Shown in pieces: positions 1-64,000 of a DNA stretch of 64,000 nt (positions are counted from its first letter, which is position 1; the number at the start of each line of letters is the position of its first letter). The stretch covers positions 2,232,001 to 2,296,000 of the forward strand of contig OZ316896.1 in assembly GCA_973895155.1 (NCBI GenBank). Reading direction: 5' to 3'. Both the position numbers and the translations under genes were made by a program. This stretch comes from Marsupella aquatica. Taxonomy: Eukaryota > Plantae > Marchantiophyta. The notes beneath the pieces were generated by a model, which searched no databases, was not told where the DNA came from, and saw only the letters and a list, made by a program, of their open reading frames with translations.

Positions 1-1994
1 AAGCTCCCATCGGCAAAGCTTAATAAATTGGGTTTTCCCGCCCGAGCCACCTGGGTTTTCCCCGCCCCAGCCATCTGAATTCCCCCCTGTCCATAAACAA
101 AAAAAAAACCATAGGCAAAAGCTTGAGAAGAGATAGAACACGAACACGTTGTCGGTTTGATCATCGAAAAAGTTCCCATCTATGACATAGAAGATAGAGG
201 GCGTGAAATATTCCAGATAGGCATGACTATATTTATTTCTGCTGTCGATTCATATGATGAACAACTGGCATGCATGGATTCTACTTGAAGTTGGTTTCCA
301 CTGTAGAAACTCAGGTGTAGCTTAGAGGTATGATAATACATTATAAGTATGCTAAGAGATAAGTACAATTGCTTGAGCCCATTCTTGTTAAACTAGAAAG
401 GAATATTTGTTGAGCTCACTTCGCAGAGGTTTACATTATAAAATACCGCACTGGGATTTGCAAGGATACTGTGGCTGTTGTCATCTGCAAAAGCTATGGC
501 CCATCTAGAAAGAATAGTCTGTGTGATGGTTTACAAGACATTGTTGTATGGGCTCAGTTTACTCTTGGCTCATGATTTGGACAGCTCAGACTCATGGTCC
601 TACCATCTAAGTATGAAGGATTGTAAATGTTACCAAAAAGTCAATTTTGTCTTTCCAAGTGCATGAAGTGGCGTTCAGTTTCTTTATAGGGACTCCATGT
701 TGCCATGCTATGATTCTTGCTTGTTTTGTTTCTTGGTTTTTTGGGGCACTTTAAATGTCAAAATCATCAACATTGGCAGGCGAGACAACCGCTAGCGTTA
801 TCAGTAGAGTGAACCCATTCAACCCAAATAGTGCCTAGCTTACTCTAGCCTGGGCTTTCATCAGAGTGCTACAATAAGACAATATAGGTATGGACTCATT
901 CCCCAGCTCGCCCTCACTGGCAATCCTCGACCAAAAACATAAGACAATGTCTCCTCTCCTCTCCTCCAAACTGTATTACCAGAAACGAACAAACAATGCA
1001 CTGTGTGACACACAGAACCCAAAAGTGTCTCTCAGTCAAATCATCCAATTATATGCTCCATCAGTCCTCAAAGAGGACAAGATTTTTGTCATTTATTTGT
1101 TATCCTAGGTCAACCCTCAAGTTTATAATTGGCAGCGGATGGGCAGCAGAGCCTTTCACTCTGCTTTTCATGCCTCAGTTCCCTGTAAGGGAATGGAATA
1201 GTGCCCTTGAATATCAACATTGATGAGTATAAAAGGTCTGACAAGTAATCTGTGGGCGTCTCACACCAAAACCATGAACACTATCTAGAATGGAAAAGTT
1301 AATATTGGTTGCAAACTGTTTACTTTGTCTCAATCAAAGCTTTGACAGGACCCGGCACAGGGACCCTGTCTTAGTTACCCTATACCCTCTCCATTGCTAC
1401 TACAGCGTGGAGTCTGCACACTCAATTTGCTTGGTAGGTAGTGAGGTTGCCACTAGAAGTTTGTTAAAGGGTCCATCTTGAAATTTGAAACAATTATGAC
1501 TTGCTTACTCAACATTTGTCCACAAGCAGCACAAAAAGTACTGAAGATACAAGTGCAGGCCAATTGTGCTGCTTGTTCAACACAATTTCTCCTCGTAGAA
1601 AGCTGATTTGCCTATCAGACAGTTGTCGCATAAACTTGAACAAAGATGTGGTAAGTGACACTCCCAGAACATAAACTTTATAGTGTAAATGATAGGCCAC
1701 AATCCAATGGAGATATAACCTACGGAGCATTGCTGGTTTCTGTATTGGTGCATCCTGGTGCGTCTAACCTTGTCATGCAATAGAGAAGGAATGACAGAAT
1801 AAAAATTGCATCAAATACATGATAAGCTATCATAGTAAAACCTAACATATCAAATGAAAGTCATGCTAAATCCAAACCAATACAAAGTGAAATGATAGAC
1901 TAGGCCAGATTTAAAAGAAAATTCAGAACTCATTCTTCTAATAAGACAAGATAAGGTAGAAGGTGTTGGCCATATAGCAACTTCAAAAGTGCGG

Positions 1995-2103
1995 ATATAT
2001 ATCTTTCATCTCACCTTGCAGGACCAACATCATTCAATGACAAGGGGTTTCATATATATTTTTCATCTCACCTTGCAGGACCACCATTATTCAGTGCCAG
2101 GGT
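1995..2103. repeat. 57-bp tandem duplication
   Basis: ATATAT..TTTCATCTCACCTTGCAGGACCA..AT.ATTCA occurs twice (GGACC at 2021 and 2078). Each copy carries a minus-strand splice-donor-like AAG|GTGAG. Confidence 0.8.
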
Positions 2104-2110
2104 GATAACA

Positions 2111-2660
2111 TACTTACACTGTAACTATCTGCGAGCAAGGAGATAAGGAGATTGGAGGAGGCCAGCAGTCTCAAACTGCAGCGAATGTGCAGTACCGCCG
2201 AACGTGCCGAAAGGCCAGTACCGTATACCGAAACGTACGGTGCGGGAAGGCTCAGGCTCAGGCTCAGCTGAAGTAAGTTACTCACTTTACTCCGTTCCCA
2301 ATGCATGTCAACGGGAGATTCACCGCAGAGGGTCAGAGGACGAGTGTACGAGCGCCGCTTATGACTGGTGTAAGGAAGTGGGAGGTGTAAGAGGTCTACT
2401 GTACTACAATAGATACGGTACGACGGGTCCGGAATTAGGGACAAGACTCTGATAGTCTGATGAGCAGCGGGGCCGGCCGGGGCAGACGGGTAGGGGCCGC
2501 CGAGCCAAGCTATCATTCGGAATGGCCAAACTGCGGCTGGCGGCTTATTTGGGGGAAAGGGTGTTTTCAGCGCGGCGACGGCTGATGGCGGCCCCGAGGC
2601 GGCACCTACTGGCGGACTGGCGTTTTGAGACGTGGGAATGTTTTTGGCCCCCTTCAACGG
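2111..2660 (-). other. CpG-rich promoter/5' exon of an unidentified minus-strand transcript
   Basis: Locally GC/CpG-rich island in CpG-poor flanks. Minus-strand donor GTAAGTA at 2117-2111 and another GTAAGC at 1508. No recognisable protein. Confidence 0.3.
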
Positions 2661-4559
2661 CAGATTTTACTGAAAGTAGTCGGTATAATTGGGAGTGCTG
2701 TGTATTTTATCTCCTTTATTTGGACCTCGTTTGCTTTCTTTACTTGTACTTGATTTGTTTCCTTTTTGTATAAATTATGAAACTAGAGCCTGAATGGATC
2801 TCCACATTCTCTATGAAGTCCATTTTGTTTGTTTTCATTTGGGCTGAGATTGGAGATTCAGGACGAAGAAGTTGCTTTCTTGTCCATGCAACATTGCTGA
2901 GCCATTCAGACAACATTCAACCAAACAGGCATTTTCATAAAGAATTACTTGATGTCTTGACTACTTTTCTCCACCAGGTAGTCAACTCAAATACGCAACA
3001 TGTTCCTCTTTCGTTTGGGTGTAAAATCAGTGATCACTTTATGCAGTCCATGGGGATCGGCATCTGCATAGGGTTCCCTGGAAGATTCTTTGGCACCCTC
3101 AGAAAAACAACTGAATGTCCTGATTCCTTGTTTTGGTTTGGAAGCCTCAATGATGACTAGTAGAAAATAAATTAGTTTGTGCACCCTATATTGGACCTGC
3201 TGTAACTACTTTTTTGGAATAATGAACCTACATACAAAGATTACTCAACTGTAAACAAAGGTAGCGCCAAAGATTTGCGTGATCATATCCATTGAAAAAT
3301 CTTGTCATAACATGTACACAAAATTTTGTTATCTTATTGTAAAAGCCCCAATTGAAGTCTACTTTTAAGAGCCTACTGTAGGTCTAGAGTGAACCCTCTA
3401 GACACTAACTCCCAATAAAGAGATGATGTTCATTAAGATCAAAATTTTAAATGAGGATGAACAAAAATGACATTGACTTTAAATAAAGACAAAACTGAAA
3501 TGAAATGAAAAAAAAACAAGGATGAGGACTAAAAATAACATGTAAATTTCATTGTGCAAGATTTCTCTGCATATCTATTTACTTTCAAGGAACGGGTCAT
3601 AGGGCTAGTTTACACTCCAATCATAATTTTCCCATCATTTGTCAGGTCCAGTGATGATTCAAATTTGCCCTGACTCACAGGGGTGTCCATACATTGCGGA
3701 AGAAACATTGCAGAAGAAACTAAGGTGCTTGTGGCTTGCCTGTTGTACAGTGACTTGGCAACCAAAGTGGGACCAATTGATTTTTCTGAAAGTTTTCAAA
3801 AGTTGCACTTTACCAACAGGTCTAATAAACTAAAACACATGCATAAAACAAAATCACTTAGCTTAAATTTACACTTTAGAGGGTCCGCCTTTGGCAAAAT
3901 CCCCTTCCCACTGGATCTTACCAGGATGGTCACACTTTTATCAACATGCTCTTTTTTTGTCCCTCTTTCAGTGTCTACATTCTTATGACTCTAGTAAGTT
4001 GTGTCCATTGAGATTCTTTGCACTAGTTTAAGTTTCAAGAAAGGCACTGGAAAGTCAACAATTTTCAATCAATTTTTGCCCATTCAAAGCCAAAACATCA
4101 AAATGGTAAATTTGTTTTACCCAATTGTTTGTTGTTCCAATTGTCTTCTGTCTTCTGATCTTTTTACTGTTACTTGGTATAACTGTTTTACCTTGCCTTG
4201 CATCAAACACCAACAGTTGTGTTTGTTTCTTGTTGAAAACATCATTGTTCCTGTTTGTGACAGGACCTGATATTGCTCAATGTGGTGTTAGAGATTTTGG
4301 AAGGAGCTTCCCATGGGAGTCCGTAAAGAAGAAAGTCAAAACAAATATGTAGAGTAAGCTTCTGGCACAATGAACGCTTTTTTCCACCATTCATTCGGGA
4401 ATTTCTGTAGGAAGAGTCCGTCACCCCTACATTGTTACCGAGGTTGCCCCAAACTCCCTTGTCGGTGATTTTCACAATGCTGCCTCAAGATATGTTCTTT
4501 CTAGATTTCCACTTGGTCAAAATTTGGGAGTTGGAGTGAAGTTTCCAAGTCAAAGATTT

Positions 4560-4904
4560 TGTTAGGAATTTGTTCTTAGGTCTAGAGTTACTATAGTTAT
4601 GATTGTTTTAACTATAGTCGGTGCTCAATTAAGGCTACATGTGTCACTACTATATTGACTAGAAAAAACTAGTTAGTGAGTGGAACTTAGATGCCTTGTT
4701 ATGGAGCCAGTTAAGAGATAGGGAGAGCTTAGTCTATAAATATTTGGTTGGCTGACAAACTTAGAGTTCAATAAAGTTCTCTTGAATGATCCCATTGATG
4801 TAGCCTCTATAAAGGTGAACCACATGTATCCTCTGTGATTACTTGTGTATTCATTGGATGTTGCATATGTGCATGCTCTCTTACCCAAAGAAAAGCCATC
4901 AACA
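4560..4904. mobile_element. possible solo LTR
   Basis: TGTTAG...TCAACA termini and an internal CTATAAAG. The TSD is poor (GATTT/TGTTT). Confidence 0.35.
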
Positions 4905-4909
4905 TGTTT

Positions 4910-5087
4910 TGACGATTGTAAAATTTGTACTTTCTTTGTTAGATAAGGAAAGCCTGGAGGCTACCAAATGAGTATGTCCCATTTGGCTGGCAAGACGGAT
5001 TTCATATGCATCAGACTTTGTAAATGCTCTGCACTAGGGTAAGATTTTAGTCCACAAATTTGCCAAATTCCACCCACTACAAATATT
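4910..5087 (+). repeat. left part of a satellite-like monomer split by the Helitron-like insertion
   Basis: CATCAGACTTTGTAAA...TTTGCCAAATTCCACCCACTACAAATATTT matches the monomer at 18130-18210. Confidence 0.75.
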
Positions 5088-6075
5088 TACGGACCCCACT
5101 AGAGGTCCCTTCCAAAATTCCTGGCACCACAGCATGCCACGTCAGCAACAACCGCAACAAACAAGAATGGTCATGTTTGCGCAACGAATAAACTCCTCTC
5201 CATCTTGTTTACGTCGCTTTTCGTGTAATTTATGGACGCCGTGCCGTCAAAACATAATGTAAAAGTAATTAAAAGTAATTCATCCAAATCTATTGATACA
5301 AAGGGTGAGATTAAAAACATTCACCCATATTCTCTTTACTTAAATTTATAAATGTTTTTTTATAAAAGTAAATAGTGCTCAACATTGAAAATAACCGTAT
5401 TCCTGTGTAACTGCCGAAATAAAACCGTCAGAACAAAAAAAGCAAATCAACATTTCGGACAGGAGGCTAACGTTGCTGGAGCCGAGGTGCTAACAGAACA
5501 ACCAGCGAAGGCAAAACCAGTGCGCATTGGATTCATTTTGGGCGAGATTCTGCAATTGTTTCCCGAATCCCCTCATGAACTTCTAATTTACTTTCCACAA
5601 CGGATAATGGAACACCACAGATAGACTAGGTAACATATCAAGCTTCCTCGAGCAATCCCTCCACCAGCCAAGTACGACCAGTCTTCATGCTGTTCAGACT
5701 CCTTCAGCCTCCCTAGACGAAGCTACCATCCTCGCCTCCTTCGACCTAGCAAATGTCCGAGATCTCGAGAGAAGCAGAGAATTCAAGCAGCTGTCGAACC
5801 ACAACCCGAGTCTCACACACAGAGCAGCCGTCAATTAGGAGAAATTCCTAAGCATGTAGGAACGAACACACTACCTCTTTCCCAAGTGCCGATTGCCTCG
5901 CTCCCCTTCCTGAAGAGCCGTAGATGAGATGAGCACTAACTGTGAAGGAAACTGGCGTACAAGTCGTGGCATCCGAACCGAGTAGGCGTCCACCACCGGC
6001 TGCCCAAACTAGCACGCAAACAGAAACAGCATCACAGCCGGACCACATTTGCGGAGGGGGAAACGGTGATGGCGG

Positions 6076-6585
6076 ATGGGCATTTTTCCAATTTTCTGGA
6101 AACCCCAGTCAGATCGTCAAGGCAGTCAAAATGCAGGTGCATTTGAGAATTCGCATGTATTCCAAAACCAAAGAGGTGGAAAGGACATTCTATCGTACCT
6201 CAGGGCCAGAGATCTGAATTTCAGAAAAGAGGCGCAACACATCTTAATCAGAAACAAATAGATCGAGCAGAAAGAAGTAGAAGCAAAGAGAATTGATAAG
6301 GACATTGACAAGATCGAGAGAAAGCCTTGCATAGAAGAGCAGAAAGGCAGCGACCTGAGCAGAAGAAAAAGGCAAAAGCAGATCGATCGAGACAGAAAGA
6401 AAAGTGAAACTGAACCCCGATCTAAGGCCGAAAACTCACAAGCAAAAGAGAGAATTGAAGCAGCAGAAGTATCGGGAGGCACTGGCGAAAGAGATTTGAC
6501 AAGGAGATTTGAAAAGCATATAAAGGCTCTGAAAATCGAAGAACGAGAAATAGAAGCGCCGGCCCCGGAAGGAACTCAAAACTGA
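6076..6585 (+). pseudogene. charged, coiled-coil-like ORF remnant (cargo of the Helitron-like element)
   Basis: ORF 6076-6261 continues in frame past one TAG (6259-6261) through an E/K/R-rich tract (IEQKEVEAKRIDKDIDKIE...) to TGA 6583-6585. Confidence 0.35.
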
Positions 6586-7037
6586 AATCGAACAAGGTCA
6601 ACTTTCATTGTTGAACTCTTCTCTTGATTCTGACTTGTTAAGGCTTTTAAGGATTCTATTCGTCAGACTCTTGCTTCTTGTTGTACTTTTTTAGTAGGAG
6701 TAGTGGTCGTCATCGAATTCCTGGTTGTAGTCATTTGAGTGAAGGACGCTTTTGAACACTTGTCTGAACTCTAAGCAGTTGCAGGATTATGTACTGAACA
6801 ATTATATCACATGAGGAAACTGAGTCAGTTTGCATTTAGCTTGCGATAGGATGTCTTGTTTTGTTACTATTCGAAAGTTTCTGTGTTGGTGCTGGAAACG
6901 AAAATGGAATTATAGATCATCACGTTATAGAGATAAATGGCCGAGAGGGAGAGAACATTTTGTTTCCAACCTTATGCCGCGCGTATGTGAGAGCTATTTC
7001 CTGGACCACAGAATCAACGCACGGGACTCAAATGTGT

Positions 7038-7215
7038 ATTTTTGTTTCCCAGTTAGAAAGGGCTCATCAATTATTTGCCGTAAGTTTTAAGATCCTATGA
7101 CATAGATCATCCCGAGCTCCTTTGGGATTTTTGTTTCCCAGTTAGAAAGGGCTCATCAATTATTTGCCGTAAGTTTTAAGATCCTATGATAGAGATCGTC
7201 CCGAGCTCCTTTGGG
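7038..7215. repeat. 89-bp near-perfect tandem duplication
   Basis: ATTTTTGTTTCCCAGTTAGAAAGGGCTCATCAATTATTTGCCGTAAG...CCCGAGCTCCTTTGGG occurs twice. Confidence 0.9.
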
Positions 7216-9882
7216 GCCGGTAAGCCAGTCTCTCGAGGACTTTTTTAGTAGGAGTAGTCGATGTTTGAAACAAGGCCCCGAGAGCTCTCTGAATTCTGAC
7301 CACAAAATTCAAATTCCGCATTGGCGCTCCCTCCTCGGAATCGGCGGTCGATGCCACTGGACTATCCTTGGATGTCAAGGGCTCTGCTGCTAGGCTATTG
7401 TTTGTAACCCAACTTTTCCTGTCATTCCTCTCATCCCACTTTCGTGATTCACCAAACGAAAACGATTTGGGCCCCGCAGCTGAAAAGCATATCGCCTGCC
7501 TTTGAACCAAAAAAACAACTCTAGTTGCTCCTCCTGCTGTTTCTTCAGGACGCCTTTTCCCTCCCACAACTTTCACCGATCTCTTGGCCAGTCCACTTAC
7601 ATTATCCCCCGAAAATACAGAGGAACCCAATAGAGACTCGGAATAGGCACTTTGCCCTGTCGAAACACGCCATTGGGCAAGAGCTGTCATCGTGCGTGCT
7701 TGCACGCCCCGTCCGCCCTCCACTAAAGCACACAGCCAAGCTGGTGCCTCGTCTTAAATCTCTCCTTGTCATCCGTGTCCTACACCATCTAGCAAATTTA
7801 AATCTACACTAACCGCACTTCAAGCGCACTACTCAAATTGAAGAAGAATCATGACAGGTCAAACTAGCCAAAGGCACTGCCACTGCAAGGAGCGGCTTGA
7901 CATCAAAACAGTTCAGTCATCCATTCACTAACTCAGTGAAACACTTCTCCCATCATAGCACAACCATTCTCCCTCAGTGTAGCAAACCAACTCCTTCCAT
8001 TTAAGCCTTTCCCTTCCAGAATGTCTAAGATATCGGCATCCCGAGTGGATGTTCACTTCAGGCTCGATCAATGAACAAACGCTATCGGGACCTAGGCCCT
8101 CCAATCTACTGCACATGTACCCTAATTCCTCAAGCGCGGTGCAACACCGGTCCCGCTGAAAGATCCTCCCATGCCTCCCGGCTCCGTTACTCCTTCCCCT
8201 TCATCTCACTCACTGACCTCCCTTCCTTCCTCCTCCTCTTCCTCCTCACCTCGTACCTTGCTACATCAAATTCCACCGCGCCAATGCTCCCAAGCTCTCA
8301 ACTACAATCCAATCCAATCCGTCCTCTGTCTCACTCACTCTACGTCTCCCTGTCCTACGAAATTCTATGTCTATGGACGATGGCGTGGAAGCACTTCAAT
8401 CAAGCAAATTCAATCAATCAATCGATCCATCACTCGATCAATCAATGAGGGGAGACGAGAAACACAGAGAGCTACAAGACGAGAATATGAAATCCTCAAA
8501 TTGCAAGTGTCGACAATTGTCACTGCTCCTCCTCCACGAGACTGAAAGGCGAATACGAAGTGAGCATTTTTGTTTGGAGCTTCTTGGCGGCCCAATGAGA
8601 AGTCTCCTGCCACTCGTTTAAAAAGTGTTGCTAGGTTCCATTGGTGAAACTCGGGCGACAAACACTGCCGACTTTTATTTGATATACACATAGAATCTTT
8701 TATTTATATTATATTATATTATTTTCCCTTCCGTGGCCAGTCATCGATACGAGCATCTCCAGAGGTGACTACTATAGGGATTTATTTGTAAGGATGCAAA
8801 GAGTATGGCAATTTAAAACATTGTAACTTCTCTGCTGAATGCAGGAAATGCTTAGACTGGGATCGAATCACAGACCGAGAGATCGAGAGGTGAAAGACTG
8901 AAAGCTGGACATCATGTGACCTATAATTAGAGAGACCTTAAATAAAGTGAGTCAAGCAACTTACACTTAGAGCCTATAATTAGACTGAAATTTATAATTA
9001 GATTGACACCTGAAATAAACTTAAGTGAGTCACAATTTTATGTGAGATGTATTTTATAGGCTAAGCTATCTTACTAATAATTTGCAAAGCTACTTAAGGC
9101 CTATGGTCTAGAGTTGGCAACTCCCAATAAAGACAAAACTGATAATGAGTCTTTAATAATCACACAACTTAAAAAATGAAAAAAAAGTATGGGGGAGGGT
9201 GGACAAAGAACTAGATTGGCACAGACGAACCCAAATTAAAGCATACTTAGAATTGTTTCCGTGTTAGTCAGGGTGTTAGTGTAACTTACTAGAGGTTTAA
9301 AGTTTGTTTGGTACTCACACAAGTCTTCTTGCAGAAAGGGCAGGTGTGTCGGCTGACTTACTTAATGGTGTTCGGAAAGTTGGACGTGAGTTTTCAAGTT
9401 ACCTAGAGAAGAGAAGCTTCGGATAAGTTAAACAGCGCTTCTACATACAGGTTTGCTGTCTCCTAACATCAAGTTCTTCCTGCTTTTTGTGTGGTCCCTA
9501 ACATGATTATTGAACCCTAATTTCCTTACTATTTTCTAATATATTTTTTGGTTATTTAATTTGGCATTTACTCTGTTGCGGTCCTTTTAAGACGGTTTAG
9601 TGTGCTTCGAATCCGGACCAACTCCAAATCATAGCCATGTTTGAATTGCTTTTTGTCATTACAATTTTGAATTGCAACAAAGATCCTCACTTTGTAAAGA
9701 ACATGAAGTAAAAAAAGTTTATATATACAAATATATCTTTATATTGACTGAGTATTAAACTTATATAATTCATTAGATTAGATTACAAGGTTCTATAGTT
9801 GCCTGTACCATTAGCATATTGTCCAAATGCAAGACTTGATCCCGGTTGGGATCATCGTCTTGGACAAATTTCTTGATTCGGC

Positions 9883-10400
9883 TTTAGGGGTGATACCCAA
9901 AACTGGGAGAACTATGCCTTGACTTGGTACAAGTCTTGGAAGAAGTCGCAAGAGGACTCCTCCTTGCCGTTAACTTGGGAAATCCTAGTTGAGGGTCTTC
10001 GTGCTCATGTCACCACTAAGTACCTAGAGCGGCACGCTTAGAGATGTGTAACGTAAATGAGCTTTAGGGGTGATATCCAAATGATCATCACTTATTATCA
10101 AAACCAGTTGGTGTGTATCCCGACGGGGCAAGAGACACTACATACACAACTGCACAACTTTCTAGTGATTCACGAGTGGCGCCATGGGTCATCATTGTAG
10201 TAAGGATTGTTCCACCAAAGGTGGCAAGCTGAGCGGAGATGGAGGGCAGAAGGGCATTAAGTAATGCTCTAACCGAAATACCTAGGAGAACTATGCCTTG
10301 ACTTGGTACAAGTCTTGGTAAATGAGCTTTAGGGGTGATATCCAAAAGCTCATCACTTATTATCAAAACCAGTTGGAAGTTAACGGCAATCACTTATTAT
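9883..10400 (+). mobile_element. Ty3/Gypsy gag fragment with shuffled local duplications
   Basis: 9901-10041 reads NWENYALTWYKSWKKSQEDSSLPLTWEILVEGLRAHV, a retrotransposon-gag A-x-x-W...TW pattern. Blocks GGAGAACTATGCCTTGACTTGGTACAAGTCTTGG and GTAAATGAGCTTTAGGGGTGATATCCAAA...CAAAACCAGTTGG recur at 10285-10376. Confidence 0.55.
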
Positions 10401-10682
10401 GTCACAAGTTCTAACGGTAATCTGGGTGTTGCATTGGTGGATACAGGCGCGGCCGCCTGCTTCATGAGTGGCATGACCTTCGAGTAGTGTTTATGGCATG
10501 ACTTTGAAGAGGTGCTTGGCGCTCTGCTAACTTGGGCTGGAGCCAAGCAACCAACTCTTCTTGGTAACTACGAGATCGCGATAAGCAAGTCTCGTTTCTG
10601 AAATTTGATTGAGCGAATTTTGGATGGACCCTAGCTAAGAAAACTGACGAGTTCATAATCCTTTGCATAGGTCTCCCCAAAA

Positions 10683-13600
10683 ATGTCACGGCGCACAATG
10701 TCCGAGAAGAGACATGCTGCACGAAGGCGTGCAATAAACACCTATGCCGAGTCACTAAGTCCGTTATGTCAAGGATGGGCCTCAGCCCCATTGTATCTCC
10801 AAGAATGGAGAGAAGTCTGCCAAAAGACAATCCAAGGCATGAAGGTGTGCAAGATGTGCGGACTAGTTTGATACGGAAACACTCCGAGGATCGACAAGAC
10901 ATTCACCACCGTACCAAAGGTGAACATGACGCCGTATGGCATATGCAACACATTTGTCAACCAGTACATTGAGAACCAAGATGGAACAATCAACGTGTGC
11001 GTGACTTGCGTGCGAAACCCCGCCCGTATCCAGATAAACTCCTTCATATCTCTGCAATATGCGATCGACATCCTAGCCGCGAAGCCGTTGTACATGCAAT
11101 TGCTCTCGCTAATCGACTGTCGACTACGCATCATACAAAAGTACAATGGCTTCCACTTTGGCTTCTACAAAAAGGAAAGCCTCCTTGACAACCCGCTCAT
11201 ATCCTGGAATCTCGACACGCTAGAGTGCAATAATCGAGAGGAGATCATGCGACAGATATACAAGGTCATGGAACTCAATTTGACGACCAACCAACTTTTC
11301 AAAAGATACGTTTCATTGGTCGAACTACCAGACCCGTCACTGGGACTGTGCATCCTAAGTTCCGACGGAGTAGAGAACATCATCAAAGACAAGAGGGCAA
11401 AGGGAATAACCACGAGATCCATGAACTTTGACCCATTCGACCCCGACCTGCACATCCTCCAAGATGTGCATTACAGGATCCCGACTTCACACAAGCGCAA
11501 GTACCAGGTCTTTCGTTCCGGCACCGTGTACGACCACAAGAGAATGTGCTCCGAAGAGAGCGTCAACACCGACGCGGAAGGACTGTCGAACGATCCACAT
11601 TTGACATTGGAAAATGCAATGTTCCCGTTCTTATTCGTCCACTCGAGGGGTTTCCATCGAGGACAACTCAGCTTGATCGACTACATGAAACGGAGGACAC
11701 AATAGTTGTTCAGCATATTCACTTTGTACAAGCCGTACATGCTTATCATGTACCAATTGCGACAGGCCAGCCAAGTAGCAAGCATGAGCAGGACGATAGT
11801 AATCGACAAGGAATACATGCAGATCAAGGAGAAATGCCCCCACTTTAGCGAGAAGGAAATATACAAAATGCTGATAAAAAAGACAATCACGCAGGCCGTT
11901 CCTGGGAGCCCGGCGTGGCACGGAAGACACCTCGACGACCTCAAGTGCATGGTAAGAAAATGGGGACTGCCCCATTTCTTCCTCACGCTCACTTGCGATG
12001 AGCTCAGCGACACCCATTGGCCTGAGATCGCCGACCTCGAGAACATTGTGAAGAGGATGAATCCGACCTTCTCATGGAAAGATTGTCCTGTCGAATGCGC
12101 CGTGCTCTTCCACGAACGAATCCAACGTTTTTTCAAGGATTACATTTTGTCAAAACGTGCCATAATCGGAAATGTGATCCACTACGTCATCAGGTACGAG
12201 TTGCAGGGCCGCAGATCACTCCACGCCCACACGGTGCTATGGGTCAAGGATTGCCACGTCGATCGAGTCACGAACGAAATTGCCGCATTCATCCCTGGAA
12301 AATTTGACTCGACATCCGGCAGATTCGAAGAGCCGAATGGACTCAAAGAATAGACCTTGTATCGCAACGTGGTGACGAAACAACTTCACTACTGCAAGGA
12401 GGGCTTGTGCTTGCAAAGGCACTCCCAAACCGGCCTCAAGTACTGCAAGTTGGGTTTCCCCCAAGAAACTCATCTCGACAAAGATGCGGCCATCGACCCC
12501 GCCACGGGGAAATGGAGGTACCACAGGCCAAGCGACCACCACCGAAACGTCGTGCCATACCACCCGCTCGTGTTGCTGTTGTGGGGCGCGCACATGAACC
12601 TGCAACGCATCACAAACGCGGCCTGGTCATTCTATTTGCTCAAATACGCGATCAAATGCGAGCCCCTGGGATCACTCCAGCTCAATGCGAACGATGCGCG
12701 CACTCTAGGACTCGAGGACCTGTCTGAAGTCCAACTCAAGCTTGTCAGTGGAGCCGTCCTGTCTCGGAGCGTGTGCGCCACGAAGGCGGCCTTGACGTGC
12801 CTCAAAATCAGCATCATCCATCGCTCGGAGATAGTGGCGTTCATGGACTCATCGCCTCCGGAACTAAGGTCCGCCATCTACCGTAAGTCCTCGGGGATAT
12901 GTTTGCATCCCACCAGACTCTACGCACAGAGGCCCGAGGACATGTTTGCAATGTCCTTCTACGACTACTTCACCAACCACGAGGTCCTCACCAATAAGAA
13001 AAGCACCACCAAAGACTACGTCAGCAGGGATTTGCAAGGCAATTTCGTGTATCGGATGGATCGGCTCGTGCGGTTTTCGGAGTATCATCCAGTATACAAG
13101 ATGAACGGCTTCTTCTACAACTACCTCCTGAAGGTCGTGAGATTCCGTGCAGAAGGCGAGATTCTCCTCAGGCCCATAAGCGAGACGTGGAGCTACTTGC
13201 ACGAGTGCATACACCGCAAGTTGATAACCAGCGTCGACGACGTGCACAAGTTGGTGCTTCAGTATTGTGCATCGCACCTCTACTCCACCCACCACACATC
13301 CCACCTGCTGTAGGAGCTGAACGAAAAGCTTCCCCACCAAATTTTCAACGACGCGGCCACATTCCAAGCGGTCCCCACCGTCGCCGTAGAGAAACCGATC
13401 GGCGCGGTGCTCAACGAAAAAACTCTCCCGACCGTCAACTTGACTCCGGACCAAATCAGAGTGTTTGAGGCACTCAAGGATGTCAAGAGCGGTCTGTTCA
13501 TGATCGATGGAAATCCAGGATCCGGCAAGACTTTCTTCATCTCTTTCATGAACAAATACTGGACATATAAAGGGAGGAAGGTGAAGATGTGTGCCACCAC

Positions 13601-14807
13601 GGGCACGGCTGCCATAAACCTTAACGCCGACGCGGTGACAATGCATTCCTTGTTCAGCATTCCAATACACGGAGAGCTCAGGCCTCTGCACATCATCAGT
13701 CCCCAATACCACATCTTGAGGAACAATGACGTGTTCGTCATAGACAAGGCGAGCATGCTGACACCCAAACTGTTGCGTTGCGTCTCCACAAGACTACACG
13801 AGACACTCCAAGATGAGGACCGCTCGTCCGACCCATTCCAAAATAAGACGGTCATCCTGGTCGGAGACATGTGCCAATTGCCTCCGGTTTGCACCCACCA
13901 CACCAACGACATATGCAAGTCGTGCCACCTCTTGTCCTCGCCATATTTTGAGACCATGCGGAAATTTCACCTCAGCACTGTGCTCAGACAGAGCACAGAC
14001 CGGAAGTTCATGGAGTTCCTTAACAACATCCGCACAGGCCTCCCTACCCAAGAATCAATCGATGAGTGCCTGGGACAATGTTACGTGTCCAAACAAGAAG
14101 CCCATGATTTCATCGACGCCTCGACGACCGTGATATGCACACATAGAGAAACAGTCGACAACTACAATGAACGGGCATTACGGAGATATTTTCCACGCCA
14201 AGAGATCGTGCCCGTCCCAATACTCACCAATGCCCCTTCAGACGAATCCACCCGGCCTTGGATACAAGATCCCTCCTTCCACACACTGACGAACGTTGCA
14301 ATCGGATGCAAGGTGATTCTCACACACAACATCGACCTCTCCAAGCAGGCTGCAAACGGCAACGGAGGAATCGTGGAGAAAATCACTACAGAAGTCGAAG
14401 GCAAAATGTCAATTTTTGTGAGAATGTCTTCCAACCACTGCCTCGTAAAGATCAACCGCACGGTTCACGAGAACAAGTTCATCTCGGGACAGCAAACCCA
14501 TCGGAAATCCACTTTCCCTCTCATGCTCGGATATGCCATAACAGGTCACAAAAGCCAAGGTTGTACACTAGCGGGCAAGGTCGTGCTAGAAATAAACAGT
14601 GCATTCACACCGGGACTGGTGTACGTTATGTTGAGTAGGGTCACAAATAGAGCATCCATGCGCATTGTTGGAGATCTTACGCCGCCGGACTTCAAAGTGT
14701 TCCACTTACCAATTCGTCGTGTTCAACAAGCAGATGTCGACCACCAAAGGCAACAAGGCAGCGAAGGCATCACAACAACAACGAGAAACAATGACAGGCG
14801 CAAATAG
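10683..14807 (+). pseudogene. Helitron Rep (HUH Y2 endonuclease)-PIF1 helicase, 1374 codons, 4 in-frame stops
   Basis: Five ORFs share one frame. N-terminal CxxC pairs. Rep motifs PHFFLTLTC, YELQGRRSLHAHTVLW, YLLKYAIK. PIF1 motifs GNPGSGKT, ID(K)ASML, VGDMCQLPPV, VLRQ, YAITGHKSQGCTL, VYVMLSRV. Stops at 10869, 11703, 12351 and 13311. Confidence 0.95.
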
Positions 14808-15603
14808 CAATCCGACGAGCGCTACTCCTACAACAGTTTAGGTAAACAGTGTCCACATCATACTTCACCTTGTTGATGCAAGCGATATACAATGAAATGA
14901 TGATACGAAAGTTGCAAGATTCATTAACATTGACGGGCACTATTGTTCTAACACATTGTTCACGTCTTTCCTATGCAGCCCATGACAGCCGTGGAGATGG
15001 CAAGGATGATCATGAGAGAGCTGCCATCGGATGACTTCCGGACTGACGAGGAGGTAACGGCTAAACAAATTGCTTTCGGCAACGGTCTCGGAATCGAGAC
15101 AACTGAGATGGTGAACGGGATCAAGAGGAGAGATCTGTCGAAGATGATCGAGGAGAGGAAAGTGTTCAAGGCAGACTTCTACGATCATTACGGAGATAAA
15201 CCGGCGACTGGTAAGCACAAAGAGAAAACCCCCAATAAAAAATGAATTCAACCATCTCATGCACACATTAAGCACTAACTCCGTGTTGAAAACAAATGCA
15301 CGTGTCATGAAGGAGATTCTTAGGTACATGGCAGTTCCGTTCGAGGAAGACCAGCTCACTTACAAGGACGGGATGCGCGAGTACATCCAGGTCACAAAGG
15401 GAGCTCGTCTAGAGCAACTGACCAGATTGAGGCATGATTTCAAGATGCCACTTGATATGTTGGTAGGGCTGACACATCAGCAATCCCAGTCCCTGATCGA
15501 CAGGCTGAGGAGGAGCAGCGACCAGGGGCTGCTATCTGACGTCCCTGCCCAAACAACAACGGAACAACCCACCACATCCAAGCGCAAATTCAACGCGATG
15601 TGA
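14734..15603 (+). pseudogene. second, spliced accessory gene of the Helitron-like element (unknown protein)
   Basis: ATG 14734 opens a frame to (T)AG|GTAAAC at 14839-14842. Intron with CTAAC branch point ends at TGCAG 14978 and joins in phase 0 to ORF 14973-15245. A further GTAAGC donor lies at 15211, then ORF 15259-15603; that junction is unresolved. Confidence 0.5.
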
Positions 15604-16582
15604 CAGTTGTTTCCATGATGTAGTACAAGTTTCATTTTTCAGAACAATGTGGTGTATCATGCAAAAACAAATTATGACATGTCCCAATAAAGATACCCAT
15701 TGCCGGAAACATATTTATCTATATAAAAAATAACTATCTACTTTTTAACACATTTTTTATTTGTATCAATAACTATCCACTTTTCAATCTCAATCGAATA
15801 AAAACAGGTGGGGGTCCACGAACTAATTGCCACTTTTGGCGCCAGTGTTTCTTTGTCTTTGTTAGCCAGTTTCCCACCTAACAATGGACCATTCCACAGA
15901 ACCTGATAGTGGCCCTTAAATCTAGGGAGATCTAATGGTTAGGTATTAATGTAAAAAACGTAGACAAGGAGCATTCTTAGGATCTTCTCCTTCACACAAC
16001 TTACCTTGCAAAACAGGAAAAATAGTAAAAAGGGACAATGGATTTGAACCGTTGTAAAGTTCAATTCACACCTACTCATATAGGAGCCCCATTCCTTGCT
16101 TTCCTATCACTCTTTCTTGTCTTGTGATGAACAGTGTACTCATCATGAAAGAAAGCCCATCCCTAGTGAAAATTGAATCGGTGTGCTTGCTAATGCACAT
16201 TCCTATCATGTGGTGAACAGGGCACTCAACATAAGAGGTGGAGCAGAAGCCAGTTCCTTGGGCAACTAAATGTGAGCCCTGTAGAATGAGAGCTAGATCG
16301 AGCACTGGTTGTGGTTCAAGGAAACCCTCTTTGTTGTCTAAGGTGTGTAGTGGACCAAATAGCTACAGTCTGACCATATCCCTTTGTCAGGCAATGATGC
16401 CAACTCTGCCGCACAAACCATATCTTTGTCACTACCTAGCCACACACTCCATTTGCCAGAATCTGACTGTGATCCTTAATTCTGGGGAGGTCTGATGGTC
16501 AGACATAATCTAAGAAAATTCAATAATGAACATTTGCTACTTCTGTCCCCGCTTTTGTCTACATTGGCCAGTTTCCTACCTA

Positions 16583-16971
16583 CCGTCTTCCCCCAAACAC
16601 AGTTCCTGGGCGTTGTTTTTAAATATAGATTTTTTTAGGTCTCCATAAGAAAAAGTAGTTTGTATTCAAACACAACGTCATTTTAACACAGGGCATTGTG
16701 TTCAAATATTGGCATTGTGTTTGGGTTGGACATTGTGTTTGAGATTTGACCCTAAACTATTCTACATTCAGCACAAATAGTAAAACATTCAAGAATCATC
16801 TACCAATGGCAAAACACAACGTCAATATTTGAACACAACACCCTGTAAATACAAAAAATGAAAACTCATAGTCAAAAGCTGAATATAATGCCCCGGGCAC
16901 ACTTTGAATGGAGCACCCCATGGCCCACTATTTGAGTACAAGGCCATGGCGTTGTGTTTGGAAAAAGTTGG
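16583..16971. mobile_element. Tc1/mariner-type MITE
   Basis: TA on both sides (16581-82, 16972-73). Imperfect TIR CCGTCTTCCCCCAAACAC / GTGTTTGGAAAAAGTTGG. Many internal AAACACAAC/ATTGTGTT units. Removing it restores the satellite (CCTACC-TA-GCCA). Confidence 0.65.
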
Positions 16972-17141
16972 TAGCCATGAACTCCATTTGCCAGAATCTG
17001 ATTCTGGTCCTTATACAAGGGGGAAGTGTTCACTACTTGTTACTTTTTCCACATTCCACTTGCTTCTTTCCCCATGATTTTAGTGAAAAAATTACTGATA
17101 ATAATGAAATTTGGGTTCACAGGTAACCCAATGCTCTTGAA

Positions 17142-17434
17142 TGTTAGGGATAATCCCTATCCCGAGACACCATGCACATGTGAACACTATACAAAGTAGT
17201 CGACACAGCGAGTACATGGTTAACCTCATGGCCGAGGCTACGTCCACGGGAAAAGCAAGAGACCTTTACTTCTCTCTTGCCCAACTCTAACAATGAACTG
17301 AAGATCCACCAGGGGCTGACATCAGTTCTGGTTATATACAGCATGCATCACTGCTAACCTAAGCTAAGTCTTAACCTGAGTTAGCCTAACTGCGGTTAGC
17401 TCTAGAGTCACAAGACTAAGGGCAATACTCAACA
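17142..17434. mobile_element. solo LTR (293 bp)
   Basis: TGTTAG...CTCAACA ends, 5-bp TSD TTGAA/TTGAC, internal TTATATAC. Confidence 0.55.
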
Positions 17435-19349
17435 TTGACGAGGCACCTGAGGTTTAGCTCCAAGGAGGTCTGATGGTCAAATAGAATCTAGAGAAGATAA
17501 GAGATCATATGTACCATCTTCTCTTGCCTGTAAGATCATGTCTCCCAATTTGACATTCTTGTCCTTTGAGCAGTTCAAGGTATATCTCTCATACACAAGG
17601 CAACATTTGCCACCAGGGGGAAGACTAATCCTTAAAAAATGAGGCTGGTTTGGACCATTGTAAACTTCTTAAGGAAACCGTCTTTGGAGTGGACTGAACC
17701 CGCTTTGACTATATCGGATTCTGGCACTGATGGGTTTCCTCCCCATCAGACTTTGTAAACTTCGTGCACCACCATGTTTTCCAAGTCCAAGAATTTGCCA
17801 AATTCCACCTCACACCATTGTGTTTTGGCTTTCATTAGCCAGTTTTCCACCTAATCACAGACTCCATTTGGCTGACAGTGATGCTAAAATCTAGGGAGAT
17901 CTAATGGTCAGATATTAATTTAAGAAAAATTAAACAAGGAGTCTTCTTGGTATCTTCTTCCTCACACAGGGGATACTAGTCATCCTGGAAAAAAACAAAA
18001 AAACCTTAAAATTGACGCAGGTTTGGACCCATTGTAAAATCCTATGGAAACCATCTTTGTTATCTAAGGCCTGGAATTGACCAAATAGCCACCATATCTA
18101 TTTGTCTGGAAATGATGGGTTTCAATCCCCCTCAGACTCTGTAAACGTCCTCGAGTAGAGTCTTTTCTAAGTGCAAATATTTGCCAACTTCCACCTCACT
18201 AAAACGTATCTGTCACTTTTGGCACAAACTTAGCCTGTATTTTTGTCTTCAATAGCCAGTTTCCTACCTAGCCAGATACCCCATTCACCTCCGTTTGATG
18301 TGATCCTTAGATCTAGGGGGATCTGACGTCCAGAGACGAAAGGTGTAACCACCAGAGGGGAAAAACTTCAGAAATGACGCTGGTTTGGAGCCATTGTAAA
18401 ATTAAGGAAACCGTCTTTGTTGTATAAGGAAAGGCATAGGGTGGACTGAAAAGCTACTCTATGACCAATATCCCTTTGGCTGGCAATGATGGGTTTCATC
18501 CGCATCAGACTTTTTAAACGTCCTCCAGAGCTCGTTAGGCATTACCCACGCCAAATCTCCCAAATTGGGAATAGGACAAAATAATGCATACCATCCAGTG
18601 CTCTTTGTTGGGCTATATTTGGAGGAATGCAACCCCATTGGAGGAGGACTCGAGGATAGGATATGAGACGTCAACATATTCCAACTTTCCAACAAGATTT
18701 TACTGCTTTTCACCCGAGCAGATTCTGTCTCCAAAGTGCTGAAGTCAAATACTCACTACTGTAGACTACTTGGAGAATATTTGTTCTGTCTTGGGTCTGG
18801 TTTGGGGCACTCCCTAGGTGGGTTCCTGACCCCTGGATCTGGGTCTGGATTGGTCTCTGGCATTGTCATGTTGGGCTAGAATATGTTTTGATTCTTCTGT
18901 TGCCACCAAACTATATATATTTTGCCTGAGGGACATACTTGCTGCGTTTTCACACGCAAAAACCCAGAGAAACTTTAGTACCCAGTAACCACAGGAAAAC
19001 AAAAGAGTGTGCGAGAAGCACGAAGGAGCTCAGCCCCAATGACTCTTTGTGGGAGTTAGTTACATCAGGAATGGAGGAGGTTCTCTTCAAAGACATGAGC
19101 AGCACAAATGTCCACTAACCCACGTCCGCTCCCATAATTCCTTAAATTTCACGACGACTCCAAGAGAGGCTAATGGCATTTATTATTGTTTAGCATGGTG
19201 GAAACGAGGGGTGAAAAAGTTCTAAGTAGAGAGTGCATGCATGTCCAAAGGACTTGCAATAGCTAAGAATGTATTCAGTCTATGAAGGCAAGTTGCCACC
19301 AAGGAGTTCCCATTAGGCATGGTAAGCAAGTAAGAGTGCAATTTCAGAA

Positions 19350-19480
19350 GCACAGAGAGACATGACTTTGTGGTAGTTCATTTGAGTAGAGACTCATGGG
19401 TCTTGGGTTCAATTATTGCGGTTGACTCTTCCCTTTCTGTGGGGTTTCACAAATTTTCCTTAAAAAAAGAAATAAAAAAG
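19350..19480 (+). mobile_element. tRNA-derived SINE, copy 1
   Basis: A-box-like TAGTTCATTTGAGTAGAG, B-box-like GGGTTCAATT and an A-rich tail. Flanking direct repeat CAATTTCAGAA (19339, 19485). Homologous to 38095-38215. Confidence 0.65.
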
Positions 19481-21039
19481 GATACAATTTCAGAAAGGGG
19501 GCTCTCATGGGCACCAGCCCTAAGCAAAAGGTGTAGAATGTCCCAGCTCGATTCACAACTAAAGAAACCTTAAAAAAATGGATGAACACTGTTTTGGGAC
19601 GAGTTGTAGCTTCCATCTTTACTAGAACCCTGCTAACTAGATCTGATAGTCCTCCTTGGACTGCAGTACATACAATTTGTGTGATTACATGACTCCTAGT
19701 GACTTATCTATCACAATGAGTCGCCTCCTTACCCCACAATACATGACTCAACGCTGAAAGAAACTCCTATAAGCGTAAACCATAATTTCATATAAAATAT
19801 TCTATTTACATGTGACGTACCAGATCAGAACAATGAGGTGAAACCTTTTCACAAAAAGCCCTGTAAACTCCTAGGCTCTCTAGGTACAGAAGGTTTGGCG
19901 GCCATTTTCGTAGGTGTTAATGATGATGATCAATAATGACTCCTCAAACCAATTGCTGTGATAATACAAAAACATCGTGCCTGACTGCCGTAGATGAAAT
20001 TCATAGGTTTGCAATCATAACTGAGATAGAGATACGATGTCTCATGACATTGTAACAATTGGCACCATGCCAGAGAGACTGAGATTGAGAGGTCCACAAC
20101 AAGGGTTGTGTGGAAAACTGGAAGCTCATCTTGAAGACAACCAAACGGTTGCATGATAAGCTCAATTAAAAAATCATCAACTGATCCAATCCACAACCCT
20201 GACGGCCTGACGTCCTTCCCCAGCCTCTCATTGATAGGCTGCTTTAATGAATCTCATATCTAACCATTCAAAGTCTATCGAGGGTTTTGCGAGTGCATGT
20301 ATAACCAGACACTTACTGTAGCCATTCATGGCATTAATTATTTAATATTCTGCCCCCACTTATTCCCTTCAGTTTTTCCCTGAATGGAATGAAATGAAAA
20401 TAATGAAAATAATGTCAAGCCTGTCCTGAACGAACCGCGATGGCATATTGTATTACAGCCTGCACCCCCCTAACAAAAGACAAATAATTAGTTTTTTGAG
20501 CTTAACATGAATGAACTGCAATGGCACTATTCTACATTTCAGCGTGCACAATACTGTGTATCCCCTAACAAATGAAAACTAATGAGCCTGGCTTTAATAA
20601 AACAGCCATTGCACTATTGTAGGTTACAGCCTGCACAATTACCACATACCCCAGAACAGCCAGCACCTTGTACCTGTAGCCAACATCGCCAAGACAATAG
20701 ACCCCTCCACCCCTCTTTGGCACAGATCATTGTCAATCCAATCCAACAGTGACAAGAGACCCCCGGAAAGGATATGAGGGATGAATTTTGTTCCCTCATT
20801 TCAAATTTGCAAACAGACTACGAATGAGATTCCTTATGACAGAGTAGATTAATGTCAATAAAATAAGGGAATAGCAAATTAGTGTATGTGCTAATATGTT
20901 AACGGTTTTTAACAACACTTGCTTTGCACATCAGTTTGCCCCCAGACAATGTGTAATGTTAAGTGTTACCCCAAAACCCTAAACCCCCAGCCTGGCCAGT
21001 CCCTCACATGGTTGTGCCTTATATTACACTGCACAAAAA

Positions 21040-21330
21040 CACTGGCACTGGTCAATTGGCCAAGGGATGAACCTAGAACCAAGAGGGCCCAGGTTCAATC
21101 CCCCCTCCACATGCAAGGGTTGTGGAGGGTGTGTGTGTGGTGGGAGTCCTGGTTTCTCCTTAGCCCCTGGCTGGTTCGCTTTGGGGTTCTGGTCCAACCC
21201 ACTCTCCCTCCTGGTACTGGGTATGACCCCCCTTGTGGGCTACCATACAGAGGTGCATGCTCCAAAGGTCATCTATTCTCTGTTGGATGGGTCAGCTTTC
21301 GATATTCAAGGGAAAAACAAAACAAAAAAA
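21040..21330 (+). mobile_element. tRNA-derived SINE-like element (second family)
   Basis: A-box-like TGGTCAATTGG, B-box GGTTCAATCC, GC-rich body, A-rich tail ending at 21330. Confidence 0.5.
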
Positions 21331-24300
21331 CACAAGCATAAAGTTCTTTCATTATTAAATAAGAAAATTAAATTCACCAGGGGCTTTATTTATATCATGG
21401 GGTGGATTTTAACATTTCCTTTGGTATATGAAGAAGTCAATGTCTTTGATATGTGTCTCTTTAGTTAATAACCTCACCCAATCCCACCAAAGGATTGGCA
21501 TGTTTAGGGTCTATTTTATGCCAAGCAACACTTGGTAGTCGCGCCACAGATTGTGTTTTGCAGCTTGTTTTTTGTTTTGTTGCCTTCCATTTGGAACATA
21601 TCAGACCCTGACAAACTCTTGTGAATTTCTAGGTAACGTGATAAGATCAGATCATTGTCTTGAAGCTATGGCTCCCTTAGGTCCAGTATTTCCACAGGAC
21701 AGTTGGACAACATGTGATGTAGGCCATGAGCTTTAGAATGCAGACACAGAAAACGTCAATTTGACTGGGCTGTTGTTGAAAAATATCTTCTCGGTGTAGT
21801 ATCCCTAGAAAGTACCTCTCTTGCATTATGAGCCTCAGTTTTTTACTATCCTCTCCCCCAAACTGGGCAAATTACTAGCCTGCCCCTAAAACTAATTTAA
21901 ATATCAGGTTGTTAACTTGACTATACAAACCAGCAATGACATGCAATTGCTTTGCCAGCACATGGTGGCTTGCAAAGTTCCCATACGTGGTAGCCCCCTC
22001 AAACCATACCTTCACCCTGGACCAGGTGTCCCCTTCCAACACTAACAGGAATGAATGTGTCAACTACTGCCTACAAGAAAAGGATAATTGCATTTGGTTC
22101 CCCCTCATTTCCCTCAGTTTTGTGGTTGGAGGGAGTTGGCTTGGACAAATTATGATCCTTCTTGAATCTCCAGACCATTTTGGGCTAGTCTTGTATGGAA
22201 AATCCAACCCACATACAAAATGGAGGGAACCTGATAATTAAATTTTGGGGCAGGTCAATATAGCATGCTCATCCTGGAACATGCTTTACTTTTTGTCTGG
22301 TAGTGATGTGTAAATGGATAAAATAAAAGAGTAAACCTAGAATACATATAAGATGTGAATGAGATAAATTAATATAAATAAAGCACATGCAAATAAAAGC
22401 ATAGAGACCAATGAAAGTAAAACTAAATTTTATGACACAAAGATGCTACCAGTTGTGCACTCACTTCAATGTGCCTTATAACACTCATTTCAATAAAAAC
22501 CATAAACTTAGGAAAGAAAGCCATGAGGGGAACTTAAAGACAGGATGTGTTGATGTTACTTAGAATCATTCCTCTAGCTCATGAGAGTACTTAAAAGTGT
22601 TAGAAAATGAAGCCCAGGGTACATAACCAAGTTTACAAATTAAGGCGCTGCCAAAATAAATTCAAAATACTATAGGATACCAAAAATTAAAGGGGCCCAA
22701 AAATGAATTAAAAGTCTATATGATACAAAGGATGCCCCTTGTTAAGGTACATTCAAATAAAAATACATGACACAAAATTATGAATAAGACAAAACATGAA
22801 AGTTGGATTCACCATTAGCAGTGTCATAAAATGGAGGCAACCTGATAATTAAAATTTGGGGCAGGTCAATAATGCTACTAGTTTTGGGAACATGAAAGTA
22901 AAAAACCGTTTACAAGTTCTCAACATTCTTGAACACTGTGTAGCTGTCCAAACTCCAAAGGGCAGGGACTTTGTTGTCTATTGCCAATGCATTTGTCCAA
23001 GTCATAATCTGTTCCAGAAGGTTCTACTGATCTTGGTACTGGCACCCAATTATATGAGTGATACTACAACCAAAACCTTTCATGACTTTGTTTTAACTGA
23101 TTTTGATCCCACATCATAGCAATGTCTTGCATATCGGTTTTAGTTTTTTGTTTCTTTGTTTTTTTTCTGAAATAGGATTTGGGTAACTGAAAGGGTTTTC
23201 TGTCGCCCTGGACAGCATGACGTGCAAGGTCCATCTGTCGTGGATGGGGTTTCCATTCACTTCCCCCACCGAACAAAAAAAAGTTAGAAATTAGGAAGTA
23301 GGATCTGGGTGTTTTTGTTTGACAAATAAATAACACCCACAAAACAAAACAACAATATCCACAAGCCTAGATAAATAAGGAGTTTGGCAAACTTGAATGC
23401 TTGAACCTGGTCACACAGTTGGGTTTGGCTTCCCTCTATTTTACTAGGAAAACAGGGATGAAGGGCTCCGGGAGCGCTTGGTGTAGTAGTGTATATATTT
23501 GGGTTAGTTTTCATCATGATGTCTTAGCCTTTCTTGGAGGCACACTTCAGGAAGGAATCCACACCATTATTTCTGTTGTTTTACTGTTTTAAAGGAAAGC
23601 TCACGGCAGCCCTGTGCAGAAAACCCTCAATTTACTTATTTTGGATATTATAAATAGTTTGCTACCTAGAAACCGCCCCTGTGACGTACAGGGTTAAATT
23701 GGAGACCAGCTGAATAAGAATCTGGTCCGTTAACCAGTGAGATAGGTCTTTTGTTTTTCTTATTGTGTGGTGCCCTGAGTCATTATCTGATTTTGTTATG
23801 TTAGATCCTTCACCAATGAATGCATCTGTGGGTTTCTTAGACCACAGATGCATGCATGGGGAGAGTAACCAGCCTCGTTGTAGCAACTTGGTGCCAATGG
23901 GACCTACAGCTAGAAATTCACTAAGCTTGGACCAGAAACCCTTAGCCCATGTTCATAGCATCACTGGAGACCTCTTGAAAACAAACCTTCCAATGGTATC
24001 TAGCAAAATCCATTTCAGAAAGTCCATTAATAGAAAGCCCTTCAAAGCAACCCCTTTCCAATGATATCTAGCGAAATTCATGAAAGTCTATTGAGTATCA
24101 TGCCCAGTGTTTGTACTCAAATATTTTTTTTTGGCATATGGAAAACTCGGATAGCATGTCCTTGGGCTAAGGCTTTTGGAGCTCATAGCTCACTTTTCTC
24201 CAATGTTTTTCAGAGAGAACAAAAGTCCCAATTTCTTATTCTTCATTTCTAGCTTGCTATGTTGGTATCAATGAAAAGTTTATTGAAAAGTCCGTCTTCA

Positions 24301-24646
24301 CATGCCTAAAATGCTTCCCAAGAGCCTGTTCACTTACGCGCTAATGATTTGAAGTTAGTTTTGCTAACCGGACTCTAGCTTTGAAGGATGAAGTAAACTG
24401 GGATGCAACTTTTGACAAGTTCTTGGTTGTAAGAAGGTATTCCAAGCAAAGGACCTCAAATTATTAGAATTGAGCTCAATGTTTCAGCCAAATTAGCACA
24501 TTGAGCTCCTGCCTTTGTTTAGAGCCGAGTTTGGTTAGACCCTAACTCATAGTCCATGATAGACTACACAATAATACAGGCAGTGTTCTTTCTTCATTCC
24601 GTCAATACATTGACTGCAAACTGCAGTAGGCACGACGAAAAGCATA

Positions 24647-26600
24647 TGGCAAAATTCTAGGGGCTTCTTTGATTCAGTCCCAGCGAGAAGGAAAGCCCAC
24701 GAGTTGAAACTTCTGAATTGGAATCAGTTAAGTGATTCTTCATTATCACGGGGTGGAATGATCACGATCATCCGGAGTTTCTGGGTTGTGGAGATTGTCA
24801 GAAGGGCAGTAGGAGTTCGCTGCAGTTTCAACTCAATTACTGCTCGTACAAATCATCATCTACTACCTTTCCCAGATTTGTGTTTGGAGAAGAAGGTACT
24901 TGCTACCCTTCATTCGAAACGGGGAAGTGTTTTTTCGAGGAGATAGTGGACATCACGGAGGCTGATGAAGGCCCACTAGTTTCTCCAATAAACTTTGATG
25001 ATCCCGAAAATTTGCCCTGGACAGATCTGTAAGTATTCCTTCGAGGAAGATGTTGTCCAGGAGATAGTGGTACTGCTATCTATCTTACGCTGATGTACCC
25101 TTCCAAGTGTAACTTCTGATTGGCTCACTAGAATCTTCACGGAAATAAAACAAAGTCGTATCCCAGACTTTTCAATCGCCCTTGTAAACTACAAATGGTC
25201 TGCAATTTTGTTTGTTTTCATTCAAATGCCTTCCACTGAAGACCGAGTTTTCAATCCAGCCGGTATCGTAATGGCCTGCGTTTTTTTGTTGTTTTCATTG
25301 AATGCCCTGGCCACTGAAGATCAGGTCCACGATTGCAGGGCCTACTGTACTAACATCGGCACTACAAAGCTCAGGAAGAAGTGACTCCACCTTGCGGTCT
25401 ATTAACAGACAGTAGCCATGTTGTGGGAAGATCTGATCAGCATGAGAGACATTTCCCGCCTGGCGATGCTAAACATGAAGGATTTTCTCGGCCCTGTTTC
25501 GCACTATGACAGCTTGTTCGTGGCGAAAGATTAGACAGCTAGGACAGTTGACCTGAGTGAGCTGGTGCAATTGTGATCGATGTTCTGCCACCCGTAGTTG
25601 CTGCGGAAAGCTCCCTGTGGATGGTGTCCTTAATATTGAGCCGAGAGCTGCACTGGAATATCACACAAGCCCAGGACAATTTTCTGGCGAGCCAAGCATG
25701 ATCTGATTAATTTAGCCAAGACTTGGATACAGGGAACAGACTCCGTGATAAAAATTCGACTTCAGAAAATTGAAGGTTCATTGCCATCAGTTCCGAGACC
25801 CCAAAGACACCACAAAAACGGCAATCGTGGCTGTATCAGGGGACAATATTCTGACCGGCTCGGAAAAAGTTGTGTATTTCATGAACCCTGTTGATCGGAG
25901 GAGAGAATAAAACTTGTGTGCATATTTCATGTGACAATACAGAATACCCCTCTGTAAGTTGGTGGATAATAAATGCTTATCCCTCCCAGAAACAATAAAT
26001 CCGTGACCTCGTACCAACTACTGTAGCCCATCTCTCAAAGTCCTGGTCACTGATCCAGTATTGTTACAATCTCTCAAAGTCCTGGTCACTGATCCAGTAT
26101 TGTTACAATGGACCTGGCTGTATGACATCATCCCGACTTGGCTGCAAGGAATTCGTACATCTCTGGATGCAGGACGATAGCCTGGACATGCTTAATGGAA
26201 ATGTACGTCCAATAATTCAAATTGAGGGCATGTGCATTTGTTGGTACCTAACCGGAAAAGGTACAAGAAAATGGACTCTGATCGTGGACGATACTCGAAA
26301 TGACGACGACGGCATGGTAGCAGTTCGCCCCCTTCACCCGGCGTAGCAAAGACCCATCCCGGGACCGTCTTCAATGGACCGGGCATTGGCCTCTGCACAG
26401 AAGAGAAGGAGACATCTGGCTCCAATAGGATAGTATGACTCCGGACTTGGTACCCAACAACGACATAAAACAACTGCCTACAGTAGCGATCAGAAATCAA
26501 ATGACCTCCTCCACCATCATGAGTGGCTCTTTCTAACTCTTGTGGTGATGTGGACGCCCATATTAGTACAAGCTAAATGATTGCTCCAGTACCTCACCTT
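24647..26600 (+). pseudogene. degraded multi-exon gene remnant, unidentified
   Basis: Protein-like stretches (GWNDHDHPEFLGCGDCQKG...DDPENLPWTDL|GTAAG; MLWEDLISMRDISRLAML) broken by stops. Perfect 39-bp duplication at 26031-26108. Confidence 0.3.
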
Positions 26601-26867
26601 ACTACAGTACCTGGAGAACAGGTGAGAAAATTATGTCTCTACTTCACTTCTACACTGGAAGATGTGACTGGATCAGGAAAAGGACACCATCGTGGGTCAT
26701 GGTAAAAAAATTGGTCTAATCTCTCAACCTGAAAATGGCTAACTAATCTCTTTACCTTCAAGGAAAGGAAGGACACATGGGTCCTAAAATGCGCCTTCTC
26801 TGACCAAACGAATCCACTCATGGATATACTAACTGTCTTAATACGGTTCTAGAAATACAACAATAAG

Positions 26868-29236
26868 TTAATTCCTGGCAACAAGTGCCTCGACTGCAGT
26901 GATGATTTGATATGGTTGAACTACAGTGAGTTCTTCTAGTGGTCCAGAGTATGGAGTAGGCACATCCTGAGATGAAAGGCACTCGATGGGAGCATCAAGG
27001 TAGTCAAAAAAGTTCTCCATGATGGCGGCCCTCAGACTGGCACCGATTCCACCAGTCCGCATGCACTCCTCCACAATCAACACTTTGTGAGTCTTCTTCA
27101 CGGAGTTTCCAATCGTGAATAGATCAAAGGGCTTCAGAGAACGAATGTCGATAATTTCAGGGTCATAACCTTTGCTCACCAGGGTTTTTGCTGCCTGGAG
27201 CACATGATGTCTCATGCGTGAATATGTGAGAATGGTCACATCTGTACCGGGTCGGACCATTTCTGCCTCTTCGAGATTGCAGATGTATTCTTCATCAGGG
27301 ATGGTCTCCTTCAAGTTGTACAACAGGACATGCTCAAAAAGAATCACAGGGTTTTCACTGCGAATAGCAGCTTTCATGAGACCCTTTGCGTTGTAAGGGG
27401 TGGAGCATGCAACCAACTGCAATCCTGGAACAGACTGAAAATAGGACTCTAAACGTTGAGAGTGTTCTGCCCCAAGTTGCCTGCCCACACCTCCGGGGCC
27501 TCTGATAACACAAGGGATTGTGAATTGTCCACCCGAAGTGTAGTGCAACATACCACAGTTGTTGGAGATTTGGTTATAGGCCAGTAACAAGAAACCCATG
27601 TTCATTCCTTCAATAACTGGCCTCAATCCCGTCATGGCTGCACCAATTGCCATCCCTGTGAAAGAATTTTCGGCGATAGGAGTGTCGAGCAATCTCAAGT
27701 CACCAAATTTCTCGGCAAAGCCTTTGGTCACTTTGTAGGAACCACCGTAATGACCAACATCCTCGCCCATGACACACACGCGTGGGTCGCTCTCCATCTC
27801 CTCCTCCAAGCCCTCGCGTAAAGCTTCATAAAGGAGCAACTCGTGTCTGCATATGGGACGGCCATTAAGGAAGGTAAAGAGAAATGCGAACCAAGAGACA
27901 CGGAATAGACCTAGGCAATCAGTACCAATTTCATGACTTGACAAATCTCACAACTGAACTATGTCAGCTATTGTAAAAAATCTAAGGATGAAAAACGGTA
28001 ATGTGTGCAAGAAAGCTCGGAACTCACCCTGGGCCCTTGGCAGCGGTGCTTGCAGGCGCCTCTTGCTTAGTCTGCCCATAGATAGAACGAGAAAATACAT
28101 GACTACAGAAACTTGAGCGGACAACACATTTAGATCCTAGATCGGTGGAGGCTGAAAAAAATATGATGCAAGCATGGTATTTAGAAAGCTCATGGTGGAA
28201 CAAATTGCTGCCAAAATTCTCCAATAATCAAAGGAAAACATAGAGGTATTCCAAGCATAAACTACAATAGTTGATCGTCTAGGGACATACGGCAACAGCA
28301 TTGGTAGCAATTTTTGGAGTTGAAGGTTTCTTGGCTTGAGCTCCGAAGTTGACGGATTCGTCAACAGATGCTCGTAGAGCGATACATCTCCTTGACTCTG
28401 AGAAGCACACATTAAGAGTGAGTCCAAATTTTCTTCGATCAAGAGACATGAACAAATCCAATCGCTCACAGCGCGCATTGGTAAATTGGACAGGAACGAC
28501 CGAAGCACTGAGAACCAGTATACTCTTGCTAATCAGAAATGATTTCATCCAGACGTGTCATGAAAATAACGTTGAAGGAGCGCATCTATTCTGGGATCAG
28601 CCGCAGCACAGTCCATGCAGGGGGGTGGAAGTCTTGGTAAGACGATCAGAAGAAGAAAAAGTGAAAACATTCCAGCAGTGTTCAGGAAGCAGTGGACAAC
28701 TACTGAAGCCCATGGCACAGATATCTATCAAGCTTAAAGCATCCATGGTGCGGTGCTAGAATAGGACAACTCTCACAACAAGACGCATAGCCAACCTATT
28801 TGAAGAAATAAAAACATCCAAACCTCCACACTTGACACAATCTAGAGAGAATTCACGAGCCTTCATTTATTCTCCAACGAATTTAAAATCCAATCCCAAC
28901 TCTCTCAGCAAACCCAGAAACAGCACCGTGAGGAGAACAACTTCAAGACATTGAACTTAACTCCACTCCGCTTAGCAGATACAAGCGAAGTAACGAAAAA
29001 CCCACTCTACTACCCACGCATGAAGCAAACAACCTCACCGTCAAGACCAAAACAAGTTCCTAGCAGACAGAAAACCTACACACCACTTAGGTCAGAGACG
29101 AGATCATACTCAGGGCAGGCAGAGAGGCCGACGACGTCTGAATGCTGCATGCATTGAACGAAGACGACGCCGAGGAGAGCGGCACAGCAGCAGCAGCTGC
29201 CACGGCTCCGGACATAATCCCTTGCACCACCGCCAT
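26868..29236 (-). CDS. pdhB: pyruvate dehydrogenase E1 beta subunit, plastid-targeted (exons 29236-29110, 28397-28291, 28071-28028, 27846-26868; 418 aa)
   Basis: [37 protein letters not shown] and [13 protein letters not shown] are plastid/cyanobacterial-type E1-beta motifs. Three GT-AG introns with matching phases. Ala/Ser-rich transit peptide ([27 protein letters not shown]). Confidence 0.96.
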
Positions 29237-29769
29237 TTCGACACAAACTCGTCACGCGACTAAAAACCTAGCTGCTCTGCTGCTCTGCTCCTCCTTTCGT
29301 GCCTCTTCTCCTCTTTTCCAAATCAGCAACCAACCCACCAAATCCTGCCGCTCAAGCTCGCATTCCTTCCTCGCCTTCGCAGCTCCAACAAATTCCCACA
29401 CTGGTGCGGAGAGCGTCGCCTCTGATGCAATTCATAGACTGGCACGAGAGCCTCTGTTCCTCAGTCCCTCCCTTTGCTTTTCTTGGAAGAGCCGGAGGGA
29501 GTCGCAGAATGACGGACGGCACGAGGCTGAGAGCTGTCTTGGACGTACACGGCCCTAGAGTGTTCGGCCCTTAAAACCCCCGTCACTGCCCCGGGAGAAG
29601 GCATCTTCTCCGTCCGTGGGATTCCCTCGATTCCGTCGACATGGAACCGCACGCTCTGCTCCTCACATTCTTTTGTCCTCTCAACGAACCTGACGAAGAG
29701 AGTACGGTAACGTGTTCAGCATTTAATAGTGTTTTGTACCTCATTTGATTTTGAGTGATTATTGACTTG

Positions 29770-30110
29770 AAACTGTTATAGCCGGTTCTCCTGCTGGAAT
29801 GAAAAAAAGTTATGAAGGTCACTGGAGGCCTAAACTGCTACAACCTTCTCCTGCTGGCCTGCTGGAATGAAAAAAAGTTATGGGTGTCACTAGAGGCCTT
29901 AACTGTTACAACCGGTTCTCCTGCTGGAATCAAAAAAAGTTATGAGTGTCACTATAGGCCTTTGAACCCATCTTTGGGAGATGCTGAAATAAAAAAAAGT
30001 TCTTAGTGTGTAGAGGTGTCTGAACCCCACTTTTGGGAGATTATGTGTGTAAACTCTGTTGAAATAAAAAAGTTCTTAGTGCAAGTAGAGGTGTCTGAAC
30101 CCTACTTTTT
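29770..30110. repeat. ~60-70 bp tandem repeat (about 5 degenerate units) upstream of the PDH gene
   Basis: Recurrent CCGGTTCTCCTGCTGGAAT(G/C)AAAAAAAGTTATG..GTCACT.GAGGCC, grading into GAAATAAAAAAGTTCTTAGTG..TAGAGGTGTCTGAACCC. Confidence 0.75.
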
Positions 30111-30659
30111 GGGGGGGATGTGTGTCAAAAAGGTCACCGTAAGTTTTGAACCCAATACCTGAGTCGCCCCACTCGCGCTATACCAGTAGCCCATGGATTG
30201 AAGGATGCTCATGACAGTCTTTTCTAGGTTTTGACGGCATTGAACCTGCAAACTACCGGCTACTGGCAGCCACCGGATAATGGAGCTGGCACAACACGAC
30301 AGCATTTAATGTGCATCCCTTGATTTATAGAAGGAAAATAATAGAGTAACATTACATGTTACCAGTACTTGGAGTGTAGATAATAACTCAGGCTTTCACT
30401 ATCTTTTGGAGGGCTGGATAGGGAGTTGGTCTTAGGACTTCTAGTCAAATCCTTTTTCCTTACCCTCCTATGTTGTTCGCCCAGGAGCACAGCATTTCAG
30501 TATGCGGTTTGGTGGGGCTTTGGTTCTTTGGCCGGTAGGGCCATTTGGCTTTTAGACCTCTTTGTCTTTTTGGCTCCTGGGTTTTCCCGATTTTTTTCAG
30601 GTTTTTGGCTTTTGGGATCATGTCTCCCAGTTACATGTTTTTGTTCCCTTTTTTGCAGT

Positions 30660-32340
30660 TATATTTATCTCAGTTTAAATATTACACCGCAAAGTGTCTC
30701 AATTTTCAATGAAACGGAATTGGATTCTATTAGATTCAATGGAAAGATCCCCTTTGACTCCAGAGTATTACTGGTTTTTCAGTTTTGTGGCTCAGGAGTG
30801 CTTTAGGTTTTAGTTGTCAGTTGTGGAGGACTCTTAGGCTTTGAGAAACTGACAAAACCATAATATTGCACGTTAATTTATTCGGACAACATATTCTATC
30901 ATAAAGTGCCTTAATTCTCAATGAATTGAAGTTTGAGTGTATTAGGCTCAATGGAAGCATCCCATTCCACTCCAGCTAAATTTAACAAGCACAAATAGAA
31001 AGATTCCATCTCTACTCTGAAGCATTGCTAGGGTTTCAGTTTTCCGCCAAGTAGAGTTTTAGGTTTTAGGTTTTAGCTTGTGTTGCAGAGGACTTGTGCT
31101 AGGACTCTGAGGCTTTCAGAAAATGATGAAGACCGTAACATTGCTCGCGCGGGGGGGGGGGGGGTCACTATATGGAGGGCCATACATAGCGTGCAATGTT
31201 TTAGGGTTTGACCCCCTAAGTAACTTATAAGTGATTTGTTTTTTGTTGCAAAACCCTTTCTTTCTTTCTTTAAAATTTGCCATTTTTTACTTAAAAACCC
31301 CTTAAAACTTAAAAGACTGAAAGTATTTTTTATAATTAAAAAGGCCTAAGTATGTGTTCTTTAAAGCCAAACAGTCAATAAAATATGCCCTATTTGTTCT
31401 TCCACAGAACTTTGAAAGTCTTCTATCACACCCATTTAAATGGACCTATACTTCGTTGCACGGGATGTGCCACTTTGGTGGAAGTGACCCCCAATAACAT
31501 TGCACATTAGTATATATTACTCACACTACATATTGCATAGTAAAGTGTCTTAATTCTCAATGAAGTGGAGTTTGATTGTTTTAGGCTTAATGGAAAGATA
31601 CCATTTTATTCGGGAGCTTTTCCTAGGCTTTAGTGGAAAGAGTCCATTTCTACTCTGGAGGTTTACAAGGCTTTGCTTCTCATTAGGGTTTTAGGTTTTA
31701 GTTTTCAGTTGGGGAGGACTATTGCTAGGAATTTTAGGGCTGTCTTGCATGTAGTACTTTCTCAGTTTTGTGGCCCTCAATTCTCCCAAAACTGCTGGGA
31801 AAAAGTTGTGAGGGATGCACCTACTTGTCACTGGGCCAGCCACCTTGAGGTGCAAAATGCAATGTGAGTCAATTTGTTGTATTCAAGTTTCATAGGTTGG
31901 GACTTCAAGAGCCATAAAGTTTCCGGCCTTTGCCCTTCAGTCTCCACTTTCATTGCCGCAAAGCCTGGCTACTGAGGGGTTTCAGGCATGTAATTTTCTA
32001 GGTATAATATGATTTCTGACAGTCAATTTAGGGCAGCTGAGAGGGCAGCAAAACTGAGGCCTACTACGTACAAGTCAACCCTAGGCTCTTTTGGCTCAGT
32101 CTTTGGTGTCTTGGAGTTTTTCCTTTATTTTCGCTCCTTTATCAGGTTCCCTGCCTCTGGGATCATGTCTCCCAGTTGGGCACTTTTTGTCTTTCGGTGG
32201 TGTGATATATATTCTACCAACCAAAATCAATTGGGCTCCATTGGATACAACCAGAGAAAGTCATCTTTGGAAATTTGTAGGTCTCTCAATTCTCAATGAA
32301 ATTTGACTACATTAGGTTTGTTGGAAAGATCTTCCCAAGC
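30660..32340. repeat. degenerate tandem/dispersed repeat (about 4 copies)
   Basis: AATTCTCAATGAA...ATTAGG.TCAATGGAAAGAT-like blocks near 30690, 30903, 31541 and 32281. Confidence 0.6.
31144..31494. mobile_element. MITE with 8-bp TSD (same family as 61601-61897)
   Basis: TAACATTG duplicated at 31136-31143 and 31495-31502. Ends CTCG..GGGGTCACTATATGG / GGAAGTGACCCCC. Confidence 0.75.
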
Positions 32341-33419
32341 CCTTTTCTACCAACCACAAACAATGAGATTCCATTGGAAATTGAGGGAGTTAGTCATCGT
32401 TGGTGGTTGTAGGAAAAAGCTACTGGTTACTATACCTTGCAATGGGAAAGCAGAAATAGTGGCTGCTTAGAACTCTTCCAAAAATTGGCTCCTTAGAAAG
32501 CTTTTTTGATTATCTAAAGTTTGAGTTGTAGTTGATTCTCTGAATTATAATATTGGTGTGAACAAATTGCTGAACTGTTTTCTTGTTTTTCGTTAACAAT
32601 TGACAGGGAGTGGAATTCTCGTTCCTAGTAAAACCACCAGTGTCAATTTTCAAAACCTGGTCTATGCAGGCCATTAACATTAGTCATTAATGTTCTTAAC
32701 AAAGTAAAAAAGTGAGGGTCAAGTAACTATCTTGTCCTCCCACAACTTTGGGAGGGGTATCCATTTTCAGAACTTGGGTGGATCCATGTCACCAAAGTAA
32801 AAAAGTGAACATTTTTTTCTCCCATAGTTCAGGACAGTGGCACTTTAAACTATCACCTATGACAAAAACTTGGTTTCACCATAAATAGTATCTTTTACTA
32901 GATTTGTGAATCAATATGGAATGAGAGAAGAGAAGAATGACAGGAAAGTGAAAAAGGGAGAAATCTTTAATGGACACTTCCCTCTTTTATATGGCTAGTG
33001 GCGAACACTTGAAAAACTTTTTGGCAAAGCATCTTCCAATAAGTGCGCTTTTGGCTGACAAAACGATGAGAAGACTGAAAGCAAAAAACTGTTTTGAATG
33101 TAATGGTGTCCTGTCTGCAGGGCATTGTGGGCCATATGAGGGGTTTGAGGGGCTCTTCCTGTGGGGAAAAATCAAGAAATTTTATCAGAAAAGTGCTCGT
33201 CTCTAATAGCGAAGGGATTGATGTGGGTCATATCACGATAATTGTCACAAGTCGACAGTGTGGTCAGCTAACTAGTCTCGCATTGAGGCAGTTGAAGCTT
33301 CTCATTTTGCAATGTTTGCAATTCAATCTCATCTTGTTTCACATTCTCGACTCTCAATCTCATCTTGTTTCACATTCTCGACTCTCGAGCTAGAAATAGT
33401 AGAGCTACACAGCATTTTT

Positions 33420-33740
33420 CTAATGGAACAAATTTGTCAAATTCCACCTTCCCAAAAATTTGCTAGTATTTTTTGTTCTCATTAGAGAGTGTGCCATCTA
33501 ATCACAAGTCCCATTAGCCAGAATCTAACGGTCATCCTTAAATCTAGGGAGATCTGACCCTCAAGAAAATAATCAGAGAAATAATATTTTGAGCATCTTC
33601 TCCTTCACAGGTCATCCTTAAATCTAGGGAGATCAATCTAGGGAGATCTGACCCTCACGAAAATAATCAGAGAAATTATATTTTGAGCATCTTCTCCTTC
33701 ACACACACAGTGTACATTTGCCACGCGAAAAAGTAAAAAC
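33420..33740 (+). repeat. outlying copy of the satellite-like family with internal duplication
   Basis: GGTCATCCTTAAATCTAGGGAGATC...GAGCATCTTCTCCTTCACA occurs twice and matches the 15828-18520 family. Confidence 0.7.
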
Positions 33741-35667
33741 TACACTGGAGCTACCGTAGGATTTCCGTGTATTCATTTTGCAAATTCATGGTTACACATT
33801 CCCAACGATGACCAATTTCATTGTGTTTCACAATCTCAACTCTCGAGCTAGGATTTCCCTGTATTCATTTAGGAACACGCACCTACTAAGGATGGAAATA
33901 CCAGTCGTACTATCTCTTTTGCATAGAAGTAGTGCTTTCCAGTCCATCGCATAGAGCTTCTTTCGGTGTCTCAATTTTCTTTCTGGCGATACTTCATGTA
34001 ACGAAGGATGCTCACCTGCTACAATCACACGAATTTGTACTGAGGTGCATCCAAACCTGAGATCATGTTATAAAATGTAGGATGGCCCATTCATTCTTCA
34101 AAAATCGGCCGCGCATCATGGATACAGATGTTCAATGGTTTTCCATCGAGTGAAATCTGTGCCATTTCATCGTCAAACTCTTGGTCGTATCTATCTACCG
34201 AAACCTTTTTTATTGGTGAGCTTCTTCGGTCTTGAGACGCGGAGTCCCGGCTTTCAGCTTATAACTTTTCAAAACCTACAGAATCTTGAGGCGTACCTAC
34301 GAACTTAATCGACAGGAGAAACGAGCAGGGCGGGCTTTTATGTCGATTTTGCAATGATGTGGTCTGAATTCCTTGCTAGGCCTCAATGGCTCCCTTGGTT
34401 GTTTATGTTCTGCTATTTTAGCTAGCAACAACTAAGGCAATCATCCTTCGCTACGCAACATATGATCGCCTTGCTTGTCCAGACACGGCTTTAATCAGAT
34501 CACTGAGCACTTGCACAATCGCAACCTTTATTGAACCCTCTACAAACGAGGATTCGTAGTTCCCATGATCTCCATCTTCAATTTTACGCTTTGTAACGAC
34601 AGGCAGCGATAGGAAGTATGTGCCGTGGCTACTGCGGGTACAACAAGTAAACGCCTCGATTACTTGTGACAATTGATACGGGTATAATAAGTAAACGCCT
34701 CGATTACTTGTGATATTGGTATATCCACCAACAACGGTCAATACAAAAAGTTGCGTCCACATGATTTCAACGCGCTTACTGAACTGTACTTATGTACATC
34801 CAAGCTTCAATTAATTCTTTCATAGTTCAGGCAGTCAGTTTGCGGGAAACGAATTAAACTAGAATACATCAACTTATTAGTCAACCTAGACCGGCCTGCG
34901 GAAAGCGGATGCAGCAGCTTTCTAACCTAAGAAGACTTCCTTGGGCTCTCGAACAACTGTAGTTTATCCAGCAATGATAGGAGGGAACTTACGAAGTACT
35001 CTACGAGACTTGGCGTTTCCCACTTTTGGCTTGGTCCTGACCGTGAAGAGAAATATTGGCACTGAGGTCTATCGGGATTCCGTAATTCCGCAGTCCTTCC
35101 CGGAAAGAGACCTTTTCACTTGGGGATTTAATGTGTCCATGCCATACTCAAGTCGATCTGGGTTGATGGTCGCACATAACAGGCCTTTGAACAAAGAAAA
35201 CACATACGTGCAGGGATGGAGTTTCCGAATTTGGAGTATGACGTTTGTTTTCGTCACGCGCTTACCGCACTTGGAAAGAAAGTCTGCGCAAATTTGCTGT
35301 AGTCCGTCCCCAGCGGCTTGTGGAACCTTTCAAACCCCGGAAGCCTCAACTCTACGTCGATCAATCCACACGGTAACTAGAGGAATTCCTTTCCGCGTTC
35401 GCAGATGAAGCACGACCTGCAGACGAAACCATATATATACCCGTGACGCTGCACTTAGGAGTGCAAGTGTATCAATCATTGCGAATCATAGTACGTGAAG
35501 CAACACGTCGGTGAAACGAAACTCGAATCTGAACAATCTCAATCGCTGAACTGCAAGTGGGGAGGTTCTATCGGATCTGAACGTGGGAAGAAAGACGATT
35601 TTGCTCGACCGTCGGCCAAGTGGCAGCTAATTAAATTTACAAATAGCCATCGAGAACTGTCTGCAGG

Positions 35668-35964
35668 ATGGGGTGTTTCTCTAGCAAGCCATCGTATGGC
35701 TCCGCTCACCATGCGGGGAACAAAAGAAGGGCAGGATCAGGGACATCCGCATCGTCTGGCTACGCTCACCGTGCACGTAAGACAATAAGATCAGGAGGAG
35801 GAACTTCCACAGGCATATTTTTCGCCTCTTCTTATACCTCTGGAGGCGATGGTGGAGGTGGAGGTGGCGGGGGTGGATGCGGAGGTGGAGGTGGAGGTGG
35901 CGGGGGTGGATGCGGAGGTGGAGGCGGCGGGGGTGGGGGTGGATGTGGAGGTGGAGGCGGATAG
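35668..35964 (+). CDS. small glycine-rich protein with N-terminal MGCxSSK acylation motif (98 aa)
   Basis: Intact ORF with TATATATA at ~35432 and a likely 5'-UTR intron GTACGT(35491)..CTGCAG(35666). C-terminal (G)nC(G)n repeats use varied Gly codons. Confidence 0.7.
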   Translation: MGCFSSKPSYGSAHHAGNKRRAGSGTSASSGYAHRARKTIRSGGGTSTGIFFASSYTSGGDGGGGGGGGGCGGGGGGGGGGCGGGGGGGGGGCGGGGG

Positions 35965-38094
35965 ATGCTAGGTTCTGATCGTAATTGATCGATTATTCTT
36001 GTCATGAATCCTGATCGAGTAGAGTGATCGATCCAGCTCAGGCCATCAGAAATGAAACTAGGCGATTCCAAGCCAAGAGCTAGTAAGTCTTTCGTAGAAC
36101 ATTGGCAGTTGTAGTTCTGCAGGCACTAGAGGCGTTGTAGGCACAATTGATGCTTTGGAATCAAGTATGCACTAGCCGGGGCACAAGCTCTGTAAATTAA
36201 ACCATGCATCTTGCTATTTTGCACTGAAGTTTGAACTCAAAAAATCTGGGAACCATTTGTCCCCTTCGACCACTTTTTTACAACAAGCGATACAGTCTAG
36301 GTGGAACTTAATAGTTAGATGAATTTACGACGAAAACCAGAGAAACGGCTCGAAATATTTCGCTGCAATTATAATCCTAATCCAGTCAAACATCCTGACT
36401 TTACAAAATTACACTAGGACCAGCTATTCAGATATATTACTTGGGGAGATACTTAGCTTGTCACGTTGGATCAATTTACTTGAGTTCAATTCCTCAAGTG
36501 ATCATCCTTTACTCTATGGGGAGTATTCCGAATATCCTCCCGACCCCTAATATATATATGTAATGACATTGATCTCGACTATGTTCAATTCTTGTACTAA
36601 ATCTTCAATTCTTCTAGCTGGAGCTTAAATTTTGAACTCACCTCCTAAACTTCAATCTATCTGCAAAATCTTTAACTCTGAATTTTCAATTCGTGTGCTA
36701 ATCTTCAGTTCGTGTGGTTTTAGTCGAGTGCTCTAAAAGCCAATTCACACGTACCCCAGTTCCAGGAATAGTTAGTCGAGTAGTTAGTGTGTTGCTTTAG
36801 AGTGTTTTGCAACAGTATAAAGAAACACCATAAGAACAGGCCGTCAGAGCATTCCCACTAGAATTCCCACGCGTGCCCAAAAGCAGTACTTGCGAGGTAT
36901 TGCATGATTCAAGCAGACAGGAATTTTTGATAGCGAGTAGGTCTTGCTAATTAGCAAGTCACAAGTGGTTCTGATATCATTTTATTTTTGTTGATTTTTG
37001 TATATCTAGTGCATTTATTGACTCTATATGGCTAGCAAATGAGGGTTTCTTTTCTCCTTTCTTCTCAGTGAAGACAAACTGAGTGAGAGACAACCCAAAA
37101 TTTCTGATTGTATTGTCGCAGCATGAGTTAGGATGGAGAAAGTTTAGCAGTTGTCCTGCGCATGAAATCCCTCCAATGGCGTGCATCTTGAGCTCGAGCC
37201 AACATGTTTTTTTTCCGAAATTAAAACTTATATATCTGGATCAAAAATCTTCGATTTATATATCTGGATCTTATAAGCTCGAGCCAGATATGATTTTGAT
37301 CCGATATATAAACCCTAAACCGCTTTCTAAACACACAAGATCGGTTAAATCAACGGGATGAGACAACTCGTCGTTGATGTCTCAGAGAGCATCAAGGACG
37401 TGCCGGGACAAAGATGTCAGCTCCTTCCTTTGCTTGCTTGCTTGATTGTTTCCCTTTCCGAATGCACTTGCAGCATATATTTGACTGTAAAGGATTTTTG
37501 TAACTGGATCAATGGTTAGTCCCATAACTTCTCCTTTTGGCTGCCAAAGTAGCCGGCTAACCAACGAGCGAGGAGCGGATTTGACAACCAAAAGAGTTGA
37601 CATGTGCATAGCCAGACATCGAGTTACAACTACCAGTATTTATAATCACTGTGTACTTGGATTGATTTGAGACTGCTGCTTTCAAATCCCTTCACCTGCC
37701 TGCTTGTTCCATTTTGTGCTGCACAGTTAGCGACACCTACGTAAGGAATTCCATAACTTCATCAATGGTTAGCTAATGCAGCGGACTTACTCAAGGGTAC
37801 GTACGAAGCACGAAGCTGATTTTCCACCAGAGATCTAGTAACAATGATCAGAATTGGTAAGCATATAGTGCCAGCGGGTGAACCCGGAGACAAAATAGGA
37901 TACACTTTACTTGGACTGAGTCCATGAAGCATCCAAACTCCCAATCATGGATTGTGGACAGCTTTTACACTTCACTCATTTGCAAACCATATTCTCATTT
38001 GCAAAAAGATTTCAATAGCAAATTTTATTTCAATGTCTCATTTGATATCCAATGGCATCAATTCTTTTTCAACAACTGCCGTCCAAAGAGGCAT

Positions 38095-38215
38095 GGCATG
38101 ATTTTGTGATAGCTCACTTGAGTAGAGATTGATAAGTCATGGGTTCAACTTTTGTGGTTGACTCTTCCCTTTGTGTGGGGTTTCACAGACTTTCCCTTAA
38201 AAAAAAAAAAAAAAA
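38095..38215 (+). mobile_element. tRNA-derived SINE, copy 2
   Basis: TAGCTCACTTGAGTAGAG, GGGTTCAACT, body shared with the 19350 copy (GGTTGACTCTTCCCTT..TGTGGGGTTTCACA), poly(A) tail. Confidence 0.7.
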
Positions 38216-38959
38216 CCTTTTAAAACTTGTTAGAAGAGATTTGGAAAGATCTTCTCAATTATTCTAATATCTTTAGTTTTCATGATGAATTGAGACACTA
38301 GTGAATTTCTAAACATATATACTCCACCACTGGTAGTCCACACTTCCAGTTTTTTGAAAGTTTCTGAACAAGTAAGTATCATGTTTTGGGGATCATTAGA
38401 ACTGCTTGGATACACTTTCGAACCAACTTAAGATGGTCAAATATACTGTAAAATTGAGAGACATACATGTAAATATCATATAAAAACTAGCCCCAATTAC
38501 CAGTTCTTTGAAGGTGAATAGCGGATTGGACAATAAAAATATTACCAAAATATATTCTCTATTCATATTCTTTGAAGTTTAATGAAATGATAAAAACCTA
38601 TCATTTTAATAGTCATATATAGTAAACCATTCTCCTTTGTATGCATATCCTTCTTTGTATGCACATATGTTGTGGTGGGGCCATAGTGCCTATTTTTTGA
38701 ATATATATTTTAGAAATTATCACAAAAAACTTGCATCATGTATGAATTGACATACATCACACTCATGAGTTTTTTCCATGCACATGATGACCATAGAGTT
38801 ATGGTCTAAAGGTTTCACTCTAGACCTAAGCTCTTAAAAGTAGACTTCACTTGACACTTTTATAGTAAGATGAGGGCCTGTAAATTTCCCAAAAATGCTT
38901 TAATTAATTTTCTTGCCACAGTTCTGTACTTATGAAGGTCTATCTTGTACTTGTTACAT

Positions 38960-39440
38960 TTTACTCAACTACTGGACCACGGTTGCGTTCCCATTGGCTG
39001 TCACGCAACCATAGTCGCCCCGATCCCTATCCTTCACATCTGATGTTCAGCCTCGAAGTATTACAGCTCAAAATAATGCCAACATTCTGGTGTTGTTTCC
39101 CCAAAGAAAACCAGGGCTGTGACTTTGGCCCAGTTAGGGCCCAGTTAGGAGTTGAATTGGGTTCAAGTGGGGCCCTGATGGTTGCTTTGCACTTTGTGCT
39201 CAATAGGTGTTGGGCATGGCTACCTTAGGGCCATCTTGCATGTGCAAGGTCCTTTGATTTTTGGCCCTCAAATGAACCCGTGGCATCTCTAAACCAAGCT
39301 ACAAGCGGGCAGTCCTGATGGCGTCTTTGGAGGATATGCAGCCGTGGTCAATATTTGGGTTAAAAGTAACTGGATAAGGTTTGGGGGCCAAGGTTTATAA
39401 GAACGATCAGTTTCGGGGGGTAGTTTAGTAATATGCTGAA
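38960..39440. mobile_element. non-autonomous TIR element, inverted homologue of 52481-53012
   Basis: TTTCCCCAAAGAAAACCAGGGCTGTGACTT...GGGTTCAAGTGGGGCCCTGATGGTTGC is the reverse complement of sequence in 52720-52800. One TIR retained at 39391-39437. Confidence 0.7.
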
Positions 39441-39507
39441 ATTTAATTCTATATCACTAGACTCGTATTCGTCGTCTTCTAGCTCACGCAAGATGAAGCA
39501 TTTTCAC

Positions 39508-39614
39508 GAAAGGATTTCATTGAGCTGAGAAGGATTTCAAGGAGCTGAGAAGGATTTCAAGGAGCTGAAAAGGATTTCGTTGAGCTGAGAAGGATTTCAA
39601 GGAGCTTCGAAGGA
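39508..39614. repeat. 20-bp minisatellite, about 5 copies
   Basis: (G/A)AAGGATTTC(AAG/ATT/GTT)GAGCTGA in tandem. Confidence 0.9.
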
Positions 39615-40423
39615 CAATCAGTGAACCCAGGATACGGAGTGAACTCAGGACACGCTACAGCACAACACTGGTGAGTCTCGGCTTTCAATTTAGGGCTCTC
39701 GGAGATGTACGCAGATGTTTTTCGGCAAAGGTGCTTAAGAGTGGCGATTTATAGGAAGTGAATTCGTGATCGAGTAGACGATTTCTAACGATAGCGGAAT
39801 TGGTTTAATTATTAGGGGATGTCAATTTTTGCGATGCCAATGGATCGCCTGAGGATCGGGGGCATTGCAGGATCGCTGTGATGTGAAAGATTCTTGACGT
39901 TCAGGTTAAAACAGATTGCAGGTGTGGATCGGCAATTTCCTTTAGGTCTTGCGCAATTCTCAGCTTCAAGATTGGAGAGAGAGTTCACAGCGCATGATAA
40001 ATAAAGGATGGAGCATCAATGCAAAGGTGGATGAAAGATAGGATGTAAAGGTCTAAAAAATGGTGCAAAAACGAGGAGCGAAAGGGAACCCTAAAGAGAC
40101 TACAGCACAACCTAAGCCCATAAGGTCGACTGATGAAGGGCTCCCTTTTTAATGGGTATCGCTACGAACGATTGTAGAGAAGATCTGCGACTTCACAGAG
40201 AAAAATGAAGGCGTCTTCACAGAGAGGGCGTCCAGATCCCCCTGCGTCATTCACGATTCCAATGTCTGATCACCGTTGTCCAATTATTCGGCTTTTGCTC
40301 ACAGTAATTGCTCATCGCGACAGGTTTTGTGATGTTATTCTCTCCCAAGTAAGGACCCAGAAGACTTGCTGAAAATCAGAGCGGAACATCGATTGCGAAT
40401 AGAGAGGTAGGAAAAACTTGGCA

Positions 40424-42812
40424 ATGGGGGCCATACGACTGCAGCGCAAGGTGCTTCAAGCTGCCACTCTGGGGAGTGTGAAGCTCATGCGGACTCTTCT
40501 TCACACGTATGCGAGGCCCTTACGGAAGGAGCGAAAGAAGTCTCGGAAACGAGAGAGGGAAGACGACCATAAATTCGGTGCCCGAGAGTATAATAGGCAA
40601 AAGAAACGTGCTAGAAAGACAGAGCAGAGAGAAACTCGCAGGAGAGGAAACGATCGGAAACGGAAGGACTCAAAAGAAGGGTTTAATTGTGATACAGAAA
40701 GTGAGGATTCTGGAAATCCGCAATATGCAAGACATAGAGAACATAGCCAGTCCGGGATCGGAGGAAGTGGTCGAAAACGCAGGGATGTAGGAGAAGAGAA
40801 TAATCCGGATGGAGGGAGTGAGGACTTTGACGTAAGAGAGGGCTTACGGTCTGGACAGAAACGTGCCAGACGAGATGAACGGACTGAAACGACTAAAGAT
40901 GGTTCTGAAGAAGAGGACGATTTTTCTTCGCCGAGGTGAGCCTTAACATTCCCTGCTGTGATGAATGGTTATTGAAAGAGTAGCCCTCTGCTTTACTGCA
41001 TCTCGTTTTGGACTTCTGTGCGTAGTCACCGAGACATTGATTACGTAGGTTGAATTATATTGCTTCTTACCTTTGGGTTACCTGTTTTCTCCTGCTGAAC
41101 CTGTTTAGATGTTTTGCTGTATAATTCATTCAGTCTGTAAACAAGATATCGATTGTTACACTTCCGTGTCCTTTGGTTTCAATTCTTGCTCTCTCTATAA
41201 AACGGATTGCTTTCAATTCTCCGGTTGTTTTTTGCTCGGGAGTTATGTTTGGAATGTGATTTTCCTCTCTTGTCCTTGATGCCCGTTTCGTCCAGCAGTG
41301 CCAGAGGGAGCTCAGGAAAGGATTCATATGACGGGTCAAGGACTGACAGTGACATAGAGGAGGTCGGGTCTCGGCGGGGAGGACGAAAACATGCTCCTTC
41401 TGGAGAGACGGTAAGGAGCATCGTTAACTGCCGCGATGCAAGGGGTTTGAGTCCACTTCACCTCGCCTGCCAGGCAGGCTCAGAGGACTTAGTGAAGTAT
41501 CTGATCTCAAAAGGGGCCAGTGTGCATGTGCGAGATCGCAAAGGAAATACCCCGCTTCACACAATAGCAAAGCTGGGGCCAGCTTCTATCTTAACTATTC
41601 TGCTGGATGCTCATGCTGATATGGAGGCTTTTAACGACCAAGGTATCACACCTTCAGATCTCCTTGACGAGAAAGAAGCAGCCGCTCGACGTCGGGAAAT
41701 GTTGAAGGACCAGAGAAAGTGGTACGGTCACCTAGCTGAAGAATTGAGTGACAATGAGGACACTTGGTGGGGTATGGAGTGGGGTGAGGATGAGCGGCCG
41801 GATTGGGAAGACCCTATTCTAGAAAGGATGGCGGAGAGCAGGCAAGGAAGGGGCTTGTACAATGAACCTTTCAGTCTGAGAGACTTTCTTAAAGCAGAGA
41901 AGAATAAGACCCAAAGTGACCAAGGGAGAAAGTCAAATAGAAAAGGAAGGCATACCGCCAGACCTTCCGAGGATTTTAAAAGCAGAACCGAAGCAGTCAT
42001 AGGTCCTACCTTGAGAGTCCCATTTCCAGCTCCGCGAAGTTACAGTCAGCGGTGGAAGACATTCTCGGAGTCTTACAATTTGTGTCTCTCATACTCAAGT
42101 GTGCCCTTTCCTGTCGAAGAAGGCAAGGAAGACACCCTGAGAGAAGTGCTTTTGCAGGGAATCGATCCTTCTATGCAGAGAACTGCATTAAGGAAAGAAA
42201 TGCTAAGGTGGCATCCAGGTACGCTGAGCCAAGCGAGATACTTAAGTTCGAGTTCTTTACAATCTCTTCACGATTTCTATCTTTTGGAGCAGCTTCTTTA
42301 GTTGTCGTTCCGCTAGTCTTCTGTATTACTGCTTTTCGTTTTCCCTGATTGTTCATAGAGATCCTCTTAGGTAGGGTGAGCCAATTACAAATAATTGTCC
42401 TTGCGTTTCAAACCTCTGTCCATAGAAATGGTTTGTTGTTTGAGCTTGTTCATATGTTTTGACGAGCAACCCATTAGTGTTGGCCCGACCATTAGTTTTT
42501 GTTTGCTGTTCTGCGCTGCTGATTTGGAGCTGTGACAGCATCTATTACTGGAATTGTATGCAAACCATGTAGTAGTAGCAGGCGGTTTAGCATAGGAGGG
42601 AGACGATGTGGGGAATTGGGCATGCATGCTGAGTGGCCTGTCCTCGAAATCTGCGTCAAACTAACACTTTTGCATATGCTGTTTCAGATAAGTTTCTGCA
42701 GAAGTGGGGAGTAAAGCTTCAGGGCCCTGATCAGGACCGGATAGTGGCTCGTGTGAATGAAATATCTGAAGCGATACATCAGCTGTACAAAACAGTGACT
42801 GTAGGGAAATAA
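40424..42812 (+). CDS. NF-kappa-B inhibitor-like protein 1 (NFKBIL1)-like ankyrin-repeat protein (exons 40424-40935, 41296 or 41299-42218, 42688-42812)
   Basis: Ankyrin repeats ([18 protein letters not shown]), W/acidic linker, then YSSVPFP...LRWHP|DKFLQKWG...[12 protein letters not shown] completed across a phase-1 intron. This is the C-terminal WHPDKF signature of the NFKBIL1 family. Confidence 0.85.
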
Positions 42813-43280
42813 AGCTCAATTAGGGCATCTCCCAAATTCAACGTTTGTTCCGCATTCAATTTTAGAAAGCACACCGTCAACGACGTAATTGAACTCGATT
42901 ACTACTTAGGGCCCTATCATGACTTGAGATGTAGAGGACGGAGCAGTTCATGGCCATCCAAAGAGAAGGCTTTTGAGTGTAATACGAGGCCCTGTCCTTT
43001 CTATAGCACTATCGTAACTTCCTTAGAAAGATTTGAATGGAACGCTGCAGAAATATCAATTGAGATATGTACAGCTGCGTGAACAAGGTGTAGAGGAATC
43101 CCCCAGCAACATGGTGTGGTCCCCGCCAGTGGAGATGTAGTTTCTCTCATTGTAGACGTCACCCAGAGGCTGCCTTCGCCGGTCTGGGCTTCGGTAGTAG
43201 CAGAGGTAGACAAAGAGATGAAAATATGATATTGATTGCAAGAGGAAATGGAGGGTATCTCTTAAATCTGGCACATGACC

Positions 43281-43407
43281 TCTGTTGCATAAGAATGGCT
43301 TTCCATATTCGACTCCATCGTTCCGATCCAAGGAAAGGTTTCTGTTGCATGAGAATGGCTTTCCATATTTGAACCCATCAGTCCCGATCCAAGGAAAGGT
43401 TTCTGTT
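43281..43407. repeat. 60/61-bp tandem duplication in a degraded minus-strand ORF
   Basis: TCTGTTGCAT.AGAATGGCTTTCCATATT...CCGATCCAAGGAAAGGTT occurs twice. Confidence 0.85.
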
Positions 43408-45479
43408 TCTGTATATATCCCGTCAGCAAAATAAACGTGTGTGCTCCCTTCATTGCACTGCGCTCTTTGCATTGATGTTGCCAATAATCAGTTTACTTCA
43501 CCTTCAGCAGCAGGCAGTCGTTACGAAAGGAGAGGACAACATGAACTTTTGGCCAAGTTCACTTTTAATATGTAGCCTTCCCACAAATCCTGCCATTGCT
43601 TGCAGTATAGGATGAGAACTTGCCATCCTGGCCAAAACCATGACTCTCATTTGAATGAGCTTCAACCTGTTTTGTTTCTTGATGTACTTATGTGGGGACA
43701 CACCCGCATCTCCAAAACTAAAACTCAAGAAAATTAAAAACATCAGGAGTAAAAAGTTTGCGTAGTCCTTGCGAAATGAGAGATAATTCCTTTCTGCATT
43801 GTTTCTCCTCTTAGTGTTGGCCTTAACATTACGTCTGGGGCTACACAATTTCAAGAAAAAGTTATTTTTAATTATCCAAGTTTTAACTTACTGGATCCAA
43901 GTTTTGTCATGGCTAAGTAGTGGCCGTTTAACTACAGTAGCCTACTCCTTGTGACACATGTGATTGTAAATAATTAGGGCAGTAGTTTGTGGCTCGCCTC
44001 TATCCTAGACAGTCTCTCCCCATACAAAAAGAAGTACTTGTAATATTAGGGGACTGAGGGTGGTGTTGCAATATGCAGACTGCATTTTTTTGGGTGCATT
44101 TACAAACAGAATACTTGTAGTATTTGTAATATTAGGGGACTACATGGTTGGGCTCGACTAATCCACACGGAATGCACTTATCCATGCTGCACTTATACAC
44201 TGCACTAATCCACGGAATGCACTTATTCACACTGCACTTATACACTGCAGTTGTTCCCGCACTTCATTCCTCTTTTCTTCATTTTCTTCAGTCTCGTGTT
44301 AGGGCTGGACTGGAGCTGACTGAATTTCGTGGACAGAGATTGACACATTTCGTTGCTTTTTTCTTCAGCTCACACGCTTGTGCTCACTCTGGTTGAGTGG
44401 TTGCTCGTTCAATCCGGCCATCCCCACAGCTTTCTGTTTCTTTCCTACGGAGACGTTTCCGCATCGTTCTGTCATAGGAATCCGAAGAATCTCGTGCCCA
44501 CGAATGGACCTTCCTGTGTAGGATTTTCATGGAGAAATGGGCTCAGTAATTCGTACTGCTGCGGTAGTCGGTTGATCTTTCCGTTGAAAATTCGTTTCTG
44601 GTTCCATCTTTGCATTCTCTCGGTGAATCTGTTTGAAACCTGCCATCCATCCTATCCATTCACCGAACGGGGTCAGTCCATGAGTCAATCAACGATACGA
44701 ATCGGTTCGTGGGAGTGATCTTGGGGCCCCGAGATTGAAATTCATCGATCGATCAAATGATTTGTTAGTGCAGTTTTGGATTGGTTTTGATCTATTGACG
44801 GATGTTGAATCCACTCTATCTGGGGTTTTGGGTTTTGGCACATATATCTACTGCGGATCACTTGGTGGGTGACGATTTGAATTCGGGATTCAGGATCATT
44901 TTGTAGAGTTTGGTTCTAGGCGTGGTTTTATCAAGAGTATTTTTGGAGGGTTGTGAGCTAGGAGAATTTTGAGGGAAGTAAACACAGCTACGCTATTGAC
45001 TCGAATACTAGATGCAGCAGAGTCCATCATTCTAGGACATGGATTACAGGGATGTAAATTTCCCAGCCACTGAGTAAGAAACGCCTGTTGTAGGAATCAA
45101 TGATTTCTCCAATGCCTGCAGTACCGGCATTAGGAACGTAGGGGCAGGTTAGTCACCGAATTGAGTGAGCCAACGCTGCAGCCCATCAAATGATTTGATT
45201 TTGTGGAACTTCCTCTCTGATGATTAGAATGACAATGGCGAATAATGACAGCCATTCTGCGCATTGAGATGATCGGTCGAACGTAGGGTTTGGAAAGACT
45301 GGACAGTGGTGAGAGCTGCCTGCCCTGGCTGGCCCTGTAGTTTTGCTTCTCGTTCTCAGATAGTCAGTGCTGATAGTTACTGAAGTGCCTCTACTGTAGC
45401 GCAGTTGAAATTAAAGGGAGCCATTCCATGTCGGAGGTAGTGGCACAAGCAAGCTGGCGCAGAAGGAAGAAATTCTGGG

Positions 45480-46943
45480 ATGCCACTCCAGGCAGATGAT
45501 GAGGACTCTTCTGAAGAAGTAGGAGGAGGGTCCAACTCCATGGATTTGTATGACATGCTTCTGCTATGGGCGCATATGCAGGGTGGGCATTTGGACACAG
45601 ACATGGAGTCTATGTCTACCTTGGAGGCGCCCATAGCTGCAATCTTCGTCGTCCTCGTGGCAGCTTACTTCGGCTCATTCTGCTGTCCAGCAACCGGCGA
45701 TTGTAGCTGCGACGGCAGTATCGGCAGCAGCAGTACTGCGCAGACCACTAGCGATTCAGCAGCAGGAGCAAACCCTACAGTTAGGAAGCTCTGGAAAATT
45801 CCTCGGCGGTCCACATATTGGGACACAATGGTGGAAGGGCAGAGGATGTGGAATGCGGACGAGGGAGTGAGGGATTCACTTTGGCAAGCACAGTACCGAA
45901 TGTCATACCGGACATTCCAAGCTCTCACAGCTGAGCTCAGGCCTTTTATCGAGAGGTCCAGCAACACCGTCCGGGACCCGATAGAGTTGGACCGAGTGGT
46001 GGCAATGGTGCTGCACCGCCTTGCATCTGGCCTTCCTCCAAGCACCATCGCCACCTTATACAATGTTGGCCCCTCCACCGTGACCAAGTACACAAAGCAG
46101 ATCACAGAGATTCTGGCTTCCAGGGACAAGCTCTACTCCAAGTTCGTGAGCATTCCTTCCGGGGCGAGGCTGGCGAGCACAATTGCCAAGTTTCAAGACA
46201 TGACGGACATTCCAAATATATGTGGGGCCATCGATGGGACGCACATCAAGCTGTGGAGGAAGCCTCGGCTGCAAGATGTGCCGAAATTCTACTGGAACAA
46301 GTACTACAAGTTCTACAGTGTGCTTCTGCAAGGGGTGTGTGATGCTGACAGAGTGTTTTGGGACGTCTGTTGCAACGCTCCCGGAGGCCTCCACGACGAA
46401 GTGCACTGGAGGTCGAGCAGTCTGTGGTACCAGCTGAAGACCGAGAGCGTTCTGGAGCAGCCAATTGCTCTGGGGCATGGCCGGACGGTCCAGCCTGTTC
46501 TCGTGGGTGATGTGGACTATCCCCTTGCCCCTTTTTTGATAACCCCATTCCAGCAAGACTCCGGCGGCGTTCCCGCCGCCGCAGCAGCAGAGATGCAGGA
46601 CGATTTCGACGTTGCACTTAGAACGGCTCATTCTTGCGTGGAAAGCGCATTCGGAGTTCTGAAGAAAAGGTGGGGAATCCTGGCTAATTTGAACATTGGG
46701 CTGCAGTATGCTCCTCAGGTGGTGGTGGCCTGCTGTGTCCTCCACAATTTCTGTCAACTGGCTGGAGAAAAGGAGCCTGAAGACCACATTGACGTCCACC
46801 TCAACAATAACAGTAATAATTCTAGTGGACCCCTTCACCAATCTGTTCCTGAAAATTTGGCAGAAGGAATGGCTGGGAGAGCATGTAGAGAGGTCTTGTT
46901 CAGCGGGTGGGCGGAACGAAGAAGTGGATACAGGGGTTATTAG
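45480..46943 (+). CDS. HARBI1/ALP1-like Harbinger transposase-derived nuclease (DDE_Tnp_4), 487 aa
   Basis: YRMSYRTFQAL, LHRLASG HTH, GAIDGTHI, LLQGVCD, GGLHD, VGDVDYPL, VESAFGVLKKRW, ACCVLHNF. Uninterrupted ORF with acceptor-like TTCTCAG at ~45359 upstream. No TIRs seen. Confidence 0.9.
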   Translation: MPLQADDEDSSEEVGGGSNSMDLYDMLLLWAHMQGGHLDTDMESMSTLEAPIAAIFVVLVAAYFGSFCCPATGDCSCDGSIGSSSTAQTTSDSAAGANPTVRKLWKIPRRSTYWDTMVEGQRMWNADEGVRDSLWQAQYRMSYRTFQALTAELRPFIERSSNTVRDPIELDRVVAMVLHRLASGLPPSTIATLYNVGPSTVTKYTKQITEILASRDKLYSKFVSIPSGARLASTIAKFQDMTDIPNICGAIDGTHIKLWRKPRLQDVPKFYWNKYYKFYSVLLQGVCDADRVFWDVCCNAPGGLHDEVHWRSSSLWYQLKTESVLEQPIALGHGRTVQPVLVGDVDYPLAPFLITPFQQDSGGVPAAAAAEMQDDFDVALRTAHSCVESAFGVLKKRWGILANLNIGLQYAPQVVVACCVLHNFCQLAGEKEPEDHIDVHLNNNSNNSSGPLHQSVPENLAEGMAGRACREVLFSGWAERRSGYRGY

Positions 46944-49900
46944 GCTGGCAAAGACGGCATCACCCGGACTTCTATCTGACCAGCTGAGCATCTCCTTTTG
47001 TTCGCTCTCCCCTCAGCTCAGCTCACAGCCAACCAACCAACCGGCCACTCATCTGGTCTCCCGCTGTCTCCAGAAATGGGCATTCTCATCCCATCATCGC
47101 TTTTGCAAGCAAGCGAACAATAGCCCTTTACACAGACACAACACAACCCAGTACGGTTGCCTTCGCTGTGCCTGCCCAGGGAGTGACCTCTTGACAACGT
47201 ACGAGTGATTATGGATGAGCTGCACGGGGCAGAATGGAGGGTGGTCATGTTAGCCCGCTTGGAAACGAGATTAAGCTCATGAGATACCGACCAAAACGGA
47301 ACGTCAACTTTCCAGCTACAGGAATTGTTCGCTGTCATGCGCTTTCCATGGAGGACTGTTCAGTGAGGCTGAGGAGCACTTTTCTGACCGTCTCAAGTTT
47401 CTCCGTACTTCAGTTCCTGTATTGTTGAGACTCATGGTGGGCGGGGGGACCCTAGGCAATCCATGGCTGCTTGAATCCTGTTACTAGTAAATGCACTGGG
47501 TTTTGCACAACCTGCCCGGGATACGAGGAGATGAGCGTGGTGAAGCCGAAGAGAGTATCGTGCGTGAGAGCCAAGCAGGACTGATTTGCAGAACTCAATG
47601 CCCAGCTTCTTTCTGGAAGGTTTCCGAGGATGTCACCACTCTTTAGCAAAGAAATGGTACGAATGGAAAGGACAGTTCGTATCTGTAGCGTTCAATTACG
47701 GCTAGCATTGCATATGACCGGATTAAATTGTGTCCAGAAACATTAATTGCTTCTGGGGCTTTGCCTTCTTTAGTCTCTGGGAACCAAAGGTGGCTAACGG
47801 GTAAGTTTGGTTCCAGTAACAATTGTTCTTCACTGTCTTGCACTTCAGCAAAATTGTGGCCTTACGACCTTATTTGAAGTATACAGCCTAAATCTTAGCG
47901 CAATCATTCCAGGCATGATAAGTGAGATGGAGGGGTATTTCTTACTTGCTTGTTTCAACTGTTCGTACTAGTGGGTCCCTGTTCGTGATTGCTTATGATT
48001 TTACGTTCTAACGTTTGACAGCTGGTTATTCTGCAGGGACCTTTGAGGTAATAATGAATACATGATCACACAGATCATTCCATGGCGGTTGAAGGTGCTT
48101 TTTGGAATGAAACGAAAAATAACTGATGGAGGTCATTTCCGTAGTGTCCCATGTTCCTTGTAGGAACAGTCTGTGCAAGTTTGATGACGGCTACCCTTGA
48201 ATTTCGCCCGAGTCTCGTAAAATATGCGCAAGTCATGTGGCACATGCAAATCATACAGTGACAGGTATGCCCACCTTCGGCTGGATTTGGCCTGCTTCTA
48301 ATTCTGTTGAGCAGTGGGGCTACTGTTAAGGGCAGCTGAGCTCTGTAACATACCCGTTCCATTGGGGCCTATGAAAAGCTTTTCAAAAGTCATGGGCAAC
48401 ATGCTTGTCTTACTGCTCTCTCCATAATTGAGTTCAATAGGGTAGTCTGTTTTGCAACTATATATTCTCCGGAACGAAGCTCACGCCATGGTTGAGTGAG
48501 CTCGACTGCAAAGGATGACAAGTTTGAATCATGTGTTGAATAGTGAATCAATGTGCCGTGTAACGTCACCTTTAGCTTCTGTGTATATCTGAATAACCTC
48601 GCACATTCCGTGGAGGTAAATCTGCAGAGTGCCCCCGAAATTTAATTTTTTGTATATCTATGAACACGGCTTTGAGAAGCCTGTTCGGACATTTAATCAC
48701 GTTGTATCTTGAAATACCCACCTGTGCTGATAGAACTGGCTCTATTAAAGTTTGTGGGGGGTTGAATAAATGGTGGATATAGGAACTTGGTGGAATCAAG
48801 GTGATTTTTAGAATATGTCGCTGCTCTTTTCGCAGACCTGTAGTGCCATTTCTCTTGACCAACTTAAAACAGCCTTGGACAGCATGTACTTGGTGCTAAT
48901 AATTTGAGTCCAACACACTAGCTTCTGTGCACGAAGACAAAAACTGTTTGCAATCGAACCGAAGGAAAAGATGGTAATTTTTACAAGGAAAGCAGAACTT
49001 TGAACACAGCGCTTTTTGTAGCGTTCTTCCCAATTATTTCTTCTGATGCGCTTCTCGATTGTTGGCCTCAGGACATCAACAATTTATTGATGTGTGCACA
49101 ATCGAGTGCCCATTTGGTGCATATCATTTGTACAATTTATGATCATCAATGGCGACAGAAGCTAGCTCGCTACTACTCAGCCGTACTTGATAGAGGGAAG
49201 GTGTCCGTTAGCCTGGTGCAAATCACCTTCACTGGTGATTCCTACCTCCACATTGCCAGCTGCATTCAAGACGCCTTGGACAGTCAGGCTGCCCTCCTCC
49301 CTTTTAGCTATAGCATCCACCACCATCCGCAACCGTTGCCCTTCTCACTCTGGTCCTTCATCTCCATCGTCTTTATATGCGTATATGGAAGGAAGTGTAC
49401 CCAACGAAAGGACAACGGGAGGAGTCGCCATAGCATTCTGGTTGGGATATGCCCTCACCAGCCTCTGCGGAAGCATACCGGTGTTGTGTTGACTGGTTTA
49501 AGTAAATTTCGTCATGGAACGTGTATTCTAGTCGGACTCGAAGTTTGACAGGCAAACCCCTTCAAAACCAAAGCATCCAAAATTGCCTTAAGATTGCGCA
49601 CTTTGTGACGACTGGTATAGCTTGAGAAGAATACCTTTAAGTAAAATAGTCCGTTAGCCTATTCGAAGACGGCTGCGCTTACTTCTAAGAGAATGCTGTA
49701 AACAAAGAAGTCATTGAAGAAGCTGTGCTGCCCTGGATTGAAGGGAAAAATGCTCCCAACGAATCTGTAAACGACAGAAAGCAAAATGATGGTAGTTAAG
49801 AAGAAAGCGTTGACTCCGGACCTACAAGACTTTCTAGGAACAATCACCAAGCTCCAACGGGAATCGGTCCGAAGGGCAAAGCTATCCATCACAGTTTACA

Positions 49901-52060
49901 AAGTAAAACTTGCTACCCAGTAGTCTTATATTATTCCTAGCAAGGCTTTGATAAAATCCAAAGATCTACAATCACAACTTAGACATGAGGACTTCTAGGT
50001 GCTCGAGAGACCCAATCACGTGAATGCTGCTGGTACATTGAAAAGAGAACCCGAAGAACGCTGGTAGTAAATGATTCCCTCGTTGGCTGTGTATTCTATT
50101 CACCAGGGCTAGAGCTTGTTATTGAGAAAAACTTTGGTTTTGAGGTATTCAACCTGACCGCAGCAGTGCTAAAATTATAAAGTGAAACGAAAGATCGCTG
50201 GACATGTCAACGCAAAGACTATACCCATTGAAAGCAGCATGACCTTAAAAGGCCCGAGAGGGAATTCATTCCAAGTGCCCCGATCAGTGGGAAAATTGTA
50301 CATTGAAAAAGGTCGACAAACTCACAAACTTGCATGTCGTTCATGCGAAACTCGTCGTTGGTACAGAAGCAGCAGGAACGGTCAGTTGGGTTTCTCCAGG
50401 GCTGGCGGGGCGAGAGGATGTGGTCGCGCGTCCTAACAGTCTTTCCGATAAGCTCTATTGGAAACCCCATCACTATCTGCCGCTCACTCACATGACCATT
50501 GTGTTCCGCTGGCTGCTTTTTCTCCTCATCCTTCTCACCCTTGGAGAACGGCTCCTCTCTCTGCAAAACGAAGTTCTCTTTGTCTTCCATCATTCTCCTG
50601 CTCTCTACACGACCAGATCGACTGACACCAATGATGTCTGATCACTCGCAGTAACTGACCAGTCTGGAAGCTAGGCTCTCCCTGGTTCATCTGAAATTGA
50701 GCTGAGGGTTGAGCCCGATCGACCTGCGGATCATCTGAAATCTTGAGAAGTCCCTCAGTGACTCAGCATCTAGAGGTGTCATGAAAACAGCAGAAGAAAA
50801 GAGTACGCTACGTACTGGACTTAGCATTGTGACGTATCAACTTCATAATTCATTCGTTATGTACGTGGAGATTGCATAGAACTTGGACTCTGGTAGCAGT
50901 ATGCCGTTACCATCAAGGAAGTCTGAAGTCTGGAGTCTGGACTATCTGAATAGACTGTTCAGAGCTGTTTGTGGAGTTAGCGAAATTATGTACTAAAACT
51001 ATCCGGGGAATTGTCCTGTTCAGAAAAGCAATATCATGTTGTTAGCTTTATCAAGTACCGCGAGAAATGTCCGGAGAATTGTTCTGTTCACAGAAGCAAT
51101 ATCAGTCACGTTCCGTCTGATCCCTCAAGGGGGAATGAGTGGATTGCTGGCGTTCCATATGAGACTGGTTTTTGCGTCTCCGAGGCGTGAGTCGTGGCTT
51201 GAAATTTTACGAGACCACTTTCATGCATCTCGCGAATGACCGTGTGTTTTAAATGCCAGCTTTATTGACAAGTGAAATGGAATAGAAGTACTGTTCCGTT
51301 GCTTTTGATTGCTTAATAATGAAAAATGAGCAGGTGGCTATTGCAGTTTTCGATCTGGCTGTCTCGGAGGCGTGACCCGTGGCTTGAACATAGGATGACA
51401 AGGCCTGCGTCACGCGAGCCAGCAAGGAAACATCATCGTCGACGAGGTGTAATTCTACTGTACTCCATGAACAACACAACAGCTTCTTCTCGTCTTCTTC
51501 TTTCAGCATCATCTTCTTTCTGAAACCAAAATTATCACAACAGAAGGAGAAATACCATCCTTTCTTCTCTGAGCTCGGAAATCGAAGGAAGATTTACCCA
51601 TAGGCATAGGATCATCTTTGGAGAATGCTCGAAAGAAGATTCACCCATCACTGTTACACGATCATCTTCGGATCATGCTGTCTATACTATATATGGGCGC
51701 GATTATCTTGGAGCACGTAAGACTGCACACTGTAGGCACGATCATCGTTGGATGTACACTTCTGGGCACGATCACCTTTGGATCATCTTTCAGCTCAAGA
51801 GACGGGACAGCACCCAAGGATCTTCATATTCTAGGCCAAGACGATCTGGTAATTGGCCAGAGCTCACGTAGCGGGCATCTGGAAGCCTTGATGGAAGAGC
51901 ATAAATTCGTCTTGCAATGTTTTCCGTGGAGCCCATTGATAGGCGCAAGTGGGGTGCAAGAATGGTGTCTTTAGAAAAACAGGGAGGGCCGGTTTGAGCT
52001 GATGGGCGGGCAAGTTTACTTCTTGCCCACACCTCAATTCGTCACATTAATGTTTTAAAA

Positions 52061-52473
52061 GGGGCAAATTGACACATGTTCCTCTTTAATGCCCAGCCGG
52101 TCCCAAATTCTCCCAAACCCCTGCCCGGCCCGGTCCCAGACTCCCTCATCTAGCGAGCCGGTCCCCCAGTTTGGGGCGGGGCGGGGCCAGGGCTTAGGGT
52201 TTGCGTTCGGGGTCAGAGCCAGGTCAGGTCAGGTCAGGGTTGGGTCAGGTTGGGGCAGGGTTGGGACCAGGTCAGGGACGGGCTGGGTTGGGGAGGGATG
52301 GGGTTGGGGTGGGGTGAGGTCAGGACCGGGCGGTCAGGAAAAGTGTGATGGATGACGGGGTCCAGGCCCCTCATTTGCCCGTCAAGGCTGGGGTGTGAGA
52401 ACTTGTCAAAATCCTCAGCCAAAGCAAAACTGAAGGTGATTTGACATACTTGATGACCTGAGTGATTTGTCCC
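52061..52473. mobile_element. putative MITE with G-rich pentamer core
   Basis: Ends GGGGCAAATT / GATTTGTCCC. Internal GGTCA/GGGTT pentamer runs at 52172-52330. Confidence 0.45.
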
Positions 52474-52480
52474 TTAATTT

Positions 52481-53012
52481 GGGTTTTTTGCTAACCTACC
52501 CCCCAAACTGATCATTATTACAAACCTGCCTCCAAAACTGAAATATTTAGTACTGACCCCCAAATGTTGACCAGGCTGTGTTCTTATTGGCTGTCAAGTA
52601 ACCAACTTCACCTGCATCAACTTTCACACAGTCTGTAGCCTTGTTGGGGACTAAGGTGCAGCCACGTCCATTATCTATTGGGCCAAAAAAGCAACGCAAC
52701 CATTGGGGCCTGAAGTGCAGCGCAACCATCAGGGCCCCACTTGAACCCAACTCCTACCAGAGCCCAAGTCACAGCCCTGGTTTTCTTTGGGGAAACAGCA
52801 CCATAATGTTGGCATTTTTTTGAACTGTACCTAAGAGTTCAGGGCCAAACATTACAATCATGTGAAGGGCAGGCAATGGGACAGAGGGATTGTGGTGACT
52901 ATGGTTGCTCGACAGCCAATGGGAACTCAGTAGTTGAATTAAAAGTAACAGGAAAAAGTTTTGGGAACAGGTTTGTAATAACCATAAGTTTGGGAGATAG
53001 TTTAGTAAAAAG
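52481..53012. mobile_element. non-autonomous TIR element (~530 bp)
   Basis: ~45-bp imperfect TIRs TTTTGCTAACCTACCCCCCAAACTGATCATTATTACAAACCTG / CAGGTTTGTAATAACCATAAGTTTGGGAGATAGTTTAGTAAAAA. Second copy at ~39 kb. Confidence 0.75.
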
Positions 53013-53198
53013 CTGTTGTCGACCCTTTATATTTTCCAGGGTTTGGGGGCATTATGGGCTCTCTAGGAGTATTCACCTCTACTTTTACTAATGTTAGAAA
53101 AATAGTAACATCTCATAGCCTTTAGTGTAGTACGGTCCAGCCTGTTTCCCGGGCCTTATCGGCAAAAATACCTTCTCAAAACTCAAGCCATATCTATC

Positions 53199-53357
53199 AT
53201 TTTTGGGGGTATCATAGTTTTTCAGGGTGTTACCTTGTTCAGGACCCGACATTTTTTGGGGCATCATAGTTTCTAGGGTGTTACCTTGTTTGGGAGCCTA
53301 CCTTTTTTAGGGGTATCATAGTTTTTCCGGGTGTTACAGACCTTGTTCAGGGTATGA
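53199..53357. repeat. three ~52-bp tandem units
   Basis: TTTT.GGGG.ATCATAGTTT...GGGTGTTAC..CTTGTT three times. Confidence 0.8.
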
Positions 53358-53594
53358 CTCAGGTTCCTTTGTCATATTGCTGTCGTGACATATAGTATCG
53401 TAGCCATAGTGTATCAAAAACATACAAGTCGCCGGCAAGGCATATGTGCAAGCTGCTAGCAACCAACATGCATAGAAAAGTCCAATCACATTCACAAGTG
53501 CCAAGAAAAAGCAAATGAAGTGGTATGTACGTAGTGGAGGTGTAAACCTCTGTACCCCCCCCAGACCACAGCCAAAAGGAGGGCTGAAGAAAAT

Positions 53595-53750
53595 TCAGGT
53601 AGCACGTGGAGCACAGGAAGGGCAAAACCATAACCCTTCTGGCACCTGGGTAAGTTTAGGCCGAAGGCAGAAAAGATGGTACCCTCCATTGCAATTGTCA
53701 CACAGCAGCATCTGGTCAGCATCATCAATTCGCAAACACACTTTGCAAGG
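53595..53750 (-). other. PHD finger at the integrase C-terminus
   Basis: CKVC..DDADQMLLCDNCNGGYHLFCLRPKLTQVPEGLWFCPSC is an intact C4HC3 PHD. Confidence 0.92.
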
Positions 53751-56700
53751 GTAGTCCACAGGTGGAATCCAAGTAGAAGTCACAATGGTGGGATCCAGGT
53801 TAGGCAGATGACAAGGGGCGCAATTTTTGGCATTGTCAGCAATTGTGCGCCCATCTGCCCCTTGTAACTCTAGCACTCCAGACGGTCGAATAGCTTTAAC
53901 CCTGAGAATAGTACGACTGGTAGAGGTGTCCAGGGTGTCGTTAGCTTGCCGCTGCAAGTACACAAAATCTCCCACTTCAAACTTCCTGACCTTGGGCTGA
54001 AAAGTGCCCCCTCGTGTGTGTGCATAACGCAGTGTGTCCCTGTGCTGTGCGATGGCCAAATTCTCCATGGCCATGGGCATAACCCTCCTGAATAGGGCAG
54101 CCCTCTCAGAGATCACATCAGACCAAGTCACAGCTGAATCCAAGTCTACCACCTGAAGCATGTGAGCAGCAATAGCAGAAGGTGGAACTGGGTGACGACC
54201 GAACAACAAGAAGTAGGGAGAAAAGTTAGACAGTGATGCATGTCTGGACATCCTATACCCCATGGCAATGTAGAGTAAGGCCAGGTCCCAATCCTTCTTG
54301 TTTTTGGTGAGGCAAATCTTCCGGAGACCCTTCTTGCATGTCTAAACCATGCGCTCTGCCAAGCCATCTGCCTGTGGGTGATCTTGTGATGTCCGGCGAT
54401 GATCTATGAGGGCCTGATCAAGCAGCTCCTGGAACTCTCCTCTAAACTCTGAGCCCTGGTCAGTGAGACATTCTGCACAAGCTCCAAAGCGGCTGAGAAC
54501 TTGTTGCAGGAATGCCTGGCTGGTGCTACGGGAGGTCTTATCCGGCAATGCCACAAGTTCTATCCACTTGGAGAAATGCTCTATCATGATCATGATGTAG
54601 AGATTACCCCGAGACATGAGGGGTAATTCTCCAGCCAAATCACATGACCAGCAATAAAACATGCCCTAAATAGGGAGTGGATGAAGTATGGGTTGCTGAG
54701 ATGTGAAAGAAGTCCTCACCCTATCACACTGTTCACACCGGGCAATAACATCTCGAACCTGGCCATGCATGCCTCTCCAATGATAATGAGGGACCAAAAG
54801 GCTGTAAGTCCTCTTAACGCCAAAATGACCAAGCTCAGAATGTACCTTACGGATAAGGCCAACCCTCTCATGAATGGGTGGAACCACCACTTCCCTGTCT
54901 GGCAAGCAGCGCACGAGATGATTTCCCTTCCACAAGTAACGCTTGGACCTTTGCTGAATTCGGTCTCTCTGGGTTGCAGTAACATGTATGGGGTACTCCC
55001 CATGCTGCGAAAATCTCATAGTGTCGTTGTCCTCCCATATGTCCACCACAGGTTGGTCAACAACGTAGCATGGCAGCAAAGCAAGATAGGTAGATGCATG
55101 AAATGTAGGCAGGATGGAAACCTGGTCAAAATCCTGCCGTGCATCTGAGGAATCATCAGAGGCAATCAAAGGGCTGTGGGACATAGTGTCAGCATTTTGA
55201 TGTGTCACACCAGGCCTATGAATTACCTCAAAATCATACTCCTGGAGTATGAGCGCCCAACGAGCAAGCTTGCCAGTAAGCTTGTCATTGGTCATCAACC
55301 ACTTCAAGGGCTGGTGGTCGGTGTAGAGAACAAACCTGGTCCCATAGAGGTAGGGCCTGTAATGTATGACAGCCCACACAACAGCAAGGCATTCACCCTC
55401 ATAAGAAGAATAATGACTCTCTGCCTGATTATTGCTCCTAGATGCATAGGCAATGACGTACTCTTTACCTTCCTCATCATGCTGGCCCAGAATGGCATCA
55501 ATCCCAAGGGCACTCCAATCTGTGTGTAACATAGAGACCTTGCTGAAATCAGGTCTTCTCAGCACTGGGTATTCTGAGAGCTTCTCCTTCAAGTGGCAAA
55601 TGTTGCCTTAGCATCTGTACTCCATGTCCAAGTCACATTCTTTTTCAACAAAGCATACAATGGGTGTGCAATGGTACTGAAATCTTTGATGTAGATCCGG
55701 TAGTAATTGTACAACCCAATAAAACTCCTCAAAGTGTGAACATCGGTAGGAGTGGGCATTTCCAAGATGGATACCACCTTGGCCCAGTGAGCCATGGTTC
55801 CATTGGAAGAATGCGGTGCCCAAGGTATACTTCTGATCTGACAGCAAATTCACACTTCTTGGGGTGTATCTTTAGGTTCACCTTCTTAAGTCTCATGAAT
55901 AGCTCCTCAAGGTCAAGTAGAATGATGCTGGTCAAATCCTTTGCTGTGGACCAACACATCATCAATGTAGCATTTCATAAACTCAGCACCTTGAAGAACC
56001 TAGTCCATGACTCTTTGAAAGAATATGGGCACATTCTTCAAGCCAAATGGCATCATCAACCACTCCCATAGTTGGTTACTACCATGGAAAGTTGTTTTCT
56101 TGCGATCCTTTGCAAGCAGCAAAATCTGGTTGAAGCCTTGCCTTAGATCCACAAGAGTGAAGATGTCTGAGTCTCCAATGCTGTCAAATAACTCCTCTGG
56201 CCGCGGCATGGGGTACCTATCCTGGGGTGTGACCAGGTTCAATGGCCTGTAGTCCCCACACATGCGCTTCTCTATCCACAATCCACTGGAATCCTTCTTT
56301 GCTGGCATCATTGTAGCTACTGCAAAATCTGATGTAGATGGTTGAATAAGACCAGCTTCATATAACTCTTGGCACCTCTCATCCACCAGCTGCCACTCAT
56401 GCTTACTCAAACGATGTCTCCGCCTGAAGATAGGTGTTTCATCAGCCAACTCAATGGAGAACTGCATAGTCGTGCACTTACCCAAGTCCTTCATAGAGAA
56501 AGCAAACACGTTCTCATGCTTGAGGAGCAAATTCAGCAACTGGTCCTTCTGTCTTTTACTCAAGTGGTTGCCCATGATGAATGTGTAGTTGGCAACACTA
56601 GGAATAGGACCTGATGTACTCATGCTTGAAGAGCTAGAAGTGCCAGCCTCTCCACTGTCCAAGCTGCTAGCATGCTGCTGATAAGGTGATGAGGCCTCTC

Positions 56701-56929
56701 CAAGGCCTGTTGTACCTGCTGATCTGGGTTGGTCCACACCATGAAACTCAGAAATATTGTCAGCCACGTTACAAGGGACCTCCTCCCTCCCAACACTTGG
56801 ACTGAAGCGGTGAGTGTTGAATAGAGGTAAGTGCACCTGGTCTGGATGCCATGTAGCAGCACCATGGAGTGGTAGAGCTGGAACTCCTGATGTTGGATGA
56901 ATGTACATCTGAAAAAGAATGCAAGTGAC

Positions 56930-57860
56930 CAGAAGCCAAGTGAGAGCATTGAGATCCATTACCCTGCCAAGTAAAGCATTCCTGGCCAGCCTGGTGATGT
57001 GGGTGTGGCCTGTAGTACCGGATTGGAAGCCCATAGCCCGTTCTCTCTCCTCAGGACTAGGTTCATCCCATGTACCGGTAGAATGTCGGTAAACCAGGCC
57101 AGGACCATCACCCTGAAAAGCATGTGCACCTGGAAAGGACACAAATGTAGGCCAAGCAGCACGGGGCTGTCCAATGGTATTGGCTGGATACCAAGGTGCT
57201 GGCTCTTGCCGTGTAACTGGTTGTTAGGATCCAAAATCTGGTCCACTGTGAGGTTAGTGTCCCTGGATGTGTGGTGAAGAGCTAACTCCAACAAGGAAGG
57301 TGGTGCAAGGTTAGTCCAAAAGTTACGAAGACGATGTGCATAAGAACCACAGTGCACTGCATCAATGAGAAGGGGTGGTCCCAAGTAGTGTTGGACCACA
57401 CTAAAATCCTCTTTGACCTGTGGACGCTGGTCAAACTAAGATGGAGTATTCTCAACAATATAACCAACAGCAGGATAAACGGATTGAGCCCAGGTGAGAA
57501 TCTGAACCAATGCTGTGAAAAGGCCAGAATGAGAATCATGCAGTCCAGCACCGTGACCAGCAGTTGAAAACCCTTGGCATTCCCAACCAGCTATGATCAA
57601 ATCAAGGGAGCCAAGAAGGGTTAAGTGCCGGTGCTGGACAAGCTGGATATCTGGAGGAAAGAAAGAAAATGCAGATTTCCATGCACTGTGTGGAAACTGC
57701 TAGGGAAATCGCTCTGAAAATTCCAGCAGACGGGATTCAGCCACTTGCCTTGCACCTGAATCAATATCCACATAGATGTACTGCTTCACCACCATGCCAG
57801 ACTGTAGGAGAGCTTCCAGGCCTATAGAAATGCCACCAAAAAGCTCAAGCAATGTAAGGC
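56930..57860 (-). pseudogene. DNMT3-like C5-cytosine DNA methyltransferase domain inside the Gypsy polyprotein
   Basis: Motifs in order: I LELFGGI, II YVDID, IV DLIIAGWECQGFS, V SGLF, VI IVENT, VIII AHRLRNFWTN, IX EERERAMGF, X RLARNALLGR. TAG stops at 57700 and 57436, one frameshift near 57210. Confidence 0.9.
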
Positions 57861-58998
57861 CATCTGAAGGAGGAGTCCATGTAACTGGTGCGCTCAAGAT
57901 TGGGGCTATTGGTTGGCCATTGTGCTGCCCAAGGTCCTCAAATTTGCGCAATGCAGCCACCAAAGGTCCATGGGCTGCTTGGAGTCGTTGTACCACCTCT
58001 GGTTGATGATCCACGTTGCTGGAAAGTGCTACTATATGTGCAGCAGCATGTGCAGTAACCACCTCATCATCATCCTCCTCAATCCAATCCTGCAATGGGT
58101 GGTTGACATAAGTAGCTGTGTGCATTGCTTTCAACACACAGTGGTGAGCCATAGGTGTATGGGCACCATGCAAATCAAGTGGAATGTAGCCCAAGTGTGA
58201 GCCATCCGTATGCCAATCAACTCTGTAGTATGCATGCTCATGCCAGTTGTCAATGGTAAAACCTGGTGGGAACAAAGTCTCCTGGCCAATGAGCACATCA
58301 TACGTAGTGGCATTGGTAACCAAACATCTGACTCGGAAATGCAATTCCTGATTTGTACCTCCATTAAAAGTGAGAGTGAGTAAAGTAGAACTCTCACCCA
58401 ACACATCCTCCACAGTGCCACTAGCAGTCCGAATGTGCCACCTGGATTGTTGTAAATGATCAGTCAGCAGTCCCATCTTCTTGGCAAACTGAATGCCCAA
58501 TATCACTGGTTGAGCGCCTGTGTCTAGCATGACCACCTGAGGAGTGTGACCCTCCAACTTGACCGCTGAATTCCTGTTGTCAACAATGGCAATGGTGGTG
58601 GAAACTAAAGTCCTATCACTAGGCAACACTTTTGGCAAATGATGAGGTACCTTGTGAAGGGAGTTAGTGTCCACGGTCTTCCCACTCAACTGCATAGCCA
58701 GGAAAGATGGAGCAGCATGACCAGAATCAAGTGTAGCTCTGGTCACACAATCTGCAGCAATACTGTCATCTCTACCACTGGAAATTGGTACTAGGATAGC
58801 TAAACCAGTTGAAGCATGTAATGGAGAAGAAGAAGGTTCAGTATGTACATGAGATTGGATCTCCAAAACCGGTGTCACAGGGGCTGAGGAAGAATGCAGT
58901 GAACCCTCTAGCGCTCTGATGACAGCTCTAGCATCCAGTTGTAAATCATGGCAACTGAAAAGTGGAGTTGTAAGAATCCTTTGTGCCATACCGGAGGT

Positions 58999-59082
58999 GA
59001 AATGCTCAAGCAGCTCAGGAGAAACAACTCCCTGTGAAATGAAATGCTCAAGCAGCTCAAGAGAAATAACTCCCTGTGAAAT
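58999..59082. repeat. in-frame 42-bp duplication in gag
   Basis: Encodes ISQGVISLELLEHF / ISQGVVSPELLEHF. Confidence 0.9.
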
Positions 59083-60191
59083 GTCAACAGCACCTGGTGG
59101 TGGAATGGATGTAGCTACAGCTCCCTCCCCCCTCGCCAACAAGGTGCGCTCTTCAGCAAGTGTGAGTGGCTGAAAAGATTGGGGCATGACAGCCCGAGCT
59201 CCCCTGGCTCTAGTCATAGGACTGACAGCAAGACCATCAGCCTGTACAATGCGGCATGTGGGAGCAATACGGGAGGCAGCACTGGCCTGCTGGTAAGCAA
59301 AATAGGAAGAGCATAATGAATCTGAAAATTCTACTATGAGGCCAGGCTGTGGAGCAGAGGACAGCACACACTCACCCATATGAGCATCAAATGGCAAGCC
59401 ATAGAAAGAGCGGGGTAGAGGTGCTGAACTGTCAGTGGTGCCTGGGCCAGGGATGGGTTGCACGTGACCAGCCGGTTGAGAAGGACCAGCAGAGGCAGTT
59501 GACTTGCCTTTGATGTTGGCAAGTTGGGCACGTAGGGACTCAACCTCATGAGTCAGAGACTGGAGTTGAGTTGCCTGTGCATTGTGAGCCTCCTTCTGAG
59601 CTGGTTGCTTCAGTTGCTGCTTGGGCAATTTGTTGGCTCCGGGTGCTTTGCCACTGGAAGGAGGAGCAACTGAGGCAATAGGAGCCCTCCTAGCTGGTGG
59701 GGGAGTGGAAACAGGAGCAGGATGAGTGGCCTGTTGTCGTAGCTGCTTCCTCTCTGGGAATTTGGCAAAACAAATTGCCTCCAAGTGACGCACTTTCCCG
59801 CAGAAATCACAAGACAGGTCCTCAGCAACAATATCACATTCATTAGCAACATGGTGACGGACCAAACGAGAAGTGTGACCACACTTCTCGTTTTGCCCAC
59901 GGCGAAAAAAGTTTCTAAGGCAAAAAAGTCTTGGATATGGAATTAGTATTCCCACTAAAAACTAGTTTTTCGAATTGAAAAAATGGGAAAAATTGACACG
60001 AATATGAAGATGGGATACGGCGTATTCCATTTTGGATCCAACCGTGGAATTCCACCAAAAAAAAAACGCAGTAAAAGTGCCGATATTGGTTTACCCAACA
60101 AGAATATTCCAAAATGATTCTTCTCAACGGTAACATTTAACCGACTGCGATGCAACTGCAGTCAAATACTAACCACGGTCAGTAAGAAAAC

Positions 60192-60318
60192 TATAAATAG
60201 GAGATCAACTCTTGAGAATTTTACGCTCATTTTTTCTCGCTCTGTATACTCTTAGTCTCGACAAATGCACACCGTCTATACAAACTCGTATTCCCCGAAA
60301 ATCAGTTTTGACGAATAG
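60192..60318 (+). promoter_or_regulatory. TATA box and non-coding first exon (unit A)
   Basis: TATAAATAG 60192-60200; donor AATAG|GTGAG at 60319; acceptor CTGAT..TTTCGCAG 60838. Confidence 0.6.
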
Positions 60319-60347
60319 GTGAGAATCTTCCTCAAAATGGCGAGGAC

Positions 60348-60745
60348 GAATCCCAAATGGGATACGCCGTATCCCATTTGGGATTCAACCCTCAAATTTC
60401 AAGTTTTCGTTTCACATTAGCTAAAAAAGGAGGTTGGATGCGAAGTGGGATACGGGGTATCCCATGTCGCATCCAACCTCCGAATATGAAGTATCGTAGA
60501 CTCCAAATGTCAAAACCTCAAAGTTGAATGCGAAATGGGATACGGCGTATCCCGTTTGGGATTCACTCTTCAAATATCCAGTTTGTTTTCTCTTTAGCTA
60601 AACAAGGAGGTTGGATGCGAAATGGGATACGGGGTATCCCATGTCGCATCCAACCTGCAAAAATAAAGCATCTTAGACCATAAATGTCAAAACCTCAACA
60701 TTGAATGCGAAATGGGATACTGCGTATCCCGTTTGGGATTCACTC
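60348..60745. repeat. palindrome array A: 5 hairpins, 87-90 bp period
   Basis: GGGATAC-NNN-GTATCCC centres at 60367, 60455, 60545, 60632 and 60722. The first is a 39-bp palindrome with perfect 19-bp arms (60348-60386). Spacers alternate, giving a ~177-bp higher-order unit. Confidence 0.92.
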
Positions 60746-60948
60746 TTCAAATGTCCAGTTTTGATTGCCCATGTGGTATTTACCTAGAGTTTATTTGAAT
60801 GATGGGAAAAACCTTATGGATTACTGATTGTTTCGCAGGCGAAGTTCAACTGAACTGTACGCACTGAAGCTCTTGCTGCCTTTCAGTGACCGACACCCAC
60901 TCAAGCTTAAGCTTTCCTTGATAAACAAAGTTTTCTCTTGTGAGTCTC

Positions 60949-61275
60949 ATGGCGGTCCAGAATCAAAACCTTGAGAAACATGCTCGTCGATTGTATAAGC
61001 GATTAGTTGCACTCAAAGTTCTTCGTCCTGGATTAGGCGTGCTATGGACTGGAGGCGTGGATCCACATGATAGTTTGAATCCACTCCGAATAGAGTTTTG
61101 TGAAAAAAATGAGGATGGAGTTCCGATTCGGTCGAGGATATGTTTGAGTGGTTGTCTGCACTCTGTTAATTCTTCTTGTAACTATTGTCGTGATGCCCAA
61201 AACAAATATCATCGATTGGCATATTTTTGTTGTCGGATTTGGAACGAAGATCCTTGGGTTAACTTATCGCGTTGA
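60949..61275 (+). CDS. unknown Cys-rich 108-aa protein (unit A)
   Basis: Open frame after the array-containing intron with CLSGCLH...CNYC...FCC. No family recognised. Confidence 0.45.
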   Translation: MAVQNQNLEKHARRLYKRLVALKVLRPGLGVLWTGGVDPHDSLNPLRIEFCEKNEDGVPIRSRICLSGCLHSVNSSCNYCRDAQNKYHRLAYFCCRIWNEDPWVNLSR

Positions 61276-61450
61276 ATTTTCTGATTAGTGTGTAAGTGTT
61301 TAGGTGAACGTTCTTGGGTCAAACATTTTGTGAATATATTTTTATTTTGATCAAAGAAATAAAATCAGTTTTTCCATCACTATTTTGTAGGTTGTTGAGA
61401 AAGAGCTCACCATCTCATTTATTACTCCAGGTATCCACTCTTATTTTGGA

Positions 61451-62307
61451 ATGGCAGTCACTGAGAACCCTGTCTTTACAAGGTTAGCGATGTCATTCGA
61501 CAAAGAGAAGAAACAAATTCAACAAAAAAGTGGCCAAAGGGAATCCGGATTGCTTTTGGATGGACTTCCTGACGAGATTGTTGAAACGTTCATTTGGCCC
61601 CTCGGGGGTCTCACTATATGGGGACCTCCCCATCACCTGCGACGTTTTTAGGCCTCGGACCCCCTAAAATGTAAGAAAAAAATATTATTTTTTAACCCCT
61701 ATAAAGTTGGAATTTTCCAAGAATATTCCAAAAATTGGATTGAAAAGACCCTAATGTTCTTATAAGTCTCAAAATTGAATTTAAAAGACCCTATTGTTCT
61801 TCTACAAAAATTCTTAAGTCTTCCCTTAGAACGAATAAAATGACCCTATCCTTTGTCGCACGTGATATGCCATTTTTGTGGAAGTGAAACCCCCGAGTTT
61901 GGCCCATTTTGAAAGTTTGTTGTATAGAGGATGAGTTTGATTCCTCCAAGAACCAAGCTGATGAAAGATTGATGCGATTAAAAACCATGGTGTGGCTTGG
62001 ATGCACCTCCAAGAAATGGAACCAGCTCGTAATTTGTACACGAGTCTGGGGTATTCTTAGACTAGCAAAAAGCCAGCTTGAGGAAGTAAATGAAATGCTG
62101 ACAAGCATTCCCAATGGAAAACCCCTTCAGAATGTCCATATTGAAGCTTTTGTTAGGATGGAAACACCGAATCTTCCTCCAATCAATTTCTTAGGTTTAT
62201 TTTCAAGGTCTGACCTAAATCGATTTCAAGAAGACTGGCACAATCTTGAGAAAGATGAGCAAGCGAGGCTCTTGGAAATGTATGGGGAAGCTTCTAGTCT
62301 GGTTTAG
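61451..62307 (+). pseudogene. F-box-like gene (183 aa when restored) interrupted by a MITE
   Basis: LLDGLPDEIVETFIWP joins in frame to ILKVCC...LGCTSKKWNQLV once 61601-61905 is removed. Confidence 0.75.
61601..61897. mobile_element. 297-bp MITE, 15-bp TIR, 8-bp TSD
   Basis: CTCGGGGGTCTCACT / AGTGAAACCCCCGAG (1 mismatch). TSD TTTGGCCC at 61593-61600 and 61898-61905. Confidence 0.92.
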
Positions 62308-62575
62308 AGCCATCTTGAATGGGCTCTTTGTAAAGACTCTTTTTAAGAATATCAACTTATTTTTTTTTGTGGCACAATTCCGAATGAATAAAGAGTTACC
62401 CGATTCGCTACGCATAAAATCTATTTGGTTGAATACAAGGACTTGGGGATATGCCTTATCTCTTGTCCCATCAAGAAAAAAATATATACAGACATCCGGA
62501 CTCCAACCCTATGCTTTTGGATACACATTATCGCCTGTGGAAACCTTATCGCCTGTGGATATGAAGGTGATAAAG

Positions 62576-62711
62576 TATAAATAGAAGTGCCTGGTCAGAA
62601 AAAATTACTCTCATTTCTTTTTCTTCTCAACTTTGTTTGCCTCCGCGTTTTTCTCGGGCCGCAACATCTCTATAGCTTTTCGTATTTGCTCGAATCAAAA
62701 CCAAAAAATAG
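62576..62711 (+). promoter_or_regulatory. TATA box and non-coding first exon (unit B)
   Basis: TATAAATAG 62576-62584; donor AATAG|GTAAA at 62712; acceptor TTTTTCAG 63140. Confidence 0.6.
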
Positions 62712-62751
62712 GTAAAACCTGAAGAAACTCTCCCCTCCTTGTTTGGTTAAT

Positions 62752-63105
62752 TGTTGAATCCTGAGAGGGATACGCCGTATCCCCATTTGTATTCAACTCT
62801 ATTATTTGGCCTTCTTTTCAATTGAATACGAGATGGGATACCGCGTATCCCATCTTGCATTGAACACCCTCTTTTTAGTCTTCCATCCAAACCTCCTCGC
62901 TCTTTCTTGACTTTGAATACGAACTGGGATACCGCGTATCCCATTTCGCATTCAACTCCCTCTTTTTCGTGCTTTGCATCAGACTCGAGGCAATTGTTGA
63001 GGTTGGATGCGAAGTGGGATACCGCGTATCCCATTTCGCATTCAACTCCCTCTTTTTCATTCTTTGCGTCAGACTTGGCAATTGTTGATGTTGGATGCGA
63101 AGTGG
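62752..63105. repeat. palindrome array B: 4 hairpins plus a half site
   Basis: Centres at 62775, 62843, 62934 and 63024 (spacing 68, 91, 90). Half site TTGGATGCGAAGTGG at 63091-63105. Confidence 0.92.
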
Positions 63106-63144
63106 TTTGGTCTGGTTCTAAGTGTGTCAATCTTTTTCAGGATC

Positions 63145-63976
63145 ATGTGACCGAACAAATCAAAGTCGTCTGGTTCGACCCAGTCTTCACGGACATCCAT
63201 CGTCGATGAGATTTGGAAGAAAGACCTTTACACGGAGGAGAAACTCGTGAGGAATAGGTGGTACTTCAGGGATGCTCGGGTGATGGATATTCACAGAGCG
63301 TATGAAGGTCCAGCGGTGTGGTTGGTTATCGTTAAGGGTAAAGACCATTGCCATTATGGATTAGTCGTGGACACCGGGGAGGCGGATATCACCAACTCAA
63401 AAACAAAACAGCTGAAGAAGATTCCAATGTACCTTTGCATTCTTCCGAACAATGCCTTCACTGTAGTTGTCCTCAACTACGAGAAAATTGATCGGGTCTC
63501 GATGAACACATTTCCTGATGACCCGATCTGCCAGCTAATTTTGGAAGTGCCGGAGATTGAGGACTTCTCTTATTGGTGTTTGAAATTTGTCTTGAAGTCT
63601 TGGAGGGTTGTTGAGGATTTTACGAAGGTAGCGTATAGGTCTGTTGTTGGAGCTGACTTTGGCGTCAAAGAGTGGCCTTTGAAGTTGAAAGTGACGAAGC
63701 CTACCGATCCGGCTTTGAAGTCAGGGGAGATGTCTGGAACACCCTCGACAAAGGAGAAATCTGCCACAGTTTCTTTTAAGGAACCGGCAAAGAGGAAGCT
63801 TGCAGATCAACTCTCTGGGGAAGGTTCTAAAGTAGCGGTGTCAGGAGAAGCTATTGTCAAGAAGAAATTGGATCGACGTGACATCCAGAAGCGCGCGCCT
63901 TTTGCACCATGAAGTGTTGTCTCATCTTTGGTCCCACCAATTTCACAGACACCTCAGATTCCTTCAACTTCGTCAG
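63145..63976 (+). pseudogene. unknown protein (unit B), globular N-half and low-complexity C-half
   Basis: ATG 63145 is followed by TGA (possibly from CGA), then open in frame with ORF 63247-63912. The frame stays open past TGA 63910 to a donor-like CAG|GTGGG. Confidence 0.55.
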
Positions 63977-64000
63977 GTGGGCTTTCTTTATCATCTAGAG

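Follow-up and report, generated by a model that had tools for sequence, protein, structure and literature searches.

Since 2018 it has been asked why transposons should encode an enzyme by which they are silenced. The window, by which we mean the whole 64,000-nucleotide stretch of Marsupella aquatica DNA analyzed here, bears on this question. An earlier note, made from the letters of this stretch, had claimed a Gypsy retrotransposon with a DNMT3-like domain in frame between protease and reverse transcriptase (RT), and it had taken the host for a land plant. Pfam searches and six-frame reading confirm the element, and the host is a leafy liverwort near Calypogeia. We are nearly certain that the window element is a decayed copy, truncated at its 5' end, from a liverwort Gypsy family of high depth with a DNMT3-like methyltransferase. 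It belongs to the known Gypsy-DNMT3 kind (de Mendoza 2018). A Gypsy element with Dnmt3 (KnitGypsy-Dnmt3) and the idea of cDNA methylation were published in 2018 (PMC5890265). On balance the best explanation here is a decayed liverwort Gypsy copy whose working counterparts encode a DNMT3-like enzyme that likely methylates its own new cDNA.

Structure and decay of the window copy

The domains are found on the minus strand in the order Gag, protease, C5 methyltransferase, RT, RNase H, integrase, PHD finger. The Pol order protease-RT-RNase H-integrase is that of Ty3/Gypsy. A Gag remnant with a zinc knuckle lies at 58700..59850 with its 5' part missing (tblastn of P0077 and P0003). The retroviral-type aspartyl protease at 58273..58563 has the motif MLDTGA (PF13975, E 3.6e-07; PF13650, E 9.7e-06). 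The DNMT3-like C5 cytosine methyltransferase (56930..57870) is assigned by PF00145, PDB matches and the model of a relative's domain. The RT has the motif YIDD (55810..56450; PF00078, E 3.7e-09) and contains one stop and two frameshifts. RNase H is at 55236..55595 (PF17917, E 1.3e-36). The integrase has an H2C2 zinc finger, a DDE core and two stops (54170..54887; PF17921, PF00665 and tblastn). A PHD finger, absent from the earlier note's description, forms the C-terminus (53613..53747; PF00628, E 2.4e-12). A run of 8 G that resembles a polypurine tract (53555..53562) stands before the terminal repeat, and the same position is occupied in related loci. This terminal repeat, B, is about 175 bp long (53381..53554) and ends in CACGACA. 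It is delimited by a depth drop and loose contig ends, and related loci have an equivalent B.

The window copy is dead. It has 5 stops, 4 frameshifts and a gag that is cut off. The methyltransferase can be read through two TAG stops (57700 and 57436) and one frameshift (near 57225), as had been proposed. The ORF at 57700-59961 holds the Gag remnant, the zinc knuckle, the aspartyl protease and methyltransferase motif I. The next ORF, 57436-57699, gives the DNA_methylase match that the earlier note had suggested looking for (PF00145, E 9.4e-07, 29 bits with a cut-off of 22 bits). Motif VIII, AHRLRNFWTN, is in ORF 56959-57435. Past the frameshift, ORF 56000-57223 contains ERAMGF and LARNALLGR and continues into RT without a change of frame. 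Downstream of the methyltransferase there are TAG stops at 56000, 54666 and 54342, and further frameshifts near 55920, 55800 and 55590.

The element had been placed at 53595..59897. It is present there, and its 3' end continues beyond this, to about 53381, with a depth drop and loose contig ends at 53379-53381. On the 5' side Gag homology to P0077 and P0003 begins at 59853, and loose contig ends are found behind 59847 in runs X1 and X6. Since Gag homology stops at about 59850, the 5' end of this copy is missing, and another repeat interrupts gag at about 59847. A search of the window for a further copy of the 3' terminal repeat found none, which agrees with the missing 5' end.

Class of the methyltransferase

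By profile and predicted fold the window methyltransferase is DNMT3-like. A profile of the family scores E 7e-28 for DNMT3A versus 4e-17 for DRM and 3e-08 for M.HhaI, and the closest PDB matches are DNMT3A. The domain model of the Calypogeia relative has a pLDDT of 95.7 and matches DNMT3A/B; every match listed by Foldseek for this model is a DNMT3. A DRM is rejected because motifs I to X are unrearranged rather than circularly permuted, and because DRM scores below DNMT3. A host plant DNMT3 is rejected as well, since the DUF3444 that follows the methyltransferase in those proteins is not seen in the window element. DUF3444 is also found in 0 of 75 and 0 of 118 matches with precomputed Pfam domains, and in 0 of the 42 relatives we scanned. 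A phage origin does not hold up either: the best 20 of 119 records reach 22-27% identity with E 3e-9 or weaker, and a PHROGs search with the methyltransferase returns generic methyltransferase families. In the Atlas a streptophyte cluster heads the list and two phage clusters have an equal score, which we treat as a lead only.

The catalytic set is present in the window copy: the Cys of motif IV (near 57579), the Glu of motif VI (near 57453) and the Arg-x-Arg of motif VIII (near 57333). Motif I is near 57840 and ERAMGF near 57043, all on the minus strand. In an alignment of 58 proteins, the Glu of motif VI and the first Arg of motif VIII never vary, and at least 90% keep the Cys of motif IV and the second Arg. 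In SAM-binding motif I the Phe and Gly vary little or not at all among the chlorophyte and streptophyte lineages. The canonical motif IV is a Pro-Cys dipeptide, and DNMT3A has GGSPCN. The window copy has GWECQ, which keeps the catalytic Cys and replaces the usual Pro with Glu. Glu-Cys is found in 89 of 158 domains, including the window clade, and Pro-Cys in 44. The Marchantia and Klebsormidium relatives have kept Pro-Cys. Among natural proteins with an unbroken domain, Marchantia Mp4g09160 is of the Pro-Cys type and Calypogeia CAM6101866.1 of the Glu-Cys type.

Relatives across the green lineages

The protease-methyltransferase order also occurs in proteins of Calypogeia, Marchantia, Closterium, Klebsormidium and Mesostigma. 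Because the same fusion recurs in these genera, sequence comparison indicates that it is not a one-off capture. The objection that other copies might lack the domain is not borne out among the relatives, which carry it. In Calypogeia fissa (P0077) Gag, protease, methyltransferase and RT share one unbroken ORF, with 76% identity over the methyltransferase, and in P0116 a single ORF of 2358 aa spans Gag to PHD. Marchantia has six ORFs of the order Gag-protease-methyltransferase, with 95-98.5% identity among them, whose annotation says no more than hypothetical protein. The proposed kinship with the Klebsormidium retro-DNMT is supported by KFL_013780020 of K. nitens (P0194), which has the order Gag-protease-methyltransferase and 36% identity over 319 columns. 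A decayed Sphagnum protein has the methyltransferase followed by RT. In chlorophyte relatives the methyltransferase is placed between RNase H and integrase. The ORF of several lineages stops 11-150 residues past the methyltransferase.

We also examined 80 metagenome loci, chosen by the presence of the methyltransferase. Further element domains surround it in the same order in 79 of them, L040 being a methyltransferase alone, and 22 of the 80 have exactly the eight domains. The methyltransferase of the relatives is always in a retroelement context or in fragments, and, apart from the PHD of the element, no host chromatin domain is present in any of 42 further relatives scanned. Unrooted trees of the methyltransferase and of RT, both built without host DNMT3 and the latter without any K. 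nitens row, group the window with Calypogeia and the same other relatives.

Repeats, abundance and selection

Related metagenome loci do not have two equal flanking LTRs. Their layout is A-coding-B-A-B in 15 cases and A-coding-B in 5, a departure from the usual LTR pattern that has been reported for KnitGypsy-Dnmt3 as well. TG...CA ends with a short target-site duplication are found in these loci, while the window copy is without its 5' end. Of the 20 rows in which both ends are present, 15 have duplications of 4 bp; counted by distinct insertions, it is 12 of 17. Past B, some contigs of host run X1 enter letters whose start resembles A and others enter varied flanks. When contig depth is summed over the element, it comes to 27,000-98,000 in X1 and 46,000-189,000 in X2, versus 34 and 87 in the unique flank bin; such sums should not be read as copy numbers, and the window itself may derive from the best runs. 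The methyltransferase bins have depth of the same order as the bins of other element domains.

The earlier note had named a dN/dS near 1 as grounds for doubt. Between the window and related loci the methyltransferase ratio is about 0.09 (dN 0.25, pS 0.74, dS saturated), which is far below this. The ratio is 0.065 for RT (dN 0.14) and 0.20 for the linker. By this comparison the methyltransferase is under purifying selection between lineages. Constraint is weaker within the related family, where its ratio is 0.38-0.41. For variants shared among related loci the ratio is 0.41, the same as the linker and above RT (0.28) and integrase (0.27).

CpG is 0.26 in the element versus 0.63 elsewhere in the window. 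We reject this as a footprint of self-methylation. The coding span of 11 related loci has 0.32-0.40 and the flanks 0.15-0.54, so the flanks are equally depleted in most cases.

What the enzyme may do

We argue for the following route in working copies. The element protease likely cuts the methyltransferase out of the polyprotein. The enzyme would be packaged with RT and integrase, since the domain is encoded in one polyprotein with them or, in other lineages, within the Gag ORF. Once freed it likely methylates cytosines, probably CG, on freshly made cDNA; catalysis is expected from the conserved Cys, Glu and Arg-x-Arg. New copies would then arrive pre-marked, and the likely gain is that they are quiet and tolerated. 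The integrase-linked PHD finger, whose closest solved structures are CHD4, WSTF, BAZ2B, KDM5 and ATXR5, likely recognizes the histone H3 tail in its unmodified state and would direct insertion toward silent chromatin. Taken on its own, the cDNA-methylation mechanism seems to us an even call.

One can imagine that the methyltransferase is kept with little or no methyl transfer, as a module that binds DNA or chromatin and protects cDNA or aids integration. The Glu that replaces the motif IV Pro fits this, as does a methyltransferase dN above that of RT. KnitGypsy-Dnmt3 was also inactive in yeast, although that result was termed inconclusive and human DNMT3B failed there too; the DIRS-borne Dnmt3 domains gave de novo CG methylation in yeast (PMC5890265). 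However, this reading does not sit well with the near invariance of the catalytic residues and of the motif I Phe and Gly across chlorophytes and streptophytes, with the Pro-Cys of the Marchantia and Klebsormidium lineages, or with a predicted fold that is complete. We consider this scenario unlikely.

Another scenario has an active enzyme that works mainly on host chromatin, be it the site of insertion, other copies or invading DNA. It would add to host de novo methylation or antiviral defense rather than mark cDNA. An antiviral role has been proposed for transposon methylases (PMC6338049). The PHD finger is similar to histone-tail readers, the ORFs that end shortly past the methyltransferase imply that it is made with Gag, and Marchantia has its six near-identical ORFs. 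Yet the domain is confined to retroelements and their fragments, with no other host chromatin domain in the 42 relatives, and in moss the host DNMT3b already explains de novo CG and CHH methylation (PMC6453930). This makes the scenario quite improbable. A one-off or recent capture of a host DNMT3, a chance nested insertion or an assembly chimera would suit the broken window copy, but it is extremely improbable given the same fusion in named proteins of several distant plant and algal genera and in the 80 metagenome loci, the lack of DUF3444 in all three sets, and the agreement of the two trees on window and Calypogeia.

To return to the proposed cDNA methylation, we can offer a broader proposal as speculation that is probably too ambitious. 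Gypsy-DNMT3-PHD elements would be one green-plant lineage that predates the chlorophyte-streptophyte split and replicates by way of unusual split repeats and a DDE integrase, and the methyltransferase would have moved between two Pol positions. A de novo methyltransferase would be paired with an H3-tail reader as in animal DNMT3. Very high copy number in bryophytes would make this an overlooked transposon-encoded de novo methylation that shapes the host methylome.

Novelty and comparison with known systems

According to one review, land plants such as tracheophytes have no methylase-encoding transposons, which it attributes to loss once plants had moved onto land (PMC6338049). The present results place such elements in liverworts, in a moss, and in chlorophytes with a second domain order. 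Our literature search found no report of land-plant Gypsy-DNMT3 copies, the main supplement of PMC5890265 being outside the search, and the Marchantia gene ids of the methyltransferase ORFs had no literature match. Two later papers use the word 'streptophytes', and their trees may therefore already include copies from bryophytes. The new points appear to be the range (bryophytes and chlorophytes), the abundance, the presence of a PHD finger, and copies that can be tested. Marchantia polymorpha is a genetic model with published methylomes, and its six methyltransferase ORFs make the function directly testable. Bryophyte DNA methyltransferase counts may need revising.

KnitGypsy-Dnmt3 of K. nitens is alike in its intronless, unrearranged Dnmt3-type domain inside a Gypsy polyprotein, its DIRS-like split repeats (seen here in related loci) and its purifying selection. 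It differs in host, and in that read depth is very high here; K. nitens is said to hold fewer copies than Symbiodinium (PMC5890265). It has Pro-Cys where the window clade has Glu-Cys. The methyltransferase continues into RT in the window element, whereas in P0194 and 4 close relatives the protein stops after a further 11-13 residues. The window element has a PHD finger, which has 0 mentions in the main text of the KnitGypsy-Dnmt3 paper (PMC5890265). SymbioDIRS-Dnmt3 of Symbiodinium shares a Dnmt3-type domain in Pol, A-coding-B-A-B repeats and proposed cDNA methylation (PMC5890265). However, it uses a DIRS tyrosine recombinase and its activity is demonstrated, whereas the liverwort family has a DDE integrase with 4-bp target duplications and is known here from sequence.

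The host DNMT3 of non-flowering plants (PpDNMT3a/b, PMC6453930) has the same methyltransferase class and motif order but a C-terminal DUF3444, while the domain here is inside a retroelement. EpiLTRs/DAM-LTRs (bioRxiv 10.64898/2026.05.21.726589) likewise combine, within an LTR element, a DNA methyltransferase and a domain that reads chromatin. There it is DAM, a chromodomain and a DNMT4-sister enzyme, and here a DNMT3-like enzyme and PHD; the Pfam search gave no DAM or chromodomain match in the window element. As far as their descriptions go, the REXdb lineages Chlamyvir, Tcn1, Phygy and Selgy have no mention of such a methyltransferase. Gypsy-7a_cRei of Chlamydomonas reinhardtii (PMC9940879), compared by description, has no methyltransferase among its listed domains, but it is likewise a green-lineage Gypsy polyprotein with a PHD finger.

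Structure and decay of the element

An earlier note on this DNA proposed a Gypsy retrotransposon with a methyltransferase between protease and reverse transcriptase (RT), and six-frame reading and Pfam matches bear out this order. On the minus strand the domains run Gag remnant with zinc knuckle, aspartyl protease, C5 methyltransferase, RT, RNase H, integrase and PHD finger. The middle methyltransferase piece gives the PF00145 match that the note called for, at E 9.4e-07, exceeding the Pfam cut-off. The two TAG stops and one frameshift described in this domain are present, the latter near 57225, and its frame is indeed continuous with the protease upstream and RT downstream. Three further TAG stops and three frameshifts lie downstream of it, and Gag homology stops near 59850, the start of another repeat. 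The polyprotein cannot be made by this copy. At contig-variant sites in sequencing run X1 the window has A/T and the contigs G/C in 135 cases, against 42 in the opposite direction. This excess of A/T is expected for an old methylated copy, which the element would appear to be.

The gag gene is interrupted by the separate repeat at 59848-63100, which has arrays of a ~90-nt unit, palindromic at its core, in two stretches (60001-60754, 62756-63056). ORF remnants amid these arrays have no Pfam match.

Class of the methyltransferase

The likeness to DNMT3 seen earlier is upheld by PDB matches, profile ranking and fold. Among 29 PDB sequences, the window piece with X at stops matches only DNMT3A, 3B and 3C. 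A profile built from 58 relatives ranks DNMT3A (E 7e-28) over DRM (4e-17) and M.HhaI (3e-08), and its alignment with DNMT3A covers motif I, motifs IV to VIII and the ERAMGF/LLGR region. The unbroken Calypogeia domain, modelled with AlphaFold2, reaches a pLDDT of 95.7, and all Foldseek matches listed for it are DNMT3 (TM 0.66-0.71 by query length). The aligned relatives show no variation at the motif VI Glu or at the first Arg of motif VIII, and at least 90% of them keep the motif IV Cys. Phage methyltransferases are only distant kin, at 22-27% identity in the best matches listed.

Homologue searches gave 75 matches from 2041 candidates and 118 from 3959. DUF3444, which marks host plant DNMT3 in the sections of PMC6453930 seen, is found in none of these 75 and 118 matches, nor in 42 further relatives scanned of 150.

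Range and abundance

The domain is no one-off capture, a possibility the earlier note had raised, since it is present in bryophyte, charophyte and chlorophyte relatives and in 80 metagenome loci. Searching representatives clustered at 50% identity found 131 proteins with an E value of 1e-30 or better, and 504 at 1e-10. The protease precedes the methyltransferase in Calypogeia fissa (76% domain identity), Marchantia polymorpha (43%), Closterium (38%), Klebsormidium nitens (36%) and Mesostigma (34%, genus by JGI code). Gag, methyltransferase and RT are present in a decayed protein of Sphagnum fallax (29%). Among named relatives, the order RNase H-methyltransferase-integrase is found in chlorophytes only. 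It is found in Chlamydomonas eustigma, Monoraphidium, Haematococcus and Chromochloris (the last by JGI code), in proteins P0019, P0027, P0147, P0148, P0176, P0185 and many others, with a PHD after the methyltransferase.

M. polymorpha has six Gag-protease-methyltransferase ORFs (P0115, P0303, P0304, P0310, P0311, P0312), annotated hypothetical, on chromosomes 2, 4, 5 and V. They are 95-98.5% identical, and all six have motifs I, IV (Pro-Cys), VI, VIII and ERAMGF. These near-identical ORFs make the standing question of function testable.

In a metagenome scan 440 of 590 pattern matches held up, and 80 loci were kept; being selected by methyltransferase, these cannot reveal copies that lack it, and some are one insertion filed twice. 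Their domain order is that of the window, and 22 of the 80 have exactly the eight domains. Their flanks hold PPR-DYW and NAC genes, and the contigs are land-plant. DNA identity with window 53600-58670 is ~70% over 5 kb. Contigs of four runs were compared with the window, and in two (X1, X2) summed depth is about a thousandfold over the unique flank, though summed depth is not copy number and the runs may include the window's own source. Depth in the methyltransferase bins is comparable in magnitude to that over RT and integrase. This indicates that the family is abundant and has largely kept the domain.

Element ends

The terminal repeat segments, A and B, are arranged A-coding-G run-B-A-B in 15 related loci and A-coding-B in 5. 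Elements start TGTCATG and end ACA, and a 4-bp target duplication flanks 15 of 20 rows, or 12 of 17 distinct insertions. In the window copy the G run (53555-53562) is followed by a single B (53381-53554), and the copy stops at 53381; some X1 contigs go on past B into A-like letters. KnitGypsy-Dnmt3 of K. nitens is described, in the parts of PMC5890265 examined, with DIRS-type repeats, Gypsy domains and an A-coding-B-A-B layout. Related loci of the window family share this split-repeat layout, which supports membership in the same kind.

Segment A is ~290 bp, starts TGTCATG and has a TATA-like box (L002, L016, L043, L056 and other loci). Segment B is ~176 bp and ends CACGACA. By eye, the sequence after the 5' A is unlike a tRNA primer site. 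At the inner B/A joint two integrase-type ends face each other head to head across a 2-nt spacer, an arrangement that we take to resemble a two-LTR circle junction.

Selection and trees

The dN/dS comparison suggested earlier was made both between lineages and among loci. Between lineages (window against related loci) dN of the methyltransferase is 0.25 and its pS 0.74, a ratio of ~0.09 with synonymous sites saturated; the ratio is 0.065 for RT, 0.052 for integrase, 0.082 for protease and 0.20 for the linker. RT keeps 84% protein identity while its synonymous sites are saturated. Among loci the signal is weaker: 0.38 against 0.34 for RT, post-insertion decay included, and, for variants common to at least 8 copies, 0.41, equal to the linker and above RT (0.28). 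Over long divergence the constraint on the methyltransferase is clear, and it is weaker than that acting on RT.

Methyltransferase and RT trees, as proposed earlier, place the window with Calypogeia; both are quick, unrooted and built without host DNMT3, so donor and number of captures are outside their reach. Of 158 domains, 93 entered the methyltransferase tree, which omits two thirds of the chlorophyte-order rows without species name. In it the window clusters with Calypogeia and five further rows (SH-aLRT 100), the Marchantia group stays separate, and the 38 RNase H-methyltransferase-integrase rows all share one branch (99). The RT tree (50 rows, omitting half of such chlorophyte-order rows) likewise splits the two orders (94) and gives the window identical neighbours (98). 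This agreement shows that the methyltransferase has long travelled with RT.

Relation to described elements

The element is real and well supported, and belongs to an already described Gypsy-DNMT3 kind. Gypsy-borne Dnmt3 was described in K. nitens, with cDNA methylation proposed, in the parts of PMC5890265 examined; its proteome set includes Physcomitrella and Selaginella, and Marchantia and Sphagnum are absent from the supplements searched. Parts of a 2026 preprint (10.64898/2026.05.21.726589) and of PMC12344493 cite such elements as streptophyte; a term search of one supplement of the latter gave no match. PMC6338049, in the portion seen, has methylase-encoding transposons in green algae and charophytes and absent from land plants such as tracheophytes. 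The parts examined of PMC6453930, PMC10952607, PMC6317226, PMC9940879 and 10.64898/2026.09.17.752431 report no such elements. No report of land-plant copies was found in the literature searched, most subscription journals being outside its coverage. To the described kind these results add a bryophyte and chlorophyte range, a second domain order, a PHD finger, high abundance in this liverwort and the six M. polymorpha ORFs.

Proposed mechanism

The methyltransferase lies in the Gag-Pol polyprotein in the window element; in the Marchantia and Klebsormidium lineages it lies in a Gag ORF that ends soon after the domain. From retrotransposon biology, the enzyme would enter the particle, be released by the element's protease and meet the cDNA. 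It would methylate CG, judging by residue conservation and by SymbioDIRS-Dnmt3 of Symbiodinium, which is active as a methyltransferase (PMC5890265, parts examined). The PHD finger is nearest those of CHD4, WSTF, BAZ2B, KDM5, ATXR5 and UHRF1. Most of these fingers recognise an H3 tail without modification, so this one would likely steer insertion to silent chromatin. Given the identity of the element, we consider the whole mechanism of packaging, cDNA CG methylation and PHD steering about an even bet.

One main rival is that the methyltransferase is a non-catalytic binding module. Of 158 domains, 89 have Glu-Cys in motif IV, the window clade included (Pro-Cys in 44, other or unmatched in 25), and the Klebsormidium domain showed no activity in yeast; both points favor this rival. 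The other main rival is that the enzyme acts on host chromatin, and CpG depletion fails to discriminate among cDNA marking, a non-catalytic role and host-chromatin action.

Other features of the window

The earlier reading of the host as a land plant is borne out by an ankyrin gene (NF-kappa-B inhibitor-like 1-like, 41201-42301) closest to C. fissa. Protein identity is 80% to C. fissa, 48% to M. polymorpha, 44% to Riccia and 39% to a lycophyte, which points to a leafy liverwort related to, and distinct from, C. fissa. A transketolase-domain host ORF at 26868-27947 is presumably pyruvate dehydrogenase E1 beta. Helitron remains (Helitron_like_N, PIF1 helicase) at 10872-14807 have a CpG o/e of 1.0, that is, no depletion. 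A short MITE-like element with 55-nt inverted ends lies at 52485-53015, with an inverted second copy at 38944-39438. The unbroken 500-aa Harbinger-like DDE_Tnp_4 ORF at 45441-46943 is possibly a domesticated transposase.
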